Shown: positions 1 through 56,120 of the stretch, one piece after another
Layout of the letters: each line of letters starts with the position of its first letter
Numbering within the stretch: position 1 is the stretch's first letter
Origin: a virus
Lineage: Duplodnaviria; Caudoviricetes
DNA length: 56,120 nucleotides
Virus record (IMG/VR): IMGVR_UViG_3300046331_000690
Location: 1-56,120 of that record
Strand: one strand, 5' to 3'
Notes under the pieces: model-generated
What the model was told of the DNA's origin: nothing
The model's input: only the letters and a program-made list of their open reading frames with translations
Databases searched by the model: none
Program-made: the position numbers and the translations under genes

Positions 1-117
1 CAAAGGAAGATAGGCCAATTTAGAGTGCAACATATAAAATTTATTCTACGGGCAAAAGAATGGTATATGGAGGCATTGATTGATAGTAAGATTGAGTTTG
101 TGGGAGGGGAGGATTAA
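1..117 (+). CDS. 3' part of a 70-aa hypothetical protein spanning the window join (56025..56120 + 1..117)
   Basis: Manual translation gives MARIQLV...SFEYN|QRKIGQF...VGGED*. The TAA at 115-117 overlaps the AAC core of repeat R0. Confidence 0.75.
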   Translation, partial: QRKIGQFRVQHIKFILRAKEWYMEALIDSKIEFVGGED

Positions 118-238
118 CGCACAGGGCTTAACGCAGGTGTGGTATTAGATAGGTGATTTACAGCCCTTGTACTTGGCTTGGATATATATGCTGCCGATAG
201 CCTGATTGTCAAGCCACACTTGCGGTAAACCCAATGTT
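116..238. repeat. attC-like hairpin repeat R0
   Basis: AAC..GGGCTTAACGCAGGTGTGG...CCACACTTGCGGTAAACCC..GTT, 123 bp. Confidence 0.85.
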
Positions 239-266
239 GGCTGCTGTACGGTAAAAAAATAAAGAA

Positions 267-518
267 ATGACAAAAGAAAGTATCATAGAATTACAAAAGA
301 TTGATTGCAACTGTAATGATTGTAAACACCTTGTCCGTGATTTTGAAAAATATAAATTATTTGATGGTTTATATACAAATGAGAAGGGTCAGGTTACAAG
401 TCCATCACATCGTGTCAATTATGGTAATTGTCAAAAATTAAATAAGGCGGTATCGTTTATTCCGAATACCTGTCAATTAGAAACGCAAGGCTGCTTTGAA
501 CATCGGAGAGTAGTATAG
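267..518 (+). CDS. Cassette 1: Cys-rich hypothetical protein
   Basis: 83-aa ORF with a CNCNDC motif. Its stop lies in the cassette right end. Confidence 0.75.
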   Translation: MTKESIIELQKIDCNCNDCKHLVRDFEKYKLFDGLYTNEKGQVTSPSHRVNYGNCQKLNKAVSFIPNTCQLETQGCFEHRRVV

Positions 519-523
519 CGTAC

Positions 524-645
524 AACGCCTACGGCTTGGCGAAGTGGGGGAATTATACCCACAAAAGCCGATTAGAATTACTAATGTTTAATAACAGATA
601 AAAGATGATAGAAGCAGTCAGCCCCCATTTTGCCAAACCGATGTT
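524..645. repeat. attC-like hairpin repeat R1
   Basis: AAC..CGGCTTGGCGAAGTGGGGG...CCCCCATTTTGCCAAACCG.ATGTT, 122 bp. Confidence 0.85.
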
Positions 646-2008
646 ACCTGCTGGTGCGGTTGGTTTACGAGTACTTTCCTTATTCGATGGAATGAGCTGT
701 GGGCAACAAGCACTTGAAAGAATTGGTGTAAATGTTTTGGAATATTACGCAAGTGAAATTGATAAACACGCTATTGCAGTAACGATGCACAATTACCCAA
801 ATACAAAGCAATTAGGAAGCGTTATTGATGTGGATGGATATACACTACCAAAGATTGATTTATTGATTGGTGGAAGCCCTTGCCAAAGTTTTTCATTTGC
901 TGGCAAACGAAAAGGAATGAGTACAAAATGCGAAACAGAAATATTGACTTTAGAACACTATTTGGAATTGAAAAATGAAGGTTACGAATTTGAAGGGCAA
1001 AGCTATTTATTTTGGGAGTATATGAGATTGCTTAACGAAGTCAAACCAAAATACTTTTTACTTGAAAATGTACTGATGGGCGAAAAATGGGAAAAGATAT
1101 TGAGTAAAGCAATTGGAGTAAAACCAATTGAAATAAACTCTGCTTTAGTATCTGCTCAAAATCGAAGAAGATTATACTGGACAAATATTGGAATGCAACC
1201 AATGGGATTATTTGGAGATTTAGAAAACATAATACCGCAACCAAAAGACAAAGGTATTTTGTTAAAAGATATACTTGAAAGTGAAGTTGATGACAAATAT
1301 TATTTGAGCCAACAACGAATTGAAACAATGCTGAAAAGTGAAAGAAGTGTGCCTTATGTTGATGAAGAAACAAAGAAATTCAATTGCTTATTGGCTGTAT
1401 ATAATAAAATACCTACTGATGGGCAATATGTGGTACACAACACAATGCCACGAAGTAGCACAACTGGCAAAGGCGGTAGCGGACCACTAAGCCGAAATGA
1501 TGGTAAAACCTATTGCTTAGATACTGGAAGCACAAATGCAATTGAATTAGTTGGATGTATAAAGTTTGGCAGAACAGATGAGGCAAAGGAAATGAGAAAA
1601 GAAAGTATGAAAAATGGCAAAGATTATACACCATTTCAAGCCAAAGAAATAACTGGTATTGATTACGATAAAATGAATACGCTTACTACTGCAATAAATA
1701 AAGATAACCTGGTAATGCAATTAAATCCATCAACTGAAAGTAATGGATGCCAACCTTACCAACAAAATAGAATTTATGATACAGATGGAATTAGCCCCGC
1801 CTTAATGGCTCAAATGAGTTGTGGCACTCACGCCATAAAACACGAAAGAAAAATAAGAAGATTAACACCTTTAGAGTGTGAAAGACTGCAAACCGTTAAA
1901 TATGGATATACAAGTGTAGCTTCTGATAGTCAGCGATACAGAATGTTAGGTAATGGATGGACTGTTGATGTTATTGCTCACATATTATCTTACGGAGAAT
2001 GGTCGTAG
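641..2008 (+). CDS. Cassette 2: C5-cytosine DNA methyltransferase
   Basis: Motifs LSLFDG (I), GGSPCQ (IV), LENV (VI), QNRRR (VIII), RRLTPLECERLQ (IX) and LGNGW (X). The likely start is ATG 641 inside the repeat; the ORF track gives 605. Confidence 0.92.
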   Translation: MLPAGAVGLRVLSLFDGMSCGQQALERIGVNVLEYYASEIDKHAIAVTMHNYPNTKQLGSVIDVDGYTLPKIDLLIGGSPCQSFSFAGKRKGMSTKCETEILTLEHYLELKNEGYEFEGQSYLFWEYMRLLNEVKPKYFLLENVLMGEKWEKILSKAIGVKPIEINSALVSAQNRRRLYWTNIGMQPMGLFGDLENIIPQPKDKGILLKDILESEVDDKYYLSQQRIETMLKSERSVPYVDEETKKFNCLLAVYNKIPTDGQYVVHNTMPRSSTTGKGGSGPLSRNDGKTYCLDTGSTNAIELVGCIKFGRTDEAKEMRKESMKNGKDYTPFQAKEITGIDYDKMNTLTTAINKDNLVMQLNPSTESNGCQPYQQNRIYDTDGISPALMAQMSCGTHAIKHERKIRRLTPLECERLQTVKYGYTSVASDSQRYRMLGNGWTVDVIAHILSYGEWS

Positions 2009-2019
2009 CACTTGCAGGT

Positions 2020-2141
2020 AACGGTGGGCATATTACGCAGGTTTGGAGGCTTTGCAATCAGATCCAAACCAGCACTAAAGCCCGGCTCTGCAAGCTGACC
2101 AGGATATGACTTCCAGCCAAACTTGCGTAAATGCCGTTGTT
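2020..2141. repeat. attC-like hairpin repeat R2
   Basis: AAC..GGCAT[A]TTACGCAGGTTTGG...CCAAACTTGCGTAAATGCC..GTT, 122 bp, with one bulged A. Confidence 0.85.
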
Positions 2142-2195
2142 GTGTGCTGTTTTTCTTAGGGTTTTACAACTATCTTTAAAATAATTGTAAATAAA

Positions 2196-2231
2196 TTAGG
2201 AAAATACAATTTGACGGCATATATTTGTATT
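2196..2231 (+). promoter_or_regulatory. Putative Bacteroidota promoter inside cassette 3
   Basis: TTAG(2196-99)-N20-TATATTTG(2220-27), overlapped by the inverted repeat AATACAA/TTGTATT. Confidence 0.55.
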
Positions 2232-2246
2232 ACAAAAGCAAAAAAC

Positions 2247-2501
2247 ATGACAAAGACAATTTCACAATTACGCAAAGAAGCAAACAAAGCACCTAAGTAC
2301 GTTTTAAAAATGGACGGACTTGATTTATTTGTTGCCGACAAACAGGCTTTAACTGGCTGCAATATCACTGAAGATGTAAAGAAGGCTAAAATGTTTTCAG
2401 TTGGTTTTGATAATGAAGAAATGAAAGCTGGAGTATGGACGGCAGTTGCACAGTTAATGACTAATAACAAAGATGTAAAGTTTGAAGTAATGTATTTATG
2501 A
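2247..2501 (+). CDS. Cassette 3, gene 1: hypothetical protein
   Basis: ORF with ATG 2247 after an A-rich leader. Confidence 0.7.
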   Translation: MTKTISQLRKEANKAPKYVLKMDGLDLFVADKQALTGCNITEDVKKAKMFSVGFDNEEMKAGVWTAVAQLMTNNKDVKFEVMYL

Positions 2502-3169
2502 GAATAATAGTAGGATGCGAAGAAAGCGGCGAAGTACGTGATGCCTTTATAAAATTAGGGCATGATGCAATTAGCTGCGATTTAAAGCCATCAAGGAACG
2601 GCGGGCCACATTATCAGGGCAGCATCTTTGATATAGACTACTCTGATTTTGATTTGGCTATAATTCATCCACCATGCACTTACTTATGCGTTACTGCAAA
2701 TAAATGGCTTAAAGACCAACCTGCCAGAAAAAGCGGGGCATTAGTTGGAGCAGAAAGGCGGCAAGCCGTAAAAGAGGCACATGATTTTTTTATAGCCTGC
2801 TGGAAATTACCAGTTAAAAGAATGTGTATTGAAAACCCTGTAGGCGTAATGAGTTCATTATGGCGAAAGCCGGATCAAATCATACAACCGTGGCAATTTG
2901 GGCATAATGAACCAAAAAAAACCTGCCTTTGGCTGCGTGGCTTGCCACTATTAAAACACACTAAAATAATGGAACCGGAATATCATATAACAAAATCCGG
3001 GAAACGATTGCCTAAGTGGTATGCTTATGCTGATAAAAGCAAAGGGCAGGCACACAGGGCAGAAATTAGAAGCAAAACATTCACAGGCATTGCGGAAGCA
3101 ATGGCAAACCAATGGACAAATGAAAAGAAGATTATTTCACCTGTACTTGAAATCAACTTTGGAGCATAA
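2498..3169 (+). CDS. Cassette 3, gene 2: short phage C5-cytosine methyltransferase-like protein
   Basis: GCEESG (motif I-like), HPPCT (IV), IENP (VI), and C-terminal RSKTFTGIAEAMA. Confidence 0.75.
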   Translation: MRIIVGCEESGEVRDAFIKLGHDAISCDLKPSRNGGPHYQGSIFDIDYSDFDLAIIHPPCTYLCVTANKWLKDQPARKSGALVGAERRQAVKEAHDFFIACWKLPVKRMCIENPVGVMSSLWRKPDQIIQPWQFGHNEPKKTCLWLRGLPLLKHTKIMEPEYHITKSGKRLPKWYAYADKSKGQAHRAEIRSKTFTGIAEAMANQWTNEKKIISPVLEINFGA

Positions 3170-3341
3170 ATATTATGGCTCTTTAAAAGCGATTTTTATT
3201 GACACTACAAACCCGGATTTAGGAGTAAGCAAATTTACCCTGGACAGGTTTGATTTTGTCCAGCCCTACGAAAATGAAGTTTGTGTAATTCGTAAAGGCT
3301 TTATGCAGTCCACCGGCGATATTAGGACTGCTACCAAATAG
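3120..3341 (+). CDS. Cassette 3, gene 3: small hypothetical protein, possibly DNA-binding
   Basis: In-frame ATG 3120 within ORF 3021..3341. The stop lies in the cassette right end. Confidence 0.6.
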   Translation: MKRRLFHLYLKSTLEHKYYGSLKAIFIDTTNPDLGVSKFTLDRFDFVQPYENEVCVIRKGFMQSTGDIRTATK

Positions 3342-3346
3342 CACAC

Positions 3347-3469
3347 AACGGATTGGGGCTTGTAGCAGTAGTGGATCTATAGCACTACTGTTCAATACAC
3401 CACTAAAGCTGATTAGAAGTACACAGCTCAAAACTTGCACTTCTGCCCCTATTGCTACAAACCCTTGTT
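3347..3469. repeat. attC-like hairpin repeat R3
   Basis: AAC..GGGCTTGTAGCAGTAG...CTATTGCTACAAACCC.TTGTT, 123 bp. Confidence 0.85.
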
Positions 3470-3520
3470 AGCGGTAGTACGGTAAAATAAATAAGGGTGT
3501 AAAAATTAAAAACAGAAAAA

Positions 3521-3853
3521 ATGAAAAAAGCATTTATCAAATGGATGTCCAACCAAAACTGGATTTACAACTTAGCAGTAAAATTAATTGCTAACAGAAT
3601 TGTACACGGTCAAAATCAACTTACGCCTAAATATCTAATGGATAGAGGATGGGTTGAAGAAGAAGGATTTTTTGTTGAGTCAAACATTAAAGACCGTGAT
3701 AAGATTTGGATAAAGTTTGAAAACCACTATTTCAGAATTTGGCACGGCAAAGAAAGAACCTTTATCGGTTTAGAAAGCAAAGTTGAATGGTTTGAAAACT
3801 ACTATCTACTTGCTCACGGTGATAATGGTCGCTACCAACTTGCAGGTGTGTAG
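3521..3853 (+). CDS. Cassette 4: hypothetical protein
   Basis: 110-aa ORF that fills the cassette. Confidence 0.75.
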   Translation: MKKAFIKWMSNQNWIYNLAVKLIANRIVHGQNQLTPKYLMDRGWVEEEGFFVESNIKDRDKIWIKFENHYFRIWHGKERTFIGLESKVEWFENYYLLAHGDNGRYQLAGV

Positions 3854-3863
3854 TATTACCGCT

Positions 3864-3991
3864 AACGAACAGGGCTTGGCTGCACGTACCGGAATTTGAA
3901 ATACTGAATTTCAGCCCTTGTACAAAAGCCCGGTTATGTACCGAAGTTGATAGTCAAATTGTCAAGCCGGTATTGCGCCAAACCCCATGTA
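3864..3991. repeat. attC-like hairpin repeat R4 (right core GTA)
   Basis: AAC..GGGCTTGGC..TACCGG...CCGGTA..GCCAAACCC..GTA, 128 bp. Shares CAGCCCTTGTAC and TTGTCAAGCC with R0. Confidence 0.8.
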
Positions 3992-4051
3992 CTACGTAGT
4001 ATTTTCTTGTGCTGCGGAGCATTTTTAAGTAACAATTTAAAAACTATAACA

Positions 4052-4447
4052 ATGATAACAAGAGATTTATTCAGACTTCCTTTCGGAAACCACAAGTTAA
4101 CAGATGGGATTTATACTTTCTTGCTTCAAAAAGAAAATTCCGATTATCTCCGAAAGACTACTTACAGCATAAGGCAATACGACTCTTTATCGGGAGGTTC
4201 GGTTACATTTTATGAAGATATTGACGATGTTTTTGATAACACAAGCCGATATAAGCAAAAGGTTTTAAAATATAGAGTATTCATTACGGGAATGTCTTTT
4301 GGTGGTAGGGATGATTTATGGAATGTACTTTACAACTTAAAATACGTTCCTAAGTCCTCTTATAAAGAGTGGTTAAAAAAAGTTGAAGGAATAATGTCCA
4401 TCCAAATTGAAAAACAAATGTGTGGCGTTGGCGAAAATATTACGTAG
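4052..4447 (+). CDS. Cassette 5: hypothetical protein
   Basis: Likely ATG at 4052; the upstream part of ORF 3947 is repeat sequence. Confidence 0.7.
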   Translation: MITRDLFRLPFGNHKLTDGIYTFLLQKENSDYLRKTTYSIRQYDSLSGGSVTFYEDIDDVFDNTSRYKQKVLKYRVFITGMSFGGRDDLWNVLYNLKYVPKSSYKEWLKKVEGIMSIQIEKQMCGVGENIT

Positions 4448-4571
4448 TACGGTTCGGGGCTTTAAGAAGTTGGGGTTTCAAAGCTCAAATGTTCGTTTAA
4501 GCACTACTGTTGATTAGAATTACAAAAGTTGGGGTTTATCACTTCTGCCCCAATTTCTTAAACCCCTTGTT
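4448..4571. repeat. attC-like hairpin repeat R5 (left core TAC)
   Basis: TAC..GGGGCTTTAAGAAGTTGGGG...CCCCAATTTCTTAAACCCC.TTGTT, 124 bp. Shares GCACTACTGTT, GATTAGAA and CACTTCTGCCCC with R3. Confidence 0.85.
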
Positions 4572-4626
4572 ATGCCATCGTTGCGGTTTTCAAGGCAGGA
4601 AGTTTAACTTAAAAACAATTTAAAAA

Positions 4627-5343
4627 ATGAAATTAATAGCACTTGGCGACACTCACGGCAGAACAGATTGGAAGCAAATAGTTTCTAATACTGAATTTGA
4701 TAAAGTAATATTTATTGGCGACTACTTTGATACTCACGAAGATATTACACCTGAACAGCAGAAGTCAAATTTTGAAGATCTGATTAAATACAAAATAGCC
4801 AATATGGATAAAGTTGTTTTACTTTTTGGCAACCACGACTATCATTATTTAAAAACTGTAAATGAAACTTATAGTGGTTTTCAAGAATGGCACAGGACAG
4901 ATATAGCAGAGATGTTACACAAAGCATTAGGTGCTGATTTAATGCAAATGTGCCTAATTGATGGTAATTACATTTTTAGCCACGCAGGTGTAACAAAAAC
5001 TTGGTTGAAAAATACTGGTTATACAGGCGAAGACCCATTAGAATTATTTATAAATGATTTGTTTAAATATCAGCCATTGGCTTTTAGGTTTACAAGTGGT
5101 GTTAATCATTCTCCTTATGGTGATGATATTTGCCAAACGCCAATATGGGTTCGCCCACAAAGTTTGTATGCAGATTGTTTGGATAATTTTATTCAAGTTG
5201 TTGGGCATACTACACAAAAGCAATTAAAGATTATAGACGACAAGATAGTATTGATTGATACAATCGGAATGTCTGGTCAATTTCTTTGTATCACTGATGG
5301 TGAAATGTCCGTTTTGGAACTATCACGTAGCAATGGGGCATAA
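4627..5343 (+). CDS. Cassette 6: calcineurin-like metallophosphoesterase
   Basis: GDTHG, GDYFD, GNHD, SHAG and GHT motifs. Confidence 0.9.
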   Translation: MKLIALGDTHGRTDWKQIVSNTEFDKVIFIGDYFDTHEDITPEQQKSNFEDLIKYKIANMDKVVLLFGNHDYHYLKTVNETYSGFQEWHRTDIAEMLHKALGADLMQMCLIDGNYIFSHAGVTKTWLKNTGYTGEDPLELFINDLFKYQPLAFRFTSGVNHSPYGDDICQTPIWVRPQSLYADCLDNFIQVVGHTTQKQLKIIDDKIVLIDTIGMSGQFLCITDGEMSVLELSRSNGA

Positions 5344-5472
5344 CGCTGGGCATATTGCGAAGTTGGGGTAATAGAATTACTGTCGCTTGGTAGCTTATTG
5401 CACAACTGCTCAACAAAGATTTAAACTCCGATTGCGGTTCCGTCAAGCCCCAATTTAGCAAATGCCTATGTT
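5342..5472. repeat. attC-like hairpin repeat R6
   Basis: AAC..GGCAT[A]TTGCGAAGTTGGGG...CCCCAATTTAGCAAATGCC..GTT, 131 bp, with the same bulged A as R2. Confidence 0.85.
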
Positions 5473-5512
5473 GGCTGCTGCTATTAGGGTTCTCAAAATA
5501 ATGTCCTAAATA

Positions 5513-5544
5513 TTTGGTGTAACCAATAAGTTACACTACATTTG
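5513..5544 (+). promoter_or_regulatory. Bacteroidota promoter with a palindromic operator in cassette 7
   Basis: TTTG(5513-16)-N20-TACATTTG(5537-44). The spacer is GTGTAAC-caataa-GTTACAC. Confidence 0.7.
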
Positions 5545-5558
5545 ATAAAACATTTATT

Positions 5559-5807
5559 ATGGCAACAGTAACAAAAAACGCAAAAGAACTGAGTTTTAAA
5601 CAAATAACTATTGGTGAATTGCAACACGCTGATTTTTTTTCTCTTAATGGTAAATCATTTTTCATCTTTTCAAGAGTGGAAGAAATCGGATTAGGATTAG
5701 TTTCTATTCATTACCTATCAACGGTGAAATGGCAATCGTATGACAGGGTAATCAGGAATGATAAAAAGGTGTTTGTTGCACCATTAGGGAGGCATTATGA
5801 AGGATAA
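5559..5807 (+). CDS. Cassette 7, gene 1: hypothetical protein
   Basis: 82-aa ORF downstream of the promoter. Confidence 0.7.
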   Translation: MATVTKNAKELSFKQITIGELQHADFFSLNGKSFFIFSRVEEIGLGLVSIHYLSTVKWQSYDRVIRNDKKVFVAPLGRHYEG

Positions 5808-5994
5808 AATATTTAACTACATAAATGCTGCTGCTTTCTTTTCTGAATACTTGCCACACATTAAAAGCTATAAACACAAATTACGTGGCAAAAATGGTAG
5901 AGGAAACATTGTTGACTTTACAGATAAAGAAAAAAAGGAAATAAACGCTGCCTTGAAAAAACTCTTTAAAGAATTAGGGGGTGTCGCAAAGTAG
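5797..5994 (+). CDS. Cassette 7, gene 2: small DNA-binding protein (DUF5053-like)
   Basis: KLRGKNGRGNIVDFTDKEKKEINAAL resembles the DUF5053 C-terminal pattern (recalled, not searched). Confidence 0.5.
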   Translation: MKDKIFNYINAAAFFSEYLPHIKSYKHKLRGKNGRGNIVDFTDKEKKEINAALKKLFKELGGVAK

Positions 5995-6040
5995 CAGCCA
6001 ACATCTTTTTTAATGCACTCTCTTTAAAAATCAACATTTT
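5990..6040. other. Putative attI-like primary recombination site
   Basis: The last cassette ends in AAC (6000-02) with no hairpin after it, 38 bp before the recombinase ATG. Confidence 0.55.
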
Positions 6041-6922
6041 ATGAATAGGAAAAATGAATTATTACAGCAATTTAAAAATGAATTGAGTTTGAGAAATTAT
6101 GCTATGAATAGTATAGATACTTACAGTGGGTATCTATCACAGTTTTTTGAAGCAATGAAAGGCAAACCAAAGCCATTGCAAATTGAGGAGATTAAACAAT
6201 TTTTGTTATCCATCACCAACATGAATACCAGGGCAATGTTTGTAAATAGCATCCGTAATTTTTATAGCTACATTTTAAAAACGCCTTTGAGTTTAGATGA
6301 TATTCCTTATCCACGTAAGACAAGTTATTTGCCACAAATACTAAGCATACAAGAGGTAGATCGAATGATGAAATGTGTTGTAAATATTAAGCATAAAGCC
6401 ATTTTGCAAACCATGTATAGTTGCGCTTTGCGTATAAGTGAAGTGCCAGAAATTGAATGCAATACTAATATATGTCACTTGGATAGCAGCAGAAAAACAT
6501 TGCTGGTGAAAGGTGCCAAGGGTTTTAAAGATCGGTATGTACCAATACCTATTCCTACCATTATATTGCTTCGCAATTACAGAATAGCAGATAATAAAGG
6601 AAAGTGGTTATTTATGGGGCAAAATCAACAAAAATATTCTGTGAGAAGTATTCAGCAGATTTTTCACCGTGCAAAAGAAGCTGCACATATTGCCAAAAAA
6701 GTAACGCCACATTCATTAAGGCATAGCCGCCTTACTCACCTATGCGAAGCTGGGATGGATATATACAAGCTAAAGGAATTTGCCGGGCACAACAATATTA
6801 AAACAACTGAAATTTATTTGCACCTCAGTAAATCATCACTGGTAAATAATACCGAGCTGGCAGACCTGATCATTGCACAGTCATTGCATAACAGTGAATT
6901 ATTAATAGAATTAGGAAATTAA
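6041..6922 (+). CDS. Tyrosine recombinase, integron-integrase-like/XerD-like
   Basis: N-terminal SAM-like segment (LRNYAMNSIDTY) and catalytic motifs LRISE, KGFKDR, HSLRHS, AGH, TTEIY. The IntI-specific insertion is absent. Confidence 0.93.
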   Translation: MNRKNELLQQFKNELSLRNYAMNSIDTYSGYLSQFFEAMKGKPKPLQIEEIKQFLLSITNMNTRAMFVNSIRNFYSYILKTPLSLDDIPYPRKTSYLPQILSIQEVDRMMKCVVNIKHKAILQTMYSCALRISEVPEIECNTNICHLDSSRKTLLVKGAKGFKDRYVPIPIPTIILLRNYRIADNKGKWLFMGQNQQKYSVRSIQQIFHRAKEAAHIAKKVTPHSLRHSRLTHLCEAGMDIYKLKEFAGHNNIKTTEIYLHLSKSSLVNNTELADLIIAQSLHNSELLIELGN

Positions 6923-6923
6923 A

Positions 6924-7364
6924 ATGAGAACACCCTTCACTTTAGCTGATCTTAAAAAAACGCCTTGTGCGGCAATTAATCAGCACCTCTTTGTTGCGCC
7001 GGTTAAGAAAAAAGAAAAGAGCCTTGGCAAGCAAAAAACATGGATTCAGTTTAGATTACTCCAGTTTGCAGAAAGCAACAAACTGGAGCTTAAAGAAGAA
7101 CATAGATTTCACGATGAGCGCAAGTGGCGTTTCGATTGGGCAATACCTGAGCTGCATATAGCATTTGAATACGAAGGTATCTTTTCAGCTAAAAGCCGCC
7201 ATACTACAGCCAAAGGTTTTACAGGTGATGCAGAAAAATATAACGCTGCTCAATCTGCAGGATGGATAGTTTACAGATACACTGCAATAAACTACTTAGA
7301 TTTGGTAACTGATCTAAATAATTTGCCCGGTATTATTCAAAAAGAAAAAGATTTATTCAAATAG
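6924..7364 (+). CDS. PD-(D/E)XK endonuclease (DUF559/Vsr-like)
   Basis: EHRFH..RKWRFDWA...AFEYEG...RH...D.EKYN.AQ..GW.VYR. Confidence 0.75.
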   Translation: MRTPFTLADLKKTPCAAINQHLFVAPVKKKEKSLGKQKTWIQFRLLQFAESNKLELKEEHRFHDERKWRFDWAIPELHIAFEYEGIFSAKSRHTTAKGFTGDAEKYNAAQSAGWIVYRYTAINYLDLVTDLNNLPGIIQKEKDLFK

Positions 7365-7378
7365 AGTAACTTTGACTT

Positions 7379-7933
7379 ATGGCCAAAAAACAATTGACCG
7401 ATTTAAAACAGGATCCGAGCAACTTTAATCAGCATTCTCAATTTGGTATGGGCCTACTGGAAAAGTCAATAAGGAAGTTTGGTTTTGTAGAAGCTGGCCT
7501 TATTAGTGAAGATGATGTTATCTGCTCAGGAAATGCCAGGCAGGAGACCGCAGTTAGTATTGGAATGGAAGATGTGCAGATAATTGATATAGATGGTAGT
7601 AAACCCGTTTATCTACGAAAAAAAGGACTAAAAAGCGGCTCACAGGAATTTAAAGAACTTGGATTGGCTTTAAATGCTGTAGGTAAAGCTAATGTGGTAT
7701 TGGATGCTGAATTGATTGAAGCCGAATTGGGGGATGCTGTTTGTGAGGAGTGGGGAATTGAAAAAGAATTAAACTATAGTAGTAAAAATAAAGAAATTGA
7801 TTTAGATGAAAATGAACGTTTTACTATTGAATTAAATTTTACTGCTGATAATTTTTTCAGCATTAAAGAGGCAATTGCTGCCAAAGGGATAACTGCTGAA
7901 TCTATTCTACTTAAAGCTTTGAATATTGACTAA
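7379..7933 (+). CDS. ParB-like N-terminal domain protein
   Basis: LKQDPSNFNQH..LEKSIRKFGF..ICSGNAR pattern; sits directly before a methyltransferase. Confidence 0.65.
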   Translation: MAKKQLTDLKQDPSNFNQHSQFGMGLLEKSIRKFGFVEAGLISEDDVICSGNARQETAVSIGMEDVQIIDIDGSKPVYLRKKGLKSGSQEFKELGLALNAVGKANVVLDAELIEAELGDAVCEEWGIEKELNYSSKNKEIDLDENERFTIELNFTADNFFSIKEAIAAKGITAESILLKALNID

Positions 7934-8984
7934 ACATAAATTTCCATATAACTGGAACTTAGCAGACGGCTATCCTGCTAAAGGAATTGAACCGAATAAT
8001 TTAAATGTATTCGGAACTTTTATTTGCGGTGGTGGCTCAACTATGGGTTATAAATTAGCAGGCTTCAATCATTTAGGCGGAGTTGAAATAGATAAAAAAG
8101 TTGCAGCAGTTTATAAACTTAATCATAATCCAAAGCACCTTTTTATTGAAGATTTAAGAGCATTTAACCAAAGAAATGATTTGCCAGATCAATTATTTGA
8201 ATTGGATATTTTAGATGGTTCTCCACCATGCAGCACTTTTTCTATGGCTGGAAATAGAGAAAAAGACTGGGGTAAAGAAAAAATGTTTAGAGAGGGGCAG
8301 GCTATGCAAACATTGGATGACCTTGTTTTTGTGTACACTGACACTATTTTAAAACTAAGGCCAAAGGTTGCAATACTTGAAAATGTTAAAGGATTGATTC
8401 AGGCAAATGCCAGAGCCTATCTGCATCAAATAAAAAACCACCTTCAACTGGCCGGATATTCAGTTCAGGTTTTTTGTCTAAATGCAGCATCTATGGGAGT
8501 ACCACAAAAAAGAGAAAGAGTATTTTTAATTGCAAGGCAAACCACCTTCAACTGGCCGGATATTCAGTTCAGGTTTTTTGAAAAACCAATATTATTTGGA
8601 GAATTATCAAAATTAAACCCAAATGGAAAATTCAAAGAAATTATTGACTCTTGCAAAGATTTATGGAAAAATGCAAAACAAGGCTGCGGTCTTAATACAG
8701 TGCATCCAAATGGAAGCTCGTTTTTTTCTAAACGAAAGGTATCAGATAAAGAAGTTTGTGGAACTTTAACAGCACATGCAGATGAGGATTTTATGCACTC
8801 AACTGAGTTTAGGTGCTTAAATGAAGATGAGTTTAAGTTTATCGGAAGTTATCCAAAAGATTATAATTTTATTAATATTAATCCTGCTTATCTAATAGGC
8901 ATGTCAGTTCCTCCCGTAATGACAGCACAAATAGCACATCAGATTTATTTGCAATGGTTTAAAACGGAGGTAGAAAATGCGTAA
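7926..8984 (+). CDS. C5-cytosine DNA methyltransferase
   Basis: FICGGG, GSPPCS, LENV, QKRER and GMSVPP motifs; TTG start. Confidence 0.9.
   Translation: MTKHKFPYNWNLADGYPAKGIEPNNLNVFGTFICGGGSTMGYKLAGFNHLGGVEIDKKVAAVYKLNHNPKHLFIEDLRAFNQRNDLPDQLFELDILDGSPPCSTFSMAGNREKDWGKEKMFREGQAMQTLDDLVFVYTDTILKLRPKVAILENVKGLIQANARAYLHQIKNHLQLAGYSVQVFCLNAASMGVPQKRERVFLIARQTTFNWPDIQFRFFEKPILFGELSKLNPNGKFKEIIDSCKDLWKNAKQGCGLNTVHPNGSSFFSKRKVSDKEVCGTLTAHADEDFMHSTEFRCLNEDEFKFIGSYPKDYNFININPAYLIGMSVPPVMTAQIAHQIYLQWFKTEVENA
8435..8580. repeat. Exact 42-bp direct repeat (8435-8476 and 8539-8580)
   Basis: AAACCACCTTCAACTGGCCGGATATTCAGTTCAGGTTTTTTG occurs twice. Confidence 0.9.
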
Positions 8985-9468
8985 ACCAGACAAACAAACC
9001 ATTATAGATTTTATCATTAGTTGCCTTGAAAAAGGAGAGCAACGTGGTAACATATTGGTAAAAACTGGTAAAAAGTGGGGAACTAGTAAATCTGCCTTTG
9101 ATAGATGGCTAAAAATAGCAAAGCAGCAGTTAACTGATAAGCAGCAGGCCATTAAAAAGGAACTGGAAGCTATTGATAAAGCAGCAGCTATTGAAGCTCG
9201 TAAAAAGGCTATAATGACCGCAGATGAAAGGAAAGAATATTTGACTAAAATCATAAATGGAGAAGTAAAATTTAAAAAGCCATTTTTTGTAAAAGGTAAA
9301 ATAATGGAATACCCTGCTGAACCGGATGTAGCTGATAGGATGAAAGCAATATCTGAATTGAACAAAATGGAGGGTGACTATGCAGAAACAGCTATTAGGT
9401 TAAAAGGAGATGCTCTTTCTCCTTTAGAAATCTTCATAAATGGCAAACCAGCAGGTGCCGGTAGTTAA
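8977..9468 (+). CDS. terS: Terminase small subunit
   Basis: N-terminal HTH, DRMKAISELNKMEG motif, and position directly upstream of TerL. Confidence 0.75.
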   Translation: MRKPDKQTIIDFIISCLEKGEQRGNILVKTGKKWGTSKSAFDRWLKIAKQQLTDKQQAIKKELEAIDKAAAIEARKKAIMTADERKEYLTKIINGEVKFKKPFFVKGKIMEYPAEPDVADRMKAISELNKMEGDYAETAIRLKGDALSPLEIFINGKPAGAGS

Positions 9469-10792
9469 TATAAATATTGACTATGACAGTGTATTTCTAC
9501 CTGTTTACAAGCCGCTCAGAAATACTGATGCCCGGTTAAAATTTGTATATGGTGGCCGGGATAGCGGTAAGAGCCGGGATAGAGCCCAACAAAAAATAAT
9601 TGATTGCCTTTCTAAAAAGTATTTCCGATGCATCCTGATTAAAAAAACTGCAAATTCAATCAAGGATAGCCAGTGGCAGTTGATAAAAGATATTTGTGAG
9701 GAATGGAATATTGATCACCTGTTCCAGTTTAATACCAGCCCATTAGAGATTAAGTGTAAAGTAAATGGAAACAAATTCATTTGCCGGGGTATGGATGATC
9801 CTGCAAAGATTAAATCTATCAATGAGCCTTCAGATGCCTGGATAGAGGAAGGCAATCAACTTACTTTAGAAGACTGGATTTATATTATAACCACTCTCCG
9901 GAGCAATAGAGGACCAGTGAGTATTGATATGACCTTCAATACTGAAACTAAGGGAGATTATGAAGACTTCTGGCTGTATAAGGAGTATTTTAGCCATACT
10001 ACAGAAAAGAGTTTTACCCATACCAAAACGATCAGCTTTGGCAATGAAAAGGTAGATCTTAAATACATTGCCGTACATAGTACCTACCATGATAATCCAC
10101 ATGTTAGCATTGAAAGAAAGGCCTATCATGAAGGTTTGCAAACCTTAAATTTTTACTGGTACCGGGTATTTACTCAAGGCCTTTGGGGAAATGAAGAAAA
10201 CAATAGTCCATGGTTATTTGCATTTGACCGGGCAAAACATGTAAGTGCTGTAGAGCTATTTGCCAAGCGATCAGAGATACTGTATATAAGTTTTGACTTT
10301 AACCGGAATCCGCATGCGTGCACCATCATTCAATGGTATGATGAAACAGTATTTATTATTGAAGTGCTTAAAATACCGAATGTAGGTACTGAGGGTATCT
10401 GTGATATTGCAAAAGAGAAATATCCTGGCTTTTTATATGTTGTGACTGGTGACTATTCCGGTGATACTGTTTCTTCCCTGTTTAAAGAGCAGGTTACCAA
10501 TTATACCATCATTAAAAAATCGCTCTCTCTTAATGATGGACAGGTAAAGATTTCACCAAACCCAAGACTGGAGAAAAACCAAACGCTTGTAAATACCATT
10601 TTTAGTAAGTATAAAATATTGATGTGCCCGGTAAAGGCAAAGCCAGCCATTTATGATGCAGAAAAAGTAAATACGAGGGCAGATGGAACAATTGTAAAAG
10701 ATGATAGAAATGATCCTACACAACAGGCCGATGTACTGGATACTCTTCGTTATTGGTTCAACCAGTTTATGGGATGGTTTATAAAAAAATAA
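9440..10792 (+). CDS. terL: Terminase large subunit (PBSX-like)
   Basis: Walker A YGGRDSGKS, Walker B WIEE, TFN coupling motif, nuclease SFDFN and D..D.LRY. Confidence 0.93.
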   Translation: MANQQVPVVNINIDYDSVFLPVYKPLRNTDARLKFVYGGRDSGKSRDRAQQKIIDCLSKKYFRCILIKKTANSIKDSQWQLIKDICEEWNIDHLFQFNTSPLEIKCKVNGNKFICRGMDDPAKIKSINEPSDAWIEEGNQLTLEDWIYIITTLRSNRGPVSIDMTFNTETKGDYEDFWLYKEYFSHTTEKSFTHTKTISFGNEKVDLKYIAVHSTYHDNPHVSIERKAYHEGLQTLNFYWYRVFTQGLWGNEENNSPWLFAFDRAKHVSAVELFAKRSEILYISFDFNRNPHACTIIQWYDETVFIIEVLKIPNVGTEGICDIAKEKYPGFLYVVTGDYSGDTVSSLFKEQVTNYTIIKKSLSLNDGQVKISPNPRLEKNQTLVNTIFSKYKILMCPVKAKPAIYDAEKVNTRADGTIVKDDRNDPTQQADVLDTLRYWFNQFMGWFIKK

Positions 10793-10817
10793 GGAGGCTG
10801 TAGAAACAACCTCCTTT
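10791..10817 (+). terminator. Possible intrinsic terminator after terL
   Basis: AAGGAGG...CCTCCTTT hairpin. Confidence 0.45.
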
Positions 10818-10863
10818 GTAAAATCAAATATCCTATGAAAAACAGGCCTCAAAAGTATAAAAA

Positions 10864-10905
10864 ATAATCTTATTGATTAAAAATTTATCAATAAGATTAT
10901 ATTTG
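10864..10905 (+). promoter_or_regulatory. Late promoter/operator A
   Basis: Perfect palindrome ATAATCTTATTGAT-N9-ATCAATAAGATTAT overlapping a TATATTTG -7 box. Confidence 0.7.
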
Positions 10906-10921
10906 TTGCAAATTATTATAC

Positions 10922-11557
10922 ATGAGCTGCGAAAATGGATGTTATGAAGCTGTTATTTCCGGTTGTAATGACATTGTAATTCGTGCCGGCTTTACTCCCA
11001 ACTATCCTATGTATTGGATAGTAAAAAAATCCAACAGCAATAATATTTACCAGAAATTAACCCAAACAACTGTTGATGGAGATTTAATCATTAACATGGA
11101 TGATTTGCCACTTGGGTATTTAACTGCCAATAGCTTTTTAAACATTCAGGTAAGAAATGGGAATAATTATCTGCAGCCTGTTTTGTTTCAGTTTGGTATT
11201 GATACTTACCAATGTGTTGTAGCTAAGTTAATAAATGTGATTAGTCCTAATGACAATAGCAGCTTTAATATAATTCAATATTCAAATTCTATGGCAATAA
11301 ATGAAAGTCTTTTCTTTTCAGTAAATGCAGATTTTACCATTGATTTAAAAGCCGGCGAAACACTGGAGTATATTTCTCTTAATAATAGTAGCACAATGAA
11401 TATTGTTGTTAGTACTACTCCAGACGGTAATGAATTGGCAGAGCAGGAAGTATTAAACCTTCAGCCGCTAGTATTGATGCATGTTGCTGCTTCTGATGAA
11501 ACAATATATGTAAAAGGCATATTGCCAAATACACTTGTAAAATTTAAAAAATCGTAA
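10922..11557 (+). CDS. Hypothetical virion-associated protein
   Basis: 211-aa ORF at the head of a late operon. Confidence 0.6.
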   Translation: MSCENGCYEAVISGCNDIVIRAGFTPNYPMYWIVKKSNSNNIYQKLTQTTVDGDLIINMDDLPLGYLTANSFLNIQVRNGNNYLQPVLFQFGIDTYQCVVAKLINVISPNDNSSFNIIQYSNSMAINESLFFSVNADFTIDLKAGETLEYISLNNSSTMNIVVSTTPDGNELAEQEVLNLQPLVLMHVAASDETIYVKGILPNTLVKFKKS

Positions 11558-13545
11558 TGAAAAAGATATTGCCAATCATAGTTTTTTTAATTACCAATCA
11601 ATGTTTTGGACAAGCTTATGTTGCAAATGCATACGAGGCTAAGAGCTACTTTAAATTGAACGGCTATAAAGTAGTTGGTATAAGTAATGACAGTCTCGAA
11701 GCAAACAAACGTTTTAACTACCTATGGACAGAATCAGCCGGTAAAAAGTTTGTAATTAGCTATGTGGCAACCCATGGTGGCAGCGGTGGCGGTCCGGCAT
11801 TTGATAGTACTTATGTTTATGCAGCAATACTGAATTGCTTAAAATACAGCGATACTTCTACCATGCTGGGAGTATACAGAACAGCCTTGAACGGAAAGCT
11901 TTCAATTGCTGCAGCAGCTGCAACGTATCAGCCTATTGGGAGCTATTTAACAGGCTCGGCGCTTACTCCATACTTGACTACAGCAATTGCAGCCAGTACT
12001 TATCAACCCATTGGTTCATATCTCACCAGCATCAACAGTAGCCAGGTTATAACGGCTCTGGGCTATACTCCTTATGATGCAAGCAATCCTACAGGTTATC
12101 TCACAACTTCCTCGATTTCTGGTAAACTAAACATATCCGACACAGCCGCAATGCTAAACTTGTACAAAACAGTCTTGGCAACTAATACGGCTAATATTGT
12201 ATTGAAGGCAAACACAAACAACCCTTCCTTCACAGGCTTAGTTAGCGCAGGCGGAGCAACAGCAGACAGCGCAATTACTACTACATCTTTGCACGTTACA
12301 ACCAATATGAGAGTAGATGGAAACGTAGGAGTTGGGCCAGTAGGCGCTTATCCATTGTCTGTAGTGGGTACAGGTGCAACATCAATACTTGGCTATTTTG
12401 AGCAACCGGGTTCTTTGGTTCCAACCTTGCAAACCTATATGAAAAATACAAGCAGCAATGTATCTACTAATGCAGTTGTAGGTGCTTTGGGCTTTGGTAA
12501 TTACTTCAATAGTTCTTATTCTCCAACTACACAAAATATTGCAGATATACAAGGGGTATATTTGGGTAGCGGCACTACACAAAGAGGTGGTATTAATTTG
12601 CGTACTCACAACGGTACAACACTTGCCACCCGATTAAATATTAATGATACAGGTATTGTAAAAATACCTTACTACGGTGCAGGAACAACTCTTGCTACGC
12701 CTGCTTATGGATTGGGTGTAAGAGCAGACGGAACGATTATAGAAATAGCAACAGGCGGTGGTAGTAGTGATAGTTCTACATTTTCAACCAATTTTAGAAG
12801 GGATAGTTTAGCAATAAATTTAAGGGCTGAAATTGCAGCAATTGCAGGGGGTGGCACAGGATGGGGTAAAATAGGAAATACCGTTACAGCAGGCTCACAA
12901 TTTTTAGGAAGCACCAATAATGTTTCTTTAAGAATTAGAGCCAATAACACTGAAAGATTGGTTATTGATAGCGTTGGTACTTCAACATTTACAGGCCCAT
13001 CTTTAACGGGTAGTGCTGCACAAGCAGCGGTAGTTATAAATCAAACATGGAATACATCTGCTAGCGTTTCGGCATTTATTGTAAATGCTACTAATACAGC
13101 CAGCGGAGGTTCGGCGTCTGTAGCAGATTTTAGGATTGGCGGTAATTCGGTGGCTATTATTAATAAAGTTGGTGCTGTTTATTTAGCACAGGCAAATGGA
13201 GCATCATTCGGTTGGAGTGGCCGCAGTCGTATTTGGTGCAATGCAGATGGTATTATTAACCTTTCAAATAACGCACAGGATAATATTACAAGGGTTAATT
13301 GGGGTAGCACCACATCAGCTTACCCTTCTATTGCACGTAATGCTGCAACACTTGAATTTAAGTTAGCAGATAACAGTGCATTTGCAGGTACACAATCTTT
13401 GTATGATAGGTTTGGAGCAGGTTCACCCGAAGGCGGGGTTACTGCACCAGTTGGGGCAGTTTATCACAGGACAGACGGTGGAGCAGGTACATCATTTTAT
13501 GTTAAAGAATCAGGCACAGGAAACACAGGCTGGATAGCAAAATAA
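11557..13545 (+). CDS. Tail-fibre-like protein with a Sec signal peptide
   Basis: MKKILPIIVFLITNQCFG|Q. Gly/Thr-rich, with AAxTYQPIGSYLT repeats and a C-terminal GSPEG.VTAPVG..Y...GNTGW fibre-type motif. Confidence 0.65.
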   Translation: MKKILPIIVFLITNQCFGQAYVANAYEAKSYFKLNGYKVVGISNDSLEANKRFNYLWTESAGKKFVISYVATHGGSGGGPAFDSTYVYAAILNCLKYSDTSTMLGVYRTALNGKLSIAAAAATYQPIGSYLTGSALTPYLTTAIAASTYQPIGSYLTSINSSQVITALGYTPYDASNPTGYLTTSSISGKLNISDTAAMLNLYKTVLATNTANIVLKANTNNPSFTGLVSAGGATADSAITTTSLHVTTNMRVDGNVGVGPVGAYPLSVVGTGATSILGYFEQPGSLVPTLQTYMKNTSSNVSTNAVVGALGFGNYFNSSYSPTTQNIADIQGVYLGSGTTQRGGINLRTHNGTTLATRLNINDTGIVKIPYYGAGTTLATPAYGLGVRADGTIIEIATGGGSSDSSTFSTNFRRDSLAINLRAEIAAIAGGGTGWGKIGNTVTAGSQFLGSTNNVSLRIRANNTERLVIDSVGTSTFTGPSLTGSAAQAAVVINQTWNTSASVSAFIVNATNTASGGSASVADFRIGGNSVAIINKVGAVYLAQANGASFGWSGRSRIWCNADGIINLSNNAQDNITRVNWGSTTSAYPSIARNAATLEFKLADNSAFAGTQSLYDRFGAGSPEGGVTAPVGAVYHRTDGGAGTSFYVKESGTGNTGWIAK

Positions 13546-13550
13546 TTTTT

Positions 13551-14393
13551 ATGAAGCAAATAATAACTATACTCATTCTATTTAACACTTGTTTTGCGCA
13601 GGTTACATTCAACTATCAAAAACCTGATACAACAAATGTTGTTGATTTTTTTGTGATAGCCGGACAAAGCAATACTGGCAGACCGCTATCAACTTATATG
13701 ACTGCACCAGAAGCTGCTTTATACGCAGGTGCAAGAAGTAAGACTTTTATATTTAATCCGTGGGTAAATACCGATACATTTCAAATTATGAATGTCGGTA
13801 CAAATTGCTATACAGAAAATGCTAATGTGTTACAATACGGCCCTGAAGCAAGTTTGTTCAAGTTGCTAGAGCAGCAAGGAAACAAAGAAAGATATGTTGT
13901 AAAAATGGGTATTGGCGGCACAAGTATGGAAGGTGTTTGGAGACCAGGCAGATTAACATTTACCAACCTTATGAAGTATACCGATACGGCGATAAGTAGG
14001 ATTGTTGCTAAAGGTAAAACACCTCGTTTTGTAGCCTTCATATTTCAGCAGGGCGAAGCAGATGCAACCTCATTAACCAATAGCGGTTTGTATTATGCCA
14101 ATATGGTAAGGTTTTGGAATAGTGCAGATAGCGCCATCAATATAATGTACAGGCGAAGGGGATTAGTAATGCTTACACCTTACAAAAAAATCATTGGCAG
14201 GATAAAGCCCAATCCACAGGTTTCATACACTTACGCATCTGTTGTAAGAGAAGCGCAAGAAAGATACTGTAAAAATTTTAATGCTGTTTTAAATGATTGT
14301 GACAGTTATCCAATGTTGGACGATGAACATTTTTCTGCAAAAGGGCAAATAACTTTTGGTACTGATATTTATAATATGATAAAAAACTATTGA
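13551..14393 (+). CDS. SGNH/SASA-type carbohydrate O-acetylesterase with a signal peptide
   Basis: AGQSN, QGEAD and DDEH motifs; signal peptide ending CFA|Q. Confidence 0.85.
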   Translation: MKQIITILILFNTCFAQVTFNYQKPDTTNVVDFFVIAGQSNTGRPLSTYMTAPEAALYAGARSKTFIFNPWVNTDTFQIMNVGTNCYTENANVLQYGPEASLFKLLEQQGNKERYVVKMGIGGTSMEGVWRPGRLTFTNLMKYTDTAISRIVAKGKTPRFVAFIFQQGEADATSLTNSGLYYANMVRFWNSADSAINIMYRRRGLVMLTPYKKIIGRIKPNPQVSYTYASVVREAQERYCKNFNAVLNDCDSYPMLDDEHFSAKGQITFGTDIYNMIKNY

Positions 14394-14408
14394 TGAAAAT
14401 ACTATTCA

Positions 14409-14708
14409 ATGATTGAATTAGCGCTTATACTATCCCTTCAAATAACAGCCATATATGTATGCTTTCAAGAAGGCATGCTGTTGGGCTGGTTGAGGATATT
14501 TTTGGCTAACTGGTTAGATAAGTACCTGGGTAGTAAGATCAGCAGGTATGTACAGAAACCAATATGGGATTGTTTGCCTTGCATGGCCAGTGTGTGGACA
14601 TTATTACTTGCATTGCGTTATATACGTGAGCCAGATATAATTATGGCACTGATATTAATTGTTTGCGGCATCAATGTACTGATAGATAAAATACTTGATT
14701 ATGAATGA
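14409..14708 (+). CDS. Small membrane protein
   Basis: Hydrophobic segments and a CLPCMASVW motif. Confidence 0.6.
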   Translation: MIELALILSLQITAIYVCFQEGMLLGWLRIFLANWLDKYLGSKISRYVQKPIWDCLPCMASVWTLLLALRYIREPDIIMALILIVCGINVLIDKILDYE

Positions 14709-14916
14709 GCTATTGGTTGCAAAAGGTTGGGTAAATTATTATAGTTGTAAAACATGTGGAGATAGAAAGTTTTATAATCATCTGGATAAGCCGGGTTATG
14801 AAATAAGGGTAAAACAAAAGAATCAAACGTTCAGTATTTTATTAAACAATATGATGGTATCCGGTCCGCATTGGGGATATCAGTTAGAAGAAAAACTTTT
14901 ATTAAATGGAATTTAA
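14701..14916 (+). CDS. Hypothetical protein
   Basis: ORF overlapping both neighbours in an operon-like way; CxxC. Confidence 0.55.
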   Translation: MNELLVAKGWVNYYSCKTCGDRKFYNHLDKPGYEIRVKQKNQTFSILLNNMMVSGPHWGYQLEEKLLLNGI

Positions 14917-15520
14917 GCTGGAAATAATAACAGGGATAAATCCTAAGCAATTCTTCCCGGATGCAAAGTATATCATTACTTATGCATTCACTATTGGTGA
15001 CAGGCATTATTTCCGCTATGATGATCCATTGAATACACCTTATGACAGGGCTTTGAAGTGCCTTGTTTATTACAAAGAGCTGGACATGAATTGCGATAGG
15101 GATTTCTTAAAAGCACATACGGCAGCTTTTGACAAAGTGCTTTCTGGAAGTAAGCTAACTATTAATGATCTGGTGACCTTAAAGCAAATGAATGAACAAT
15201 TAAAACAAAGGCTGGAACTACCTAAAGAGCCAGATTTAATGTATAAACTGGCCGCTATTGTTTTCTTTGATCAGCATGAGAACCCAATGACGTATGAATT
15301 TAAATATGGGGAGAATAAAATTCGCTTTTGGAAGAAAAATTTAAGCCTCAACGCTTTTTTTTTGCGGAAGCCATTGGTGGAATTGATACCATATTTGAGA
15401 TATGCAGGAGAAAATTTAGAACAGTTTTCAGAAATGACAGGAAAGGCAACACAAGCACATTTGGACAAACTATTGCCGCTACTATCGGCAGAACAGAAGA
15501 CGACATTATTGGGCAAATAA
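14906..15520 (+). CDS. Putative tail assembly chaperone
   Basis: Lies just before the tape measure gene and is followed by an open -1 frame to 15639. Confidence 0.5.
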   Translation: MEFKLEIITGINPKQFFPDAKYIITYAFTIGDRHYFRYDDPLNTPYDRALKCLVYYKELDMNCDRDFLKAHTAAFDKVLSGSKLTINDLVTLKQMNEQLKQRLELPKEPDLMYKLAAIVFFDQHENPMTYEFKYGENKIRFWKKNLSLNAFFLRKPLVELIPYLRYAGENLEQFSEMTGKATQAHLDKLLPLLSAEQKTTLLGK

Positions 15521-15639
15521 AAATAGTAACCGGCAGTTTAAACGCTGCAATACTTCCTCACTTAACAATCTATGAGTTTTACCAGGAGCTTGAATTTATT
15601 ATGAAGGCTGCTATAAAACAAAAGGCTAATAGAAAATAG

Positions 15640-18600
15640 ATGTCTGCAGAGAATGTTGTTATAAATTTTGTGGGAGATACCTCAGCATTACAGCCGGTAG
15701 AAAATGCGCTGGATGGAATCATTGCACAATCTGGTGAAGTTGGTACCGCCTGGACCAAAGCTTCTGCTGCAATGACAAACCAGACCAAGGAATCTGTTAC
15801 CTCTACCAATAAGCTTTCTAAAAGTATTGAGCAAATGATTGTGGCTACCAAAAGTATGGATAAGGTGGCAATAGGCGGAGCTTATAAAGAAACATTAAAA
15901 GAAATAAAAAATGAATTAGGGTTGACTAATAAAGAAATTGTAAAATTTTTAAATGATGCAAAGAAGCTGGTAGAAATTCAAGTAGGTGACCCTAATACAT
16001 TAGAAGATATCGATCAGATGAAATTAGGTATTGAGGTTATTAATCAACAGCTTTTGGAATTAGGTAATTTTGAAGGAGGTACACTTTTAGAATTTATTAA
16101 ATCGCTTAAAAATCAATTGCTTGGCTTAAAAGCTGCTGGTAAAGAAAATACTTCTGAATTTACTAATCTTAGAGAAGAGATAGTAAGATTACAAAATGAA
16201 TATAATAACACTAATAAGGAACTAAAGAACCTTGGAAGTGATACAAAAGGAATTGATGGTGTTATTTCTCTTGCTGGTGGAGTTGCTAGTGGCTTTGCAG
16301 TAGCACAGGGAGCAGCTGCTTTGTTTGGTGATGAAAATGAGGAAGTACAAAAGGCATTGCTAAAAGTAAATGCTGCCATGAGTTTTTTACAGGGTTTACA
16401 AGGAATTCAAAATGTATTGCAAAAAGAAAGTGCAGCTTCGCTATTATTTGCATCAGGCGCACGTACCACACAAACAGCGGCAGTAGTAGCAGAGACAGTA
16501 GCAGAAGGTGCTAATGTAGTAGCTACAGAAGCTGCTACGGTTGCTCAGGTAGAATTAAATACAGCCATGTCTCTTAATCCGGTTGGTTTACTGATAGTTG
16601 GAATATTGGCTGCTGTAGCTGCTTTTTCTGCTTTTGGAGATGAAGTAGAAAGTAGTGTTGACAGAATAGAACGTTTACAGAAAAAAGCAGAGGATGTATA
16701 TACCGCTTTACAAAATTTAAGTAAGGTAAACCAGTTTGCAGTTGACAGAGAGGTAGAAATTACTAAGAATAAAGAATTGGTAAATGTATTGGAAGCCCAA
16801 AATACATCCATTCAAAATATCAATCAACAAAAGAAGATTGGTATTGGTTTAGAAAATGACAAGCTTAAAGATGAGTTAAGCAATATTGAATCGGTAAAGG
16901 ATATATCAGAAGATAAAAATCAATTTGTAGAAAGGGAATTGGCTATAAAATCACAGATATACTCCAATGATCAGGCTCAACTTGTATTAGATATTGAAAC
17001 CAATAAGGTATTAGCTGAGAGAGCGCTTAAATCCAATTCGGCAAATGCAGATGCAGAAGTTGCTAAGAGGAAATTAGCAATTATTCAAAATCAGATAGAT
17101 AGTATTGCCTCCATAAAAGCAATCAGTGATGCTGAAATTGAAGCAATTAAAAGAAAAAAACAAGAGGATCTTAATCCAGCCAATCAACTGACTGCAGGTG
17201 AAATAGCCAAAGTAAATGCAGATGCTAATTTAGCTATAGCCGAAAATAGAAAAGCTCTTTCTCAAAAACTATTAGAAATTGATACTGCCGGTATAGAAGC
17301 CAAAGTATTGCTTGCAAAAAAGGGTAGTGAGGATGAATACCAGGCAAGGCTTCTGTTTTTGCAAAATGAGCAACAAACTTTATTAGCTGCTACTAAGGTT
17401 ACAAAAAATGACAAGCTAAAAATAGAAGCTGATTTTTATGTAAAAAAGAAAGCGCTGGATCAGGAATTTGCAGTTAAAAAACTAGAGAATGAGATCAGTT
17501 ATTTTGATGCAAATATTGCTGAGTTTGGATTGTCTGAAAATAGAAAATTGGAGCTTACAATTAGAAGGCTTGATAAACAGCGTGATCTTGAAATATTGCA
17601 AGCAGAAGATAATGCTGCTAAAATAGCGGAGATTAATGCTAAGTATGATTTACAAAATATCGAAGCAAATAAAGCTTCTATTGCAAATGTATTGGCTGAT
17701 AATTTAAAAACTGTTGATGCATTTAGCGGAATCTCCAATGCTGCCAATGAGAAAATATTAACTCAGGATAAATCAACATTTGACCAACGAGTGGCTGCAA
17801 GTAAACAGTTATTATCCAATAAATTACTTAGTCTTGATTTAGAAGCATCTGCCGAAAAGAAAAAACTTGCTGTTGGATTAGAAGCTGCTGGAGATGATAT
17901 TAATAAGCGATTGTTTGCACAACATGAGTATGATGTTGCTGTTCAGTTAATCAATAATCAACGTTCAGCTGCTGCCATCAAAAGTGAGGAAGAAACTACT
18001 GCTGCAACATTGAAGGAAATTGAAAAGAGAACCGTCAGTCTTCAAAATGTTTTTTCTATCGTTCAAAAAGGTTTGCAGGCTACATTGGGAAATTCTCCAT
18101 TAACTACAGCTTTAACTGATTTGCAAAACTTTGGTGTACAGGCACAAGATGTATTTGCAAAAATAAAAGCAGGTACCATTACTTCTGCTGAAGGATTTAA
18201 ACAACTGGCCGGATCTGCCATTGCTTCTATGCAAGAAATTACCAATCAGCTTTTTGCAGATAACAGTGCCCAAAGAGCAGCTACATTACAGGATACTCTT
18301 TCGATATTGGATGAGCAGAAAAATAAAGAGCTTAGTAATAAGAATTTGACAGAGCAACAAAAGGCTGAGATAGATAAAAAGTATAAAGACAAGGAACGGC
18401 AGGAGAAAATAAAAGCATTTGAGGCAGAGAAAGGAGCTAAAAAAGAACAGGCAATAATAAATGGATTATTGGCTGTTACCAATGTATGGGCACAAAATGC
18501 AGGTAACCCAATTTTAGCAGCTATCCTTACTGCTTTGACTGTAACTACTACTGCTATTCAGGTTGCTAAAATTTCAGCAGCTAAAACTCCTAAATTCTTT

Positions 18601-18981
18601 AAAGGAAAGGTAGGTATTGAAGGACCTGGCACAACAACCAGCGATAGCATACCGGCTATGATCAGCCGGGGAGAAAGCGTTATTAATGCCAAGGCAACCA
18701 ACAAATGGAAACAAGCGCTGGAGGCAATCAATAATAATCAATTTGAAAGTTATCTGGCCAGTCATTTTACAAAGCTTGCTATGCCTCAAATACCTGAAGG
18801 TTTGATTGCTGGGCAAAATGGATTACAGATTGATTATGAAAAATTGGCTTTGGCCATTGCCGGTAAAATACCTGAGCCTACATACATTCAGAACAATATA
18901 GATGAAAGTGGATTTCAAAGATTAGTAATAAAAAATGGCAATAAAACTGAGTATAAAAATCAACGCTATTCAATGACATGA
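15640..18981 (+). CDS. Tail tape measure protein
   Basis: 1113 aa, Ala-rich and helical; C-terminal GPGTTTSDSIPAMISRGESVINA motif. Confidence 0.88.
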   Translation: MSAENVVINFVGDTSALQPVENALDGIIAQSGEVGTAWTKASAAMTNQTKESVTSTNKLSKSIEQMIVATKSMDKVAIGGAYKETLKEIKNELGLTNKEIVKFLNDAKKLVEIQVGDPNTLEDIDQMKLGIEVINQQLLELGNFEGGTLLEFIKSLKNQLLGLKAAGKENTSEFTNLREEIVRLQNEYNNTNKELKNLGSDTKGIDGVISLAGGVASGFAVAQGAAALFGDENEEVQKALLKVNAAMSFLQGLQGIQNVLQKESAASLLFASGARTTQTAAVVAETVAEGANVVATEAATVAQVELNTAMSLNPVGLLIVGILAAVAAFSAFGDEVESSVDRIERLQKKAEDVYTALQNLSKVNQFAVDREVEITKNKELVNVLEAQNTSIQNINQQKKIGIGLENDKLKDELSNIESVKDISEDKNQFVERELAIKSQIYSNDQAQLVLDIETNKVLAERALKSNSANADAEVAKRKLAIIQNQIDSIASIKAISDAEIEAIKRKKQEDLNPANQLTAGEIAKVNADANLAIAENRKALSQKLLEIDTAGIEAKVLLAKKGSEDEYQARLLFLQNEQQTLLAATKVTKNDKLKIEADFYVKKKALDQEFAVKKLENEISYFDANIAEFGLSENRKLELTIRRLDKQRDLEILQAEDNAAKIAEINAKYDLQNIEANKASIANVLADNLKTVDAFSGISNAANEKILTQDKSTFDQRVAASKQLLSNKLLSLDLEASAEKKKLAVGLEAAGDDINKRLFAQHEYDVAVQLINNQRSAAAIKSEEETTAATLKEIEKRTVSLQNVFSIVQKGLQATLGNSPLTTALTDLQNFGVQAQDVFAKIKAGTITSAEGFKQLAGSAIASMQEITNQLFADNSAQRAATLQDTLSILDEQKNKELSNKNLTEQQKAEIDKKYKDKERQEKIKAFEAEKGAKKEQAIINGLLAVTNVWAQNAGNPILAAILTALTVTTTAIQVAKISAAKTPKFFKGKVGIEGPGTTTSDSIPAMISRGESVINAKATNKWKQALEAINNNQFESYLASHFTKLAMPQIPEGLIAGQNGLQIDYEKLALAIAGKIPEPTYIQNNIDESGFQRLVIKNGNKTEYKNQRYSMT

Positions 18982-19457
18982 AAAAAGAATCTTTAAATAC
19001 AATTTTCGACTACAATGATGGTCAACTTTTTTGGAAGGTTGAAAGGAATGGGACTAAAGGAATTGGCTCTTTAGCCGGCTGCTTAGATCGAAATGGATAT
19101 GTTGTAGTATGCTTTGACGGAAAGCCGAGAAAAGCTCACAGAATTATTTATACAATGCATTTTGGCGAAATACCAGAAGGTAAAGAAATCGATCATGAGA
19201 ACTTGATCAGAACTGATAATAGGATTGAAAACCTAAGAATTGCCAATCATGGACAGAATCAACAGAATGGGAAAAAGTACAAAAACAATACCAGTGGATT
19301 TAAGGGGGTTTATTATTATCCACCTGATAGATGGAGGGCAAGGATAAGCGTAAACAACAAAGATATTTGTTTGGGATTCTATAGTACTAAGGAAGAAGCA
19401 GCTTCTGCTTATCAAGAAGGTGCAAATAGATTACATAAACAATTTGCTAATTATTAA
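18978..19457 (+). CDS. HNH-AP2 homing endonuclease
   Basis: HR...IDH.N..RTDNRIENLR, followed by NTSGFKGV..WRARI (AP2). Confidence 0.9.
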   Translation: MKKESLNTIFDYNDGQLFWKVERNGTKGIGSLAGCLDRNGYVVVCFDGKPRKAHRIIYTMHFGEIPEGKEIDHENLIRTDNRIENLRIANHGQNQQNGKKYKNNTSGFKGVYYYPPDRWRARISVNNKDICLGFYSTKEEAASAYQEGANRLHKQFANY

Positions 19458-19459
19458 TA

Positions 19460-22069
19460 ATGAGTAACTGGAGATTCACTTTATTAGACAGATTAAATAT
19501 TGCTACGGTTATAGAAGAGCCAGTGGGATGGGATGCTTGTGAAGCTGCCTTAAACCGGGATAAAGATTACCATGGTATTTTCTTTGATAATCAGGGTGAT
19601 ACTTTTGAGTTTTACGATGAAGCAAAGGACTTGCTACAGGCTGAATATAATAGTTATGGCAGTCAGGGTAATTTGGTTTTGATTATTGAGGAGAATTGCG
19701 GCAACGGATATGTAGAATACAGCCGGGGTAAATTCGATTTTAATAAGTATGAATTTATTTGCGAACGTAGTTGCTTTGTTAAAATACCTATTGAAAGTAT
19801 TGGTGAGGTGATGGATTTAAGAAACCGAATAAATCAGAAAGTAGATCTTGAAACTTTGACCGGTTTTGATGGCACCACAGCTTTAATTCCTTATAGCCAT
19901 CTTCCATTTACTATGGAGTTACCGGGTAAGTCTATTAATGTTCAGGATAAAGCAATTTGGGAAATGGAAGGAACTACAGAGATTAGTTTAGCTGATGTTC
20001 CAAATATTCAATATGATAGCGCTCCATCAAATTATAATTTTGGTTGGTTTCAGGTAGTACCCCAAATTGAAACTATCAAACTGAGTGAATTTGGTAAATT
20101 TTCAACAGCCCTAACTCCTGAAAATAATTTTATATGCAGTGGGATTTATAATGATGATAAATGTCCGGATTTATTTAAAGTTAGAGCCGGGAATATTGCC
20201 GGTACAACCGATAGGACACTTTATTTTGATTGGAGTAATTGTACTCCAACTTTATACAACGACAATAATAAAGACAATTTTGATTTTATTAATAAATTCA
20301 ATCTCTCTCTTTCATATACTATTCAATTTGATACTAAAAATGCAAGGATTTTATTTTTGAATAAAGTTGTTTTAATCAGGCGAAAAAATGGAACTACAGA
20401 AGTACTGCATAATATTCAAGAATTAAGTGCTACCGGTGGAAGCGGTTCGCCGGGCGGATATGTGACAGGCAGTTATTGGGCACCCAATACAACACATACG
20501 GTATCTGATATATTTACAATCAGCGATATAATGCTAAATGACGGGGATTATTTATTTATTGTGTTATGTGGCCTTTCTCAATATTTAAATACTGAAGCTA
20601 CTGCAGGTGATCCAGCTTTTAATTTAGTAGGTAAAGCCGGCACGCTGGATTTGCTGGCATTATCAAAAGCAGTTGCCACTACTTCCAAAGTATTTGCCAT
20701 CAATGAAACGATCAGCAGGGTATCGGAGGCCATTACCAATGATAAGCTCAGGGCTTATAGTGAATATTTTGGCAGAACGGATAGCCAGCCATATACTGTA
20801 GATGCTGATGGTAACGGATCACTGGAAGTAGTAACAGATGGCATAAGGGTAAGGCGCCAGGAGAATAAAATAGCTGGGAAAACTTCTGTATTTGCTGTTT
20901 CCCTACAGGATCTGTTTGAGGGTTTAAATCCTATCCATAATATTGGAATGGGTATTGAAGCAGATATTAACAGAACGGGATACAATCGGCTAAGAGTCGA
21001 GCCTTGGACTTTCTTCTATAACAATGCAGTCATTTTTACTTGTACAAATATTGACAAGATTATACGTAAGGCAGAGGCCAGGGATATTTTCTCCACCTTT
21101 CAATTTGGTTATCAAAAATGGGAGGCTGAGGAGTTTAATGGACTGGATGAATTTTTAACCAAAAGAACTTATAGAACTACCCTTAGTCAAATTAAAAATG
21201 ATCTATCGAAATTATCAAAGATGGTTGCCAGCGGCTATGCTCTGGAAATTACCCGGCGCAAAGGAAATGAGGATAGTAAGGACTGGCGGTATGATAAGGA
21301 TACATTTATTATTTGCTGTAAAAGAAATACACCGGTTACCAGAAATGCTGATTTTATCAATACTGACAGGTTTATTGTTTTTGAAGCTTTGCCAAATCAA
21401 TTTATTGGCCAGACAATTACCATCACTGGTACTGCCAGCAATAACGGGAGTTATACTATTTCAGATATTCAAACAATTAGCATAGTAGGACAAATAACAC
21501 CGGGCTATCAAATATTTGTATTACCTGCAACACTTGTTTATGAGGTTGGTGGTTCAGGAACATTTCTATTGGGCGGTTCTACAGCTTTAATAGTTGAACA
21601 GGGGAATATTTCCACTCCGGAAAACATTATTGATCCAGCAACCATTTATAATTATCGCATTTCACCGGTCCGCAATGCGATGCGATGGATGAATAAGGTA
21701 TTGGCCAGTTATCGAAATTTTGATGCTGATGCTAAGTTGTTGTTTACCGATGGTGATGGTAATTATTTTGCCAAAGGCGAAATGACAGCTACCAATGGTA
21801 AACTTGAAAATGCAGCTATTGAAGAAAACGAAATGGTCAATCTTTCTATTTATGCAGATAAGAGTAATGCCATGCCATTAATGATGGCAGAGAGGATTCA
21901 ATTTGAATATCCAATGACGAGTAGTGAGTATGCTGATATAAAAGCCAATCCTTATGGCCTGGTAAGCTTTAGCAGCGATTGTGAAGCAGGTGAGGGATGG
22001 ATAGAAGCAATGATCTATAAACCGGAGCAGGGGAAAGCAACATTTACATTAATACCAAAAGCAAATTAA
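19460..22069 (+). CDS. Tail/baseplate structural protein
   Basis: 869-aa ORF following the tape measure gene. Confidence 0.6.
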   Translation: MSNWRFTLLDRLNIATVIEEPVGWDACEAALNRDKDYHGIFFDNQGDTFEFYDEAKDLLQAEYNSYGSQGNLVLIIEENCGNGYVEYSRGKFDFNKYEFICERSCFVKIPIESIGEVMDLRNRINQKVDLETLTGFDGTTALIPYSHLPFTMELPGKSINVQDKAIWEMEGTTEISLADVPNIQYDSAPSNYNFGWFQVVPQIETIKLSEFGKFSTALTPENNFICSGIYNDDKCPDLFKVRAGNIAGTTDRTLYFDWSNCTPTLYNDNNKDNFDFINKFNLSLSYTIQFDTKNARILFLNKVVLIRRKNGTTEVLHNIQELSATGGSGSPGGYVTGSYWAPNTTHTVSDIFTISDIMLNDGDYLFIVLCGLSQYLNTEATAGDPAFNLVGKAGTLDLLALSKAVATTSKVFAINETISRVSEAITNDKLRAYSEYFGRTDSQPYTVDADGNGSLEVVTDGIRVRRQENKIAGKTSVFAVSLQDLFEGLNPIHNIGMGIEADINRTGYNRLRVEPWTFFYNNAVIFTCTNIDKIIRKAEARDIFSTFQFGYQKWEAEEFNGLDEFLTKRTYRTTLSQIKNDLSKLSKMVASGYALEITRRKGNEDSKDWRYDKDTFIICCKRNTPVTRNADFINTDRFIVFEALPNQFIGQTITITGTASNNGSYTISDIQTISIVGQITPGYQIFVLPATLVYEVGGSGTFLLGGSTALIVEQGNISTPENIIDPATIYNYRISPVRNAMRWMNKVLASYRNFDADAKLLFTDGDGNYFAKGEMTATNGKLENAAIEENEMVNLSIYADKSNAMPLMMAERIQFEYPMTSSEYADIKANPYGLVSFSSDCEAGEGWIEAMIYKPEQGKATFTLIPKAN

Positions 22070-22070
22070 A

Positions 22071-23549
22071 ATGGCCATAAGAATAATTTCACCAACATAT
22101 AGTTTTGTTCAATTTGGGCAATCGGAATCAATACAGGGCTGTTGTACTGAAGAAGAGTTATGTGCTTTACCTGTAGCAGAGGAAACAGACCTTTATTTTC
22201 AGTTTAGTATTGTGGCCGATAATGCAGAAGAAATTCAGGCAGTAAATGATATTACGCTGTCGGATATTCATTTATATGGAATGAGTGGAGAAGGCAATGA
22301 GGGATTACCAATATTTACTAATCTGGTAAGAAACTGGACACAAGAAGATGAATTGCAGTTTGAAAAGTTTATAACCGGTGCATTAGAAATTACTTATTTA
22401 TGGCGTCATCCTTTGTACGATGTAAAAACATTATTTGCCTGCAATGGCTGTTTTCAATTGGGTATTTATATTGAACCATTTTTAGTAGGTGCCACTGAAT
22501 ACAATTTCAATGCAATCAGTAATGTTTTTAAACATGTTTGTGATAGCTGCTATACAGCAGTAATTGAGTACAGCAATAAAAAAGACTATGCCGGCTTTAG
22601 GTATTGCAATATTGATGATTTTGTAAATCGGGTTAGGCTGCCAATGTACCTTACCCAGCCTAGTCATAAAGAGGATAAGTCTGTTTATAGAAAGAGCAAT
22701 GGAATCATAAAGCAAAATAGTTCTTTATTGTACAAAGAATATTTGGCTATAACTGATTTTCTTACAGAGAAACTTCATGATAAATTATCCATTGCATTGG
22801 CACATAATGACCTGCTTAATTTGTACGATACAAAATATCAAGGTGGCATTAGTAAAAATGGAGAATATGCCATTGAGTGGGATGCTGAATTAAATTTATG
22901 TACTGCACCGGCAAATTTTAAAGCGATCGCATACGGCTTTACTTTTAAAAATGCCAATTGTACGGATTGTAATACTGCTGTATTACCCGAAAGGCCAGTA
23001 TGTATTATTGGTATTGCTACAACTGCCTTTTCCTATGAAAATACAGAAACAGATTTAATATACACGGCTGTATTTTTATTGGATGTGCAACCGGAAAGTA
23101 CTGTAATTGACTATAGTCTTGATTTAGGTATTACCTGGTATCCTATTATAAGTTTTGGACCAACCAGCGGCTTAACACTTACAGCAAATTATTCAATACC
23201 TCCGAATGTAAGCGATACGGTACCTCACTATATAAGGGTGAGAACGGTATGTGCCAATGGAGCATCAGCCACAGCACATTTGTATTATTATAGTGAGGAC
23301 TATAGCTTAACATTTGTGGCAACTTCTATTACTTCAACATCCTTTCAGTTGAATAGTGGCTTTAGTTCGGGTGTAAGTTTTGATATAAGCTTAGATGGTG
23401 GAGCTACTTATATTTTAACTGGATTAACAAGTACTAGCTATATAGTTACCGGCCTTACAACTGGTACAACCTATCAAGTAGTAAGAAGAATGCATTCGCT
23501 AAATGGAATAGTACAGGCACTACCACCGGTAAACGTAACAACGTTATAA
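22071..23549 (+). CDS. Tail structural protein with C-terminal FN3/Ig-like segments
   Basis: VTGLTTGTTYQV is an FN3-like motif. Confidence 0.55.
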   Translation: MAIRIISPTYSFVQFGQSESIQGCCTEEELCALPVAEETDLYFQFSIVADNAEEIQAVNDITLSDIHLYGMSGEGNEGLPIFTNLVRNWTQEDELQFEKFITGALEITYLWRHPLYDVKTLFACNGCFQLGIYIEPFLVGATEYNFNAISNVFKHVCDSCYTAVIEYSNKKDYAGFRYCNIDDFVNRVRLPMYLTQPSHKEDKSVYRKSNGIIKQNSSLLYKEYLAITDFLTEKLHDKLSIALAHNDLLNLYDTKYQGGISKNGEYAIEWDAELNLCTAPANFKAIAYGFTFKNANCTDCNTAVLPERPVCIIGIATTAFSYENTETDLIYTAVFLLDVQPESTVIDYSLDLGITWYPIISFGPTSGLTLTANYSIPPNVSDTVPHYIRVRTVCANGASATAHLYYYSEDYSLTFVATSITSTSFQLNSGFSSGVSFDISLDGGATYILTGLTSTSYIVTGLTTGTTYQVVRRMHSLNGIVQALPPVNVTTL

Positions 23550-23552
23550 TTT

Positions 23553-24392
23553 ATGAAAAAAGGAATATTATTAATGGCTTTGGGTAATGAGAATTATTAC
23601 CGTATGGCGGTTGTGTTAGCAGCTTCTATAAAAGTTAATGATCCTGATTTGCCCATTTGTTTAATTACCGGAAATAAGGTGCAGGAAGAGCATAAGCTGT
23701 TATTTGATATTATCAATCCTCCGATTGAAAAAAGTATTACGGTTAAAGGCGCCATACAATTTATAAAGGCTAAGACCTACATGTATGAGTATAGCCCTTT
23801 TGATGAAACTATATTTTTAGATGTGGATCAGGTAATGATAATGGGGAGGAAATTAAGTTCATTATTTGATGAGCTTGCCGGTATTGATTTGGCTATCAGT
23901 AATACCGGTATTGCAAAGGAGAGTATATGGGCAAGTATTAAAGAAGTGAAAAGCTTGTATGGTAATAATCCATTCTGGAATTATCACAGTGAGTTTATTT
24001 ACTTTAAAAAGTGTGCTGCTGTAAAAAGTTTCTTTAAGGCCGCAATAAAAATTTATGATGATAATAAAATAACTACTGCAAATAAGTTTGCCAATGCAAA
24101 TATGGCTGATGAACTGGCATTTCAGGCAGCATCAATAAAAACGGGTATTTACCCTCATAAAGAAAATTGGCTTCCAAATTTTTGGTTTGACCGGGATATT
24201 AAAAATAGCAGGAAGTATCCATTTGAATTGACAGAATATATTACTTACAGCATTGGCGGTAATAAAATTCCCAATAATGTAAAAGACAATTACAATATTT
24301 TGGCGAAAGCATACTTCGCAAAACTTGGTTTATTAAATCCCTATCAGGTGGTTGATAAACGTACTTTTTTACCTGAAAGAAAATTAATTTAA
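23553..24392 (+). CDS. Putative GT-A glycosyltransferase
   Basis: LAASIK..P.LPICLIT, K...YEYSPFDETIFLDVD (DxD), and DELAF. Confidence 0.7.
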   Translation: MKKGILLMALGNENYYRMAVVLAASIKVNDPDLPICLITGNKVQEEHKLLFDIINPPIEKSITVKGAIQFIKAKTYMYEYSPFDETIFLDVDQVMIMGRKLSSLFDELAGIDLAISNTGIAKESIWASIKEVKSLYGNNPFWNYHSEFIYFKKCAAVKSFFKAAIKIYDDNKITTANKFANANMADELAFQAASIKTGIYPHKENWLPNFWFDRDIKNSRKYPFELTEYITYSIGGNKIPNNVKDNYNILAKAYFAKLGLLNPYQVVDKRTFLPERKLI

Positions 24393-24393
24393 A

Positions 24394-26190
24394 ATGCCAA
24401 AGATTAGTAATGAGAAATTGCAAATGTATTTTACCAGCAGTGGTAATTATTACCCTTTGTATGTTGATTCTGTAAAATTGTACAATGATTTAAAGGTGCA
24501 TGCGGACGGTTCATTTCCAGGTCATTTGATAGAAAAGCAACGTCCATCAGAGAGCGAAGAGATTCTTGTTTATAGAAAAGACATTTACGAAGCAGTAACA
24601 AAGCTTCCTCTTAGCAAGGTAATAAATTGCTACAGCAAAATCAGAAGATCACCAGACTGGATGATAAAATTCCCTACCGATAAGGTTTCTGCTAAAATTG
24701 CGGAAGATGAAACGCTGGAGGAATATTGCAGTGAACAATTACCAGGCTTTACAAGCATTACTAATTGGGCTTTTGATATTTTGCTTCCTCAAAATTTAAT
24801 TGATGCCAATGCAGTGATAGCAGTAATACCAATAAAGGAAATTACTGCAACTGAATACGCTATGCCAACGCCTATATTATTCAACAGTGATCAGGTAATG
24901 TTTTATAGCGAAAAGGATAAATATTGCATTCTTGAAAGCAAAATAATAGTCAACTACCAGGATGCAAATAATCATTTTCAAAGTGGTAAAAGATTTTATT
25001 ACATAGATGATAATGAAATTGCTATTTATGAGCAATCAAAGGATGGTTACGTGCCTGTATTTTTTCAGGTAAATACAATCAAGCAATTTCCTGTCTTTAA
25101 AGTAAAATCAGAAAGCTACCGGCAGTATGAGAATATGAACTTAAACAGAAGCCGGCTACATGCCATGGTGCCGTTTTTGAATAAAGCTGCAACTGGGGAT
25201 AGTGATTTAGATGGCAGTAAGATTCAGCATTTGTATCCGCTGTTTTGGTACTATCAAAATAAAAGCTGTAATAGTTGTAATGGTATAGGCAAGGTTGCTA
25301 CTGAAAATGGACATACAGATTGTAAAAGTTGTGCAGGTAGCGGAAAAGTAAAATTTTCTCCCTTTGCACATATTCAAGTTGATCCTGCCACACTAGGCAC
25401 ACAGGCCAATCCAATACCACCGGCTGGTTATATACAACGTGATATTGCCATTTTAGAATTACAGGAAAAATGTGTTGAAAAGAATAATTATAAGGCGCTC
25501 TCTGCAATGAATATGCAGTTTCTTGATCAGACACCACTTTCAATATCTGGCGATGCAAAGCAGGTTGACAGGGAGGAGCTAAACAACACCGTTTATAATA
25601 CTGCAGAAGATTTGGTATATACAGTTGAGAAGGTTATTTATTTTATCAATGAGTGGCGGTATATATACATTGTTGCTGATAAGAATAAAAGAGAGGAAAT
25701 GTTGCCAGAGATACCAGTTCCACAAAATTTTGATTTGTTGCCAGAAGATTATTTGATGAAGGAAGTAACCGATGCAAGAACTGCCAAGGTAAATCCATTA
25801 TTAATTGCTACTCTGGAACAGCAGCTTGCCGCCAAGAAGTTTTACAACCAGCCTGATCTTGCTTGTAACATTAAGCTATATTTTGACCTTGATCCATTGC
25901 CTGGTTTATCTGTGGATGAAAAAATGAGCCTGATCAGTAATCAGGCCATTACTAAAGAAGATTTTGTAATCAGCAGCTATATGGCCAGCTTTATAAAAAG
26001 AGCATTGAGGGAAAATGCAGACTTTGATAAAATGGATTATCAACCACAGATGGATGTGCTTATAAAATACGCTCAGGAAAAAATTAAGGCAAATGATGCT
26101 GCCAGCCAAATGATTGATGCTCAAAAGCAGGCTGTATTGGCTGAAATGAAACAGGCTAACCCCGGACAGCAAGCATCAGGAGGCCAATAA
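24394..26190 (+). CDS. Portal protein with a DnaJ-type zinc-finger insertion
   Basis: Size and position, SGDAKQVD motif, CNSCNG.G and CKSCAG.G. Confidence 0.7.
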   Translation: MPKISNEKLQMYFTSSGNYYPLYVDSVKLYNDLKVHADGSFPGHLIEKQRPSESEEILVYRKDIYEAVTKLPLSKVINCYSKIRRSPDWMIKFPTDKVSAKIAEDETLEEYCSEQLPGFTSITNWAFDILLPQNLIDANAVIAVIPIKEITATEYAMPTPILFNSDQVMFYSEKDKYCILESKIIVNYQDANNHFQSGKRFYYIDDNEIAIYEQSKDGYVPVFFQVNTIKQFPVFKVKSESYRQYENMNLNRSRLHAMVPFLNKAATGDSDLDGSKIQHLYPLFWYYQNKSCNSCNGIGKVATENGHTDCKSCAGSGKVKFSPFAHIQVDPATLGTQANPIPPAGYIQRDIAILELQEKCVEKNNYKALSAMNMQFLDQTPLSISGDAKQVDREELNNTVYNTAEDLVYTVEKVIYFINEWRYIYIVADKNKREEMLPEIPVPQNFDLLPEDYLMKEVTDARTAKVNPLLIATLEQQLAAKKFYNQPDLACNIKLYFDLDPLPGLSVDEKMSLISNQAITKEDFVISSYMASFIKRALRENADFDKMDYQPQMDVLIKYAQEKIKANDAASQMIDAQKQAVLAEMKQANPGQQASGGQ

Positions 26191-26278
26191 GCATCCATAC
26201 AATTTGGGCAAGTAAAAGGACCAGCAATACTTTACCAATATCTCTAAGAAAAGATTTCATGTTTTAAATATAAAAATT

Positions 26279-27889
26279 TTGGAGCAGTCTGTCAAGCAAA
26301 TATTATCCACAATAGACGATGCAATTGCAAAGTTTCAGGATGCCATTCCCGGCATACAGAAATTGATCTATGATGAACTGCAGCCATTGTTAAAGAAGAT
26401 TGATATTAAGGATGGAAAGCTGTTGAATAATGTAAACAACCTGAAGCTTATTGGTGAACTGAAAAATAAGCTGGAGAAAATTATTATTAATCCGGAGTAT
26501 AAAAAATCTGTAGAAAAATTCATTGAAAGCTTTGGAGTGGTGGCCAACCTGCAGCAGGATTATTTCAGCCAGTTTAACCAAAAGTATAAGGCAAAAAATA
26601 CATTGCCTATAATTAAGCAGTTGGCAGTTGAAAGCACTATTACTGATTTGGTAGGGCAAGGGATGAGCAGTAATGTGATAGATCCTATACAGAGAATTTT
26701 AACCCAAAATATTACAACCGGTGGCAATTATGCCAACTTTCAAAATCAATTAAGGAATCATATTTTAAATAATGAAACCGGAGATGGCAGCCTGGAGCGC
26801 TATACCAAACAGATTACTACAGATGCCATTCATCAGTATAATGCCACTTACCATGATACCATTGCCCAGGACCTGCAATTTAACTGGTGCCGGTATGTAG
26901 GCAGTAACCTAACTACCAGCCGGGAGTTTTGTATTTTAATGACAAAAAAGCAATGGGCACATAAAACCGAATTGCCGGATATTATTAAAGGCCATATTGG
27001 TGACACAGAATGCAAGCTGAGTAAAACTACCGGTTTGCCATTGGGAATGATCCCAGGTACCAATGTTGATAATTTTAAAGTTCGTAGGGGTGGATACAAT
27101 TGCGGACATCAGGCTTTTTGGGTGCCGGATAGTGCAGTGCCGGAGGAGGTGAAAGCTAAGTTTGCAGGGGGCAAAGTTCCTGCTAAAGAGGAACCGGCTA
27201 TGCCTACTAAAAAAGCTTTAAAGAATGATATTTTACAAAATAATAAAGAGTCGATAAAAAAAATTAGTGATGACAAAATTGCCATTTATGATGATTTGTT
27301 TGATAATCTTATTGAGACTATTGTAATTAAAAAAACCAATAAAGCTGAAGCGTATTGTACAACAGATGGTAAAACAGTTGTAATAGGTAATTATAATAGA
27401 GATAGAAAAAGCAAAGGTTTTATTTACAAAAATCGAAATCTATCAGATTATTTCAGAGATACGGTAATGGCTCATGAAACAGGACATGCCATACATGTAC
27501 AAAAAGAGGTGATTATATTACCTCAAAAAGCAAATAATATTGAAGCGAAGGTAAGCGAAGGTTTTGCCTCTCATTTTGATAATTTAAAATCAATCATAAA
27601 AGGCAAGGAGAAATCAGTTGAGGATTTCTTAATTAAAACAAGGTCTGGTTCAAACCAAGATGAGAAAGAACAAATTGGTGTACTAGCTGATATTTTGGGT
27701 AGTTTAACTAAGGGTAAATATGGATGGGGTCATGAACTGAAATATTATAACAGGGTAGGTTATTCAGAAGCTGAAATATTTGCTCATTCTATTTCTTTAT
27801 TGAAAGTAGATAATAAATTTGCAAATAGCAATGCTGAAATGAAACAGGTTATTGAAGAAATGAAAACAAAGATTTTAGATTGGTTGTAA
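26279..27889 (+). CDS. Minor head (MuF-like) protein with a C-terminal HExxH domain
   Basis: YVG....SREFC and RGGYNCGH motifs, a linker, then AHETGHAIH and EIFAH. Confidence 0.7.
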   Translation: MEQSVKQILSTIDDAIAKFQDAIPGIQKLIYDELQPLLKKIDIKDGKLLNNVNNLKLIGELKNKLEKIIINPEYKKSVEKFIESFGVVANLQQDYFSQFNQKYKAKNTLPIIKQLAVESTITDLVGQGMSSNVIDPIQRILTQNITTGGNYANFQNQLRNHILNNETGDGSLERYTKQITTDAIHQYNATYHDTIAQDLQFNWCRYVGSNLTTSREFCILMTKKQWAHKTELPDIIKGHIGDTECKLSKTTGLPLGMIPGTNVDNFKVRRGGYNCGHQAFWVPDSAVPEEVKAKFAGGKVPAKEEPAMPTKKALKNDILQNNKESIKKISDDKIAIYDDLFDNLIETIVIKKTNKAEAYCTTDGKTVVIGNYNRDRKSKGFIYKNRNLSDYFRDTVMAHETGHAIHVQKEVIILPQKANNIEAKVSEGFASHFDNLKSIIKGKEKSVEDFLIKTRSGSNQDEKEQIGVLADILGSLTKGKYGWGHELKYYNRVGYSEAEIFAHSISLLKVDNKFANSNAEMKQVIEEMKTKILDWL

Positions 27890-28078
27890 TTCATAATCCA
27901 ACAGGCCAATATCTTCACCATCAACTAAATGCTGATTCCAGACAATTTTTTTATTTTCAGATATAGCAAGCGTTACTAACTCTTCCGTAATAAAATTATC
28001 GCCGTATTGCCTACTGCCGCTCATTAGGTATTTAAAATCTTGCCCGGTCATTTTTAAATATTTCTCAGTGTTATCCAT
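27875..28078 (-). CDS. Hypothetical protein
   Basis: Last gene of a small minus-strand operon. Confidence 0.6.
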   Translation of the reverse strand: MDNTEKYLKMTGQDFKYLMSGSRQYGDNFITEELVTLAISENKKIVWNQHLVDGEDIGLLDYELQPI

Positions 28079-28101
28079 TTCTAAATATTTTTTTGCATTA
28101 A

Positions 28102-28347
28102 TTAATCTTCCTCATCCTCTTCAAATTCTATATCATTTAAACTTAGCAAGCTACCGTCATTCTCCCTCCAGTATATACAACCAAAATAGGCTTCTGTCCA
28201 TAAAGTACCTTCTTCTGCAAGATGTGTTTTTCCATCCATAGCTACTTTCATTGCCACTCCTACATCCTGACAAATGCCAAACTGATCACCAGAAACCGGT
28301 GCTATTTTCTCCCAGTGTAAGCAGGTACAACAAAATTTTGCGGCCAT
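28102..28347 (-). CDS. Cys-rich hypothetical protein
   Basis: CCTCLHW..GIC..FGCIYW. Confidence 0.6.
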   Translation of the reverse strand: MAAKFCCTCLHWEKIAPVSGDQFGICQDVGVAMKVAMDGKTHLAEEGTLWTEAYFGCIYWRENDGSLLSLNDIEFEEDEED

Positions 28348-28356
28348 AATAAAAAT

Positions 28357-28560
28357 TTATCTGCAAGATGCGTCTGGTAATATGTGATAGCGACTTGCAT
28401 TTGTAGTATTGGCTTTTGCCCAATCCTCCGTTTGCTTAAATGGCTGACAGGTAATGGTACCTGTGTTATCAACACACTCCATACATTTTAGTTTACTATT
28501 ATCTTTTGAACAAGAGCAAAAAATAGTAGCTACAATCAGTAGCAATGAAAATTTTTTCAT
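28357..28560 (-). CDS. Small lipoprotein
   Basis: Signal peptide with lipobox FCS|C. Confidence 0.65.
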   Translation of the reverse strand: MKKFSLLLIVATIFCSCSKDNSKLKCMECVDNTGTITCQPFKQTEDWAKANTTNASRYHILPDASCR

Positions 28561-28712
28561 GTTTTTTCTTTTAAATAAGCTTCTTTAATCAGCATAATAA
28601 CAGCCTGGCTTTTATTGATTTTCTGTCCTTTCTTTTTTGTTTCTTCCACCTGCTTATCCAGTATCAGGTTAAAAACTTTGGTAGGTATTTCCTTTAAACT
28701 TATTCCCGGCAT
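28557..28712 (-). CDS. 51-aa ribbon-helix-helix-like regulator (not in the ORF track)
   Basis: Manual translation gives MPGISLKEIPTKVFNLILDKQVEETKKKGQKINKSQAVIMLIKEAYLKEKT*. ATGA overlap with the next gene; a minus-strand TACATTTG box at 28739-46. Confidence 0.6.
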   Translation of the reverse strand: MPGISLKEIPTKVFNLILDKQVEETKKKGQKINKSQAVIMLIKEAYLKEKT

Positions 28713-28754
28713 AAAAGTACAATTTGTTTAACTCATATCAAATGTACAACTTAA

Positions 28755-28796
28755 ATTATCTCAATGATTAAAAATTTATCAATCTGATTAAATTTG
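28755..28796 (+). promoter_or_regulatory. Late promoter/operator B
   Basis: Degenerate copy of 10864-10905 with the identical core TGATTAAAAATTTATCAAT and a TAAATTTG -7 box. Confidence 0.7.
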
Positions 28797-28807
28797 TAAG
28801 GCAAAAC

Positions 28808-28880
28808 AGCAGTGTAGAGCAGCTGGTAGCTCGAAAGTCTCATAATCTTTAGGTCGCTGGTTCGAGTCCAGCCACTGCAA
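28808..28880 (+). tRNA. tRNA-Met (CAT), initiator-like
   Basis: Cloverleaf: GCAGTG/CACTGC acceptor with unpaired 1:72, GAGC/GCTC D-stem, CTCATAA loop, GCTGG-TTCGAGT-CCAGC T arm. Confidence 0.85.
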
Positions 28881-28895
28881 CAAAAAATTTAAACT

Positions 28896-29243
28896 ATGTC
28901 AAAAGTTCTAGTTATTCGCAAAACAGATAAGACCATTCACAAAGTTTCGCTTCAAAATAAAGCCACTTTACTAGCTTTCAACAACAGGTTACCAGCCGGT
29001 CAAAAATGGACATTTGAGGAAATGGAAGCAGAAGAAGCAGAAAAGCTACCTTTTATTGACGATGCCTATGTAACAGCAGGTGAGGCACAAAATAAAGTTG
29101 GTGTACTTACTCAGGAAGTAGAAGTGAAGGATGCAAGGATTGCTGAACTGGAAGCAAAGTTGGCAGCATTGAGCGCTTCGGCAGAGGCAGCAGCACCGGT
29201 TATTCCAGCAGCGCCGGTTAAGGAACCAGCAGCAAAAAAATAA
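28896..29243 (+). CDS. Hypothetical protein
   Basis: 115-aa ORF with a coiled coil and an Ala/Pro tail. Confidence 0.65.
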   Translation: MSKVLVIRKTDKTIHKVSLQNKATLLAFNNRLPAGQKWTFEEMEAEEAEKLPFIDDAYVTAGEAQNKVGVLTQEVEVKDARIAELEAKLAALSASAEAAAPVIPAAPVKEPAAKK

Positions 29244-29286
29244 TTTATTCAACCCGATTGTTTTAACCCAACAATAATACTTTTTT

Positions 29287-30168
29287 ATGGCAAAAATCAG
29301 CTCAGTTTTAGAAAGACAGTTTAAGAAATTAGGTATAGAAATTACAGACGAACTGAAAACAGTTCTTGAGATAGAAGGGGAAATGCCTGATGATGTTGCT
29401 TCTAAAATTGACAAAGGGTTACTTACCCTAGAGGCTGCCAAAACCAATCCTGAAATAACCAAGTCATTAAAGCAGAGTACCCTTGCCGGGGCTGATGCTA
29501 AGATGGATGAAATTATTAAGGAAATGGGCCTGACAGTAGGTGAAGATTTTGCAGGTGAAAAGAATACCTATGAAAAAATTAGCATGCTGAGTAAAATGTT
29601 GCATGAGCAGGGGAAGAAAAAAGGGGAAGGTAACAGCAAAGAAAGTGTAAGTGATCTTTTGAAAAAAGAGCGTGAAGCATTTGCAGCTAAAGAAGCTGAT
29701 ATGCAAAAGAAATTGAAAGACCTTACAGACGGACTTACCAGTAAGGAATCTGAATTTAAAAATATCAGGGAGAGTGATCTTACATCATTTGAACTGCAAA
29801 AAATATTACTTGGGAAAGACTATGTTTTTCCTAAGGAAATGGATAGTTCTTTAAAAGTACAAACTGCTTTGGGAGCTCTCAATAAGGACCTAGCCGAAAA
29901 GGGATTGGTTATCAAACGAAACGAAGCCGGATCATTGGTAATTACCGATAAAGAAGGCCAAAAAGCGTACACTGATAAGCATGAACCAATTGACAGTCCA
30001 CACTCATACATTGACGGCGTGCTTACGCAAAACAAATTACTGAACATTAATGACCCTAATGCTCAGAAACAACAACAGGGGTCACAAGGAGCACAAACTA
30101 TTCCAGGAACTGGCGCAAAAGGAAATGCAACAATTGTTGCAGAGATTGATGCACAGATTTTTAAATAG
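29287..30168 (+). CDS. Capsid scaffolding protein
   Basis: Charged, helical protein directly before the capsid gene. Confidence 0.65.
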   Translation: MAKISSVLERQFKKLGIEITDELKTVLEIEGEMPDDVASKIDKGLLTLEAAKTNPEITKSLKQSTLAGADAKMDEIIKEMGLTVGEDFAGEKNTYEKISMLSKMLHEQGKKKGEGNSKESVSDLLKKEREAFAAKEADMQKKLKDLTDGLTSKESEFKNIRESDLTSFELQKILLGKDYVFPKEMDSSLKVQTALGALNKDLAEKGLVIKRNEAGSLVITDKEGQKAYTDKHEPIDSPHSYIDGVLTQNKLLNINDPNAQKQQQGSQGAQTIPGTGAKGNATIVAEIDAQIFK

Positions 30169-30207
30169 GCTCAATACTATCTCTTTTATTTTTTCAACTT
30201 AATTACA

Positions 30208-31329
30208 ATGGGTAAAGGATTAGCCAATGCCCTCTTGATATCTTCCCGTGAAGTTTTCAGAGGAGCTACGCCTATAACTAAATTAACCACTCCGGGTTTT
30301 TTGCAGTACCTGCTGCAGAATAACAAGCCAAAGATTGTCAGCATGGCAAAAGATGATGGCACAGGATATTTACGTGATCTTAAAATCAGATTCCGTACCA
30401 GGGGTGTTCCCGGCAGATCAGTAACAACTGATGATTGTTCTGTACAAGTAAAGCCAGCCTATCAGGAACTGGTAGTTCCTGCCACCAGCTATCGTGCTTT
30501 TGGGCTTTGTTTTGAAGATGATGAAATTGCCAAATTTGAAAGCGATTCATTGGCACAATTGAGTGCCGGTAATCCTACCATGACAGGCATCATGAAGGAT
30601 GTATATGAAGCAATCATTGAGCAAGCCAATGGTTTTGTTGCTGATATCAACCTTGATTTATTGGCATTACAGGCCGCCAATTTTGGAAAGAATGCCACTA
30701 CCGGATTTAATACTGCCAAAGCAGTAAACTTCCCATTAAGCACTGCTACCAATCCTTTAGCATCTGGCATGACAGATGTAATGGCTGATGCAATGGCAAA
30801 TGAAATGCGTCTTTCTGGAGCATGCATAGTAGGTAGCGGTTTGATCAACAACTATTACCTGAACCAAAGTGCAATACCTGCAGGGCAAGGCAATCAGGCT
30901 GGTATTAATACATCTATGTTGGCATTACCAAACTTTTATTTTGATCCTTATGCCCAAACATCATGGGGAGCTAATCAGTTTGGTTTGTTTGAAAAAGATG
31001 CAATCCAGTTTGTAAATACCTGCCGTTTCAGAGGTGCCAAAGCTGGTCAGAAAGGAAGTGATTTCTTTATGACATTGAGGTTGCCTTTGATTGATAGTCT
31101 TGGCCAGGGTGATTTAGGTTATTTTGAATTTGATGTTCAATTGGCATACAGAACCTGCCCAAGTGAAATAGTAATCAACGGCGGTGCACCGGTACAAATT
31201 GGTCGTGGTTGGAATATCATTTTGAGCTGCTCATACCAGACAATAAATATTCCTTCTAACAGCTATGAGGCTACTGACAGGTTAAATCAGGTAAACGGAA
31301 CCTTCCTTTACTCAGCTACAAACGCATAG
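30208..31329 (+). CDS. Major capsid protein
   Basis: 373 aa; position after the scaffold gene and composition fit. Confidence 0.7.
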   Translation: MGKGLANALLISSREVFRGATPITKLTTPGFLQYLLQNNKPKIVSMAKDDGTGYLRDLKIRFRTRGVPGRSVTTDDCSVQVKPAYQELVVPATSYRAFGLCFEDDEIAKFESDSLAQLSAGNPTMTGIMKDVYEAIIEQANGFVADINLDLLALQAANFGKNATTGFNTAKAVNFPLSTATNPLASGMTDVMADAMANEMRLSGACIVGSGLINNYYLNQSAIPAGQGNQAGINTSMLALPNFYFDPYAQTSWGANQFGLFEKDAIQFVNTCRFRGAKAGQKGSDFFMTLRLPLIDSLGQGDLGYFEFDVQLAYRTCPSEIVINGGAPVQIGRGWNIILSCSYQTINIPSNSYEATDRLNQVNGTFLYSATNA

Positions 31330-31337
31330 TAAAATAA

Positions 31338-31895
31338 ATGAACTGTTTAGTAAATAGGATAGGCATAAAAGGTTGCGGAGCTCCATCCATAACTGCTTCA
31401 GCACCGGGGGTAACTCCAGTAGTTGAAGAATTGCCTATCCTTTTTATAAATCAGCTACCAGGGGTTACTTTAGAAAATATTGAAGCACTGGCAGATGATG
31501 AACAGGAAACATTTATTGGGGTATGGAATGATGTGGCACTTAGGACCATGAAGAAGTTTGAGATACTGGTAAAAGCAAAATTAAACCGGTGTTATAAGCT
31601 AACTGATAAAACAGTAGTGGAGTGCCTTGTTTGCGAAAAAAAGGAATTGTTTGATGTGGCGCTTTGGTACCTGCATGGAACAGAATTGATGATTGAAAGG
31701 ACTAGCACGGATGAAATGAGCCGGTTTACAACTATTGATTTAGAGAAGGCAGAGCAATTAAAGGAAGAGTTTTTTCGAGAGTTTTCTGCTGCTTTGGATG
31801 ATGCTGTAAATAGTATCAATCCTGCTGATAGTGACTGTGTAATAAGTTGTGTGGAATGTAACGACACCGTAAAATGGGTAATGCAAACACCATGA
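31338..31895 (+). CDS. Head-tail adaptor-like protein
   Basis: Position after the capsid gene. Confidence 0.45.
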   Translation: MNCLVNRIGIKGCGAPSITASAPGVTPVVEELPILFINQLPGVTLENIEALADDEQETFIGVWNDVALRTMKKFEILVKAKLNRCYKLTDKTVVECLVCEKKELFDVALWYLHGTELMIERTSTDEMSRFTTIDLEKAEQLKEEFFREFSAALDDAVNSINPADSDCVISCVECNDTVKWVMQTP

Positions 31896-32515
31896 TCAGC
31901 GTAAACAGCAATATCAATGTTATCATTAAAGCAAAGCTGGAGCAAATTCAAGCCTTAAAAAACAACCCTGATCCGATTTTAAGAACAGTAGCATTGGCGG
32001 TATTACCAGAATTTAAACACCGGATTCATGTGGATGGTAAGGATAGTAACGGCGGACAGATTGGAGAATATAGTCCGGGTTACATGAAAGTAAGAACAGG
32101 TAATTATCAGGATGCAGCCAAAATTAAAAAAGGTGCTAAAGCAGGTGAATTTAAGGATAAAAAGAAAAAAGGAGAAGCCGGGAAATTTACTGATAGAACT
32201 ATTCGCTTAAATAAAAATACCGGTGTATTTACCGGAGAGGATAAAACCGGCACCAATAGGCCAACTTATAACAGAACTAGCGATAATAAAGTGATACTCT
32301 CACTTACCCGGCAAATGGAAAACGATTTGAGTATTATACCTACCGGTAATGGATACGGAATTGGTTATCTGAATCCGGATAATTTTAAAAAGGCTACTTA
32401 TTGTGAGGCCAAATACAAGAAAAAAATATTGACCAAATTAACGAAGGAAGAAAAGGATTTGGCAATAAAATCAGCACAAGATTTTGTTCCTGACTATTTA
32501 AAAACATTACAATAA
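31892..32515 (+). CDS. Virion morphogenesis/tail completion-like protein
   Basis: Basic protein with a V.LSLTRQM motif; ATGA overlap start. Confidence 0.5.
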   Translation: MISVNSNINVIIKAKLEQIQALKNNPDPILRTVALAVLPEFKHRIHVDGKDSNGGQIGEYSPGYMKVRTGNYQDAAKIKKGAKAGEFKDKKKKGEAGKFTDRTIRLNKNTGVFTGEDKTGTNRPTYNRTSDNKVILSLTRQMENDLSIIPTGNGYGIGYLNPDNFKKATYCEAKYKKKILTKLTKEEKDLAIKSAQDFVPDYLKTLQ

Positions 32516-33112
32516 ATGCCTTTTATTAATCAGATAGTAACCTACATCAATGATTCTTTAAAGGCAGGTTCTTTGAATAAATCAGCATTGCAACCGGCAG
32601 TATATCATGAGCTCAGTACAGTAGTAGTACGCAAAAATGCTACACAAAAAGAGCCTGAATATTTACCGGCCATTATTTCACCAGAAGGCAAAGCCATGGT
32701 GATAACGCCTGATAGTAAATTGGCCATACAAATTTATCATAAGCAGCTTACCAATGTGTACAGCTATGAGAAAAAAAGCTATGGCAATAATTATGATGTA
32801 AAAAGCAGTACAGAGCTGGCCATGATTGTTATTACCAACAGTAAATTAATTGGTAGTAATAAAGATGCAGTAGAGCCACTCTTTGTTTTTGGAATACCAC
32901 AGGTACCAACACAAAGCTTTTTACAGCAATTAAATATCATCAATTGCTCTATTACTCCTTTGGGATCTAATATGAATCATGTAGAAGTATTTAGACAGGA
33001 ATACCCAAAGAGTGACTATTTTTTAAATGAGCAAATGAGTATGTTTTTAATCCGATACAGAATTGAAATGAAGTTTAACCAGGCATGTGTAGATCAATGC
33101 CTTTGTCAATAA
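32516..33112 (+). CDS. Tail terminator-like protein
   Basis: Position only. Confidence 0.4.
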   Translation: MPFINQIVTYINDSLKAGSLNKSALQPAVYHELSTVVVRKNATQKEPEYLPAIISPEGKAMVITPDSKLAIQIYHKQLTNVYSYEKKSYGNNYDVKSSTELAMIVITNSKLIGSNKDAVEPLFVFGIPQVPTQSFLQQLNIINCSITPLGSNMNHVEVFRQEYPKSDYFLNEQMSMFLIRYRIEMKFNQACVDQCLCQ

Positions 33113-33141
33113 AATTTATTCAACTTAAAAATTCATCAAAA

Positions 33142-33597
33142 ATGAAAAGTTTAAAATTTCTTATCTGCTCCATGTTAGTATTGGCTTGCAGCTTATCGTT
33201 ATCTGCTCAAATCCAGTATCAAAAAACAATATCCGGTAAACTAGTACCAGTTGGTAAAATTGCAACATATACCACAGCCAATGCAACACCTGTAGTAATT
33301 GATACACTTGCCATTGCAGACAATAGTGCCGGTATAATGGAAATTGTTGCTGTAGGTTCCACAACAGCAGGTGACGGTGTAACTGGCAAATTATATTACC
33401 GGTATAAAAAAGTTGCCGGCACATTAACGGTAGCAACTGCAGAGGTAGCATCAGCCATTGTAGCAGATACCAATGTTAGTGGTGCCACATTCGCTTTTGC
33501 AGCCACATCATACGGTAATGGAAAGTTAACGATAACCGGAAAGGCTGCTTTAAGTATCAAGTGGCGAACCTTAATAAAGCCTTACTATAATTTTTAA
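33142..33597 (+). CDS. Beta-rich late protein with a Sec signal peptide
   Basis: MKSLKFLICSMLVLACSLSLSA|Q. Confidence 0.65.
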   Translation: MKSLKFLICSMLVLACSLSLSAQIQYQKTISGKLVPVGKIATYTTANATPVVIDTLAIADNSAGIMEIVAVGSTTAGDGVTGKLYYRYKKVAGTLTVATAEVASAIVADTNVSGATFAFAATSYGNGKLTITGKAALSIKWRTLIKPYYNF

Positions 33598-33656
33598 GTA
33601 AGGCATGACCGGTTAGCCGGTAAAACATCAATTTTTCAATTTTTCAATTTTATATT

Positions 33657-34223
33657 ATGGGTTCCTATTCATCATTATATGGTTGCGGCGGTAGCGAAGC
33701 TCTGCACGTATGCCACGATTGCCCGGGTTCTTTTGAAAGAGAATTTGCCCGGGTTCGCCTTTCTGGTTTTGTGAAAAAAAATTATTACGCTACCCTTAAA
33801 GCTAGTCCACTTGATCTTGCAGTTTGGCAAGCTGGTGTTGATGCTGGAAATATTATCATATTGCCTGAAACATCCGGTAATTATGATCCGGGAGAGCCAA
33901 AAGAGTTGAAGGGCTTTGGTAGCCGCCGGGTTACTTATGGTCCACGCAACATGAAGTTGTTGATTAATGATCCTGTGTATTATGAGAATTATCATTTCTA
34001 TAATGAGATCATTGACAGGACAGATTTAATTCCATTTTTTGGTACCAGCAGCTTGCTTCATTTATTTGATGAAACTGCTTCTATCAAAGCAAAGGATCCT
34101 GTAGCTGATGATCTGGAAGAAGAAGTAATCTGGAATGTAGAATGTGAGGTAATTAGCAAAAATATTCCTGCTAAATATCCACTGGCTACCATTGAATCGC
34201 TCTTTGTTTGTGGGGATTTTTAG
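33657..34223 (+). CDS. Major tail tube protein (a -1 frameshift form would extend to 34294)
   Basis: Size, position, and the G.YD.GEP....GFG pattern; slippery end. Confidence 0.6.
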   Translation: MGSYSSLYGCGGSEALHVCHDCPGSFEREFARVRLSGFVKKNYYATLKASPLDLAVWQAGVDAGNIIILPETSGNYDPGEPKELKGFGSRRVTYGPRNMKLLINDPVYYENYHFYNEIIDRTDLIPFFGTSSLLHLFDETASIKAKDPVADDLEEEVIWNVECEVISKNIPAKYPLATIESLFVCGDF

Positions 34224-34296
34224 GTGGGGGGTCCGGTATCCCTTACACCGGAGAATTCAATGAAGATTTCAACGATGATTTTTTAAACGGATAGGG

Positions 34297-34326
34297 GAAG
34301 GGGTAAATTATTTTACCCCTTCTTTT
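34297..34326 (+). terminator. Intrinsic terminator
   Basis: GAAGGGGTAAA-ttat-TTTACCCCTTC followed by TTTT. Confidence 0.75.
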
Positions 34327-34340
34327 AAAACATACTTACA

Positions 34341-35156
34341 ATGAAAATTCTTTTTTTATTCCTTTCATTTTCTATCTGCCTTTTATCTTTTGGGCAAGAC
34401 CCAACGGCTAAAATTGCAACAGCAAGAGCATACAATAGTGCCAATATTGTTACCAATAATGTGAAGGCTATAACAGCTACTAAAGTAAATACAGCCAATA
34501 CAAAAATATTAGACGCTATAGCTGCATTGAGGGATAGTGCAACGGGTTCTACTGGTTGGGGATTAACTGGCAATACAGGAACTAGCTCTATAACTAAATA
34601 TATCGGTACAAACGATACAGCAAGTTTTATAATTAGAACGAATAGCGTTCCGGCAATTACAGTTACACAGGATGGCAATACTGGTATAGGCACCACTACT
34701 CCCAATAGTAAATTAGATGTAAATGGTGACGTAAATGTTACTGGATCAGTAGCTGCATATTTTTATTATGGCAATGGATCAAATCTTACTAGCCTGCCAG
34801 ATTCAAGGCCGTATAAAAGTTATGTTGCAAGAATTTATCAGGTATCAACTTTTGCTCCTGCAGTAGCTCATTATTTTCCAGACACTGGGTTGCCGGGAAT
34901 TGCCGTAAGTTATGGAAGAACAGGGGTAGGAGTTTACACAATTACATTAACCTGGGATAATACAATTACTACTGCCACTGAAGATAATTTTACAATTAAC
35001 CTAACTGGCTTACTAAAATATAATTACAATTTAGTTTCTCAATCAGCATCTGGCAGTACAACAACATTAGTATATACCATAAATAACTACGATCATGCTG
35101 GTGGTTTAGTTGATGGTATATACAGAGGCTATTTAGAAATAAGATATTACCCATAA
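34341..35156 (+). CDS. Fibre-like protein with a signal peptide
   Basis: LSFG|Q, N-terminal ARAYN..NIVTN..KAITATKVNTA domain, and GNTGIGTTTP..KLDVNG. Confidence 0.65.
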   Translation: MKILFLFLSFSICLLSFGQDPTAKIATARAYNSANIVTNNVKAITATKVNTANTKILDAIAALRDSATGSTGWGLTGNTGTSSITKYIGTNDTASFIIRTNSVPAITVTQDGNTGIGTTTPNSKLDVNGDVNVTGSVAAYFYYGNGSNLTSLPDSRPYKSYVARIYQVSTFAPAVAHYFPDTGLPGIAVSYGRTGVGVYTITLTWDNTITTATEDNFTINLTGLLKYNYNLVSQSASGSTTTLVYTINNYDHAGGLVDGIYRGYLEIRYYP

Positions 35157-35166
35157 AATATTACCA

Positions 35167-36621
35167 ATGAAAAAATTACTTTTTATACTTCCATTACTTT
35201 TTTTTGGAGTTGCATTTGCACAAACACCTGCCGCACTTGTAGATAGTGCCAGGGCATACAACAATACCAATATTGTAACGAATGCATCTAAGGCAATTAC
35301 TGCCACTAAGGTAAATACAGCTATCAATAAAACTCTAGATGCAGTTAATGGAGTGAGGCAATTTGCTGAGCATCAGATAAAACATGTATTGGTAGATACT
35401 GGCTTGGTAGCGAATGTTATTAATGATAGTACAGTTCTGATAAAGATTGACAGTACTGTTGTAACTTTTGGAGATACAGCAGAATTTGGAGGAACCATTG
35501 CAACTAGGGCAAATATTTTTGCTTTTAAAGATTGGGATATGGATTATGATCTTGATAACATTTACAACAAAAATACAGGTAATGTAGGCATTGGCACCAG
35601 TACACCTACAGCAAAACTGCATATTGCCGGCAATGTAAAAATAGTAGATGGAACTCAGGGGGCAGGTAAGGTACTTACAAGTGATGCAGATGGTAATTCA
35701 GCATGGGCGGTTCAATCATCTCCAGTTATTTATAATCAGATAATAGGTGAAGAAAAAATTAGCGATGGTAACAATATATTAGAATTTGATAGTGCTTATT
35801 TAAAAAAGACTATTGCCATTTATAGGAATGGGTTAAGGCTAAGAAATACTGATTTCAATCCTGTTTATACAAAAGCTGTATCACTTAATTTTACCCCTAC
35901 TATTGGTGATATTTTTATTAAAGATTATAAAAATATACCAGATACTGCTGCTGTTTTAATCTCCTTTAATATTGACAATAACTCTACAAGCTTTGATATA
36001 GAAGGTAGCGACTTTTTTACAGCAAGAGTAGATTGGGGTGATGGTGTTATAAATAATTACGCTGGATATACTATAACTGTATCTCATACATATACCACAA
36101 ATGGGATACATAATGCATCCTTTAAATTTAACAGCTTTTCAACGGTTACTGCTTTACTCTTAAATAATCAAAAAGTAGTTTATATTGATAATCTCGATTT
36201 ATTAACTCAATTATATTCATTAGGTTTAAGCTATAATCAGCTTACTCATTTTAATCCAAGAAAGCCTTTAAGCGGTTCGTTGACGTATCTAAGTTTAGAT
36301 CACAATAACATATCCAATTTTAACTTGTCATTACCCAGTATAAATGCTTTACAAATAATAAACGTTGGGTATAATGATTTAGTAAAATTCCATATAAATG
36401 GACCAACTCCAAGAAACACGTATGTAGTAGACTTGAGCAATAATCAATTGCCTGTTACAGAAATTAATAGTATATTAACTTATTTCGATTCTGGTACATT
36501 ACTTAATACTAATGCTGCATTTACTTTAGATCAGCAAACACCATCAGCTTCACCAACTGGAGCTGGTATAACTTCAAAGAATAACCTTATAACTTATGGT
36601 TGTACAGTAATAACAGATTAA
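35167..36621 (+). CDS. Fibre-like protein with a signal peptide, a PKD-like domain and leucine-rich repeats
   Basis: AFA|Q, the same N-terminal domain, VDWGDG..SHTY, and LxLxxNxL repeats. Confidence 0.7.
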   Translation: MKKLLFILPLLFFGVAFAQTPAALVDSARAYNNTNIVTNASKAITATKVNTAINKTLDAVNGVRQFAEHQIKHVLVDTGLVANVINDSTVLIKIDSTVVTFGDTAEFGGTIATRANIFAFKDWDMDYDLDNIYNKNTGNVGIGTSTPTAKLHIAGNVKIVDGTQGAGKVLTSDADGNSAWAVQSSPVIYNQIIGEEKISDGNNILEFDSAYLKKTIAIYRNGLRLRNTDFNPVYTKAVSLNFTPTIGDIFIKDYKNIPDTAAVLISFNIDNNSTSFDIEGSDFFTARVDWGDGVINNYAGYTITVSHTYTTNGIHNASFKFNSFSTVTALLLNNQKVVYIDNLDLLTQLYSLGLSYNQLTHFNPRKPLSGSLTYLSLDHNNISNFNLSLPSINALQIINVGYNDLVKFHINGPTPRNTYVVDLSNNQLPVTEINSILTYFDSGTLLNTNAAFTLDQQTPSASPTGAGITSKNNLITYGCTVITD

Positions 36622-36637
36622 AAAAGCTATCATAATC

Positions 36638-37036
36638 ATGAAAAAACTATTATCGATTATTTTATTACTGATTTCCATTGGGGTAAATGCTCAAATTAAG
36701 AGTAATACAGATTCTATTTTAAATGTTTTCAATTCAAGGATTTTAAACATTGAGAATATAAAGCCCTTTAAGCTTGGCACCGGCTTTACCAGCAAAAATG
36801 ATTTTGTAAATGTAAATTTTGATAGTGCTAATTTGAAATTATTGAATAGGATTATTACATTGGAGGCGGCTAGCACAAACCTTAATAATACAGTGATTTC
36901 ACAGGGTTCATTGATAACAGCACTGGCAAATAGAATTGCTATTTTAGAGGCTGATAAAATAGCAAAAGATTCAAAACAAATCATGAATGATTCAAGATTT
37001 ACATTAATTGAATCCTGGATTAAAAAACCTTTGTAA
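36638..37036 (+). CDS. Coiled-coil protein with a signal peptide
   Basis: VNA|Q and RIxxLE heptads. Confidence 0.65.
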   Translation: MKKLLSIILLLISIGVNAQIKSNTDSILNVFNSRILNIENIKPFKLGTGFTSKNDFVNVNFDSANLKLLNRIITLEAASTNLNNTVISQGSLITALANRIAILEADKIAKDSKQIMNDSRFTLIESWIKKPL

Positions 37037-38901
37037 TGAAAAAAAGTACAACAATATTTTTAATAATGCTTTGCTGCAATTGCTTTGCTGCCAATCATTA
37101 TTTTTCTTCTACTGGTAGCGATGCAAATAATGGCTTAAGTTCTTTATTACCACAGCTTAGTATTTCTAAATTAAATACTGATATGGCCACTTATGCAAAT
37201 GGTGATTCAGTTTTGTTTAAGTGTGGAGATACTTTTTATGGAGCTATTACAGGATTTAAGACAGGTTTAAAATTTGGCAGTTACGGCACAGGTGCAAAGC
37301 CTATAATTTCGGGATTTACAAATGTAACAAGCTGGACAAATCTGGGTAGTAATATTTGGGAGAGTGTAGCAATTACCGGAACTAATAAGCCCAACATGGT
37401 AACTATTGGCGGCGTGGCAAAAGCAATGGGCAGATACCCAAATGCAGGGTACAATTTCTACACTTCATTTACCACAGGTTACATTAAAGATGCAGCCCTA
37501 ACAGGTAGGAACTTTACAGGCGGCAGGTTGTGTGTAAGGAAATTGCACGACATAATAAGTAACGATTCTATTACAGCACATAGCATTGATACCCTTTATG
37601 CAAATAGTATATCAGGCTACAATACATTGACCGGTTACGGCTATTTTGTAGAAAACCACCCCAATACATTGGATACAGAGGGTGAATGGTATTTTAATCC
37701 AATAACAAAAAAGTTACGAATTTACAGCACATCCAACCCAACGAGTGTAAAAATATCAACCATTGACACATTATGCTATCTATCTGCTTTTGATAATATT
37801 GCCATCAGTGGTATTGAGTTTCAAGGAGCAAATATTGCTGCTGTAGCGTTTGGTGGTCCTACAGTTGGTCAGGCGGTAAACGATACCATCAGAGGTTGCT
37901 CATTTACTTATAGTGGCAGGAACGCTATTTATTGTACATTCAACCGTTACTGCTCAATTGAGGGTAATTCAATTTACTACAGCCTGAATAATGGTATTTA
38001 TTGTGAAAACGAGGGTGGCAGAAGTTTGAATATTAATATCTCAAATAACACGATTAAACACACTGGTACATTGCCAGGCATGGGATTTATACAGGCAAGT
38101 ACAAGTAGCAATATCAGCTACAATGGCATTACCGTATTGGGAGATTCGGCAGTAATTACAGGTAACATAATTGATACGGTTGGGCATGTTGGCATTGCAG
38201 CTTACTACTCTAATACTAAAGTTAGAAACAACAATATCAACTACCACAATTACATAACAGACGATGGTGGTGGTATAAACTTTTTTGATGTAACATTTGG
38301 TGCAACAACCGAAACCGGGATTGATATAGTAGGCAATACAGTTACTAGGGGAATTGGTGCAGGCGTTGGAACTCCCGATGGCGGCAATGTGGCAAATGGT
38401 ATCTATCTTGATGATAAGATTAATGGTGTACGAATTGACAGCAATATAGTAACAACAGCCGCTAATCATGGTATCTACTACCATAATATAACCAACGTAA
38501 CAGCAAGTAGAAATAATGTAAGTAATTGTGGGGTGTCAGGCTTTGCGATAGCCCATGATGACCACGCTTATGGTATTCCTATCAGTAATTTAATTTTTAC
38601 AAATAACATAATTACACAGCCTACAGGATGGACTTTGTACTTCTATAATTTCATTGATGGCGGTAATTTGGATAGCATGTTTACAAGGCTTGACAGCAAC
38701 ACTTACTATCGTTCATCCTTGACAGATACTGCTTTTAGGACTATCAGGTTTAATGGTACAAGTTATTTCAACCAGCATCTGAATTTTGGAGGGTGGAGGG
38801 CTGGTTATCCTTTGTGGGATGTCAATAGCACGTTAACCATTCCGGCTGATAGAGTTGTGATTAAAAACTTTAAAGGGTATATGATTTTTAGAAAAAATTA
38901 A
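37036..38901 (+). CDS. Right-handed beta-helix protein (tailspike/depolymerase-like) with a signal peptide
   Basis: YFSSTGSDANNG, LFKCGDTFYG, YGTGAKPIISG, repeated I.GN.I, and GIYLDD. Confidence 0.8.
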   Translation: MKKSTTIFLIMLCCNCFAANHYFSSTGSDANNGLSSLLPQLSISKLNTDMATYANGDSVLFKCGDTFYGAITGFKTGLKFGSYGTGAKPIISGFTNVTSWTNLGSNIWESVAITGTNKPNMVTIGGVAKAMGRYPNAGYNFYTSFTTGYIKDAALTGRNFTGGRLCVRKLHDIISNDSITAHSIDTLYANSISGYNTLTGYGYFVENHPNTLDTEGEWYFNPITKKLRIYSTSNPTSVKISTIDTLCYLSAFDNIAISGIEFQGANIAAVAFGGPTVGQAVNDTIRGCSFTYSGRNAIYCTFNRYCSIEGNSIYYSLNNGIYCENEGGRSLNINISNNTIKHTGTLPGMGFIQASTSSNISYNGITVLGDSAVITGNIIDTVGHVGIAAYYSNTKVRNNNINYHNYITDDGGGINFFDVTFGATTETGIDIVGNTVTRGIGAGVGTPDGGNVANGIYLDDKINGVRIDSNIVTTAANHGIYYHNITNVTASRNNVSNCGVSGFAIAHDDHAYGIPISNLIFTNNIITQPTGWTLYFYNFIDGGNLDSMFTRLDSNTYYRSSLTDTAFRTIRFNGTSYFNQHLNFGGWRAGYPLWDVNSTLTIPADRVVIKNFKGYMIFRKN

Positions 38902-38911
38902 AAACTATCGC

Positions 38912-39184
38912 ATGGAAGAAATTACTCAAGTTAAAAAAGATATACAGGAAGTAAAGGTTAACGTAGGCACAATCCTTTATCTATTAAAGGGAGATGAATC
39001 TTTCGGTGAACACGGTTTTGTGAAAACTACAAAAGAGGCATTAGTAAACCACGAAGACCGGTTAAATCTGTTAGAAGAAGAGCAAGTTAGAAATAAGCAA
39101 TTGAAGAAAATAATATTTTGGCTTATATCAATTGCCGTAACAGAAGGCATCGCAACACTATTTTTAATATTTACAAAAAAATAA
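38912..39184 (+). CDS. Membrane protein (holin/antiholin-like)
   Basis: Coiled coil plus a C-terminal TM segment, in the lysis cluster. Confidence 0.5.
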   Translation: MEEITQVKKDIQEVKVNVGTILYLLKGDESFGEHGFVKTTKEALVNHEDRLNLLEEEQVRNKQLKKIIFWLISIAVTEGIATLFLIFTKK

Positions 39185-39189
39185 ATTTT

Positions 39190-39414
39190 ATGTGGGAGAA
39201 AATTAGCAAACAATCAATCATTAACATCATTAGCCTAATTACCATTATAGGCTGTTTTATTTTGCTTTACCTGATGCAGGTAAAAGAAATACCAGCTGGT
39301 AATAAAGACCTGGTACTTACTGCAACCGGATTTGTATTTGGCAACGGCATGGGATCCGTGTACGGCTACCTTTTCAGTAGAAGTAAAACAGAAGATAAAA
39401 AAATTACATCATGA
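39190..39414 (+). CDS. Holin
   Basis: Two TM segments and a charged tail. Confidence 0.6.
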   Translation: MWEKISKQSIINIISLITIIGCFILLYLMQVKEIPAGNKDLVLTATGFVFGNGMGSVYGYLFSRSKTEDKKITS

Positions 39415-39998
39415 AAAAATTATTACAGTTCGTATTATGGTTAATAGTAGCAGCGCTTTTAACCAGCTGTGGATCTTCTAAAAAAATTAAATCAAGCTCT
39501 TTTACTAAGTTAGATAGCACAGGTATTACTATTGCTAAAGAAGTATCTGTAAAAAAGGAAAATACATCAGCAAATAACATAGTTGAAAACAGTACAGAAA
39601 ACAGTTTTGAATTTTCTTTTGAAGAAGCAAAGGAGAGGGCAGATGACTTATGTAAAGATAAAAGTACTAAAAAATATGAGGTTGAGGCAACTGCTAAAAA
39701 ATATACCGTAAAAATTAATGGCCACACAATAGAGAGCTCCAGGCCAATAAAAGGTATAAAGTATCAGGGTAAAGAAAATACCAAGATAACTGAGGCTATA
39801 GTTAATAATACAACTGATAGTAGTACCAATGATACAAATATTTCCACTGTGAAAACTCAGGAAATAAATACTACCGAAAAGAAAAAGGAATATTCCGGAT
39901 TTCCATTATCATCCTGGTTTTTGCTTTTATTATCAATGTTGGTTTTGGTTGCCATCATCTTTAGAAAGGAAATAAAAAAATACATTGATCATGTTTAA
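39411..39998 (+). CDS. Putative unimolecular spanin
   Basis: N-terminal lipobox LTS|C plus a C-terminal TM segment. Confidence 0.65.
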   Translation: MKKLLQFVLWLIVAALLTSCGSSKKIKSSSFTKLDSTGITIAKEVSVKKENTSANNIVENSTENSFEFSFEEAKERADDLCKDKSTKKYEVEATAKKYTVKINGHTIESSRPIKGIKYQGKENTKITEAIVNNTTDSSTNDTNISTVKTQEINTTEKKKEYSGFPLSSWFLLLLSMLVLVAIIFRKEIKKYIDHV

Positions 39999-40662
39999 GT
40001 TAACTGGTGAAATATTACAAAAGCTTTGTCCTGAAATGCCATTGAATAAAGCAAATTTTATTGCAGGGTTATTGGTATTTATTTGTCCAAAATATGGCAT
40101 TGATACGGCAGATAAATTTCATGAATTTATTGCAAATGTTTTACATGAAAGTGGAGGGTTTAACATTTTATCTGAAAGCCTGAATTATAGCATAAAGGGA
40201 TTGCTTGAAACTTTTAGCCGTAAAAGAATATCTGAACAGGATTGCAAGCGACTGGGAAGGACACCAGCCCGGGCAGCAGAACAGGCACAAATAGCATGGG
40301 CGCTTTATGGCGGCGACTGGGGAAGGGCAAATTTGGGGAACAATAAACCAAATGACGGTTGGATTTTTAGAGGAGCCGGTCCAATACAAATTACGGGTAG
40401 AGAAAACATTACCAGGTTTGCCAATTACTACAATAAACTCAATTCAACCGCATACACTCCGGAGGAGATGGCAGACCTATTGAAAAGGGATATTGGCGTA
40501 GGAATACATTCTGCCTGCTGGATCTTTGCTATCTCAATGAACCTTATTAACGATGCTGTAAATGATAATATGGCTGTAATCGTTAAAAGAATCAACGGTG
40601 GTACCATTGGAATGCCCGATCGTATGAAATATTATGAACTGGCTAAAGAGTACATTGTTTAA
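39991..40662 (+). CDS. Endolysin, glycoside hydrolase family 19
   Basis: HESGG, ESLNYS, FRGAGPIQITGRENI and KRINGG motifs. Confidence 0.9.
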   Translation: MFKLTGEILQKLCPEMPLNKANFIAGLLVFICPKYGIDTADKFHEFIANVLHESGGFNILSESLNYSIKGLLETFSRKRISEQDCKRLGRTPARAAEQAQIAWALYGGDWGRANLGNNKPNDGWIFRGAGPIQITGRENITRFANYYNKLNSTAYTPEEMADLLKRDIGVGIHSACWIFAISMNLINDAVNDNMAVIVKRINGGTIGMPDRMKYYELAKEYIV

Positions 40663-40708
40663 AAATACTTTTCAGATTGCAAGCAGTAATATAATTGAAT
40701 TAAGAATT

Positions 40709-40737
40709 AGCCCTTGTACTTTTACAAGGGCTTTTAA
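40709..40737 (+). terminator. Terminator after the lysis cassette
   Basis: AGCCCTTGTA-cttt-TACAAGGGCT followed by TTT. Confidence 0.7.
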
Positions 40738-40751
40738 ATTAACTTCTTCCA

Positions 40752-40988
40752 ATGCGCTATATGTTCACTGCTATTATTGCAATTCCATCCTACCATATTG
40801 GTTTTTTAGACATTTTTGAGGTTGACAACAATACATATTTTGCAAACCCTAAAAACTCATGGGAAAGCCTACACTATCCTCCAGAGTATGTACAGTTTTA
40901 CTTTTCAAAAATTGGTTCAACATGGAAAACTGAACCACATGTACTTCAGAATATTTTAGAACAAGTTATTGAGCAAGGGGGGTTATGA
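40752..40988 (+). CDS. Hypothetical protein
   Basis: 78-aa ORF converging on the integrase. Confidence 0.5.
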   Translation: MRYMFTAIIAIPSYHIGFLDIFEVDNNTYFANPKNSWESLHYPPEYVQFYFSKIGSTWKTEPHVLQNILEQVIEQGGL

Positions 40989-42200
40989 AAAACTATTTGC
41001 CACCTTTTTAAGCCGTTGGTGTTGCCTTTCTTTTTCTCCATGTGCATAGTGCGATAAAGTTATTACAGGTGTTGTATGGCCAGCCATATCAGCTGCAGAC
41101 TGAATATCCAAAGCCGCTGCTATTTCATCTAAATTAGAATGCTTTAAACTATAGAAATCAGCAGAAATGTTAAGTCCACCTTTTTCAACTGTAGCTTTTA
41201 CGTGTGTCCTCCAGCGCCGGGTAATTTGCTCTGGCCTGATCTGTTTTACTCCTGGTTTAAGGCCAACACTAAATATAAAATCTTCTGGTTTTGCATCTTT
41301 CAGCAATTCTTCCCATAGGGGGAGTATATTATCTTTAATCGTTCTTAGCTGTTCATTTGTTTGTTTACCTTTTTTTACTAATAATTTGTATTGCTGTTTC
41401 TCAAGATAAATATCTTTTCTTTGAACCCTTAATAATTCAGTTTCCCGGCTGCCAGAATGAAAGAAAATTTGCATAAAACGCCAAAAGGAATAAGTTTTTA
41501 TTTTTAAATGATTATTTATTTTGGTTCTTTCTTCAGCTGTAAGGGTCTGTCTTATCCTTTTTATCACTTTCTTCTTTTTTAAATCTTTCACAGGATTTAT
41601 TTCTGTAGCCTCCATTTCTACCAATTCAGAGAATAGTATCATTAAGTATGATCTAAATTTATTGTAACGGTCATTGCTGAACTTAGGATTGATAATGGCC
41701 ACCTGCTCCAACAGTGCTTTAATATGCTTTCTTCTTACATCTCCAATTGTTAAAGCAGTAATATGCATTTGTCTGGCAGCGGCCTCTAATGCTTTAATTA
41801 CACATTTGATATCCTCAGTAGTATGTGGTTCAACTTTCAATTTTGGTAAAACCTCCCAAAAAGCTTCTATAAATTTTGTACCTGGATGAATCTCGTGGTT
41901 CAATACTACCGGTTTAATAAATTCTCCAGTAATAGGGTTGTATCCTTCATATTGAAGCATCATCAATAGCTCATCCATTACTACCTGTACAGCAGATCTT
42001 CTTTCCTGTAATGTTTTAAAGCGATTGATTTTGCTTTTCAGAATTTTTAAACAACCCTTTTTATATTTTTCTTTGAAAGCAGGGTCATGAAAATAGTATT
42101 GAATGTACCATTCCTTTTTTACAGAAGCAGATTGTGTTTTCCAGTTTTTCGGGAAAACAGTAGGTTCGCTGCAGGTGCAGCCATTTGGTAGTTGTAGCAT
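40983..42200 (-). CDS. int: Prophage tyrosine integrase
   Basis: GSRETE, KKGK, YSLKH, AGH and HY motifs; adjacent to attP. Confidence 0.92.
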   Translation of the reverse strand: MLQLPNGCTCSEPTVFPKNWKTQSASVKKEWYIQYYFHDPAFKEKYKKGCLKILKSKINRFKTLQERRSAVQVVMDELLMMLQYEGYNPITGEFIKPVVLNHEIHPGTKFIEAFWEVLPKLKVEPHTTEDIKCVIKALEAAARQMHITALTIGDVRRKHIKALLEQVAIINPKFSNDRYNKFRSYLMILFSELVEMEATEINPVKDLKKKKVIKRIRQTLTAEERTKINNHLKIKTYSFWRFMQIFFHSGSRETELLRVQRKDIYLEKQQYKLLVKKGKQTNEQLRTIKDNILPLWEELLKDAKPEDFIFSVGLKPGVKQIRPEQITRRWRTHVKATVEKGGLNISADFYSLKHSNLDEIAAALDIQSAADMAGHTTPVITLSHYAHGEKERQHQRLKKVANSFS

Positions 42201-42203
42201 AAA

Positions 42204-42452
42204 AGTATTAACCTTTTTATTAACTTTTTATGCTACCGTGCAAGGGAAACTAAAACTTAAATTAGCTGAAAACCTTATCAGATAAGGCTTTCAGCTTTGT
42301 ATCGGGGAGCAGACTTGAACTGCCGACCTTCGGGTTATGAATCCCCGTTTTAAATGTTATATTTTTTGAAACCCTTGCTGGTAGCGGTTTTTAATTTTGT
42401 GATTTTAGTCCGAAACGTCCAATTTTTATACAGTATTAACTTTTTTATTAAC
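42204..42452. other. attP region: tRNA(CAT) 3'-half core flanked by arm-type repeats
   Basis: Minus strand 42298-42344 reads GGATTCATAACCCGAAGGTCGGCAGTTCAAGTCTGCTCCCCGATACA. 21-bp direct repeats at 42204-24 and 42432-52. Confidence 0.85.
42264..42296 (-). terminator. Hairpin just downstream of the tRNA fragment
   Basis: AGCTGAAAACCTTATC/GATAAGGCTTTCAGCT. Confidence 0.6.
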
Positions 42453-42457
42453 CGTAA

Positions 42458-42850
42458 TTACTTCTTCTTTTTGCTTAGTAATTCAATATTCTGCTCCATT
42501 CTTACCATGTCTTTTTCAAGGCCTGATATTCTTTCTTTAAGGCTTTTTACCTGACTTTCTAAATTTGAAAACATCATCATCTCTCCTTGGCCAGTTAATA
42601 ACCAGGTTGGAGAAACTTTATAAAAATGCAATAGTCTTCCAACTGCTTCAAGGGTAAATGAATTTTTATTTAAAGAGTCCTGTGAATTTCTTATCCGGGT
42701 AATATTCGTACTTGCCATGCCGATTGTTTCTCCAATTGCCTTATCTGTTACCTTTCCTTTTGATCTATCTCGAAGAATTGAATCGATCGCTTGTAAAAAT
42801 CTTGCATTGATCTCGTCTGTGAAATGATATTTGTAGGTTATTGGTTCCAT
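42458..42850 (-). CDS. HTH regulator
   Basis: HTH-like segment, VSPTWLLTGQGEM motif, and a coiled coil. Confidence 0.7.
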   Translation of the reverse strand: MEPITYKYHFTDEINARFLQAIDSILRDRSKGKVTDKAIGETIGMASTNITRIRNSQDSLNKNSFTLEAVGRLLHFYKVSPTWLLTGQGEMMMFSNLESQVKSLKERISGLEKDMVRMEQNIELLSKKKK

Positions 42851-42881
42851 TATTATAAATTATTTTTTGGTACACCATTTA

Positions 42882-43499
42882 TTAAAATAAAATTCCAACA
42901 GAGGCATTAAAATAACCAGTATTATTATCACTATTATTATCCCTTGTAATTGTATGAAATCCACTGCCATTTAAATTTTTAATAGTTTGAATGGTGGTTA
43001 TGGAGGTATTGAATTGAATGTATCTATATCCAACAGAAGTATAGAATCCAAGATTTTGTTTAGATTTAATTGGTAGTATTGCTCCTAAATTGAAACCTGC
43101 AAAAGCTTGACCCTTAGTATTTGATTTAGTGGTTATACCCTCTCCGTTTCCAAGATTAAGCGAATAATTTAATTTAAAATTATAATTATAGGTGCCAAGG
43201 TTTAAAGATAAATAAACAGGAAGCTTGTCTATATATAAATACTTTCTAAAATCTATATATATTGGATAGGCAGTTGATGACGTTCCATTACTGGAAAATG
43301 AAATTAATTCTAAACCTAAACCTATCCCCATAGAACGGTTTCCATTTTTATTATTAGAAGATAATCCCATAAAAAATTTACCTCCAACGTTTTTTGCATC
43401 CTCTAGTTGTAAACCAACTTGAAAAGATGCGTTGCTTTTATTTTTAGACTGGCTAATACCGAATAATGGCATTAATAGTATTATAATTAACTTTTTCAT
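42882..43499 (-). CDS. Outer-membrane beta-barrel protein (lysogenic conversion)
   Basis: Signal peptide, alternating beta strands, terminal ...ASVGILF. Confidence 0.75.
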   Translation of the reverse strand: MKKLIIILLMPLFGISQSKNKSNASFQVGLQLEDAKNVGGKFFMGLSSNNKNGNRSMGIGLGLELISFSSNGTSSTAYPIYIDFRKYLYIDKLPVYLSLNLGTYNYNFKLNYSLNLGNGEGITTKSNTKGQAFAGFNLGAILPIKSKQNLGFYTSVGYRYIQFNTSITTIQTIKNLNGSGFHTITRDNNSDNNTGYFNASVGILF

Positions 43500-43500
43500 T

Positions 43501-44253
43501 TCAATTTCTATTGATAATTATTGAGTTTGTATTGCGTTTTATAACGCCGGTAACTATAAAAATATTGATGATTTCATTTACGGGTATATCAAAAGGGGGA
43601 TAGGCAAGTTTGCCCAGCCTGGCTCCTTCATCAAAAAGCATGGTATTATCTGAGTAGCAGGTAAAAAAATCACTGTGGCTTTCGTCATTTTTATAAAAAA
43701 TCCTTTTGACCATTCTTCTGTCTGCAGTTTCAATAACATAAACCTCTCCGGGCTCTATAAATTTACTTCTGCATCTAACTAATCCAATTACACATCCAGG
43801 AGGATAATTAGGGATCATGCTGTTCCCGTAAATTCTTATGGCTGCTTCACTATCATTTAATAAATCCCCAATATAAATTGTGCCGGCTGGAGCCTGAATA
43901 GGCATGATTTCAGAATTAAGGTTACCGGCTGATGCATCTGCATCGTAAAATGGAATATGTTTTTTTTCTTTTCCATTTTTTAAATCATTTCTTTTTACAT
44001 GGTATGGAGCAGTAGGTTCATTTAAGACATTTTCATTTAAATCAGAATTGGTGAGCATTTCTCCAACACCATGAAGTAGCCAAATCTCATTCAGTTTTGG
44101 ATAGGTAGATTTTATTTTAGAAAGGTTTTTTGGACCAATAGAAGTTCTAATATTATTTACAGAACCATTAGAAATATCACAGTTCTTTTCAAATTGAGAT
44201 TGCCCAATTTGGAGAGTATTTATGAATTCTATTAGTCTTTCTTTAACTGACAT
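43501..44253 (-). CDS. cI: CI-like repressor (HTH plus S24 peptidase)
   Basis: N-terminal HTH, WLLHGVGEM, GNSMIP and VKR. Confidence 0.88.
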   Translation of the reverse strand: MSVKERLIEFINTLQIGQSQFEKNCDISNGSVNNIRTSIGPKNLSKIKSTYPKLNEIWLLHGVGEMLTNSDLNENVLNEPTAPYHVKRNDLKNGKEKKHIPFYDADASAGNLNSEIMPIQAPAGTIYIGDLLNDSEAAIRIYGNSMIPNYPPGCVIGLVRCRSKFIEPGEVYVIETADRRMVKRIFYKNDESHSDFFTCYSDNTMLFDEGARLGKLAYPPFDIPVNEIINIFIVTGVIKRNTNSIIINRN

Positions 44254-44254
44254 T

Positions 44255-44361
44255 AGATAAATGTTCTGTAAAAATGTTTATGTTAATAACTGTGTGGAAA
44301 AAATATACAGAGAAAAGTTCTAAGTATTTTTGGTTATTAGAACAATGTTCTATTATCTTTG
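44255..44361. promoter_or_regulatory. CI/Cro switch: three operators and a rightward promoter
   Basis: AGA..nnnGTTCT at 44255-67, 44309-21 and 44339-51; TTTG(44329-32)-N21-TATCTTTG(44354-61). Confidence 0.75.
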
Positions 44362-44392
44362 CCATACCAAAGTAAATACAAAAAAACTAAAG

Positions 44393-44593
44393 ATGCAAAT
44401 TCCAGAACATTTAATTAAAAAATGGACCGCTTTAAGAAGTGGCGAGGATGTATCTAAAATAGCAGGATTAGCTGGATGCACTGGCCAAGCTGTTAGAGAT
44501 GCATTTAAGTTAAAAAGAACCAATACTAAAATATTTGCTGCTCTTGGAACTTACTACAAAGAAAAGGCTGAATTATTAAAAGAATTTATCTAA
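44393..44593 (+). CDS. Cro-like HTH protein
   Basis: Divergent from CI; SKIAGLAGCTGQAVRDA HTH. Confidence 0.65.
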   Translation: MQIPEHLIKKWTALRSGEDVSKIAGLAGCTGQAVRDAFKLKRTNTKIFAALGTYYKEKAELLKEFI

Positions 44594-44796
44594 TGACAGA
44601 AGCCCAAATCATAAACGAATTACAAACTATTGATGCTATGGCCAAGGCCTTAAGCGAAAGATGCTACCGTGCAAGGAAGCTCCTGGAGAGGATCTCCTCT
44701 CCAGCTCCCAAGGGGGGCAAGAGGAAAATTAGTGCAGAGCAGGAGGCAGAACTCCGGCTAAGCTTGAGAGGAAAGAAAACATTGTTTGCAAAATAA
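44593..44796 (+). CDS. Hypothetical protein
   Basis: Early operon ORF. Confidence 0.6.
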   Translation: MTEAQIINELQTIDAMAKALSERCYRARKLLERISSPAPKGGKRKISAEQEAELRLSLRGKKTLFAK

Positions 44797-44811
44797 AATA
44801 AACCTAGCTAT

Positions 44812-45063
44812 ATGATACACCCAAATTTACCTACCGTCTCGCTTTCTTTTGAAACGCTGTATATGCAGCATTGGTTTACTGTGAAATATGATACAGAGCA
44901 TGAAGGATGTATCCGGATTATGGATGTGATTTACAACTGCTGGCCGCTTGATGTGGTTGAACTTAGGACTGCTGATAAAGTACTATGGCAATTCATAAGT
45001 GATGCGGCCTTCAATAACTGTGAAACCCACTGGCAGGATTATAAGGAGGGTATAGCAGCATGA
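44812..45063 (+). CDS. Hypothetical protein
   Basis: Early operon ORF. Confidence 0.6.
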   Translation: MIHPNLPTVSLSFETLYMQHWFTVKYDTEHEGCIRIMDVIYNCWPLDVVELRTADKVLWQFISDAAFNNCETHWQDYKEGIAA

Positions 45064-45206
45064 TGAAGTATATACCTGCAATACCAATGAAGTGGATCCT
45101 CACTCAGTATTGCCTTAGTAAAAATTTACCATTCCGGCTCAACAGGCCAGAAGAATTAATAAGAGCCTTTCAGCATTATTGCAATAACGTAAAAAAATTA
45201 AACTGA
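45060..45206 (+). CDS. 48-aa hypothetical protein (not in the ORF track)
   Basis: MMKYIPAIPMKWILTQ...KKLN*; overlaps both neighbours at start/stop codons. Confidence 0.5.
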   Translation: MMKYIPAIPMKWILTQYCLSKNLPFRLNRPEELIRAFQHYCNNVKKLN

Positions 45207-45391
45207 TGAAAATTGCAATGACAATATTGAAGGTGCTGAAAGTGATAGCTGTTTTATTTCTGCTGTTTATTGTGTATGTGGCTGGGGTAATAATGATAAT
45301 TCCAATTATGCTTTTCACTGTCGTTTTTGGCAGATCGGATATGGTAGATCATGATGAGCTGATGAGTGAAAACATTGAGTATGATTTTTAA
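45206..45391 (+). CDS. Small membrane protein
   Basis: Long hydrophobic segment. Confidence 0.55.
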   Translation: MKIAMTILKVLKVIAVLFLLFIVYVAGVIMIIPIMLFTVVFGRSDMVDHDELMSENIEYDF

Positions 45392-45534
45392 TTTTTTCAT
45401 ATAGCAAGCAATCGTAGCCGGTGTATTTCTATACACTGGCACATTTTAAAGATTATGAGCAAATTGATTGATTGGTTAATAGATGTATTTATAGAATGGA
45501 TTGAGCCGCATGGCAACTCCGAAATAATGTAATT

Positions 45535-45927
45535 ATGAGTGAATGTAGTTTTCCAACCTGCACCAGAATACCAGAGCATAACGGCTACTGTTTTCTGCAT
45601 AAAATATACAGCAGTGTACCCCAACCGCCGAAGGTTAAAAAGGAAATCCCAAAAGTTTCTGAAAAGCGTAAGGAGCAGGACAAGCAATATAAAAAAGTAA
45701 AGAAAGAGATCTTAGGTAAAGATGCAAGATGTAAAGTAAAATCACCTGTTTGTACTGGTAAAGCTCAGGGATTAAACCACGACCAAAAGAGAACGCCGGG
45801 CAACTATACCAATGTAAATAATTTAACGCCCTGCTGCAATGCCTGTAATCTGTACATAGAAGAGCATTCAGCCTGGGCACTTGAAAACGGGCATACGATA
45901 AGCAAATTCGCAACAATTAAACAGTAA
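45535..45927 (+). CDS. Zn-binding HNH-like protein
   Basis: C..KSPVC...LNH...NLTPCCNACN. Confidence 0.6.
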   Translation: MSECSFPTCTRIPEHNGYCFLHKIYSSVPQPPKVKKEIPKVSEKRKEQDKQYKKVKKEILGKDARCKVKSPVCTGKAQGLNHDQKRTPGNYTNVNNLTPCCNACNLYIEEHSAWALENGHTISKFATIKQ

Positions 45928-45945
45928 TAAAATCAACAAAAAATC

Positions 45946-46875
45946 ATGAGTACAAAATTAACGCTGATTCAAAAACTAGATCAGTCGGCACCTGCAGCAA
46001 TAGTAGGGTTGCCAGAAGTAGCAGACCGCTTCAAAGGTATTTACAAAGTAATGAACGGCGGCGATGATGAAGTCGCTGGCATAAAGTACGAAGCTGAAAA
46101 ATTCCACTTTATGAAGTTAGTAACAGATACGGCCGCTTTACAGAACTGCACCAAATTAAGCCTGTATGGATGCTTTATTGATATGGCTGTAAATGGCCTG
46201 TCATTCGATCCTGCTATGAAGCATGCCTACATAGTACCGTTCTCAGTAAATGCTGGCACTAAAGACAACCCAAAGTGGGAGCAACGGGCTTCTTTAATGA
46301 TTGATGGCCGTGGCGAATTGCTGATCAGAGTAAGACAAGGGCAAATAAAATACGCTGATAACCCGGTACTGGTTTATGAAGGCGATGAGTTTATGCATGG
46401 TACTACAAAAGGATCTGTATTCTTAGAGCATAAGGCTGTATTTCCACGTAAATCAGATAATATCATTGCCTGTTATCTACGAATAGAAAGGCCAGATGGA
46501 TCCGTTGATTATAAGGTAATGGGTATTGACGAAGTGTTGAAATTAAAAGAATTTGGAAAGAACGGCAATAGCCTGGCATGGACAAAAGGCTTACCGGGCA
46601 TGGTGCAAACCAAATGTATTAAACACGCTTTCAGAAGCTATCCAAAAGTAAAGCTTGGTAATTTTACCAAACTACAGACAGAAAGCATTGAACCCACTCC
46701 AGAGGTTACTATTGATTACGGCTTAAATGACGCTGCTGAGGAGCTTCCGCAAGCTACCGGAACATTTACACCGGTCATGATTGTAGAGCCAGTAAAGCAG
46801 CCAGTACAAGATGATGAGTTTGTTTCTAAAGCTCAGCCATCCGGAAGTAAAAGCTTTGATGATGATGACTTTTAA
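45946..46875 (+). CDS. recT: RecT-family ssDNA annealing protein
   Basis: GLSFDP..AYIVPF, VYEGDEF, MVQTKCIKHAF, and an acidic tail. Confidence 0.85.
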   Translation: MSTKLTLIQKLDQSAPAAIVGLPEVADRFKGIYKVMNGGDDEVAGIKYEAEKFHFMKLVTDTAALQNCTKLSLYGCFIDMAVNGLSFDPAMKHAYIVPFSVNAGTKDNPKWEQRASLMIDGRGELLIRVRQGQIKYADNPVLVYEGDEFMHGTTKGSVFLEHKAVFPRKSDNIIACYLRIERPDGSVDYKVMGIDEVLKLKEFGKNGNSLAWTKGLPGMVQTKCIKHAFRSYPKVKLGNFTKLQTESIEPTPEVTIDYGLNDAAEELPQATGTFTPVMIVEPVKQPVQDDEFVSKAQPSGSKSFDDDDF

Positions 46876-46906
46876 TTTTTAACCTTCTAATAGTTCAACA
46901 AAAAAA

Positions 46907-48274
46907 ATGGAAAATAACAATCAAGTAGCAGTAATCGAAAATAGTATCGAGCTGCTAAAAAAAGCACCGCAAATTTTACAGGCTAACCAGATCCGCAAAA
47001 GCAAAGCCATTGAAGTAGGCAACAATATTCTTGTGCAGATTGATAGCGAAGGCATGAATACTGCTATTGATGAAAGAGCAATGAAGTATCTGGCCAATGT
47101 AAACGCTGCCAGCAAGGATATGAAAGAACAACGGGCAGGAGTTACTCAAATAATGGACCAGCTCAAAAAAATGTACACCGAGGTAGAGAATGAATTGGAT
47201 ATTAAAAAGCCCGGAACAATACCTGCACAAATTCAAGAGCACCGGAATAAGTATGCTACTCAATTAGCACAAGAAGCAGCCGAAAAGAAAAGGCAAGCTG
47301 AATTAGTAGCTGCAAAGCAAAAGGCATACATTGAAATTGTCGCAAGTATAGAATCTCAATTTGCACAGTTTTACGGTAATCTTTTACTGGCTAAAAAAAC
47401 AGCAATGCACAACAGCTTTAATCAAATATCACTTGCTGATTTTGGCGAAAAATCAATGAAGTTAAAAGCCTTCAACCCTACCTTAAACCCTGCTTTACTT
47501 AGCGAATTTAAACCTACTGGATATTATTTACAGTATCATTCACAAGGTGAAATTGCAGAAATGATAGTAAGTATCTCTAGTGAAAAAATACCTGAGTATA
47601 GCAATAACTATGTTGCAGAATTGGAAATTGTAAAAGATGAACTAATTGAAAGATTACCATCTAAATTAAATGAACTGAATGAGCAAAAAAGACTGGCAGA
47701 TGAAAGAGCGGCCGAAGCAGAAAGGCAGCGTATTGAAAAAGAAAAATCAGATGCAGCCATTGCAGCCGCCAATGCTGAGCAGCGAAAAATTTTAGAAGCA
47801 AAGGCAGAAGCTGACAGGCTTGAAAATGAACGCAAAAACGCTGAGCTATTAGAACGGCAGCAAAAAGCAGCAGCGGAACAGGCAGACAGAGAAGCAGCAA
47901 CAGCAGCAAGGATCAAAGAAGAAGCCGAAGAGAACAAAAGGAAAGCTGATCTTGATATTGAAGTGAAAAAGCAGGGTGAACAAACGATGGTAATGTTTGA
48001 GCAGGAAGCAGCTACTGCAGAATTGAATGATGGACCATCTACCAGGCAAGGTGTTGAAATTACGGTATTGCACCCGGTAGGCTATACTCAAATATTTGCG
48101 CTTTGGTTTGATGCTGAGGGAAAGAACCTGCCTCTTGATAAACTTGGTAACACAAAACTTGATCAGATGAAAGCATGGTGTGAAAAGAAATGCTTGAAGG
48201 ACGGCACTAAAATAGAAAGTAAGTTTTTAGAGTACACCGATAATTTTAAAGCTGTAAATAAGAAAGCAAAGTGA
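46907..48274 (+). CDS. Coiled-coil protein of the recombination module
   Basis: Long E/A/K/R-rich helix. Confidence 0.6.
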   Translation: MENNNQVAVIENSIELLKKAPQILQANQIRKSKAIEVGNNILVQIDSEGMNTAIDERAMKYLANVNAASKDMKEQRAGVTQIMDQLKKMYTEVENELDIKKPGTIPAQIQEHRNKYATQLAQEAAEKKRQAELVAAKQKAYIEIVASIESQFAQFYGNLLLAKKTAMHNSFNQISLADFGEKSMKLKAFNPTLNPALLSEFKPTGYYLQYHSQGEIAEMIVSISSEKIPEYSNNYVAELEIVKDELIERLPSKLNELNEQKRLADERAAEAERQRIEKEKSDAAIAAANAEQRKILEAKAEADRLENERKNAELLERQQKAAAEQADREAATAARIKEEAEENKRKADLDIEVKKQGEQTMVMFEQEAATAELNDGPSTRQGVEITVLHPVGYTQIFALWFDAEGKNLPLDKLGNTKLDQMKAWCEKKCLKDGTKIESKFLEYTDNFKAVNKKAK

Positions 48275-48939
48275 GTATAATTAAAGATCCATACTATAGT
48301 CGCTCCGAGGTTTCAAACTCCGACCTCGGAGCCTTAGAAAAGTATTTTGAAAGAGATGCCTTTACTATTGACTTAACAGCAGCATTCCGGTTTGGTAGCT
48401 TACTGGATGCTATGATTACAGAACCTGAGCAGGTAGATTACTTTAAAATGACAGTAGCCGGTGAACCAATGCCAAAGGATGAATTTGTAAAGGCTGGTAT
48501 AATGAAGGCAAAGTTTTTTGCAGATCCAATGTGCAAGCATTTGGCCAGTATATCAGAAATGCAAAAGGTTACAATTAAGCATGATTTTGAAATCTGTTAT
48601 GAAGGTATAAACTTTAAATTGGACATGAGGGCTAAGTGGGATTTTTTCGTAAAAGATATTGATATGAGTGGTGACTTAAAAACAACAGCCAGTACCACTC
48701 AGAAACAATTTGAAGATTCAATCAGTCATTATAATTACGACAGGCAAGCTGCATTGTACATGGATCTGGAAGGTAAAACAAACTTCATCTTTTTAGGTAT
48801 TTCAAAAACAGCACCCCATAAGATTTTTAAAGTACCAGTAAAAAAGGGCAGTCCAATTTACAACGCTGGCAAGGCAAAGTACCAGGAGTTAGCATGGCGG
48901 TATTTTTATCTGTTTGGCGATTTAAGTAAAATTTCATGA
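48271..48939 (+). CDS. RecE-like PD-(D/E)XK exonuclease (DUF3799-like)
   Basis: VSNSDL, FGSLLD, RAKWD..GDLKTT and YDRQAALY motifs. Confidence 0.8.
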   Translation: MSIIKDPYYSRSEVSNSDLGALEKYFERDAFTIDLTAAFRFGSLLDAMITEPEQVDYFKMTVAGEPMPKDEFVKAGIMKAKFFADPMCKHLASISEMQKVTIKHDFEICYEGINFKLDMRAKWDFFVKDIDMSGDLKTTASTTQKQFEDSISHYNYDRQAALYMDLEGKTNFIFLGISKTAPHKIFKVPVKKGSPIYNAGKAKYQELAWRYFYLFGDLSKIS

Positions 48940-49388
48940 AGCAAATAACCTTTGAGATTAGAGGCGGCAAAATTATAAACCCTGCTGAAATGCGAGAGCT
49001 ATTCAACACATTGAAAGAAGGTAGGCACCAATTGACAATTAAGGATATGAGAAAAAGAAGCTTACCGCAAAATGATTATTACTGGGGCGTAGTAGTTCCG
49101 ATGTGTAGGCAGGGTTTATATGATGCTGGTTACGATGAGGTAAAAACTTCTTTAGACAGCCACGAAGTTTTAAAGCATTTATTCCTAAAAAAGGAAGTAG
49201 TAAATAAATCAACTGGCGAGGTATTAGTATTAGATGGAAGCAGCAAAGAGCTCACCATCCCGGAGTTTAACGAGTACATAGAAAACATTTGTAAATGGGC
49301 TGCTGAGTACTTATCAATTGCCATCCCTTCACCAAATGAAGCAATGGCAACCTTCGCTGATTATATAGATGAAATTACAGAAAGATGA
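48936..49388 (+). CDS. NinB/DUF1367-like protein
   Basis: KRSLPQNDYYW..HEVLK..SSKELT..EF..YIE. Confidence 0.65.
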   Translation: MKQITFEIRGGKIINPAEMRELFNTLKEGRHQLTIKDMRKRSLPQNDYYWGVVVPMCRQGLYDAGYDEVKTSLDSHEVLKHLFLKKEVVNKSTGEVLVLDGSSKELTIPEFNEYIENICKWAAEYLSIAIPSPNEAMATFADYIDEITER

Positions 49389-49651
49389 AACTTGAAAAAG
49401 ATGTATTCAGTAGTTGTAATCCGAAAAGAAAATATGGAGAGCAGGGCGAAGTAGTAGGAGTTGTAAGTTATCATGGAAGCGTTGCGATAGTAGAGAATTT
49501 ACTAGGTGAAAAGTTTGCAGTAAAGGCCGAATTATTATCCGGTACAGTAGCTGAAAAAACTACAGAGCCTATAATTGAAAAACCAAAGCAATCAACAAAA
49601 ACGGTAAAGGCCAATAAGCCGGCACCAATTATTCAACCATCATTATTTTAA
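49385..49651 (+). CDS. Hypothetical protein
   Basis: Operonic ORF. Confidence 0.6.
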   Translation: MKLEKDVFSSCNPKRKYGEQGEVVGVVSYHGSVAIVENLLGEKFAVKAELLSGTVAEKTTEPIIEKPKQSTKTVKANKPAPIIQPSLF

Positions 49652-49656
49652 GATTT

Positions 49657-50181
49657 ATGGAAAAAGTAAAAATCAAAAAAGCAAAGATCAAAGACGGTTT
49701 ATTCTTAGACGTAGAATTTACAGAGGATTTACCGGGGCACTCAAAAAAAGATACCAAGCTATCCTGTACAGTGCCGGTACATGAAGATTTATTGAAAGCA
49801 TTTGAAAAGCTACCAAAACACCTGGCTATACTTACTGATGCTTTAGCTAAGCCATCCAAAGTAAAAAAGCTGGAAGAGTGGGAGGATGAAGAGCTTACAA
49901 AATTTGCTGTAAAAGGATTTAGTATTGGAGGTAATGACGAGAACGAGGGTGTAACCTTATCAGGCAGTAAAAAAGGTGAATACGGTTTAATCAATCTCAA
50001 TACACCGTTTCAAAAATGGGAAGCCAGCGACTACAAACATATTGGCGATTTAGGCAGCGATATTAACGACTGCATTTATGAAGTTGAGCAATACTTGTTT
50101 GAAGGTAAAAAAGCGCCAGAAAGCCAGCTATCATTATTTGATGATGTAACCGTAACAATTGAAGGAGGTGAGGAAATATGA
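49657..50181 (+). CDS. Hypothetical phage protein
   Basis: 174-aa ORF. Confidence 0.65.
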   Translation: MEKVKIKKAKIKDGLFLDVEFTEDLPGHSKKDTKLSCTVPVHEDLLKAFEKLPKHLAILTDALAKPSKVKKLEEWEDEELTKFAVKGFSIGGNDENEGVTLSGSKKGEYGLINLNTPFQKWEASDYKHIGDLGSDINDCIYEVEQYLFEGKKAPESQLSLFDDVTVTIEGGEEI

Positions 50182-50384
50182 GATTAGCAGCAACGCATTT
50201 TGTAGAGGTTTATGAGAGTGTAAATAAAGTAGAAACGGTTTCAAAACTTTACCCTATAAATGCCATGGCTAAATGCTTATACATATCTAGGGCTATGAAA
50301 TTTAAAACACTTCAAGTTTGGAAAATCAAATTCAAAGAAAATGCCAATCCGGAAAAAGGGGAGTTACCAGAAGGTAAAAAATAG
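50178..50384 (+). CDS. Hypothetical protein
   Basis: ATGA overlap. Confidence 0.5.
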   Translation: MRLAATHFVEVYESVNKVETVSKLYPINAMAKCLYISRAMKFKTLQVWKIKFKENANPEKGELPEGKK

Positions 50385-50455
50385 AACTCCAAAAGAAACG
50401 CCGCTGCCTAAAATTGAGGTTACGGTAAAAGTAAAAGCTTTAAAAACTGTAGAAA

Positions 50456-50935
50456 ATGACTAAAAGAAACTTTAGAGGTAAGGTTTATCATTACGATCAT
50501 GATTGTGGATGGGTGTATGGCTGTTTACATAACGAATGGGAAGGTGGCAGCTTTTTTACACTGATTACTAATATTGACGATGAAAAACCAACAACAAACT
50601 CTTACAATGTTTTAGCCGGAACTGTAAGCCAATCAACCGGAATTAAGGATAAAAACGGCAAAGAAATATTTGAAGGTGACATTTTGATTGATAGAGAAAT
50701 TACAGAGGATGGAATTGATATTAGTAGTTATTGCCCTGTTATTTATAACGAAGCAACAGGAAGTTACTGTATTGATAATTCTTACTACAAAAATGTTCAG
50801 CACCTGGTTAATATGGTTGAGTACTTCGGGATTGGGAATTTAGAAGTAGTTGGTAATGTTTTTGAAAATTATGACTTACTGCCTAAAGTAAACTCACCTG
50901 ATTACATTGAACCAAAAATTGACCTTCCATTTTAA
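50456..50935 (+). CDS. YopX-family protein
   Basis: FRG..WVYG..QSTGIKDKNGKEIFEGDI..EVVGNVFEN. Confidence 0.85.
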   Translation: MTKRNFRGKVYHYDHDCGWVYGCLHNEWEGGSFFTLITNIDDEKPTTNSYNVLAGTVSQSTGIKDKNGKEIFEGDILIDREITEDGIDISSYCPVIYNEATGSYCIDNSYYKNVQHLVNMVEYFGIGNLEVVGNVFENYDLLPKVNSPDYIEPKIDLPF

Positions 50936-51059
50936 AAACAACTGTATGAGAAAGTGGAGCAGGTATTACAGAAACCGAATTAGAGAGGATAGAAAGCCTT
51001 TAATACGCAGGGTAATGTGTTACGTTAATTTCAAAAAATTCATTAATAAAATCTAAAAC

Positions 51060-51377
51060 ATGAAAAAATGCTATATCGCCGGGCAAATATCCGGGGTACA
51101 AATTTCTAAAGCATACAAGAACTTTTTTCTGGCTGAATGTGAACTGGAGAAAATGGGCTATAAGCCTGTAAACCCAATGGCTTTACCACATAAGCACAAT
51201 AAGGAATCGAGCAGCTATATGAGAGAGTGCATAGCTGCCTTAATTGAATGCGATTTTATTTACATGCTGGTAGGATGGGGAGATAGCGAAGGGGCAAAAC
51301 TTGAATATGATCTTGCAGTAAAATTAGGCATCACAGTTTTGTATCAACCAAAAGAAAGTTTCTATGCAAAAGGATAA
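51060..51377 (+). CDS. DUF4406-like protein
   Basis: YIAGQISG..VNP..YMRECI..CD.IYML.GW..SEGAKLE. Confidence 0.8.
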   Translation: MKKCYIAGQISGVQISKAYKNFFLAECELEKMGYKPVNPMALPHKHNKESSSYMRECIAALIECDFIYMLVGWGDSEGAKLEYDLAVKLGITVLYQPKESFYAKG

Positions 51378-51702
51378 TTCATTCCGCAAGGCTTTTTACC
51401 ATCTTAAAATGGCAAACGAATATTTTAGAGATGCACAAAGGGAACACCCTAATAAAGTAAGCGGTGCAGTTGGTAAGAAGTATGGAGACCGCACCGAATG
51501 GATGATGAAAGATTTTAAAAGCAATCCATTATTACCAGGCTTTGCAATTGAGCAATGGAGCAAGGAAATGGACAGCGATATTATGTTTCATGAATCAATC
51601 AGCAGCAAAGCCTTGAACCTTACAGAAAAGCAAAAAGAGATTTTGGAAACTATCATAGACCAGGTAATTGCTGGAGAAGAAATTACAGTTAAAATACAAT
51701 AG
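51364..51702 (+). CDS. Hypothetical protein
   Basis: Operonic ORF. Confidence 0.6.
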   Translation: MQKDNSFRKAFYHLKMANEYFRDAQREHPNKVSGAVGKKYGDRTEWMMKDFKSNPLLPGFAIEQWSKEMDSDIMFHESISSKALNLTEKQKEILETIIDQVIAGEEITVKIQ

Positions 51703-51744
51703 TCAAAAAGAATAAAATTTATACAAAAAGATTTGCAGAGTTGC

Positions 51745-51844
51745 TATATTTGCAACTCAATCACTTAACGAAGTAGTGTCCGATAAGTGATTTATTCACT
51801 CCATTAAAGGGGGCTTTCAGACACTACCTGTTAGCCCCTTTTTT
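51745..51844 (+). promoter_or_regulatory. Promoter plus structured leader (two hairpins with complementary loops; the second is a terminator)
   Basis: TATATTTG at 51745-52; AATCACTTA/TAAGTGATT; GGGGCT/AGCCCC-T6; loops GTAGTGTC and GACACTAC. Confidence 0.55.
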
Positions 51845-51849
51845 AGTTT

Positions 51850-54648
51850 ATGATTGATATAACAGAAACGCCGATTGGCTATCAGGTTGAATTTGAATAT
51901 AAGCCTTGGATAGTGGATGCAGTAAAAAGAATACCCGGCGCACATTTTAAACAGTTAGACGGTAAGAAATTCTGGCACGTTCCTTTAAGTTCCAGTAATG
52001 CTTTATTAAATTGGGCTGCTAAATTAGGTAAGACACCAAAGGCACAAACTGCTGTAGAGATTGGAGAAATAGATCCGCTTCCAGAGCTTACAATTGATAT
52101 TCCACTAAAGATGAAAATGTTTCCGTACCAAGAAAGCGGCGTGGCTTACAATCTTGAAAAAAAGACGGCAATATTAGGGGATCAGCCTGGCCTGGGTAAA
52201 ACGATTCAAGCCATTGCAACTGCTGAGGCTTCCGGGTGTAAATGTATTTTAATTATTTGCCCTGCTACATTAAAAGAAAACTGGAAAAGAGAGATCGAGG
52301 TAAAGTGGACAAATAGCAAAGCATTGATCTTAAGTGATAGCTGTAAAAATACATGGCCAACATTTTATAAGGTAGGTATTGTAAAGTATTTCATCACGAA
52401 TTATGAGAGCTTAAAAAAGTACTTTGTTGAGGGGGTAAATATACCAACAGGCAAAGACGGCAAACCAGTTCCATTGCGTTTAAATCACATCAAATTTAAA
52501 GATACCATTGATCTTTTTGATTGTGTAATTATAGACGAAATCCACAAATGTTTCCCTTATGAAACTAAAGTATCAACAGAAATAGGGCTTTTAGAAATTG
52601 GGCTTATAGTAGAACAAAAGCTGGATATAAAAGTTGCAAGCTTTGACCACAAAAGCAATTCAATAGTATTTAAGAAAATAATAAATCACTGGACAAATGA
52701 GCTTAAAGAAAGAAGTATTTACAAAATCAGGCACGAAAACGGACTGCTCTACGCAACTGGAAATCATAAAATCTATACCGCCAGCGGCGAGTACAAAGAA
52801 GTACATAAAATCAAAAGTGGAGAGATGTTGTATATGTTGCAAGAAAACCTTTCTGACAAAAAAGGCAGGAAAGGCAACTGCAAAATACTGCTCCAGGAGT
52901 TGCTTTGCAAAGACAATAAATGCAGATCCGGAAATAAGGAAGAAAATGGACTTGAACAAAAGAAAGCCGGAAATAGAAAAAATATGTGCTTATTGCTCAG
53001 TAAGTTTTTCTATAAAATCCAACGGCAAGGAATCTGCAAAAATTCGGTTTTGCAGTCAAAGCTGCTCGGCAAAATGGAGAGTAAGAACACCGGAGGCTAT
53101 TGCTGCAAATCAAACGCAGGAGAAAAGGGAAAAAGCAAGAGTGAATGCACTTCGTATAATGAACGAAGGTTCAAGAAGGCAAAAAACTTCACAAAGAATG
53201 ATTGCAAAAAATCCTATGCACAATCAGGAAACAATAGAAAAGCTAAAAAAGGTAATGAGTGGTCGCACATTTCTGGCAAGGGGTGGCAATGGCCAATTAA
53301 CAAAGCAGCAAATAATGCTTTGGGAGGCAATAGGGCTACCGGAATCAGCAATGGAGTTTGCTATACCAACAAGGATCGTGAAGAGTTTATTCAAAAGCCT
53401 ACCAAATTCATACAAGGTAGATGTTGCAATAGAAAATATAAAGCTTGCAATAGAAGTGGACGGGAGTACCCACAGATTAAAAAAATGGAAATTTCTGGAC
53501 GCAAGAAAAACAGAAGTGTTAAATGCGTTAGGGTGGAAAGTATTGAGGTTTACAAACCAACAAGTAACGGAGAATTTGGATTCAGTTCTATTGTCAATAA
53601 AAGAGTTTATGATTTAGAGGTAGCTGATACACATAATTACTTTGCAGATAACATTTTAGTATCAAACTGTAAGGATGGGAAAACAATGCAAAGTAAGCTT
53701 ACAATGGGCATTGCAAAGGGTAAGGAGTACATTTTAGGATTGACAGGAACGCCTGTTGTAAACAAGCCTATTGACTTAATACCGCAACTGCACATCATTG
53801 GCCGCCTTCATAATTTCGGTGGGTACAAAGGCTTTGTAGATAGATACTGTCAAGGTAGAAATCAAGCAAGTAATTTAAAAGAATTGAATTACTTGTTGCA
53901 TAAAAACTGTTTTTATCGCAGGGAAAAGAAAGATGTATTAAAAGATTTGCCCGATAAAATGAGGGAGATTATCAAGTGTACCATCAGCAACCAGCGAGAG
54001 TATGACAAAGCCGAAAATAATCTGGTAAACTATCTCAAAGAAAATTTAGGTAAGACAGATCAGGAGATTAGCGTAAGCCTACGTGGTGAGGTTATGGTAA
54101 TGATTGGTATCTTAAAAAAGATAGCAGCAAAAGGTAAAATAGCAGATGTAATTGAACACATTGAGGAAGTAGTAGAGGCAGGGGAAAAGATTATTGTATT
54201 TGCATGGCACAAGGAAGTAATAGACGAACTGAAAAAAGTAATCACTGGCGCCGTTACCGTTGTAGGTAACGATAGTATGGAAAGCAGACAAAGATCTGTT
54301 GACAGCTTCCAGAATGATCCTAAAGTACAAGTTATCCTATGTAATATTAAATCCGGCGGTGTAGGTATCACGTTGACAGCTTCCAGCCGTGTAGCCTTTA
54401 TTGAATTACCATGGCATCCTGCAGACTGTGAGCAATGCGAAGATAGAGCACATAGGATTGGTCAAAAAGATAGCGTACAGGTGTCTTACTTCTTAGGTGA
54501 TGGAACTATTGATGAAAAGATTTACGAGATCATCGAGAATAAAAGAAACATTGTAAACCAGGTTACAGGGGCAAGTGATGATGTGGAAACGGTAGAAAAG
54601 AACATGGTCGATCAGTTGATTGGTATTTTTTCAAAAGCTAAAAATTAA
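51850..54648 (+). CDS. SNF2-family helicase interrupted by an intein
   Basis: GLGKT, DEIH, LTGTP, GVGITLT and QCEDRAHRIGQ motifs. Confidence 0.92.
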   Translation: MIDITETPIGYQVEFEYKPWIVDAVKRIPGAHFKQLDGKKFWHVPLSSSNALLNWAAKLGKTPKAQTAVEIGEIDPLPELTIDIPLKMKMFPYQESGVAYNLEKKTAILGDQPGLGKTIQAIATAEASGCKCILIICPATLKENWKREIEVKWTNSKALILSDSCKNTWPTFYKVGIVKYFITNYESLKKYFVEGVNIPTGKDGKPVPLRLNHIKFKDTIDLFDCVIIDEIHKCFPYETKVSTEIGLLEIGLIVEQKLDIKVASFDHKSNSIVFKKIINHWTNELKERSIYKIRHENGLLYATGNHKIYTASGEYKEVHKIKSGEMLYMLQENLSDKKGRKGNCKILLQELLCKDNKCRSGNKEENGLEQKKAGNRKNMCLLLSKFFYKIQRQGICKNSVLQSKLLGKMESKNTGGYCCKSNAGEKGKSKSECTSYNERRFKKAKNFTKNDCKKSYAQSGNNRKAKKGNEWSHISGKGWQWPINKAANNALGGNRATGISNGVCYTNKDREEFIQKPTKFIQGRCCNRKYKACNRSGREYPQIKKMEISGRKKNRSVKCVRVESIEVYKPTSNGEFGFSSIVNKRVYDLEVADTHNYFADNILVSNCKDGKTMQSKLTMGIAKGKEYILGLTGTPVVNKPIDLIPQLHIIGRLHNFGGYKGFVDRYCQGRNQASNLKELNYLLHKNCFYRREKKDVLKDLPDKMREIIKCTISNQREYDKAENNLVNYLKENLGKTDQEISVSLRGEVMVMIGILKKIAAKGKIADVIEHIEEVVEAGEKIIVFAWHKEVIDELKKVITGAVTVVGNDSMESRQRSVDSFQNDPKVQVILCNIKSGGVGITLTASSRVAFIELPWHPADCEQCEDRAHRIGQKDSVQVSYFLGDGTIDEKIYEIIENKRNIVNQVTGASDDVETVEKNMVDQLIGIFSKAKN
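52549..53667 (+). mobile_element. Intein (373 aa) inserted after DEIHK
   Basis: Block A CFPYETKV, block B ATGNHKI, blocks F/G VYDLEVADTHNYFADNILVSN, followed by extein Cys. Confidence 0.9.
52697..53617 (+). CDS. Zinc-finger plus DUF559/Vsr-like endonuclease nested in the +1 frame of the intein
   Basis: CxxC..F..YCSRSC and CxxC..F..FCSQSC repeats; YKVDVA..KLAIEVDGSTH..D..K...L...GWKVLRF. Confidence 0.85.
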   Translation: MSLKKEVFTKSGTKTDCSTQLEIIKSIPPAASTKKYIKSKVERCCICCKKTFLTKKAGKATAKYCSRSCFAKTINADPEIRKKMDLNKRKPEIEKICAYCSVSFSIKSNGKESAKIRFCSQSCSAKWRVRTPEAIAANQTQEKREKARVNALRIMNEGSRRQKTSQRMIAKNPMHNQETIEKLKKVMSGRTFLARGGNGQLTKQQIMLWEAIGLPESAMEFAIPTRIVKSLFKSLPNSYKVDVAIENIKLAIEVDGSTHRLKKWKFLDARKTEVLNALGWKVLRFTNQQVTENLDSVLLSIKEFMI

Positions 54649-54651
54649 GGC

Positions 54652-55494
54652 ATGAAGTATATCCTACATGATACAAATGCCATTGATGATGAGAAAATGA
54701 CTGAGCTTTTTTTAGAGTACGGATATGAGGGTATAGGGTTGTTTTGGTGTGTGCTTGAAAAGATTGGAAAGCAAGAAAAACCGATCAAAACCAAGGTGCT
54801 AAAATCACAGTTGAAAGTTGGTAAAAAGCTTGACAAATGCTGGAACTTTATGGAAAGTATCGGCATACTTTCATCAAACAATGGTGAAACTTTCAATGAA
54901 CGAATATTATCGTACAGCGAAACCTACAAGATAAAAAAAGAAAAAAACAAAGAAAAAATTTCACAATGGCGTGAAAATCAAACAGTTGAAAAAAATGTAA
55001 CCGGTTACGAACCTTCTTGTAACCCTCCTAAAGTAAAGGAAAGTAAAGTAAAGGAAAGTAAAGTAAATAATCCTGTTGTTGATGCTATCGCACCAACGGG
55101 AAAATTAGAAATTTTACCTACTGTTTTTTGGAAAGAATTAACAGACGTTTGGTTTAAATTTTATAAAAAATATTACCTCACTGATCCAAGCTTTATAGCA
55201 GCCGAAGGCAAGCAATTAAAATCAATTTTAACACGGCTCGAAAAAAAGACAAAAGAGAAAGGTTTTGAATGGACAGAAAAACACTCAGCAGATTGCCTTG
55301 CTCAATTTCTGGAACGTGCCAGATCAGATGAATGGCTAAGCAGAAATTTTAGCCTTGCAAACCTCGATTCAAAATTTGATATTATCATAACGCAAAAAAA
55401 TGGACAAGCCTCAAACGCAAAACAACAAACTGGAAAAGTTACAGGTGAACAACTCAACCAGGCATTTACTAATTTCTATACACAGCAACAATAA
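54652..55494 (+). CDS. Replication initiator (DUF4373-like N-terminus)
   Basis: HDTNA.DDEKM..L...YGYEGIGLFW.VLE and a KVKESKVKESK linker. Confidence 0.75.
   Translation: MKYILHDTNAIDDEKMTELFLEYGYEGIGLFWCVLEKIGKQEKPIKTKVLKSQLKVGKKLDKCWNFMESIGILSSNNGETFNERILSYSETYKIKKEKNKEKISQWRENQTVEKNVTGYEPSCNPPKVKESKVKESKVNNPVVDAIAPTGKLEILPTVFWKELTDVWFKFYKKYYLTDPSFIAAEGKQLKSILTRLEKKTKEKGFEWTEKHSADCLAQFLERARSDEWLSRNFSLANLDSKFDIIITQKNGQASNAKQQTGKVTGEQLNQAFTNFYTQQQ
55029..55067. repeat. 15-bp tandem repeat in the initiator gene (possible origin iterons)
   Basis: TAAAGTAAAGGAAAG x2 plus TAAAGTAAA. Confidence 0.5.
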
Positions 55495-56050
55495 AATGGC
55501 GATTGCTGATAATTTACAGCAGTTTAAAAATAATGGGGTGGTAAATTTTGCAAATATTCTTTCCATACCATCAAAAGACAGATTGCCTGAATTGGTACAA
55601 ATTCACGGCCAGCAAAAAATTCATGCCTTGTTGGTCATGATGCTGGCAGATTTTGCCAATAGTTTTAATCTGATCCGGCCAATGACACAAGATCAGATGG
55701 TATCAACAGCACTTGAATTAATTGCAACCAGCTATGATGATAACTTAGCTATTGAAGATTTTGCAATTTTCTTTAGTGATGCCAAAAGTGCTAAATACGG
55801 CAAAGTATTAGACAGAATGGATCAGCAAACGGTTTTTGAATTGTTTGAAAATTACCGCCAAAACAGACATAAGGCATACTTACAATCAAAAGAAGAACAA
55901 AACGTAAAATTCAAAGGATATGGCCCATCTGACAGGATTTGTGACGATAGGGAGGAAGAACAAAATGTAATGCGTAAGGAAATGAATAGGTATTATTCTG
56001 AAACTGTAATCAAAACCCATACACATGGCAAGAATCCAACTAGTGACTAA
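55400..56050 (+). CDS. Replication-associated protein (helicase-loader-like position)
   Basis: Follows the initiator; LAIEDFAIFF..AKSAKYGKV motif. Confidence 0.5.
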   Translation: MDKPQTQNNKLEKLQVNNSTRHLLISIHSNNKMAIADNLQQFKNNGVVNFANILSIPSKDRLPELVQIHGQQKIHALLVMMLADFANSFNLIRPMTQDQMVSTALELIATSYDDNLAIEDFAIFFSDAKSAKYGKVLDRMDQQTVFELFENYRQNRHKAYLQSKEEQNVKFKGYGPSDRICDDREEEQNVMRKEMNRYYSETVIKTHTHGKNPTSD

Positions 56051-56120
56051 CACCGATATTTTCTTAAGCCATGAATTTGAATTACCGGCTAAAGAACATG
56101 ATAAGAGCTTTGAGTATAAC
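56025..56120 (+). CDS. 5' part of the 70-aa ORF spanning the window join
   Basis: 32 codons from ATG 56025 to the window end, continuing in frame at position 1. Confidence 0.7.
   Translation, partial: MARIQLVTNTDIFLSHEFELPAKEHDKSFEYN

Follow-up and report, generated by a model that had tools for sequence, protein, structure and literature searches.

Our analysis points to a likely integron-like gene-capture platform on a temperate Bacteroidota phage; judged from its sequence features, this platform is not a canonical integron. The window analysed here is the whole 56,120-nucleotide stretch of the virus record. Its carrier is a temperate freshwater Bacteroidota phage (probably Chitinophagaceae), the backbone of which has no relatives in IMG/VR. 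Besides the isolate Polaribacter phage Leef_1, more than 20 independent contigs show the same architecture, and no published description of such a platform was found in the literature. Between 116 and 5472, seven hairpin repeats (122–131 nt, AAC...GTT) each lie 5' of plus-strand genes. All cassette ORFs and the recombinase gene are on the plus strand, in the same direction as the long plus-strand gene run of the phage:

1–117, plus strand: 3' end of a backbone ORF (ATG 56027) that runs across the window ends, open for 70 aa over the joined ends
116–238, plus strand: repeat r1 (85 bits R1, 65 bits R2), heads cassette 1 (118–525)
267–518, plus strand: cassette 1 gene, 83 aa, Cys-rich, no family match
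524–645, plus strand: repeat r2 (101 bits R1, 104 bits R2), heads cassette 2 (526–2021)
641–2008, plus strand: cassette 2 gene, C-5 cytosine DNA methyltransferase (PF00145, E = 7.7e-40)
2020–2141, plus strand: repeat r3 (covariance model), heads cassette 3 (2022–3348)
2220–3341, plus strand: cassette 3 content, TATATTTG motif (2220–2227) and three ORFs
2247–2501, plus strand: cassette 3 ORF, 84 aa
2498–3169, plus strand: cassette 3 ORF, DNA methyltransferase (phrog_757)
3174–3341, plus strand: cassette 3 ORF, 55 aa
3347–3469, plus strand: repeat r4 (covariance model), heads cassette 4 (3349–3865)
3521–3853, plus strand: cassette 4 gene, 110 aa, no family match
3864–3991, plus strand: repeat r5 (covariance model), 3' end GTA, heads cassette 5 (3866–4449)
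4052–4447, plus strand: cassette 5 gene, 131 aa, no family match
4448–4571, plus strand: repeat r6 (covariance model), 5' end TAC, heads cassette 6 (4450–5343)
4627–5343, plus strand: cassette 6 gene, calcineurin-like metallophosphoesterase (PF00149, E = 7.4e-12)
5342–5472, plus strand: repeat r7 (covariance model), heads cassette 7 (5344–6001)
5537–5994, plus strand: cassette 7 content, TACATTTG motif (5537–5544) and two ORFs
5559–5807, plus strand: cassette 7 ORF, 82 aa
5797–5994, plus strand: cassette 7 ORF, 65 aa, DUF5053
5989–6002, plus strand: terminal half-site AAGTAGCAGCCAAC, right-hand box of cassette 7; AGTAGCAGCCAAC is 5990–6002
6003–6040, plus strand: attI-like site, AAC followed by N10-(R)CG(A/C)A...AAATCAA, ends at the recombinase ATG
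6041–6922, plus strand: XerA/IntI-like tyrosine recombinase, 293 aa (PF13495 and PF00589)

A covariance model built from the repeats found exactly seven plus-strand copies in the window and none elsewhere, at 75–101 bits with model R1 and 65–104 bits with model R2; the minus strand at the same seven places scored only 18–30 bits. The model sets the first bases of r4 and r6 at 3348 and 4449. This confirmed the array of seven repeats, one 5' of each gene, that the initial annotation had described. Positions 118, 526, 2022, 3349, 3866, 4450 and 5344 are occupied by the C of the 5' AAC (TAC in repeat 6) and coincide exactly with the starts predicted there for the cassettes between 118 and 6001. 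As also anticipated, a repeat precedes the first cargo gene and none follows the last, the half-site standing alone after the stop codon at 5994. The same search detected no repeat upstream of the backbone ORF, whose stop codon (TAA, 115–117) overlaps the first AAC (116–118); the stop codon (TAA) of the cassette 6 gene likewise overlaps the next AAC. Since repeat 2 overlaps the listed ORF 605–2008, ATG 641, at the 3' end of the repeat, is the more likely start of the methyltransferase.

The repeats are about 56% identical to one another, column by column. To 46 repeats from 20 loci, including the window, an alignment fitted to the model assigned 17 stem pairs. Of its 780 pair cells 94.9% were paired, compared to 61.6% after shuffling (0 of 500 shuffles attained the observed pairing) and 40–47% in slid controls, and compensatory changes occurred at 15 of the 17 pairs. 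This covariation indicates that the hairpin bodies are under strong structural selection. Mismatch cells were strand-specific (77 G.T versus 3 A.C), one G.T pair being kept in 45 of 46 repeats. Folding energy gave an inconsistent strand preference, just 4 of the 7 repeats folding more stably as the plus strand, which counts against the integron-like reading.

The 12 nt after each repeat (b-box) are complementary to the 12 nt before the next repeat (a-box), across the gene. For cassettes 1 to 7, b-box n paired with a-box n+1 at 8, 10, 11, 11, 11, 8 and 11 of 12 positions, and the sum (70/84) was equalled in 1 of 5040 permutations; the two ends of a single repeat paired at only 3–6 of 12 positions. 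Similar pairing (10–11 of 12) was observed in 6/6 cassettes of the related contig L002, while the boxes of homologous cassettes in L005 and L014 differ between them yet match within each. Variant cores co-vary (GTAC and GTAAG/CTTAC), and the r5 core variant GTAC at 3989–3992 is mirrored by GTAC at 4447–4450. Junctions rebuilt as in a circle folded 3–12 kcal/mol better than the integrated sites for all 7 cassettes. Against the integron-like reading, b-box 1 pairs better with a-box 8 (10/12) than with a-box 2 (8/12).

The terminal half-site, complementary to 5470–5481 at 11 of 12 positions (inverted repeat I19), is separated from the recombinase ATG at 6041 by 38 nt. The attI-like site was found in 17/17 loci with a recombinase at least 49% identical, at a C-to-ATG distance of 37–40 nt in 15 of the 17, and shares its AAC-N10-13-GCGAA register with the 5' arms of the repeats. 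The recombinase matched PDB entries 4a8e (E = 1.2e-28, end-to-end alignment) and 2a3v, and across 28 family members the catalytic columns (R, K, H, R, H and Y) do not vary. Its NCBIfam scores, 180 bits for XerA and 131 bits for IntI (cut-off 265), are below every curated cut-off. Because the IntI-specific insert is absent (36 aa in place of 79 in VchIntIA), the enzyme is not a classical IntI. The classical intI/attI/cassette order previously read on the minus strand was upheld by the conserved attI-like site and not by the recombinase itself. The phage also carries lysogeny genes at 40983–44253 (a 405-aa integrase and CI-like repressors), which makes the 293-aa enzyme a second recombinase. A ParB-like gene lies downstream of the recombinase gene.

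The recombinase keeps its tight linkage to arrays and the attI-like site in phages with very different backbones. At least one repeat was present on its strand in all 13 qualifying loci (recombinase at least 50% identical by tblastn best segment, at least 590 nt of upstream sequence, L021 left out). L021 has the attI-like site and the recombinase with no hairpin in 1.9 kb upstream, which counts against the integron-like reading; it is a candidate analogue of the predicted empty site. Also counted against that reading are arrays with no recombinase homologue nearby (L059, L063, L077, L080 and L116); L116, a record rated 100% complete, gave no profile match. A mirror-image layout exists in Bacteroidota genomes. 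In L024 and L025, the order is recombinase, attI-like site, gene, hairpin, and repeats and genes are on opposite strands, with G.T pairs kept in 3/3 repeats. There, polarity follows the sites and not transcription, which speaks for a DNA role of the repeats and against an RNA role.

Comparison of related contigs showed that 24 of 87 homology-block ends (12 left and 12 right) lie no more than 8 nt from a 5' AAC, against an expectation of 1.24%, and only 2 at a 3' GTT, in agreement with the crossover proposed at the 5' AAC. L002, L003, L004 and L020 are pairwise 99.58–99.96% identical over 4.2–10.9 kb downstream. On the upstream side, three unrelated sequences occur among them, starting 2–8 nt before the terminal C beside the recombinase. 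L005, L006 and L007 diverge at the same junction, at 89–93% identity. That near-identical phages differ exactly at the recombinase-side junction fits insertion next to the recombinase, where the newest cassette had been expected. L002 and L007 share 174 nt at 100% identity in backbones about 80% identical, with a block end at AAC, and by this comparison a cassette appears to have moved between the two backbones. The C5 methyltransferase cassette, which the window shares with L058, L059 and L116, kept the upstream repeat r2 while its downstream repeats differ (3/3 arrays), the shared blocks running from the AAC of the repeat to the next AAC. The arms of r3 are near-identical to L002 3515–3637, with different upstream genes.

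The AAC breakpoints, the junction divergence and the recurrence of the methyltransferase cassette make the proposed geometry, in which a cassette is a repeat with its downstream gene and the crossover falls at AAC, a well-supported reading of these alignments, with one exception. The suggested unit held for the methyltransferase cassette and for the L005/L014 cassette, in which the repeat likewise travels with the downstream gene; it did not hold for L049, whose common part with window positions 4568–5345 comprises only GTT...AAC, without the upstream repeat body. As this block begins at GTT, the hairpin body did not travel, which counts against the integron-like reading, as does the lack of a consistent excess of upstream- over downstream-repeat likeness among distant homologous cassettes. 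The public contigs, whose short length would hide such products, contained neither a circle nor an excision joint, and this too counts against that reading.

In the mechanism that we propose, the mobile cassette would comprise the hairpin body, GTT with the b-box, a spacer, the gene or genes, and the a-box with AAC, cut between AA and C. The 293-aa recombinase would cut the gene-sense strand at the AAC that lies 5' of the hairpin, and the cut strand would be exchanged at a second AAC, either in another hairpin or in the attI-like site 38 nt before the recombinase start. Excision would join the a-box to the cassette's own hairpin body, and the joined a-box and b-box would pair, lengthening the stem by about 12 bp and completing an attC-like site. 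Cassettes inserted at the attI-like site would stack up between the stop codon of the backbone gene and the recombinase gene. The substrate is probably the folded gene-sense strand, to which the strand-specific G.T pairs point, analogous to the folded bottom strand in integrons. The genes would be inverted relative to site polarity, so that the hairpin precedes its gene.

It is unlikely that the repeats serve as regulatory or processing elements for early transcripts, or promoter/stem-loop modules similar to the PeSLs of T4-type phages, shuffled by homologous recombination, with a recombinase for lysogeny or dimer resolution. Such elements would fit the position of the repeats 5' of genes on the sense strand, with G.U-compatible pairs on that same strand, the promoter-like leader travelling with r3-type and r7-type repeats, the arrays without a recombinase nearby and the ParB-like gene after the recombinase. 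They would also fit L058, where an r6-like hairpin and leader precede a different gene, a finding counted against the integron-like reading. However, breakpoints concentrate on one 3-nt landmark and not across the conserved arms, and the boxes co-vary across whole genes, which a local RNA element does not require. The strand-specific features opposite to the genes in L024/L025 also argue against this explanation, as do the absence of any Rfam family match in window 1–8000 at E <= 1, the attI-like site, which copies the repeat-arm register and has a fixed spacing to the recombinase gene, and the phage's own lysogeny integrase. The structural selection on the hairpin bodies, their usual movement with the downstream gene, and the linkage of recombinase, arrays and attI-like site make it quite unlikely that the mobile units are genes with 12–14-nt inverted ends (GTT+b ... 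a+AAC), moved by an enzyme encoded elsewhere or by a recombinase in trans (host or co-infecting phage), with hairpins as preferred targets or spacers. Consistent with such units are the L049/window block bounded by GTT and AAC, the arrays without a recombinase in cis, and a cassette family in L006, L009, L012 and L017 with conserved ends and differing bodies on either side.

A classical polarity, where the cassette would be gene plus downstream repeat, crossover would fall between G and TT of the 3' GTT and r1 would be an insertion site far from the recombinase, accounts for the box complementarity as well as the favoured reading does, and is consistent with the L049/window block starting at GTT. 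It also agrees with the downstream-repeat likeness of two distant homologue pairs, 0.76 and 0.78, slightly above the 95th percentile of the background (0.75). We nevertheless regard it as very improbable given the 24 block ends at AAC against 2 at GTT, the divergence of identical backbones at the junction of AAC and attI, the methyltransferase cassette that keeps its upstream repeat and changes the downstream one in 3/3 other arrays, and the last unit, which has no repeat body behind it yet ends in a conserved site beside the recombinase. Finally, the array order could be a repeat-made chimera in a metagenome-derived record, as short public contigs, broken within repeats, run on into different neighbours. 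This is extremely unlikely: the repeats are too diverged to collapse, four independent runs contain 59–91% of sampled words, contigs with no differences cover boundaries 118, 526 and 6002 (both 526 contigs end at 553), one contig with four differences covers boundary 5344, and the architecture recurs in other contigs and in Leef_1.

Integrons combine an IntI integrase, an attI site, attC sites and a cassette array, with crossover at the AAC of one particular strand. The phage platform resembles them in the recombinase gene adjoining a primary site, the imperfect hairpin sites (about 105–190 nt) with terminal AAC/GTT triplets, conserved in structure and little in sequence, the outer box split between neighbouring cassettes, the crossover at AAC of one strand (here from sequence comparison) and the minus-strand order of recombinase, attI and cassettes. 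It differs in the recombinase, without the IntI-specific insert and below the NCBIfam IntI cut-off, in genes inverted relative to site polarity with the hairpin 5' of the gene, in cassette genes reading towards the recombinase with no Pc-type arrangement apparent, in its location inside a phage gene run, and in a paired outer box of about 12 bp, not 7. Treponema-type integrons have a true IntI, and their integrase is oriented like the cassettes; the recombinase and cassette genes here are also co-directional, and the L024/L025 layout resembles theirs, but the window array is upstream of the recombinase, not downstream, and no true IntI is present. In CTX phage and other IMEX elements, the whole phage integrates via a folded single strand, using XerC/D of the host and the chromosomal dif site. 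A recombinase of Xer type and size would similarly act here on a hairpin-folded strand and a duplex site, except that the phage itself encodes the enzyme and that arrayed gene cassettes form the units. The XerA/XerC/XerD dimer resolvases are the best sequence and structure matches of the recombinase, but its gene is phage-borne, linked to hairpin arrays and an attI-like site, and scores below the curated cut-offs; no 28-bp dif-type palindrome is apparent at the attI-like site.

Phage CALINs carry attC-type sites with DNA methyltransferase cassettes, including in Polaribacter phage P12002L (Qi et al., 2023; PMC9892861). As far as that account goes, these arrays lack an integron integrase, and their sites, found with classical attC models, are read as bacterial integron fragments. 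Phage-borne sites with methyltransferase cassettes and arrays without integron integrase are common to both systems, whereas a dedicated Xer-like recombinase and a reversed geometry are not part of that account, although its supplementary tables may list such phages. Our model gave only weak matches in P12002L: among the 13 (12–26 bits), 5 lie in or at gaps flanking methyltransferase or Mom genes, on the gene strand. The DUF1874 motif arrays (Weinberg et al., 2017; PMC5737381) likewise have a structured motif 5' of each gene in a run, in consecutive intergenic regions and 5' UTR position; the authors suspected an unusual attC and reported no integrase at the 5' end of the run. Their motif is described there as multistem, whereas the phage repeat is a single long hairpin, and the phage recombinase is at the 3' end of the run. 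DUF1874, if in Rfam release 15, had no match in window 1–8000 at E <= 1.

A promoter-like TAnnTTTG is present just 5' of the start codon in 2/7 cassettes, so that the upstream operon may not be the sole source of expression; a conserved promoter-like leader accompanies repeats of the r3 and r7 types. The cargo appears to consist mostly of orphan DNA methyltransferases, and the main cargo appears to protect phage DNA from host restriction. The array would thus act as a swappable anti-restriction toolkit.

The window is an entire IMG/VR virus record (56,120 bases), to which CheckV assigns 100% completeness. It behaves as a closed circle, because an ORF that starts at ATG 56027 stays open across the record ends and reads through their junction without a stop, up to the TAA at 115–117. 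Nearly all long ORFs of the window lie on the plus strand, and the array is placed between the replication and the packaging genes. For the gene that precedes the array (55400–56047), IMG/VR contains no relative. The 293-aa recombinase that closes the array is not the sole integrase of this phage, since a second one stands in the lysogeny module. The features used below are as follows.

40983–44253, minus strand: lysogeny module, with a 405-aa integrase (phrog_1) beside CI-like repressors
51850–54648: helicase
116–238, plus strand: repeat 1, followed by cassette 1 cargo (83 aa, no identified family)
524–645, plus strand: repeat 2, followed by cassette 2 cargo (C5 methyltransferase, PF00145)
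2020–2141, plus strand: repeat 3, followed by cassette 3 cargo (84 aa; methyltransferase, phrog_757, E = 1.3e-61; 55 aa)
3347–3469, plus strand: repeat 4, followed by cassette 4 cargo (110 aa)
3864–3991, plus strand: repeat 5, ending in GTA, followed by cassette 5 cargo (131 aa)
4448–4571, plus strand: repeat 6, starting with TAC, followed by cassette 6 cargo (metallophosphoesterase)
5342–5472, plus strand: repeat 7, followed by cassette 7 cargo (82 aa; DUF5053)
6003–6040: attI-like site
6041–6922, plus strand: 293-aa tyrosine recombinase
9440–10792: large terminase

Trimmed from AAC to GTT, the repeats measure 122–131 nt and each folds into a single long imperfect hairpin, with an outer stem of 3–4 bp, a stem of about 14 bp and a variable loop of 60–70 nt. 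A search of the whole window with R1, one of two covariance models built from the repeats, returned exactly these seven on the plus strand at 75–101 bits and none besides, the reverse strand at the same places scoring 18–30 bits; the second model, R2, recovered the same seven. RNAalifold on 12 copies (7 from the window and 5 from the related locus L002) predicted 17 pairs, with compensatory changes in 12. A wider alignment takes in 46 repeats drawn from the window and 19 loci (20 sources); in it, standard pairs occupy 94.9% of 780 pair cells compared to 61.6 ± 1.3% after shuffling, a value reached by none of 500 shuffles, and slid partners pair in 40–47% of cells. Changes on both sides affect 15 of the 17 stem pairs, and fitting this alignment to a covariance model favours the structure. 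After the last gene nothing resembles a repeat: there is just AGTAGCAGCCAAC (5990–6002) and 38 nt before the ATG of the recombinase. The initial annotation had placed seven repeats 5' of the genes and none behind the last one, and its layout and coordinates are correct; the repeats are real, as are their places and the one-sided way in which the array ends. The ORF map needs one correction, as repeat 2 overlaps a listed ORF (605–2008), and the methyltransferase of cassette 2 probably starts at ATG 641 rather than 605. Rfam 15 covariance models gave no match to window positions 1–8000 at E ≤ 1. Like the attC sites of integrons, the repeats are imperfect hairpins with terminal AAC and GTT whose structure is kept more than their sequence, a likeness that consists of shared features and not of a match to a classical attC model.

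The recombinase carries domains PF13495 and PF00589. NCBIfam models rank XerA first, then XerC, XerD and the integron integrase, all under their cut-offs (180.4 against 220 bits, 143.5 against 335, 133.2 against 330 and, for TIGR02249 in a two-stretch match, 131 against 265); the curated scores of the XerA, XerC and XerD dimer-resolution equivalogs are thus not reached. The best PDB matches are archaeal XerA (4a8e, E = 1.2e-28, residues 5–283; 5hxy), followed by VchIntIA (2a3v). In the alignment to 2a3v, residues 11–167 pair with 9–167 and 204–262 with 247–305, leaving 36 aa in place of the 79 of IntI. The IntI-specific insert, an extra domain inside the catalytic domain of integron integrases, is absent from the recombinase. 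The catalytic residues R131, K160, H224, R227, H250 and Y259 show no variation across 28 family members and align with those of XerA and IntI4. At E ≤ 1e-30 we found at least 270 homologues, nearly all metagenome proteins and many on contigs of 1–5 kb, as would be expected if assemblies break at arrays; a metagenome scan with the recombinase as query gave two loci. Relatives of about 50% identity, accompanied by arrays, occur in Ferruginibacter and Sediminibacterium MAG contigs, which point to Chitinophagaceae as hosts. The module is portable, since the backbones around it have almost no other proteins in common with the window.

To define the unit that moves, we compared the boxes that border each gene, namely the a-box (about 12 nt before a repeat, ending at AAC) and the b-box (about 12 nt after its 3' GTT). 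GTT and b-box after each repeat are complementary to the a-box and AAC of the next repeat, and not to the a-box of the same repeat. The seven comparisons in the window give 8, 10, 11, 11, 11, 8 and 11 matches of 12, while the two ends of a single repeat give 3–6. Of the 5040 ways to pair b-boxes with a-boxes, just one scores as high as the observed 70 of 84 (mean 45). The six comparisons in L002 give 10, 10, 11, 11, 10 and 10 of 12. Variant cores co-vary, cassette 5 having GTAC at both ends and a non-coding L002 cassette GTAAG/CTTAC. In the homologous methyltransferase cassettes of loci L005 and L014 (66% amino acid identity) the box sequences differ, yet the pair matches within each cassette. 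When the a-box of the next repeat is set before a repeat, as in an excised circle, folding is 3–12 kcal/mol better than for the integrated site in all seven cases. Such complementarity across a gene is expected only if both ends of one gene-bearing unit are joined at some stage. The split R box of integron cassettes shows the same complementarity of two cassette ends, so that a property of integrons, an R box rebuilt from the two ends of one cassette, is also found in the window.

The non-coding cassette just mentioned (L002 1308–1467, L013 9797–9962) has no ORF of 60 aa or more, is 76% conserved and could encode a small RNA or peptide; the recombinases of these two loci are each just 50–75% identical to that of the window.

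We then gathered relatives through the recombinase and through two cassette genes, placed repeats with the covariance models and compared the 28 loci (the window being one) with each other by blastn, keeping every block with a length of 150 nt or more and an identity of 78% or more. Among 87 distinct block ends, none at a stored edge, 24 are no more than 8 nt away from the C of a 5' AAC, positions that make up 1.24% of the sequence (binomial p ~1e-25, the ends not being independent). Of these, 18 belong to repeats and 6 to the terminal AAC next to the recombinase, with left and right ends equal in number (12 each). Of the others, 2 lie at a 3' GTT and 5 within repeats; the remaining 56 are for the most part in genes and backbones. 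A crossover at the 5' AAC, as first proposed from the window, is supported by 24 ends against 2 at the GTT.

Cassette 2 (526–2021) was found again in three other arrays, each time as upstream hairpin plus gene, ending at the next AAC:

Window 502–2023: match to L058, 87% identity
Window 521–1549 and 1842–2023: match to L059, 92% and 96% identity
Window 533–2028: match to L116, 81% identity

The sequence after this block varies: L058 has a repeat similar to repeat 6, L059 attI-like sequence and L116 a short repeat. L005 and L014 likewise have hairpin and methyltransferase in common from the AAC onward, and in L014 this is the last unit, with no repeat after it. L002 1259–1468 matches L013 9749–9962, and the block ends at TAC. 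Two cases run counter to this unit: the phosphatase cassette is common to L049 only from the GTT of repeat 6 to the next AAC (window 4568–5345, 91%), and in L058 the hairpin resembling repeat 6 precedes, with its leader, a different gene. Over 20 homologous cassette pairs, the likeness of the upstream repeats is 0.88 and 0.79 in the two closest, against a background 95th percentile of 0.75, and at background in the rest. The prediction that a cassette is a repeat plus its downstream gene holds in the majority of informative cases, cassette 2 being the clearest, but not for the L049 phosphatase block or the L058 hairpin. The converse, in which repeats co-segregate with the upstream gene, was looked for in the relatives and is not what is seen.

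Public short contigs from four runs break within repeats and offer alternative neighbours, with loose ends before 515 and behind 645, 3477 and 3488. They also contain a joint from 3867 to 530 with three foreign letters between; a circular cassette and a different array order look alike in such contigs. One cassette family, in the distant arrays of L006 (1686–4037), L009 (11–1023), L012 (6461–8310) and L017 (8431–9541), is 88–98% identical over its first and last 85–183 nt and has a middle that varies in length from about 0.8 to 2.1 kb. L007 (8563–8686, 80 bits) and L009 (3405–3528, 68 bits) each have, in addition, a lone strong hairpin that lies apart from the main array, several kb further downstream than the recombinase.

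Wherever the recombinase is 49% identical or more (17 loci), the junction consists of an a-box ending in AAC (TAC in two), then N10-(R)CG(A/C)A and AAATCAA, and in 15 of them the C of the terminal AAC lies 37–40 nt before the ATG of the recombinase. The register of this junction, AAC-N10-13-GCGAA(G), is that of the 5' arms of the repeats. The site on the recombinase side resembles one half of a hairpin, in duplex form, which is what an attI-like partner should look like. Four loci (L002, L003, L004 and L020) are 99.58–99.96% identical pairwise over 4.2–10.9 kb from 2–8 nt before the terminal C onward, and upstream of it carry three unrelated sequences. The same pattern is seen in L005, L006 and L007 (89–93% identical), where identity starts at −3 or −4. 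Furthermore, the last 174 nt of the proximal cassette of L002 are 100% identical to the start of L007, on backbones about 80% identical, and in L007 three further cassettes stand between this segment and the recombinase. These comparisons show cassette turnover at the recombinase-proximal junction and transfer of cassettes between lineages. In integrons, too, attI adjoins the integrase gene and variation is concentrated there. The idea that the newest cassette is next to the recombinase is compatible with these comparisons, which leave the order of events unproven.

An empty platform may be present in L021 (recombinase 75% identical, contig of 2.6 kb with low coverage), where a-box, attI-like site and recombinase are preceded by 1.9 kb, including a PhoH-like gene, without a hairpin. 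L003 and L004 were also considered as empty sites and rejected: their upstream gene is 82% identical to its L002 counterpart, against 99.9% downstream, so that this gene may be a cassette, and both contigs end 120 nt upstream. A small basic protein often lies directly before the attI-like site (window 5797–5994, L002 3967–4164, L007 2302–2583, L021 1727–1894). Those of L002, L007 and L021 are homologous (39–42% identity), the window has DUF5053 there, and that of L021 has no hairpin upstream. This protein might assist the recombinase as an accessory DNA-binding factor.

To understand whether the hairpins act as DNA or as RNA, we considered which strand they favour. Stem mismatches are strongly one-sided, with 77 G.T cells against 3 A.C cells and one G.T pair in 45 of the 46 repeats, and a T.G position recurs between the a-box and b-box consensus. 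In the window the strand so favoured is the sense one, which would be compatible with an RNA role. The two Bacteroidota MAG contigs L024 and L025, one of them of 591 kb, present another arrangement (spans 9707–12842 and 9707–13000, respectively). Their recombinase is 41–42% identical, is encoded by a 375-aa ORF and matches IntI in two stretches at 213 bits against the cut-off of 265. It is followed by an attI-like site on the minus strand (GGTGGTAAC|N10-GCGAA), a plus-strand gene (11016–12701 in L024, with a PLD-like and a helicase-associated (HA) domain) and a minus-strand hairpin (70 bits). The a- and b-boxes match at 13 of 14 positions by eye, and all three repeats retain the G.T pairs. Here polarity follows the recombination sites, not the direction of transcription, which favours a DNA role of the hairpins over an RNA role. 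The comparison also shows one system in two mirror layouts, that of L024 and L025 having the classical polarity of gene and site with a co-directional recombinase. Folding energies show no consistent strand difference, the plus strand being more stable in 4 of the 7 window repeats. In integrons a folded single strand, the bottom one, recombines and replication resolves the product; a folded strand as substrate here would be hinted at only indirectly, by the 77 to 3 asymmetry of G.T over A.C.

Cargo genes end tight against the a-box, and their stop codons often overlap the a-box or AAC. Among nine cassette proteins tested from other phage arrays, six are DNA methyltransferases and one is an HD-domain protein. 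For expression, we considered TAnnTTTG, a consensus from the literature that we take to be promoter-like. It is depleted genome-wide (52 against 90 ± 10 expected; all 100 shuffles have at least 52), which suggests selection against stray promoter-like motifs. The array has just two plus-strand copies, located 20 nt upstream of the cassette 3 start codon and 15 nt upstream of that of cassette 7, and the other five cassettes presumably depend on read-through. A scan for sigma-70 promoters and terminators, with a consensus unsuited to Bacteroidota, gave no enrichment (16 against 25.8 expected and 4 against 5.0). RNA-labelled public runs accounted for 5–10% of sampled words. Just downstream of the recombinase and outside the array, 7379–8984 holds a ParB-like nuclease-domain gene and a third DNA methyltransferase. 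Within the latter, a backbone C5 methyltransferase ORF (7926–8984), lie two identical 42-nt direct repeats, 8435–8476 and 8539–8580, 104 nt apart.

Some arrays occur apart from a recombinase. L059, L063, L077, L080 and L116 have repeats and no recombinase homologue in their stored flanks. A tblastn search of loci L049–L117 found none, and a profile search of the whole records of L116 (rated 100% complete), L077, L063 and L080 gave no match. The record of L056, with repeats near a distant phosphatase homologue, had no profile match to the recombinase either; empty answers from these searches show little. These arrays fit the definition of a CALIN (at least two attC sites with no integrase nearby), from which the window differs by its adjoining recombinase; such CALIN-like states imply that a recombinase acts in trans or that the arrays are decaying. 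In L116 (record G005, 3884–6749) a methyltransferase cassette with its hairpin has the gene split into several ORFs, and this locus is either a decayed array or an error-prone assembly.

A cultured flavophage, Polaribacter phage Leef_1 (L118, MT732473.1), carries a recombinase 32.5% identical to that of the window, and its array occupies about 25.9–28.1 kb of the genome record. R2 detects hairpins at locus positions 7449–7570 (E = 7e-5) and 7811–7930 (E = 3e-4), upstream of the annotated integrase and on the same strand. Inspection by eye shows matching a- and b-boxes (GTTGGCAGTAGT and ATTACTGCCAAC), and the integrase is preceded by a terminal ...GCTAAC|N11-ACGCAC. Some units between 6800 and 9000 are apparently shrunk to mini-hairpins, for example at about 8375–8600. 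The available portion of the paper on this phage reads the Leef integrase as a sign of temperate potential, and integrons go unmentioned in that portion (PMC8776804). Another Polaribacter phage, P12002L, is described in section 3.4 of PMC9892861 as bearing a CALIN with methyltransferases, one attC of which was recombined by IntI1. Our repeat model matches it only weakly: 5 of 13 matches (12–26 bits) occupy or adjoin the gaps beside methyltransferase or Mom genes and have the orientation of those genes. In the literature, subscription journals aside, we met no account of a phage platform that combines a Xer-like recombinase, 5' hairpin sites and reversed polarity. The nearest papers include Qi et al., 2023 (PMC9892861), which deals with classical integron parts in phages and whose Tables S1 and S2 could include related phages; Weinberg et al., 2017 (PMC5737381), where an odd kind of attC is suspected in the DUF1874 motif, which occupies consecutive 5' UTRs and lacks an integrase at the 5' end of its run; Smyshlyaev et al., 2021 (PMC8138268); and Escudero et al., 2016 (PMC4792948).

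Our best reading of the window is an integron-like, site-specific cassette platform with crossover at the 5' AAC and cassettes made of a hairpin and its downstream gene or genes. It works like an integron but departs from one in two defining respects, the IntI insert and the polarity of gene and attC. In an integron the ORF precedes its own attC and is read away from attI from Pc, whereas in the window ORFs follow the hairpin and are read towards the attI-like site; unlike a classical cassette, the methyltransferase cassette of the window, L058, L059 and L116 carries its hairpin upstream. Catalysis, the strand used, the direction of growth and the expression of the platform are inferred.

Integrons are regarded as bacterial, and lately also archaeal, devices defined by IntI, and to our knowledge phage cases to date have been interpreted as borrowed integron fragments. 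The domain missing from the present recombinase is one thought essential for attC recombination. With about even confidence, we propose that Bacteroidota phages, including cultured marine flavophages such as Leef_1, have an integron-type capture system of their own. A short XerA/IntI-like recombinase without the extra domain of IntI would join one folded strand of 120-nt hairpins to an attI-like site at its own start codon, and so trade anti-restriction methyltransferase cassettes between unrelated phages, in two mirror layouts. A coherent platform recurs across very different phage backbones, in freshwater, wastewater and marine contigs, Chitinophagaceae MAG contigs and one isolate. If the proposal is true, the "integrase" genes behind temperate calls for such phages are cassette recombinases, and lysogeny deduced from any "integrase" match may be unsafe in flavophages (PMC8776804). 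If active, a compact recombinase with structured sites could serve as a tool. The array is a possible concrete mechanism for rapid methyltransferase exchange, given two such genes here and six of nine cassette proteins in other phage arrays. Capture of cassettes through single-stranded DNA hairpins would then have arisen, or survived, outside the IntI lineage, and the system opens a test of how hairpin-site recombination evolved from Xer-type enzymes.

Follow-up and report, generated by a model that had tools for sequence, protein, structure and literature searches.

The window analysed here, a 56,120-nucleotide stretch of DNA from a freshwater phage, opens with an array (positions 116–6922) in which hairpin repeats, or cores, alternate with unrelated genes and lead up to the gene of a tyrosine recombinase. 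The cores were scored with R1, a covariance model built from the seven repeats of the window. The features of the array are as follows:

116–238, + strand: hairpin core 1 (attC-like), far end of the array (R1 109 bits; fold)
267–518, + strand: cassette 1 gene, 83 aa, no family
524–645, + strand: hairpin core 2 (R1 93 bits)
605–2008, + strand: cassette 2 gene, C5 cytosine DNA methyltransferase (PF00145, 7.7e-40; TIGR00675)
2020–2141, + strand: hairpin core 3 (R1 65 bits)
2211–3169, + strand: cassette 3 genes, a small unknown (2211–2501) and a DNA methyltransferase (2498–3169; phrog_757, 1.3e-61)
3347–3469, + strand: hairpin core 4 (R1 99.7 bits)
3521–3853, + strand: cassette 4 gene, 110 aa, no family
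3864–3991, + strand: hairpin core 5, with a GTA end instead of GTT (R1 79.9 bits)
4052–4447, + strand: cassette 5 gene, 131 aa, no family
4448–4571, + strand: hairpin core 6, with a TAC start instead of AAC (R1 103 bits)
4627–5343, + strand: cassette 6 gene, calcineurin-like metallophosphoesterase (PF00149, 7.4e-12)
5342–5472, + strand: hairpin core 7, closest to the recombinase (R1 98 bits)
5559–5994, + strand: cassette 7 genes, an 82-aa unknown and a 65-aa DUF5053 protein (PF16476, 2.2e-06)
5990–6040, + strand: attI-like site (AAC at 6000–6002; the next 38 nt conserved in related phages)
6041–6922, + strand: Xer-like tyrosine recombinase, 293 aa, without the IntI-specific insert

The unrelated cargo described in the sequence-only reading, comprising two methyltransferases, a metallophosphoesterase and small unknowns, was found in full. 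The methyltransferase gene of cassette 2 has its start codon inside core 2, core 3 together with the 120 nt to its right is similar to positions 3514–3744 of a related viral locus, L003, and an 18-nt inverted repeat (3989–4006 with 4433–4450) encloses cassette 5. Comparison of the window cassette proteins with the related viral loci revealed no close relatives, with matches for methyltransferase alone (26–29%), and the methyltransferase genes were also the sole matches in a blastn comparison of the array with isolate phages. Because its cargo consists largely of DNA methyltransferases, the array probably serves the phage as a store of anti-restriction and other accessory genes. The placement of the end of the array 38 bp before the recombinase holds for the last cassette boundary, the AAC at 6000–6002, with the recombinase ATG at 6041, but not for the last full hairpin, which ends at 5472.

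The seven hairpin repeats proposed from the sequence are matched by R1 on the + strand at exactly those seven places, with scores of 65–109 bits (E values of 1.6e-28 to 3.8e-16) and lengths of 122–131 nt. The other matches in the 56,120-base window are four weak minus-strand echoes at the same places (15.6–27.5 bits) and one unrelated match (E 0.56), leaving the model built from the seven repeats with no other strong match in the 56 kb genome. At the Rfam gathering score, the repeats belong to no family, and the sole match is a tRNA. Each repeat pairs its ends into a long terminal stem and varies in the middle. The folding z-scores of single repeats on the + strand are modest (−1.2 to −4.4), and the real evidence for the structure is therefore covariation. 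Among 18 copies from four phages, in an alignment fitted to the covariance model, 92.7% of the stem cells are paired, versus 66.1% in shuffles and 40–49% with slid partners, and compensatory changes are observed in 12 of 17 stem pairs. One G.T stem pair is kept in 17 of the 18 copies and corresponds to an A.C mismatch on the opposite strand. The core strand is the more stable one, by a modest energy advantage, in 24/31 phage cores and 33/50 bacterial cores. As in attC-type sites, the repeats are imperfect hairpins with AAC and GTT ends, the structure of which is kept across divergent sequences. The AAC...GTT boundary ascribed to every repeat is present in five of the seven; core 5 ends in GTA and core 6 begins with TAC, two mutually complementary trinucleotides that bracket cassette 5.

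The recombinase matches PF00589 and PF13495 in Pfam, and its closest folds are XerA and IntI4. Residues R131, K160, H224, R227, H250, and Y259 are invariant in 19 family members and can be read, from the alignments with XerA and IntI4, as the catalytic R-K-H-R-H-Y set. The integron integrase profile TIGR02249 matches the enzyme in two stretches with 131 bits, compared with a cut-off of 265, and residues 168–203 (36 aa) lie opposite residues 168–246 of IntI4 (79 aa), such that the enzyme is approximately 43 residues shorter there. In both alignments, the IntI-specific additional domain in the catalytic half is absent. The enzyme is also below the Xer family cut-offs (XerA_Arch, 180 versus 220; XerC, 143 versus 335; XerD, 133 versus 330). 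With a recombinase that is Xer-like and has no IntI-specific insert, the system falls outside integrons as strictly defined: the earlier description of an integron-like platform with its own tyrosine recombinase is supported, with the correction that the enzyme is not an IntI. The distinction drawn between this recombinase and the prophage integrase is borne out by a separate 405-aa integrase at 40983–42200 on the minus strand.

Cores accompany this recombinase in other viruses. In all 12 viral loci that have a 34–74% identical recombinase and some upstream DNA, cores are located upstream on the same strand, with 32 core matches upstream and 2 downstream of the recombinase. One locus with a 75% identical recombinase and 1.9 kb of upstream DNA (L017) contains no core match. 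At greater distance, no convincing core was found with R1 in L018–L026 (25–32% identity), of which L018 and L019 alone were also searched with the core model R2, and no core match was found in L043 (27% identity). Among cultured Polaribacter phages, Leef_1 and Freya_6 have the same layout, their sites having been found solely via inverted repeats and reading of the sequence. R1 and R2 have no matches in Leef_1, Ingeline_1, or P12002L, and no clear array was seen in Ingeline_1 from inverted repeats.

The recombinase lineage of the window phage also occurs in its likely host bacteria. Hairpin model matches are present in 89 of 151 Chitinophagaceae genomes, and arrays on their chromosomes can reach 20 or more cassettes. 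The same recombinase family adjoins all three of the large chromosomal arrays examined. Since the same system fills Chitinophagaceae chromosomes, it is not a phage peculiarity. Cores are found in 56/65 Chitinophagaceae genomes with the recombinase versus 33/86 without it (odds ratio 10, p=2e-9, uncorrected for phylogeny). Recombinase presence was judged on 24 scored candidates per genome, and most genomes are draft; on this basis, 33 genomes contain cores with the recombinase undetected, and 9 contain the recombinase and no cores. A scan of genome contigs with the recombinase yielded a single locus (27% identity), which has no adjoining core, and the same genome is core-rich elsewhere.

The recombinase at 6041–6922 would be the catalyst of cassette exchange. 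Alternatively, the hairpins could be ordinary attC sites moved by a host IntI, the phage array being a CALIN and the Xer-like gene being otherwise employed, for example in the resolution of phage genome multimers. The AAC and GTT ends and the geometry of the hairpins fit attC, and integrase-less attC clusters in virulent phages are described in sections of Qi et al. 2023 (PMC9892861). This alternative is nevertheless unlikely. In six core-rich Chitinophagaceae genomes, no IntI above the cut-off was found, and all IntI-profile matches in these genomes are without profile positions of about 180–238. In addition, the Xer-like family co-occurs with the cores and adjoins them, and a conserved capture site lies directly before the Xer-like gene. 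The abundance of cores in Chitinophagaceae also differs from the result of IntegronFinder 2.0, which, in the portion of its report drawn on here, is almost nothing in Bacteroidetes (PMC9024848).

In the preferred reading, in which the recombinase of the element exchanges the cassettes, capture would occur at the attI-like site. The left part of this site (5990–5999) is complementary to the right flank of core 7, and in five related phages nucleotide homology begins at its AAC, 38 nt before the recombinase ATG. A capture site is thus situated beside the recombinase gene, and the same left-hand DNA is found joined to attI or to a core. As visualized in L003 and L032, a 174-nt segment of 100% identity (3992–4165 and 1–174, respectively) ends at AAC and continues into attI in one locus and into a hairpin core in the other. 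A similar break pattern at AAC is observed for L005 and core 1 of L003. The cassette common to L003 and L038 has TAC at its end and starts after GTA in both, which therefore places the crossover 3′ of the first base of AAC. The ends of each cassette are also matched to each other: across 17 adjacent phage pairs, the 10 nt following GTT in core n are complementary to the 10 nt preceding AAC in core n+1 at 7.8/10 positions, compared with 3.5/10 in 323 non-adjacent pairs (p=1e-10) and 3.0/10 for the two flanks of one core. The corresponding values for 58 adjacent bacterial pairs are 8.7/10 versus 4.9/10 (p=3e-32).

Exchange at the 3′ GTT, in which case each hairpin would belong to the left-hand gene, was rejected on two grounds: genes start inside cores, and both the attI boundary and the TAC/GTA pair locate the crossover at the 5′ AAC. 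In phage arrays, 24 ORFs are sense and none is antisense to the core strand. With the phage cassette genes sense to the folding strand, each hairpin therefore precedes its gene on the 5′ side, and the genes are transcribed in the direction of the recombinase. In bacterial arrays, 54/60 inter-core ORFs are antisense and 6/60 are sense to the core strand.

There is considerable variability in the cassettes of related phages, which keep the recombinase and the 40-nt site before it and carry entirely different cassettes. To the right of attI, L003, L005/L004, and L015 are 99.8–99.9% identical (99.86–99.88% for L003, L005, and L015, over 10.9 kb and 4.2 kb), each with a different attI-adjacent cassette, and L028, L032, and L007 are 89–90% identical, with no cassette in common. 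As judged from these near-identical backbones with different cassettes, cassette turnover is recent. Population variants were drawn from assembled contigs, in which uncovered stretches carry no meaning. Variants are present in contigs from two runs: the left flank of core 5 leads directly into a core-2-like core, and a core-3-like core follows on from the beginning of core 7 and its left-hand DNA. One back-joint in the assembled contigs, from 4556 to 3458 at a depth of 2.7, is ambiguous. Two contig ends, which show a different core preceding the right flank of core 4 (3462) and different sequence following core 4 (3470), point to additional exchange at the GTT side or to core replacement. Fixed gene content and order in relatives, which would have spoken against capture and shuffling of cassettes, was looked for and not seen. 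The sequence-only reading is thus supported on this point by different cassettes on near-identical backbones and by breaks at AAC, whereas dependence on the enzyme is inferred.

Variation of this kind could also arise if the repeats were regulatory cassettes shuffled by ordinary homologous recombination with no dedicated recombinase, similar to PeSLs, a documented phage precedent in the part of the source considered (PMC2839356). Core 3 and a promoter-like stretch recur in L003 and L032 before unrelated genes, and some of the contig joints lie inside arms common to two cores. Such shuffling is very unlikely, however, because the breaks occur exactly at one trinucleotide, AAC, between partners without shared homology (attI and core). 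Neither the cassette-specific end complementarity nor the compensating GTA...TAC pair is explained by it, and the recombinase is conserved beside arrays across 34–100% identity. A role of the hairpins in RNA, as terminators, processing sites, or translational elements, with cassette variation as ordinary phage mosaicism, is scarcely credible: the phage hairpins are intergenic on the coding strand, the kept wobble would be G.U in RNA, and several genes begin inside the hairpin 3′ arm, but the bacterial genes are antisense to the core strand (54/60 inter-core ORFs), where mRNA would bear the weaker complement, and the AAC breakpoints and the end complementarity across each cassette are left unexplained.

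The region 116–6922 is accordingly read, with a probability of approximately 0.8, as a site-specific platform for gene cassettes that functions in the manner of an integron. A cassette would consist of one hairpin core and the gene or genes that follow it and would span from the C of the 5′ AAC of one core to the AA of the AAC of the next. The recombinase would exchange strands at AAC either between two cores, which would excise and reshuffle cassettes, or between a core and the attI-like site (6000–6040), which would capture them. The gene-carrying + strand, with its fixed G.T wobble and A.C on the other strand, is probably the one that folds and recombines. From this wobble and the greater stability of the core strand, we infer that the substrate of recombination is folded single-stranded DNA.

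Integrons are defined by IntI. To our knowledge, they are nearly absent from Bacteroidota, and in phages only rare stray pieces of them are known. Literature searches gave no published description of the present cassette system. We lean towards the view that it represents a second, IntI-independent integron lineage native to Bacteroidota, comprising an insert-less Xer-like enzyme, Chitinophagaceae arrays of 20 or more cassettes, and many scattered single cassettes. Phages of these bacteria and of marine Flavobacteriaceae would carry their own copy, with cassette polarity flipped for transcription with the phage genes, and would swap anti-restriction genes. Such a lineage could be the source of some attC clusters in genomes without IntI. 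A working platform with a different recombinase would untie the integron design from the IntI insert, would give phages a dedicated device for anti-defence gene exchange, and, with cores in so many Chitinophagaceae genomes, would open a large unexplored cassette pool. The idea is directly testable because cultured Polaribacter phages (Leef_1, Freya) share the layout.

Similar to integrons, the platform comprises a tyrosine recombinase gene beside a capture site, followed by a one-directional cassette array, with the capture site between the array and the recombinase gene. A cassette carries a single imperfect hairpin, about 60–190 nt long, that is conserved in structure and not in sequence and has AAC and GTT ends; the crossover falls at AAC on the folding strand, a single base ahead of an unpaired spacer, and the first cassette bases pair with the cassette's own site. 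The platform differs from integrons in the absence of the IntI-specific insert and in the length of the paired end box, which is 13 bp or more here and 7 in integrons. The integron arrangement, in which genes are antisense to the recombined bottom strand and the site is 3′ of the gene, is found in the bacterial arrays but not in the phage arrays.

In CTX phage integration, a simple Xer-type tyrosine recombinase acts on a folded single strand. In the pdif modules of Acinetobacter plasmids, as covered in part of PMC7399989, Xer-type recombinases act at sites flanking accessory-gene modules. Both borrow the host XerC/D and use 28-bp dif-like sites, whereas in the present system the enzyme is part of the element, which has 85–190-nt hairpins in ordered arrays as its sites. 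Xer dimer resolvases (XerC/D/A) likewise differ, in that arrays of long hairpins take the place of a single dif site.

PeSLs work by homologous recombination, and we know of no site-specific recombinase associated with them. Similar to the present arrays, the PeSLs of T4-type phages are repeated stem-loops between accessory genes in variable regions and mediate modular shuffling, according to excerpts of PMC2839356 and PMC4122927. Homology-driven shuffling without a site-specific breakpoint does not describe the present arrays, in which breaks fall at AAC between non-homologous partners. The closest counterparts in cargo are the phage attC clusters of Qi et al. 2023 (PMC9892861), which, in the sections considered, are hairpin-bounded cassettes rich in DNA methyltransferases and include a Polaribacter phage with methyltransferase cassettes, one site of which was recombined by IntI1. 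Those sections describe the clusters (CALINs, 17 in all) as integrase-less and link no Xer-like enzyme to them, whereas in the present system a dedicated recombinase and a capture site belong to the element.

The IMG/VR virus record, 56,120 bases long, is present in full as the window. A covariance model built from the seven AAC...GTT hairpin repeats (cores 1–7, window 116–5472), a check suggested with the sequence-only reading, recovers exactly these seven copies where that reading had placed them, all on the plus strand and with 65–109 bits; the genome otherwise has no notable match to the model, and Rfam holds no family for the hairpin repeats. The repeat array is real. The 293-aa recombinase encoded next to the array (6041–6922) is, as claimed, distinct from the prophage integrase, a classical enzyme on the minus strand.

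Features of the phage genome (window positions)
5990–6002: last half-site, complementary to the right flank of core 7, with AAC as its end
6924–8984: after the recombinase, a phrog_503 protein of unknown function, a ParB-like nuclease-domain protein and a third DNA methyltransferase (C5 type), with no bounding cores
9440–10792: large terminase
28808–28881: tRNA-Met gene, mid phage genome
40983–42200, minus strand: classical 405-aa integrase
toward the window end: helicase and replication genes

All repeats fold with a ~20–25-bp terminal stem that encloses a variable middle of 40–110 nt. Single-sequence folding scores are unremarkable (z −1.2 to −4.4), so the structural case is drawn from covariation. 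In an alignment of 18 copies from four phages, fitted to the covariance model, paired cells amount to 92.7%, versus 66.1% when shuffled and 40–49% with slid partners; compensatory changes are found in 12 of the 17 stem pairs, and a G·T wobble is retained in 17 of the 18 copies. RNAalifold, applied independently to the seven copies in the window, gives 8 compensated pairs of 17. The core strand is somewhat more often the more stable one, both in phages (24 of 31 cores) and in bacteria (33 of 50). The AAC and GTT bounds first ascribed to every repeat apply to most cores; core 5 ends GTA and core 6 begins TAC, and these two deviations compensate each other across a single cassette.

The flank that follows GTT in one core is complementary to the flank that precedes AAC in the next, and does not match the left flank of its own core. 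This complementarity averages 7.8/10 for 17 pairs of adjacent cores in three phages versus 3.5/10 in 323 non-adjacent pairs (p = 1e-10), with 3.0/10 between the two flanks of one core. The AAC of the last half-site lies 38 nt ahead of the recombinase start codon, in agreement with the 38-bp gap first proposed between array and gene. In a circularized cassette, the two ends would come together as the full outer box of that cassette's hairpin.

Comparison with related phages shows where cassettes turn over. Viral contigs with 73–76% identical recombinases have nucleotide homology to the window only from 5999–6000 rightwards, and in a five-phage alignment the stretch from AAC to the start codon, within the attI-like site, is conserved and everything left of AAC is unrelated. 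Viral loci L003, L007, L028 and L032 carry six, four, four and three cores, respectively, with unrelated cargo, among it four more methyltransferases and one restriction-methylase fusion. Relatives searched for different cassette content keep the site and differ in cargo, as the platform idea had anticipated. The backbones of L003, L005/L004 and L015 are 99.86–99.88% identical over 10.9 kb and 4.2 kb, and the site-adjacent cassette differs in each.

Individual breakpoints narrow the position of exchange. L003 3992–4165 is 100% identical to L032 1–174; beyond the AAC at which identity stops, the attI-like site follows in L003 and a core in L032, and comparison of L005 with core 1 of L003 gives the same attI-or-core pattern. 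A cassette common to L003 and L038 starts after GTA and ends TAC in both loci; a core comes next in one locus, attI in the other. This pattern puts the exchange on the 3′ side of the first AAC base. Genes start within the 3′ arm of a core at window 605 and at L003 347, 2030 and 2815; together with the exchange position, these starts show that a core belongs with the gene to its right. Another divergence, between L015 and L003, falls at an AAC 3.3 kb downstream of the recombinase: the two are identical as far as this AAC, where L015 then has a core, which indicates a putative second insertion site in the phage backbone.

Cores downstream of the recombinase
L015 4904–4992 (versus L003 8403)
L032 8563–8686
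L034 3404–3528

Core 3 and ~120 nt to its right are kept in three phages (window 2019–2259, L003 3514–3744, L032 1936–2090); these ~120 nt hold a promoter-like AT-rich stretch, and the genes beyond are unrelated.

Part or all of window 1–7000 is present in 24 freshwater-metagenome runs, and contigs from four of these break at cores; being assembled contigs, they say nothing on circles or variant frequencies. In one, the left flank of core 5 is joined to a core-2-like core; in another, the start of core 7 and the DNA to its left lead into a core-3-like core. At two contig ends, a different core precedes the right flank of core 4, and core 4 itself is followed by different sequence. Exchange on the GTT side, or replacement of cores, seems to occur as well. 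In run X3, summed contig depth over core 4 (window 3205–3471) is 168.7 versus ~20–40 in its neighbours, and core-4-like sequence is probably present in many other contexts within that sample.

The recombinase comprises a SAM-like N-terminal domain and a phage-integrase catalytic domain. Its top curated matches are XerA (180 bits, cut-off 220), then XerC and XerD; against the integron-integrase model it scores 131 bits (cut-off 265), in a match split in two. The predicted structure (mean pLDDT 82.6) is nearest to XerA, IntI4 and archaeal Xer. IntI4 of Vibrio (2a3v) aligns in two pieces, the recombinase being ~43 residues short at the IntI extra domain. The family is large: of 654 candidates, 276 proteins score E ≤ 1e-20, and the top 120 are all at least 49% identical, mostly 282–297 aa and nearly all metagenomic; catalytic-type residues are invariant in 19 members. 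The recombinase is a candidate catalyst of cassette exchange, with a putative folded single strand as substrate.

Enzyme and cores also travel together. A second core model, built from 18 cores, places cores upstream of the recombinase and on the same strand in 12 of 12 further viral loci with upstream DNA present (recombinase 34–74% identical), with 32 matches upstream versus 2 downstream. This model found no core in L017 (75% identity, 1.9 kb upstream), L043 (27%), L018 or L019.

Among isolates, the closest recombinases are those of Polaribacter phage Leef_1 (32.5% identity), Cellulophaga phage Ingeline (28.6%) and Polaribacter phage Freya (25.7%). Leef_1 and Freya_6, Polaribacter phages of different families, both have AAC...GTT hairpins immediately upstream of the recombinase gene, together with inverted repeats that bracket cassettes. 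One 3′ hairpin arm and its flank are almost the same in the two (L012 7552–7580 in Leef_1, L073 5169–5196 in Freya_6), which suggests that these phages may draw on one cassette pool. The accessible part of PMC8776804 takes the recombinase gene of these isolates as a lysogeny marker and mentions neither hairpins nor cassettes. A search of the main texts of the open literature found no published description of these arrays.

The platform had been described as phage-carried; it is found in phages, but also in Chitinophagaceae chromosomes. The 18-core model matches one genome of this family 11 times on seven contigs and, at E ≤ 1e-6, detects cores in 89 of 151 sampled genomes.

Chromosomal arrays in Chitinophagaceae
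G102, L067 (G102:C1:282000–298000): at least 20 cores in 16 kb
G131, L066 (G131:C2:1442000–1458000): 13 cores
G104, L059 (G104:C1:1229000–1246000): 7 cores

All three arrays are one-directional, with short, antisense genes between cores, and each has a recombinase of the same family at one end. Complementarity of cassette ends is 8.7/10 in 58 adjacent bacterial pairs versus 4.9/10 (p = 3e-32). Of the 151 genomes, 56 have recombinase and cores together, 9 have just the recombinase, 33 have just cores, and 53 lack both (odds ratio 10, p = 2e-9, with no correction for phylogeny). Among the bacterial cargo are a mercury-resistance operon, a type III restriction-modification pair, thioredoxin-like proteins and unknowns.

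Loci of one bacterial genome (G001)
L052 8489–12040 (G001:C12), sense to the cores: mercury-resistance operon (MerA-like reductase and MerT-HMA fusion) between two cores, adjoining the recombinase
L054 577–2990 (G001:C3): core, then family recombinase (308 aa), then IS91-type Y2 transposase (PF04986)

The L054 unit may be a mobile element carrying the platform. Single cores are scattered over 5 Mb of G104:C1 (L057, L058, L060, L062, L063, L064), each marking a one-gene cassette of ~500–700 nt that ends in a matching half-site and AAC; a similar AT-rich motif follows AAC in L057, L058 and L063. Going by this motif, many landing sites of a single type may be spread over this chromosome.

Alternatively, the cores could be ordinary attC sites moved by a host IntI. 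Clusters of attC sites lacking an integrase (CALIN) have been reported: in the portions available, Cury et al. 2016 leave unexplained that half of attC clusters lie in genomes without IntI, and Qi et al. 2023 (PMC9892861) describe integrase-less phage clusters, one of them in a Polaribacter phage whose cassettes carry methyltransferases, with no Xer-like enzyme tied to any. Six core-rich Chitinophagaceae genomes were scanned for integron integrases; every match falls short of the cut-off and is missing the insert, and the available text on IntegronFinder 2.0 (PMC9024848) credits Bacteroidetes with only In0 elements and one complete integron. We regard movement by a host IntI as very unlikely.

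The array with its Xer-like recombinase is an integron-like platform, and in this respect the sequence-only reading was essentially right; it falls outside the integron family as defined, since the defining IntI domain was tested for and is absent. The phage cassette ends have the same complementary look as those of integrons. Gene direction equals that of the recombinase gene in bacteria and phages alike; bacterial arrays are located downstream of that gene, phage arrays upstream. All 24 ORFs of the phage arrays are sense to the core strand; in the bacterial arrays, 54 of 60 inter-core ORFs are antisense, as are the genes of classical integrons.

Follow-up and report, generated by a model that had tools for sequence, protein, structure and literature searches.

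Classical integrons carry a promoter-poor array of cassettes separated by imperfectly palindromic sites with AAC/GTT terminal boxes, and an insertion site that adjoins a tyrosine recombinase gene transcribed away from the array. Crossover leaves the terminal box of each cassette on its neighbour, so that only the circle has a self-complementary site, and the sites are conserved in structure more than in sequence. All of these features recur in the phage locus described here. Small gene modules with short inverted sites or stem-loops that are reshuffled between replicons are also found as pdif modules in Acinetobacter plasmids and as PeSLs, promoter stem-loops on either side of mobile genes in T4-like phages. 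In the pdif case the sites are duplex XerC/D sites of 28 bp, common to neighbouring modules. To our knowledge PeSLs have no dedicated recombinase, and we know of neither pdif modules nor PeSLs with a 120-nt covarying hairpin and cassette-specific closing stems.

According to PMC7790495, integration in the CTX-phi/IMEX systems involves an Xer-type recombinase lacking the I2 insert, whose substrate is a folded single-stranded phage hairpin and which exchanges a single strand; there, host XerCD is hijacked, the hairpin mimics duplex dif and the whole phage is integrated. In the locus described here, by comparison, the phage itself encodes the enzyme, and numerous sites serve to move gene cassettes. 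In Polaribacter phage P12002L, Qi et al. 2023 (PMC9892861) flagged a cluster that includes two cassettes for DNA methyltransferases, and reported that one predicted attC of this phage was recombined into attI1 by IntI1, via the bottom strand only; the text of their paper contains no Xer, Flavobacteri- or Bacteroid- words and links no recombinase to the phage attC sites. The P12002L methylase cluster shares with our locus both the AAC–hairpin–GTT junctions and own-end pairing, and the attC2 of that study may be one of these junctions. No published description of a phage cassette system of the present kind was found in our literature searches.

The window, by which we mean the whole 56,120-nt stretch analysed, is a complete temperate phage of freshwater, Bacteroidota type and not a bacterial integron; that the array resides in a phage genome is itself a difference from classical integrons. 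It has a separate lysogeny module on the minus strand, consisting of a 405-aa integrase gene and an S24 repressor-like gene. Positions 117–6922, on the plus strand, probably constitute an integron-like gene-capture platform, with seven mobile units head to tail and an adjacent Xer-like recombinase gene. Non-cassette phage DNA ends with ..GGATTAAC (110–116), and this distal border gives the 5′ box of the first junction repeat, J0 (117–235), an attC-like hairpin site that is part of cassette 1 (covariance model match 111–242, 107.8 bits, with stem covariation). The body of cassette 1 (236–526) pairs poorly at its ends and encodes an 83-aa protein of no family (ORF 267–518). J1 (527–642), likewise matched by the covariance model, holds a possible start codon at 605 for the C-5 cytosine DNA methyltransferase (ORF 605–2008; PF00145, 7.7e-40; phrog_116) of cassette 2 (body 643–2022, own-end stem 15 nt). 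Following J2 (2023–2138; 94.9 bits), the body of cassette 3 (2139–3349, own-end stem 14 nt) has three ORFs, including a DNA methyltransferase (2498–3169; phrog_757, 1.3e-61). A promoter-like TAnnTTTG lies ahead of the first ORF of this cassette.

J3 (3350–3466; 103.9 bits) precedes the body of cassette 4 (3467–3866; ORF 3521–3853, no family), and J4 (3867–3988; 95.9 bits) that of cassette 5 (3989–4450), which has an ORF of no family ending at 4447, the longest own-end stem (18 nt) and ends that start GTA/TAC in place of GTT/AAC. After J5 (4451–4568; 105.3 bits), cassette 6 (body 4569–5344) encodes a metallophosphoesterase (4627–5343; PF00149, 7.4e-12). J6 (5345–5469; 93.9 bits) is followed by the body of cassette 7 (5470–6002), with ORFs 5559–5807 and 5797–5994, the latter a DUF5053 protein. 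This body adjoins, with no repeat in between, the attI-like insertion site (6000–6040), in which the border immediately after AAC is followed by a conserved 38-nt stretch up to the start codon of the presumed cassette recombinase, a 293-aa Xer-like tyrosine recombinase (6041–6922; PF00589, PF13495). A CALIN is a cluster of attC sites without an integrase; the locus differs from one in having a tyrosine recombinase gene whose start lies 38 nt beyond the last cassette.

The preliminary description had proposed that the left end of each cassette pairs with its own right end and not with that of its neighbour, and all seven end pairs that it quoted are present in the sequence, at the body borders given above. 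When left ends were compared with the reverse complements of right ends, the true assignment was the best of 5040 permutations: the identities over the first 16 nt (10, 13, 13, 13, 15, 9 and 13 for C1 to C7) sum to 86, which only the true permutation reached (1/5040; mean 55.3), while the ends facing each other across one repeat (Cn right versus Cn+1 left) share 6, 8, 7, 8, 5 and 6. With one mismatch allowed, prefix matches between own ends extend for 4, 9, 14, 14, 18, 8 and 13 nt, and those between foreign ends for at most 6, with the sole exception of C1-left/C7-right (10). In DNA folding of the plus strand, own ends contribute −11.3 ± 2.2 kcal/mol (n = 49) and foreign ends −4.9 ± 2.3 kcal/mol (n = 294). 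C1 is mismatched at positions 5–7 and has an inner box identical to that of C7, and only 8 nt of the C6 ends pair ungapped. An unanchored scan for such inverted ends had a high background, with 28 matches in the other 50 kb; the significance of own-end pairing therefore depends on the repeat borders, which fix where the ends lie.

Circularised junctions form 9–18 R-stem pairs, far more than the 7 bp of a classical R box, against 0, 0, 8, 0, 5, 0 and 12 in the array form. The suggestion that a fully paired site arises only in an excised circle is borne out for a local hairpin but not as an absolute rule: in single-stranded DNA or RNA, own ends could pair within the array too, with the body looped out. 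The terminal stop codons do lie in or abut the right ends, the last long ORFs stopping 8, 14, 8, 13, 3, 1 and 8 nt before the terminus. Across 13 loci the own-end stem follows a common pattern in which 10 bp are followed by a G·T wobble (position 11) and 3–4 further bp, and is at least 13 nt long by our script's criterion in 33 of 39 cassettes; the six with short stems include C1 and C6 of the window, and some of them may be composites with an undetected J. Only positions 4–7 are truly cassette-specific; positions 8–14 are semi-conserved across cassettes, and the wobble at position 11 is near-invariant, with T at the right end in 39/39 and G at the left end in 33/39. Overall, the own-end mismatches comprise 37 G·T or T·G, 3 A·C or C·A and 22 others.

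The J sites are imperfect palindromes of about 116–125 nt. A covariance model built from J0–J6 matched these seven sites in the 56-kb window and, at E values up to 1, beyond them only three weak minus-strand echoes of the same sites; no repeats were found by the model further upstream of J0 or at the other contig end. Across 13 sources it gave 37 matches at E ≤ 1e-4, a set that includes the model's own seven sites and one minus-strand echo; 36 are on the strand of the recombinase gene, and 35 lie upstream of that gene and 1 downstream. In the 37-row alignment 91.4% of cells pair, compared to 64.0% in shuffles (0/500 reach 91.4%) and 40–51% when the rows are slid, and 13 of 18 stem pairs display compensatory change. 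The conservation of the J stem is thus structural, and not just one of sequence. One pair of the L stem is G·T in 35/37 rows and, taken with the conserved G·T of the own-end stem, points to folding of the plus strand. Since the plus strand is the coding strand, this bias fits folding of its RNA equally well.

Comparison between loci indicates that the mobile unit is a repeat plus the body downstream of it, not an ORF plus the following repeat, and that units enter at a constant 38-bp site immediately preceding the recombinase gene. Accordingly, all cassette ORFs of the window read toward the recombinase gene with the J site on their 5′ side, the mirror image of a classical integron. The AAC border lies 37–40 nt before the recombinase start in 15 of the 17 loci, and the cassettes that adjoin it differ. 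A 174-bp stretch ending at AAC is 100% identical between two contigs (L002 3992–4165 and L039 1–174) and adjoins the insertion site in the former and a J in the latter; similarly, the first cassette of L002 is followed by a J, and its homologue in L003/L004 stands directly at the insertion site. The cultured Polaribacter phages Freya_1–10 differ by whole repeat-plus-body units with borders at AAC. At the insertion site, Freya_6 is Freya_5 with 472 bp (J and body) added and Freya_10 is Freya_9 with 307 bp added; relative to Freya_8, Freya_10 carries an additional 902 bp at an internal position. In Freya_1 the core gene end ..TTGTTTAC plus AAC stands directly at the insertion site, and in the Freya_2 record, which is 842 bp longer, the same core gene end is followed by two units. 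Because near-identical Freya isolates differ exactly at the recombinase-proximal junction, the system is not a fossil.

In agreement with the preliminary description, homologous cassettes in other contigs have the same borders and different neighbours. The link between repeat and body is itself not constant: one cassette is preceded by one and the same J in L041 and L044 and by different ones in L005 and L047, and in short Logan contigs (90% likeness) the sequence ahead of 642 is replaced by another, as are the bodies beyond 3488. The borders carry a three-nucleotide ambiguity, by which the exact cut is not fixed. The initial reading of the row as integron cassettes therefore stands insofar as this is an integron-like mobile array whose full site needs a body's own two ends, but not as to the unit, for which C7 lacks the following repeat and the Freya indels have the opposite make-up.

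The 293-aa enzyme is not an integrase of integron type but an Xer-like tyrosine recombinase. Its catalytic R-H-R-H-Y columns do not vary among its homologues, of which there are at least 276 at E ≤ 1e-20; among the 120 homologues listed, nearly all are 280–297 aa long (range 231–392) and the 13 that carry a source name are called XerD. Its match to integron integrases comes in two pieces, residues 7–178 aligning with positions 1–174 of TIGR02249 (131 bits, cut-off 265) and residues 202–266 with positions 255–319 of PRK15417, skipping model positions 175–254. An integron in the sense of IntegronFinder or Messier & Roy has an IntI-type integrase with an extra domain, the I2 helix, inserted between conserved patches. 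This IntI-specific insert is absent: residues 168–203 (36 aa) span residues 168–246 (79 aa) of the IntI4 chain (2a3v), a deficit of 43 residues, and XerA (4a8e) aligns end to end with residues 5–283 with no large gap. The enzyme falls below every NCBIfam cut-off, those of the Xer equivalogs included (XerA_Arch, the best, 180 bits against 220; XerC 143 against 335; XerD 133 against 330), which sets it apart from the Xer/dif systems (XerC/D, XerA, XerH, XerS), and no dif-like duplex site was identified for it. The same array design is found upstream of recombinases only 25–33% identical, in Polaribacter phages Leef_1 and Freya and Cellulophaga phage Ingeline.

Could this be a classical integron or CALIN, in which each cassette comprises an ORF and the repeat that follows it (the attC) and an IntI-type integrase recombines between G and TT of the right-hand box? 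The AAC...GTT boxes, imperfect palindromes, variable loops and stop codons in the right ends all match attC cassettes, the P12002L methylase cluster has the same junction design, and PMC9892861 reports HattCI/Infernal attC calls in that phage. We nevertheless consider this highly improbable. J0 precedes C1 and no repeat follows C7, identical or homologous cassettes occur both with and without a following repeat, the Freya indels consist of a repeat and its downstream body, the C2 ORF can start within J1, and there is no IntI, the only neighbouring recombinase being the insert-less enzyme with its subthreshold TIGR02249 score. As the main pathway, movement of an ORF with its following repeat is contradicted by C7, L002/L039, L003/L004 and the Freya units.

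That the repeats instead act at the level of RNA or transcription, as terminators, sites of processing or promoter stem-loops, with genes shuffled by homologous recombination between them, would accommodate wobbles that are G·U-compatible on the coding strand, repeats that lie between genes and carry start codons, and the reassortment of repeats and bodies. It is unlikely given that borders are exact after AAC regardless of repeat similarity, that units are inserted at a recombinase-proximal site sharing only AAC with the repeats, that the inner box (positions 4–7) co-varies between both ends of a body, and that the link to one recombinase family is kept down to 25–33% identity. An equally improbable reading takes the 293-aa enzyme as a lysogeny integrase or dimer resolvase with its own site nearby, the cassettes being fossil or moved by another (host) enzyme. 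An attP site commonly lies beside int, and P12002L has such junctions and, at E ≤ 1e-10, no tyrosine recombinase; Bartlau et al. (PMC8776804) interpret the homologues in Freya, Leef and Ingeline as lysogeny integrases. Against it stand the separate 405-aa integrase of the window with its repressor-like gene and the fixed distance between array end and recombinase gene in 15/17 loci. The enzyme could still act in phage integration or dimer resolution, in addition to cassette exchange or in its place.

Returning to the integron-like platform, we infer that the 293-aa recombinase catalyses cassette exchange. The unit consists of a J site and a gene-carrying body whose first and last ~15 nt are complementary. 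In a circle the two body ends would flank J and close a long hairpin, consisting in order of the R stem (10 bp, G·T, 3–4 bp), a small asymmetric internal loop, the L stem, which has a bulge and the second G·T, and a variable loop. In classical integrons it is the folded bottom strand that recombines, through a single strand exchange. The substrate here would be the folded plus (coding) strand, which, seen from the recombinase, corresponds to the classical 'bottom' strand, and the G·T wobbles, impossible in duplex DNA, may mark this strand. The cut is predicted in, or beside, the AAC at the end of each body, plausibly between AA and C on the plus strand by analogy with G/TT cleavage. An AAC site is also present at the fixed attI-like position 38 nt upstream of the recombinase start codon, where a circular unit would insert; units could leave, or enter, at internal sites too.

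Compared with classical integrons, the phage recombinase is Xer-like and lacks the IntI-specific insert. The I2 insert of IntI is held, in PMC7790495, to permit single-strand recognition, so that a hairpin mechanism would here have to recognise its substrate in some other way. With ~15 bp and a G·T at position 11, the R stem is longer than the classical 7 bp. Classical attC sites are imperfect palindromes with R''/L''/L'/R' boxes and a GTTRRRY core; of GTTRRRY the phage sites keep only GTT and a purine at position 4, and they show a palindrome with covariation and the AAC/GTT boxes. Classical cassette ORFs read away from attI, carry attC at their 3′ end and are expressed from Pc. The phage cassette ORFs are on the opposite strand, with the site on their 5′ side and the genes pointing toward the recombinase; a Pc-type promoter located at the recombinase end is therefore unable to express them.

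Collectively, we tentatively suggest, as a possibility well short of a firm conclusion, that flavobacterial-type phages own an analogue of the integron in which an I2-less Xer-like recombinase reads folded single-stranded sites via two G·T wobbles rather than extrahelical bases, and in which long, barcode-bearing own-end stems complete the site in the circle or, with the body looped out, in the array. Such a system may be an independent invention or a relic of the postulated Xer-like, possibly viral, ancestor of integrons. A row of cassettes in a phage bears on the origins of integrons and on how phages trade accessory genes.

Seven junction repeats (J0–J6, attC-like hairpin sites with 116–125 nt between their boxes) alternate with seven cassette bodies (C1–C7) over positions 117–6002 of the window. 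With the borders set by the repeats and one mismatch allowed, the left and right ends of the same body (own ends) are complementary over 4, 9, 14, 14, 18, 8 and 13 nt in C1 to C7, respectively, whereas pairings between foreign ends reach at most 6 nt, the sole exception being the C1 left end with the C7 right end (10 nt). The own-end assignment is the unique best among 5040 permutations, and none of the shuffled assignments scores as well, which bears out the proposal of the preliminary description that each cassette's left end pairs with its own right end. The accompanying claim that the flanks across a single repeat do not match in this way also held: these are identical at 5–8 of 16 nt, compared to 9–15 for own ends. 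In DNA folding of the + strand, own ends add −11.3 kcal/mol versus −4.9 for foreign ends (−9.4 versus −4.1 on the minus strand), and the suggested comparison of circularised with in-array junctions gave 9–18 pairs in the own-end stem (R stem) as opposed to 0, 0, 8, 0, 5, 0 and 12. The stop codon of each body's last long ORF is located 1–14 nt short of the body end, in agreement with terminal stops having been placed in or next to the right end. C1 is a real exception to own-end pairing, and C6 is weak. The left end of C1 (236–526) looks chimeric, with positions 1–7 (GTTGGCT, counted from the cassette end) identical to the box of C7 and positions 8–14 agreeing with C1's own right end, including the usual G/A at position 11. 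An unanchored scan for GTT...AAC inverted ends is not discriminating by itself, because it returned 28 matches in the other 50 kb as well as the 6 in the 6.1-kb array.

The repeat J has the layout ..YAAC, 3–6 nt, a 5′ arm of ~20 nt, ~65 variable nt, a 3′ arm of ~19 nt, 2–3 nt and GTT.., with a 5′ arm of the GGGCTT..GCAGTTGGGG type carrying one or two extra bases. In the seven window copies, compensatory change affects nine of the 18 predicted pairs. When these copies were used to build a covariance model, its only matches in the window were the seven sites themselves, and 13 sources together gave 37 sites at E≤1e-4; of the 37, 36 share the recombinase's strand and 35 lie upstream of its gene. 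On these 37 rows, seven of which are the model's own and all of which were aligned by fitting to the model, pairing cells amount to 91.4%, compared to 64.0% in shuffles (none of 500 as high) and 40–51% with slid partners. Both-sided changes occur at 13 of the 18 stem pairs, and one pair of J's own stem (L stem) is G·T in 35 of 37 rows. An Rfam scan of window positions 1–7000 at E≤1 gave no match. Reading frames stay open over ±45 nt across the two J borders in 16 versus 21 of 37 sites, an uninformative comparison. The 3′ halves of several J copies encode a related N-terminal leader (MIEAVS.., MMIEEQKDDSGSVS.., MMNSEQNAQDSSVS..) that reads on into the cassette ORF, as seen at window 605–642 (J1) and in two related contigs (L002 ~2026–2092 and L011 ~160–228). 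J-like matches are also found downstream of the recombinase gene (L039 8559–8690, 65.9 bits; L011 4900–4995, 19.3 bits; L041 3405–3530, 24.9 bits) and may mark a second insertion place.

The related arrays, gathered by recombinase-based scans, sit immediately upstream of the recombinase gene and share its strand, with protein identities as low as 50%. Their gene-side border is always ..AAC|. It precedes the start codon by 37–40 nt in 15 of the 17 loci and by 43 and 50 nt in the remaining two; conserved AACGCAC/AACGAAC-like and AAATCAA motifs come after the border, and the abutting cassettes differ. Cassettes next to different neighbours, which the preliminary description had proposed to look for, were found in two comparisons. 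A 174-bp stretch at the end of the recombinase-proximal L002 cassette is found again in L039 at 100% identity; the match stops at AAC, where in L039 a J follows. Similarly, the first cassette of L002 is followed by a J, and its homologue in L003 and L004 lies directly at the insertion site. Since the same or a homologous cassette thus occurs with and without a following J, a body does not include the J behind it, and the unit consists of a J and the body downstream of it.

J and body are not always linked, however, as seen from the cassette X loci and from short contigs. Cassette X (L005 1700–4024, L041 76–1022, L044 5744–7492, L047 6443–7505; 947–2325 bp) retains ~95-bp left and ~90-bp right parts at 88–98% identity around interiors that differ among the four loci; its upstream J is common to L041 and L044 only and is different in L005 and L047. 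The array is present wholly or partly in 24 listed runs, all labelled freshwater metagenome, two of which may be its source. The coverage of the window by four freshwater runs came from short Logan contigs only, and uncovered stretches carry no meaning; these contigs have other sequence before position 642 and, in three runs, other bodies after 3488 (90% likeness). Such reassortment of J and body could result from occasional use of the minus-strand hairpin or from homologous exchange. Joints skipping from 552 to 4481 and from 588 to 4535 in one run (X9) were dropped as evidence of excision, their sides being 20–30 nt long and joining two repeats. Three related contigs (L001, L003 and L004) start no more than 160 nt upstream of the recombinase gene, which may reflect assembly breaks inside the array.

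To describe the own-end stem more broadly we used 39 cassettes from 13 loci, which are not all independent, one cassette recurring in four loci. By the criterion applied, stems of at least 13 nt were counted in 33 of the 39, including a doubtful one with seven mismatches (L040 3319–4701); among the six with short stems are C1 and C6 of the window, and one or more, such as L045, are probably composites. Typically the stem has 10 bp, a mismatch at position 11 and 3–4 bp more. Positions 4–7 differ among cassettes and agree between the two ends of one body, and positions 8–14 are semi-conserved (GCAGTAC and GTATTGC types). At position 11 the right end is T in 39/39 and the left end G in 33/39, and mismatches within the stems are G·T or T·G in 37 cases, A·C or C·A in 3 and others in 22. 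Owing to the asymmetry at position 11 and the L-stem wobble, folding is better on the + strand than on the minus one. From the viewpoint of the recombinase gene, the + strand corresponds to the 'bottom' strand of the classical integron, and the presumed cut, AA|C, would lie on the hairpin's 5′ arm, as it does there. As the + strand is also the coding strand, the wobbles could instead have an RNA-level reason. ORF-less mini-cassettes of 61–164 nt, scarcely more than paired ends, were also seen (L002 1305–1468, L023 3733–3793, L030 1461–1521 and L054 ~6892–6954).

The recombinase gene (6041–6922) encodes a 293-aa protein with Phage_integrase and SAM-like domains. It scores under every curated NCBIfam cut-off (XerA 180 against 220, XerC 143 against 335, XerD 133 against 330 and integron integrase 131 against 265), and the integron-integrase model matches in two pieces, skipping model positions 175–254. 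The protein aligns end to end with the archaeal XerA structure 4a8e (residues 5–283), while in the comparison with IntI4 (2a3v) 36 of its residues stand against 79 in the region of the IntI-specific insert. The recombinase is Xer-like rather than an IntI and, judged by sequence alignment, lacks the I2 helix. Its family has at least 276 proteins at E≤1e-20; among the 120 matches listed, nearly all have 280–297 aa (range 231–392), and the 13 that carry a source name are all called XerD. Homologues with 25–33% identity are encoded by the Polaribacter phages Leef_1 and Freya_1–10 and the Cellulophaga phage Ingeline. A TIGR02249 search in own and control genomes detected no true IntI. The scan of genome contigs returned a single distant recombinase (27%) in a Chitinophagaceae MAG, with no J match there, and the distant loci L006–L010, L014–L022, L048 and L049 (≤44% identity in the best segment) yielded a lone J match, in L009 (11.6 bits, E 0.77).

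Among the cultured Freya phages, record lengths co-vary with the position of the recombinase gene. Freya_6 equals Freya_5 plus 472 bp, inserted between ..TTGTTACCAAC and ACCCCTATAAC.. and made up of a 255-nt J, itself containing a small ORF, and a body with paired ends. Freya_10 equals Freya_9 plus 307 bp in the same place, and it differs from Freya_8 by an additional unit of 902 bp, located internally. The site of Freya_1 is directly preceded by the core gene end ..TTGTTTAC+AAC; Freya_2 has two more units behind the same core gene end, its record being 842 bp longer. All Freya borders are at AAC, with an ambiguity of 3–7 nt. Own-end pairing also occurs in Leef, Freya, Ingeline and the methylase cluster of Polaribacter phage P12002L, where the repeats belong to a different sequence family. 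The P12002L cluster (29,100–32,350, minus strand) has AAC|hairpin|GTT junctions, including those at 29,974–30,077 and 30,849–30,964; no recombinase is annotated in the P12002L record, and the phage is absent from the tblastn matches at E≤1e-10.

The phage carrying the array is a virus contig rated 100% complete, without end repeats, and the 56,120-base window is the entire record. The + strand carries nearly all of its genes, and the GC skew stays positive over the whole length; the terminase gene is located at 9440–10792. A lysogeny-type block on the minus strand, separate from the array, contains a 405-aa integrase (40983–42200) and an S24 peptidase repressor-like gene (43501–44253). At the DNA level no close phage was found in GenBank, matches to the window being limited to methylase genes. 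The cassettes encode two DNA methyltransferases and one metallophosphoesterase; C1, C4, C5 and C7 contain solely ORFs of unknown function, one being a DUF5053 protein, and further methyltransferase-like cassettes were read by eye in related arrays. Immediately downstream of the recombinase gene and outside the array (7379–8984), the phage has a gene resembling ParB and another C-5 DNA methyltransferase gene (7926–8984). Because the cassette genes point toward the recombinase, their expression must depend on promoters within the cassettes or on phage transcripts reading through; TAnnTTTG-like motifs are present in C3 and its relatives, and some cassette ORFs begin inside J. Following the left end, C3 (2150–2250), C7 (5480–5560) and the last L002 cassette (3650–3730) have in common a TTAGGG..TCAAAATAA sequence that may be a shared regulatory region; it is followed by a promoter-like TAnnTTTG motif in C3 and the L002 cassette, and TACATTTG occupies the corresponding stretch of C7.

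Sequence comparison establishes the array and where exactly its borders lie, what the unit consists of, that it is linked to one recombinase family, that the structure is conserved and that isolates have gained or lost units. In the mechanism that we propose, strand exchange by the recombinase would take place at the AAC of sites folded from the + strand; circular units, whose own ends would close an R stem of ~15 bp, would insert at the 38-nt site upstream of the recombinase start codon, and internal sites would permit excision and reordering. The array is integron-like in its working, and the earlier interpretation as integron cassettes was right in kind. Two tested defining features nevertheless fail: unlike in integrons, the IntI insert appears to be missing from the recombinase, and the cassettes are oriented with their genes toward it. 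The earlier interpretation was wrong in polarity and in the enzyme, which is Xer-like. The phage array is the integron principle in a new form.

Clusters of attC sites in phages, P12002L included, were reported by Qi et al. 2023 (PMC9892861), with one P12002L site being recombined by IntI1 in a bottom-strand-specific manner; the available text ties no recombinase to the attC sites and lacks words in Xer, Flavobacteri- and Bacteroid-. Bartlau et al. (PMC8776804) interpreted the recombinase genes of Freya, Leef and Ingeline as encoding integrases for lysogeny, and the accessible portions of that paper mention no cassettes, integrons or indels. We found no description of this phage cassette system in the full-text literature, excluding subscription journals and very recent papers. 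The 'integrases' by which Freya-type phages were called temperate, according to the available portions of PMC8776804, may instead be cassette recombinases. Freya_1–10, phages of one host that vary by entire cassettes at their insertion site, offer a ready laboratory system. The cassettes hold DNA methyltransferases and other likely counter-defence genes, so that the platform may be a phage route for exchanging anti-restriction functions. Finally, the parts of PMC7790495 at hand credit the I2 insert of IntI with having made single-strand attC recombination possible and speculate on a viral origin of integrons. A large phage-borne family (at least 276 homologues) that appears to be without I2 and is tied to attC-like hairpin cassettes would make the question of integron origin directly testable.

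Follow-up and report, generated by a model that had tools for sequence, protein, structure and literature searches.

The 56,120-nt stretch of viral DNA analysed here (the window) represents a temperate phage in its entirety, and its first ~6 kb carry seven cassettes and seven imperfect hairpins of 120-130 nt, with a recombinase gene (6041-6922, + strand) at the end of the array. Across the 56-kb window, the covariance model R1 gives seven matches, all on the + strand and all inside the array, with starts at 116, 524, 2020, 3348, 3864, 4449, and 5342. The first element, E0 (116-238; 87.3 bits with R1 and a matching fold), runs from AAC to GTT, and a frame-0 ORF cut by the left end of the record has its stop in the left box of this element. 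E0 starts 115 nt from the left end, as does the first element of locus L007; the two ends are dissimilar.

Cassettes and hairpins then alternate on the + strand up to the recombinase gene. Cassette 1 (267-518) encodes an 83-aa protein of no family and is followed by E1 (524-645; 100.7 bits), whose loop and 3' arm contain the start of the following gene and encode its N-terminus. That gene, the cargo of cassette 2 (605-2008), specifies a C5 cytosine DNA methyltransferase (Pfam DNA_methylase, E 7.7e-40; phrog_116). E2 (2020-2141; R1 match and fold) precedes cassette 3 (2247-3341), which holds an 84-aa ORF, a DNA methyltransferase of 223 aa (2498-3169, phrog_757), and a small ORF. Beyond E3 (3347-3469; 87.7 bits) and E4 (3864-3991; 95.7 bits) lie cassettes 4 (3521-3853, 110 aa) and 5 (4052-4447, 131 aa), both with cargo of no family. 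E5 (4448-4571; 89.8 bits) has the box variant TAC/GTT. Cassette 6 (4627-5343) encodes a calcineurin-like metallophosphoesterase (Pfam Metallophos, E 7.4e-12) whose stop codon falls in the left box of E6 (5342-5472; 94.2 bits and fold), and cassette 7 (5559-5994) contains two small ORFs of 82 and 65 aa, the latter with DUF5053. Between this last cassette and the recombinase gene lies an attI-like terminal site (5989-6040, +), delimited by an alignment of 17 loci, by junction positions, and by junction comparisons. The cargo of the array is rich in orphan DNA methyltransferases; because it consists mostly of these, the array can be viewed as an exchangeable anti-restriction toolkit.

The ORF at 6041-6922 encodes a tyrosine recombinase of 293 aa belonging to the IntI/Xer clade, and its translation contains KDRYVPIPIPTIILLRNYRIADNKGKWLF. 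Pfam detects Phage_integrase (E 4.6e-31) and, at the N-terminus, SAM_4 (E 4.9e-09), in agreement with the SAM-like domain proposed by a first-pass annotation of this DNA. The same annotation had called the catalytic R-K-H-R-H-Y residues intact, and in an alignment of 27 members of the recombinase family R131, K160/K163, H224, R227, H250, and Y259 are invariant and line up with the catalytic residues of XerA, XerD, and IntI. It had further claimed that the integron-specific insertion is missing, and three comparisons bear this out. The integron-integrase profile TIGR02249 aligns at model positions 1-174 and 240-302 only, leaving positions 175-239 (65 positions) unmatched opposite 23 residues of the recombinase. 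Against VchIntIA (PDB 2A3V), residues 11-167 correspond to IntI 9-167 and residues 204-262 to IntI 247-305, with 36 residues between the aligned blocks where IntI has 79. In the AlphaFold2 model (pLDDT 86.9), structure prediction having been suggested at first pass as a check, the place of I2 is taken by a short beta-hairpin only. The IntI-specific insertion I2 is thus absent, and the protein is shorter by approximately 40 residues at that spot.

The closest solved folds are archaeal XerA, which is the best, and VchIntIA. By profile score, the recombinase misses the IntI cut-off of TIGR02249 (131.1 bits vs 265) as well as those of NF011946 (83 vs 435), XerC (143.5 vs 335), and XerD (133.2 vs 329.6); its top-scoring NCBIfam profile, XerA_Arch (NF040815), also remains under cut-off (180.4 bits vs 220). 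Kinship was resolved by a tree of 75 rows, obtained by a quick search with limited sampling of other recombinase groups, in which 14 IntI sequences that pass the curated threshold fall together with the family and its relatives from Bacteroidota in one set (SH-aLRT 95), from which XerC and XerD are split off by a branch with support of 100. Within that set the 14 IntI form a clade of their own (99) and the recombinase family a separate one (99). The phylogenetic comparison envisaged at first pass accordingly places the family with IntI and away from XerC/XerD, and the protein sequences indicate a near relative of IntI that is not a member of the IntI clade.

A role as the lysogeny integrase was considered for this ORF and rejected, because the phage separately encodes a distinct 405-aa integrase and a CI-like repressor at 40983-44253. 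The automatic label 'XerD' carried by relatives, together with the best NCBIfam profile being the below-cut-off XerA_Arch, could still suggest a conventional phage integrase or a resolvase of the Xer type lying beside chance or unrelated repeats. We find this explanation scarcely credible: the lysogeny function has its own gene, the association of hairpins with the recombinase is kept down to ~50% protein identity, and the covariation, cassette-end, and junction statistics described below exclude chance.

The elements share a common build consisting of an outer stem of 14 nt with the AAC/GTT boxes and a fixed T.G at position 11, a short unpaired spacer, an inner stem that carries a constant irregularity after its first pairs, and a variable loop. 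In 13 elements, 90.5% of stem cells are paired, compared with 64% after shuffling, and changes on both sides occur at 12 of 17 stem pairs. When 48 elements are taken, the alignment A4 having been fitted to the covariance model, pairing reaches 94.2% against 61.5% in shuffled controls, with both-sided changes at 16 of the 17 pairs; none of 500 shuffles attains the observed values, and sliding the partners makes the pairing collapse. Wobbles are strongly biased, with 82 G.T cells to 7 A.C (62 to 5 without the seed sequences), and one stem position is G.T in 47 of the 48 elements, a bias compatible with folded RNA as well as with folded DNA. The covariance model was used for detection after simpler searches had given little: a gapless inverted-repeat search recovered only two of the seven elements, and an arm-alignment hairpin finder recovered three along with background matches. 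A crude scan for inverted pairs of GTT and AAC words gave no separation between the array (31) and control segments (20-48), and an anchored test of the cassette ends took its place.

The first-pass annotation had likened a bulged A in two of the repeats to the extrahelical bases of attC. In the folds of E2 and E6 an unpaired A does lie directly 3' of a GCAT/ATGC stem, but the remaining elements have a C opposite an A at this place, so the feature is a conserved irregularity and not always a bulge. Its resemblance to an attC extrahelical base can be drawn by analogy only.

Within each cassette, the two ends are reverse complements. In the window, the true order of cassettes yields a diagonal of 61/77, which no other of the 5040 permutations attains. 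Across 15 arrays, complementarity of at least 8/11 is found in 34 of 46 adjacent end pairs, compared with 45 of 2070 non-adjacent pairs, and the complementarity sum is attained in 0 of 20000 shuffles. All 34 good pairs are mismatched at position 11, and in 32 of these a T lies opposite a G on the + strand. Taken with the stem covariation, these tests exclude chance as the origin of the repeats.

Comparison between arrays defines the junctions to the nucleotide. Cassette content varies between related phages, and similarity stops exactly after AAC. Positions 3992-4165 of locus L008 are identical (100%) to positions 1-174 of L011 up to the C of AAC, beyond which one has the attI-like site and the other a hairpin, and for a second L008 cassette, compared with L002, the similarity likewise ends right after AAC. 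In the window, the left-box half of the last cassette ends in AAC at 6000-6002 and is followed by 38 conserved nucleotides up to the ATG of the recombinase gene. In 17 of 17 recombinase loci the stretch on the right-hand side of AAC is conserved, and that on the left-hand side is cassette-specific. These alignments suggest insertion of cassettes at the attI-like site; the conserved stretch may also be the promoter of the recombinase gene.

Crossover at one box alone cannot account for all observations, as the body of E2 is common to the window and to an element of L008 with flanks that differ on both sides. Had the arrays arisen by nested insertion into a single hairpin, complementarity would be expected between the left box that comes first and the right box that comes last; only 2-6 of 11 positions agree in 12 arrays, whose ends were perhaps incompletely detected. 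In Logan contigs the breaks fall at the elements, and a few joints connect the end of a cassette with a different hairpin (such as X5 3867->530, with three letters between the sides and a depth of 7.9); these joints are hints only, because their sides are short and possibly derive from related phages.

The strand that folds is also the one transcribed, wobbles of the G.U type are characteristic of RNA, some elements include a start codon belonging to the gene that follows, and the hairpin bodies group into a few sequence families. These features accord with hairpins that are intergenic elements acting mainly at the RNA or regulatory level, as signals for processing, stability, or translation, the cassettes being shuffled by homologous recombination and the recombinase being a mere neighbour. 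Shuffling of this kind has been published for the PeSLs of T4-type phages, stem-loops found between small accessory genes in hyperplastic regions that undergo modular shuffling (PMC2839356, PMC4122927), and genes for a RecT-like protein and for an exonuclease are present in the phage analysed here. As described there, PeSLs differ in being promoter-terminator motifs thought to act via homologous recombination, and these accounts attribute to them no recombinase, complementary cassette ends, or attI-like junction. Homologous recombination predicts neither reverse-complementary cassette ends with a fixed wobble at position 11, nor similarity between arrays that ends exactly after AAC, nor, as seen in 17 of 17 loci, a last junction that has no hairpin and is joined to the recombinase gene. 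Terminator-like sites are moreover not enriched (4 vs 5.0 expected), a promoter scan likewise gives no enrichment, and no Rfam match appears at E values up to 1 over positions 1-7000, so that the hairpins are neither terminators nor a known RNA. We consider a mainly regulatory role, with shuffling by homologous recombination, improbable.

The association between recombinase and hairpins was followed in both directions. The first-pass annotation had singled out homologues generally lacking adjacent arrays as the finding that would tell against it; instead, hairpin elements lie upstream on the same (+) strand in every one of the 15 homologues that share 49% identity or more and have an upstream flank available. 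For the Freya phages, the identity is 25.7%. In the reverse direction, a pattern scan gave at least 122 stretches and the covariance model then at least 246 elements in at least 75 loci, counts that suggest a large unrecognised exchange network. Starting from the hairpin, a recombinase of the family was found within ~9 kb in 9 of 80 loci (6 contigs), and in all six contigs reached in this way that hold the gene, it lies downstream on the same strand. Whole phage records bearing hairpins contain the recombinase in 5 of 37 cases, and in 2 of the 19 that are at least 90% complete, so the link in cis is not obligatory. Among the element-derived loci, the attI-like profile gave strong matches only in an already known contig, and L134 has a weak match (E 0.002) downstream of a recombinase-less array. 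Arrays without the recombinase keep complementary ends in 22 of 48 adjacent pairs, compared with 31 of 1500, and 43 of 65 cassette-end pairs reach 8/11 or better, which argues that cassettes persist, and perhaps move, without the enzyme in cis.

These numbers also suit a genuine cassette system that is moved by another enzyme, either a Xer-type recombinase of the host that works on folded DNA or one provided in trans, with the phage ORF reserved for a more restricted task, for instance action only at the site next to it or the resolution of phage multimers. XerCD acts on folded DNA for CTX-type phages, and Bacteroidota have several Xer-like genes per genome. Beyond the scarcity of the recombinase and the complementary ends that persist without it, the Polaribacter phage P12002L (Flavobacteriia) would fit such an arrangement, having the same box logic by eye and no annotated recombinase; one of its predicted attC sites, which may differ from the elements folded here, was recombined with attI1 by IntI1 in E. 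coli (PMC9892861). Set against this is the constancy of the locus, where the recombinase always occupies the same end of the array on the same strand and abuts the cassette junction (17/17 loci; 6/6 contigs). Integrase-less attC clusters are common among true integrons too, so enzyme-less arrays are no argument against the recombinase. Movement by a different enzyme is in our judgement unlikely.

We consider it probable, from sequence comparison, that the ORF at 6041-6922 encodes the recombinase serving an I2-less, integron-like cassette platform carried by temperate phages of Bacteroidota with Chitinophagaceae-type hosts. The platform would comprise the recombinase gene, an attI-like site ending 38 nt upstream of its start, and a co-oriented cassette array upstream of both. 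The suggestion made at first pass of a sister or convergent cassette recombinase is supported by the tree, the arrays of the homologues, the cassette ends, and the junctions. In the proposed mechanism, the coding (+) strand of an element would fold, and subunits of the recombinase would bind its outer stem and its inner stem in the manner of the paired arms of a core site. The enzyme encoded at 6041-6922 would then presumably cut single-stranded DNA, with cleavage and exchange predicted at or beside the 5'-arm AAC. Recombination between a pair of such sites would free the cassette as a circle whose complementary ends form a perfect outer stem, and exchange with the attI-like site would place it beside the recombinase gene. 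IntI employs I2 on the extrahelical bases of attC, and this interaction of I2 with attC blocks the second cleavage (Escudero 2016, PMC4792948); because I2 is absent here, the chemistry cannot be the same. A Xer-like enzyme that has no I2 is able to act on a hairpin imitating a core site with two arms, as that paper also mentions.

A broader reading, which we put forward tentatively and with somewhat less assurance than doubt, is that these phages carry a second, I2-less lineage of integron-type platforms that is phage-native and widespread in freshwater Bacteroidota phages, with a far larger pool of phages lacking the enzyme exchanging the same cassettes in trans. A recombinase of the Xer/IntI clade would here dock circular cassettes, each with an attC-like hairpin that folds from the coding strand, at a site joined to the recombinase gene itself. 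Such a lineage would offer a present-day case of an I2-less recombinase that works on hairpin cassettes, bearing on the 'chicken-and-egg' origin of attC sites and the I2 domain raised in PMC4792948. If the system is active, integron-type cassette capture extends beyond bacterial and archaeal IntI to phages and proceeds without I2, offering a comparator for the evolution of single-strand hairpin recombination from Xer-like enzymes. It would also explain the varied sets of orphan DNA methyltransferases that these phages hold against host restriction, and a recombinase with a short folded site may interest tool builders. Integron finders need an IntI-specific domain and canonical attC models, and such systems are consequently invisible to them.

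A recombinase-plus-array system of this kind is undescribed in the literature searched, subscription journals and supplements lying outside the search, and several known systems approach it in part. Sequences of IntI relatives without the insertion are already documented, in the 'Integron-like' subgroup of simple tyrosine recombinases (Smyshlyaev 2021, PMC8138268), to whose members the accessible text of that paper assigns no sites, arrays, or function. Among Xer systems, the pdif modules of Acinetobacter plasmids are discrete gene modules between Xer-type sites (PMC7399989). These modules, CTX-type phages, and IMEX use host XerC/XerD with dif-like sequences, and are not known to encode a dedicated recombinase of their own with a docking site beside it or to have arrays of long covarying hairpins. 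A further related system is that of the phage 'CALINs', in which attC-like sites flank orphan methyltransferase genes, including those of P12002L, and which are read as parts of integrons without an integrase (Qi 2023, PMC9892861). When folded, the intergenic elements of P12002L share the left and right box logic by eye. They differ in being ~60-70 nt long, and R1 gives no match in P12002L or in the Polaribacter phage Leef_1; in its accessible portions, the report on phage CALINs gives no phage-encoded cognate recombinase or attI-like site.

A further parallel is with integrons themselves. Both systems combine a tyrosine recombinase of the same clade with a co-oriented cassette array, and in both the sites are imperfect hairpins with AAC/GTT boxes and an unpaired spacer, conserved in structure rather than in sequence. 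In each, the ends of a circularised cassette complete one site, a site beside the recombinase gene marks where cassette-specific meets conserved sequence, and arrays without the enzyme exist. The canonical integron has its integrase divergent from the array, each cassette being followed by its attC, and cleavage occurs on the bottom strand at AA|C. In contrast, the phage recombinase lacks I2, scores 131 bits where the IntI cut-off is 265, and lies downstream of the array in the same orientation. Its hairpins stand 5' of the gene they precede, sometimes overlapping it, and measure ~120-130 nt with outer stems of 14 nt and a fixed T.G at position 11, and the system as a whole is borne by phages of Bacteroidota.

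The open reading frame at 6041-6922 on the + strand translates into a tyrosine recombinase of 293 aa that contains the short stretch between KDRYVP and WLF quoted in the first-pass annotation. That annotation described an enzyme with an N-terminal SAM-like domain and intact catalytic residues but without the insertion specific to integron integrases (I2), and its description of the protein is correct: Pfam SAM_4 was matched alongside Phage_integrase, the catalytic residues (R, K, H, R, H and Y) do not vary among 27 family members, and profile, structural alignment and predicted model agree that the insertion is missing. In the NCBIfam ranking, archaeal XerA came top with 180 bits (cut-off 220), followed by XerC (143), XerD (133) and the integron integrase model TIGR02249 (131 bits, cut-off 265). 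TIGR02249 was matched in two pieces, positions 1-174 and 240-302, with the intervening 65 positions set against just 23 residues of the recombinase. Alignment with VchIntIA (2A3V) places query residues 11-167 on IntI 9-167 and 204-262 on IntI 247-305, leaving 79 residues in IntI versus 36 in the recombinase, while archaeal XerA (4A8E, 5HXY) aligns from end to end. The AlphaFold2 model (pLDDT 86.9), whose closest structures are XerA and VchIntIA, has at the place of the insertion a short beta-hairpin and nothing more.

The window is an entire IMG/VR virus record (CheckV completeness 100%), that of a tailed phage with a G+C content of about 36% and nearly all genes on the + strand; it encodes a large terminase (9440-10792), a portal, a tape-measure protein, a RecT-like protein, an exonuclease and a helicase. 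Because a separate lysogeny module (40983-44253) holds a 405-aa tyrosine-type integrase (40983-42200, − strand) adjoining a CI-like repressor (43501-44253, − strand), the protein encoded at 6041-6922 is a second tyrosine recombinase and not the lysogeny integrase. Elsewhere in the window, a 45-nt AT-rich palindromic motif occurs twice (10862-10906 and 28753-28797, 87% alike), once after the terminase gene and once just 5' of tRNA-Met (28808-28881), and may be a terminator or operator.

At least 289 relatives were found at E 1e-10 or better, nearly all of 280-297 aa and every one metagenomic or MAG-derived; hosts named for related contigs are Chitinophagaceae (Ferruginibacter, Sediminibacterium) and other Bacteroidota. 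None of the 82 GenBank phage records matched exceeds 32.5% identity to the recombinase. The phylogeny against IntI and XerC/D that the first-pass annotation proposed was built from 75 proteins: 27 family members, 12 more distantly related proteins from Bacteroidota or phages, 14 IntI scoring above the curated cut-off, and Xers (XerD and XerC-like proteins encoded by the same genomes, five Xer proteins of Bacteroidota and one Xer-like protein of an archaeon). In this tree, a quick search with midpoint root and other simple recombinase groups left out, a branch with support 100 sets XerC/XerD to one side; on the other, the clade of IntI (99) and the one containing the family form a joint set with support 95, just outside which the archaeal protein falls. 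Support is 99 for the family and 84 for the family with its relatives. Ten near-identical Polaribacter phage records, Freya_1 to Freya_10 (43,978-48,920 bases), encode an integrase 25.7% identical, at offsets ranging from 50 to 4147 and with many small ORFs upstream (locus L052); this may point to some other type of variable region, or simply to records that start at different places.

Upstream of the recombinase, an element of 120-130 nt comes after every gene or small set of genes; it starts with (A/T)AC, ends with GT(T/A) and folds as a long imperfect hairpin of −13 to −26 kcal/mol (DNA parameters). The methyltransferase gene that comes next begins within the element at 524-645 (+), its start codon and N-terminus lying in the loop and 3' arm. 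When the seven elements of the window were aligned with six from one related phage, 90.5% of stem cells were paired versus 64% after shuffling, with 0 of 500 shuffles as good; 12 of 17 stem pairs carry changes on both sides, and sliding the partners by 1-3 columns makes the pairing collapse. With these 13 elements as seed, a covariance model recovered exactly the same seven across the whole window, all on the + strand, and minus-strand signals were weak echoes at the same seven places. Among 48 elements from 19 sources, in an alignment fitted to the model, 94.2% of cells are paired versus 61.5% shuffled and compensatory change is seen in 16 of 17 stem pairs. This covariation argues for intramolecular pairing over two duplex binding sites. 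Non-Watson-Crick cells are 82 G.T versus 7 A.C (62 versus 5 without the seed sequences), and one stem position is G.T in 47 of the 48 elements. Since on the opposite strand each such wobble would turn into a C.A mismatch, the + (coding) strand appears to be the one selected to fold. The bulged A reported earlier in two repeats was recovered as an unpaired A directly after the GCAT/ATGC stem in the elements at 2020 and 5342, where the remaining elements have C opposite A.

Immediately outside its GTT, each element is flanked by a sequence whose reverse complement stands just outside the AAC of the next element, and therefore each cassette owns a pair of inverted ends. Over the seven adjacent pairs of the window, 61 of 77 positions beyond the triplet match, a sum that the true order alone reaches among 5040. 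In 15 arrays, at least 8 of 11 positions are shared by 34 of 46 adjacent pairs versus 45 of 2070 non-adjacent pairs, and the sum over these arrays was reached by 0 of 20,000 shuffles. Position 11 differs in all 34 good pairs, as T opposite G (+ strand) in 32. Exchange at the triplets, if it released a cassette as a circle, would bring the two ends together as a 14-bp outer stem closing a hairpin body. Cassette ends that complete a site upon circularisation are a hallmark of integron cassettes.

Related phages differ from the window in cassette content. L008, a locus whose recombinase is 75% identical, has six elements and mainly N6/N4 methyltransferases. The observable junctions lie on the AAC side (L008/L011, L008/L002 and one contig-level hint), but L008 and the window have in common one hairpin body whose flanking sequence differs on either side. 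Positions 3992-4165 of L008 and 1-174 of L011 are 100% identical, ending at the C of AAC; past it, L008 enters the conserved pre-recombinase sequence and L011 continues with a hairpin plus three further cassettes. On its downstream side, a second cassette borders on a hairpin in L008 and, in L002, immediately on the sequence proximal to the recombinase, the break again coming after AAC. Alignment of the 70-75 nt before the recombinase start codon across seventeen loci revealed cassette-specific sequence left of AAC and conserved sequence right of it, the latter carrying a TTA-CGAAC-like motif and a AAAATCAA-like motif before the ATG. In the window this AAC lies at 6000-6002 (+), 38 nt before the ATG. 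Judged by position and junction, the conserved site is probably the counterpart of attI, and it may also include the promoter of the recombinase gene. A weak attI-like profile match (E 0.002) at 5964-6040 (−) of L134, just downstream of the array of this recombinase-less contig, may be left over from a gene since lost.

Homologues generally lacking adjacent arrays would have spoken against a cassette recombinase; instead, each of the 15 loci that reach 49% identity and extend at least about 590 nt upstream of the gene carries at least one element there, on the gene's own strand. In three others the sequence begins within 160 nt of the gene, so that elements cannot be judged, yet the AAC junction is present. 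The viral contigs L002, L006 and L009 start 116-160 nt upstream of the recombinase gene, and Logan contigs from four runs break at elements. Because assemblies fragment at the repeats, arrays are probably under-represented in assembled data. More distant relatives (26-42% identity) vary: arrays occur in L019 and L020, with shorter elements in the latter; in L026 and L027 the elements lie downstream and on the opposite strand; covariance-model matches in L030, L032 and L036 are single or weak; and the model found nothing in L028, L029, L031, L033-L035, L022, L023 and L037-L049. The elements of L020 (34% identity) measure about 85 nt, with a left flank that is constant in 4 of the 5 shown rather than cassette-specific and no complementarity of cassette ends, and its array may be a different subtype.

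The converse test, starting from the element, points in the opposite direction. The element-consensus pattern occurs in at least 122 stretches across the viral collection; the covariance model, run on 75 of 80 fetched loci (the five omitted being duplicates of a contig), found 246 elements. The family recombinase is present in 9 of the 80 stretches, representing 6 contigs, each time downstream on the elements' strand; whole virus records with elements have it in 5 of 37 cases, and in 2 of the 19 at least 90% complete. In recombinase-less arrays, ends agree at 10 or more of 11 positions in 22 of 48 adjacent pairs versus 31 of 1500 random pairs, and at 8 of 11 or better in 43 of 65 pairs (12 arrays). 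The cassette pool is thus much wider than the recombinase, since most element-bearing records are without the enzyme and their ends are still complementary. One viral contig of 169,658 bases (L112, L113, L138 and L143) has at least 20 elements over more than 40 kb and a family recombinase right after one element cluster, at contig position 115706-116488.

A Pfam scan of 49 ORFs from the arrays and the window flank identified eleven DNA methyltransferases within arrays, spread over four families (C5, N6_N4, D12 and N6_Mtase); PHROGs added the one at 2498-3169 (+) of the window. The remaining cargo comprises a PAPS-reductase-like protein, a metallophosphoesterase, an HTH protein and many small ORFs annotated without function. 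Just downstream of the recombinase lie another C5 methyltransferase and a ParB-like nuclease. Within the C5 methyltransferase gene at 7926-8984, a 42-nt stretch is perfectly repeated in direct orientation (8435-8476 and 8539-8580, 104 nt apart), which may reflect duplication inside the gene or an error of assembly. An ORF-less cassette of about 160 nt with its own internal hairpin occurs in L008 (1308-1466) and, adjoining the recombinase, in L017 (8749-8962), at 76% identity, and may be a non-coding RNA cassette.

The proposal of a cassette recombinase akin to IntI without the insertion is supported as far as computation reaches. Recombinase and array most likely constitute an integron-like platform, the simplest account, for which we infer activity, substrate form and cut site. 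The + strand would fold into the hairpin, whose 14-bp outer stem and inner stem would act as the two arms of a core site separated by an unpaired spacer of 3-5 nt; exchange would occur at AAC or adjacent to it, and cassette circles would enter the site fused to the recombinase gene. Without I2, the recombinase would be unable to read extrahelical bases in the manner of IntI. Xer enzymes can use folded hairpins that mimic a duplex site, as mentioned in PMC4792948.

Full-text searches, covering the main text of articles outside subscription journals, brought up no account of the recombinase, its attI-like site or the arrays. Qi et al. 2023 (PMC9892861) described integrase-less attC clusters in phages, including Polaribacter phage P12002L, whose cluster bears methyltransferases and one of whose sites was recombined by IntI1. 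The annotation of P12002L (L051), a virulent phage, lists no recombinase, and the covariance model found no match in it. Hairpins of 60-70 nt with AAC/GTT flank its methyltransferase genes at 29150-31340 and 38000-38960 (−), and the ends of two of its cassettes are complementary over 8-9 nt (by eye). When folded here, its intergenic elements share, by eye, the AAC/GTT box logic of the present arrays, and the cassette pools lacking the recombinase are comparable to attC clusters without an integrase.
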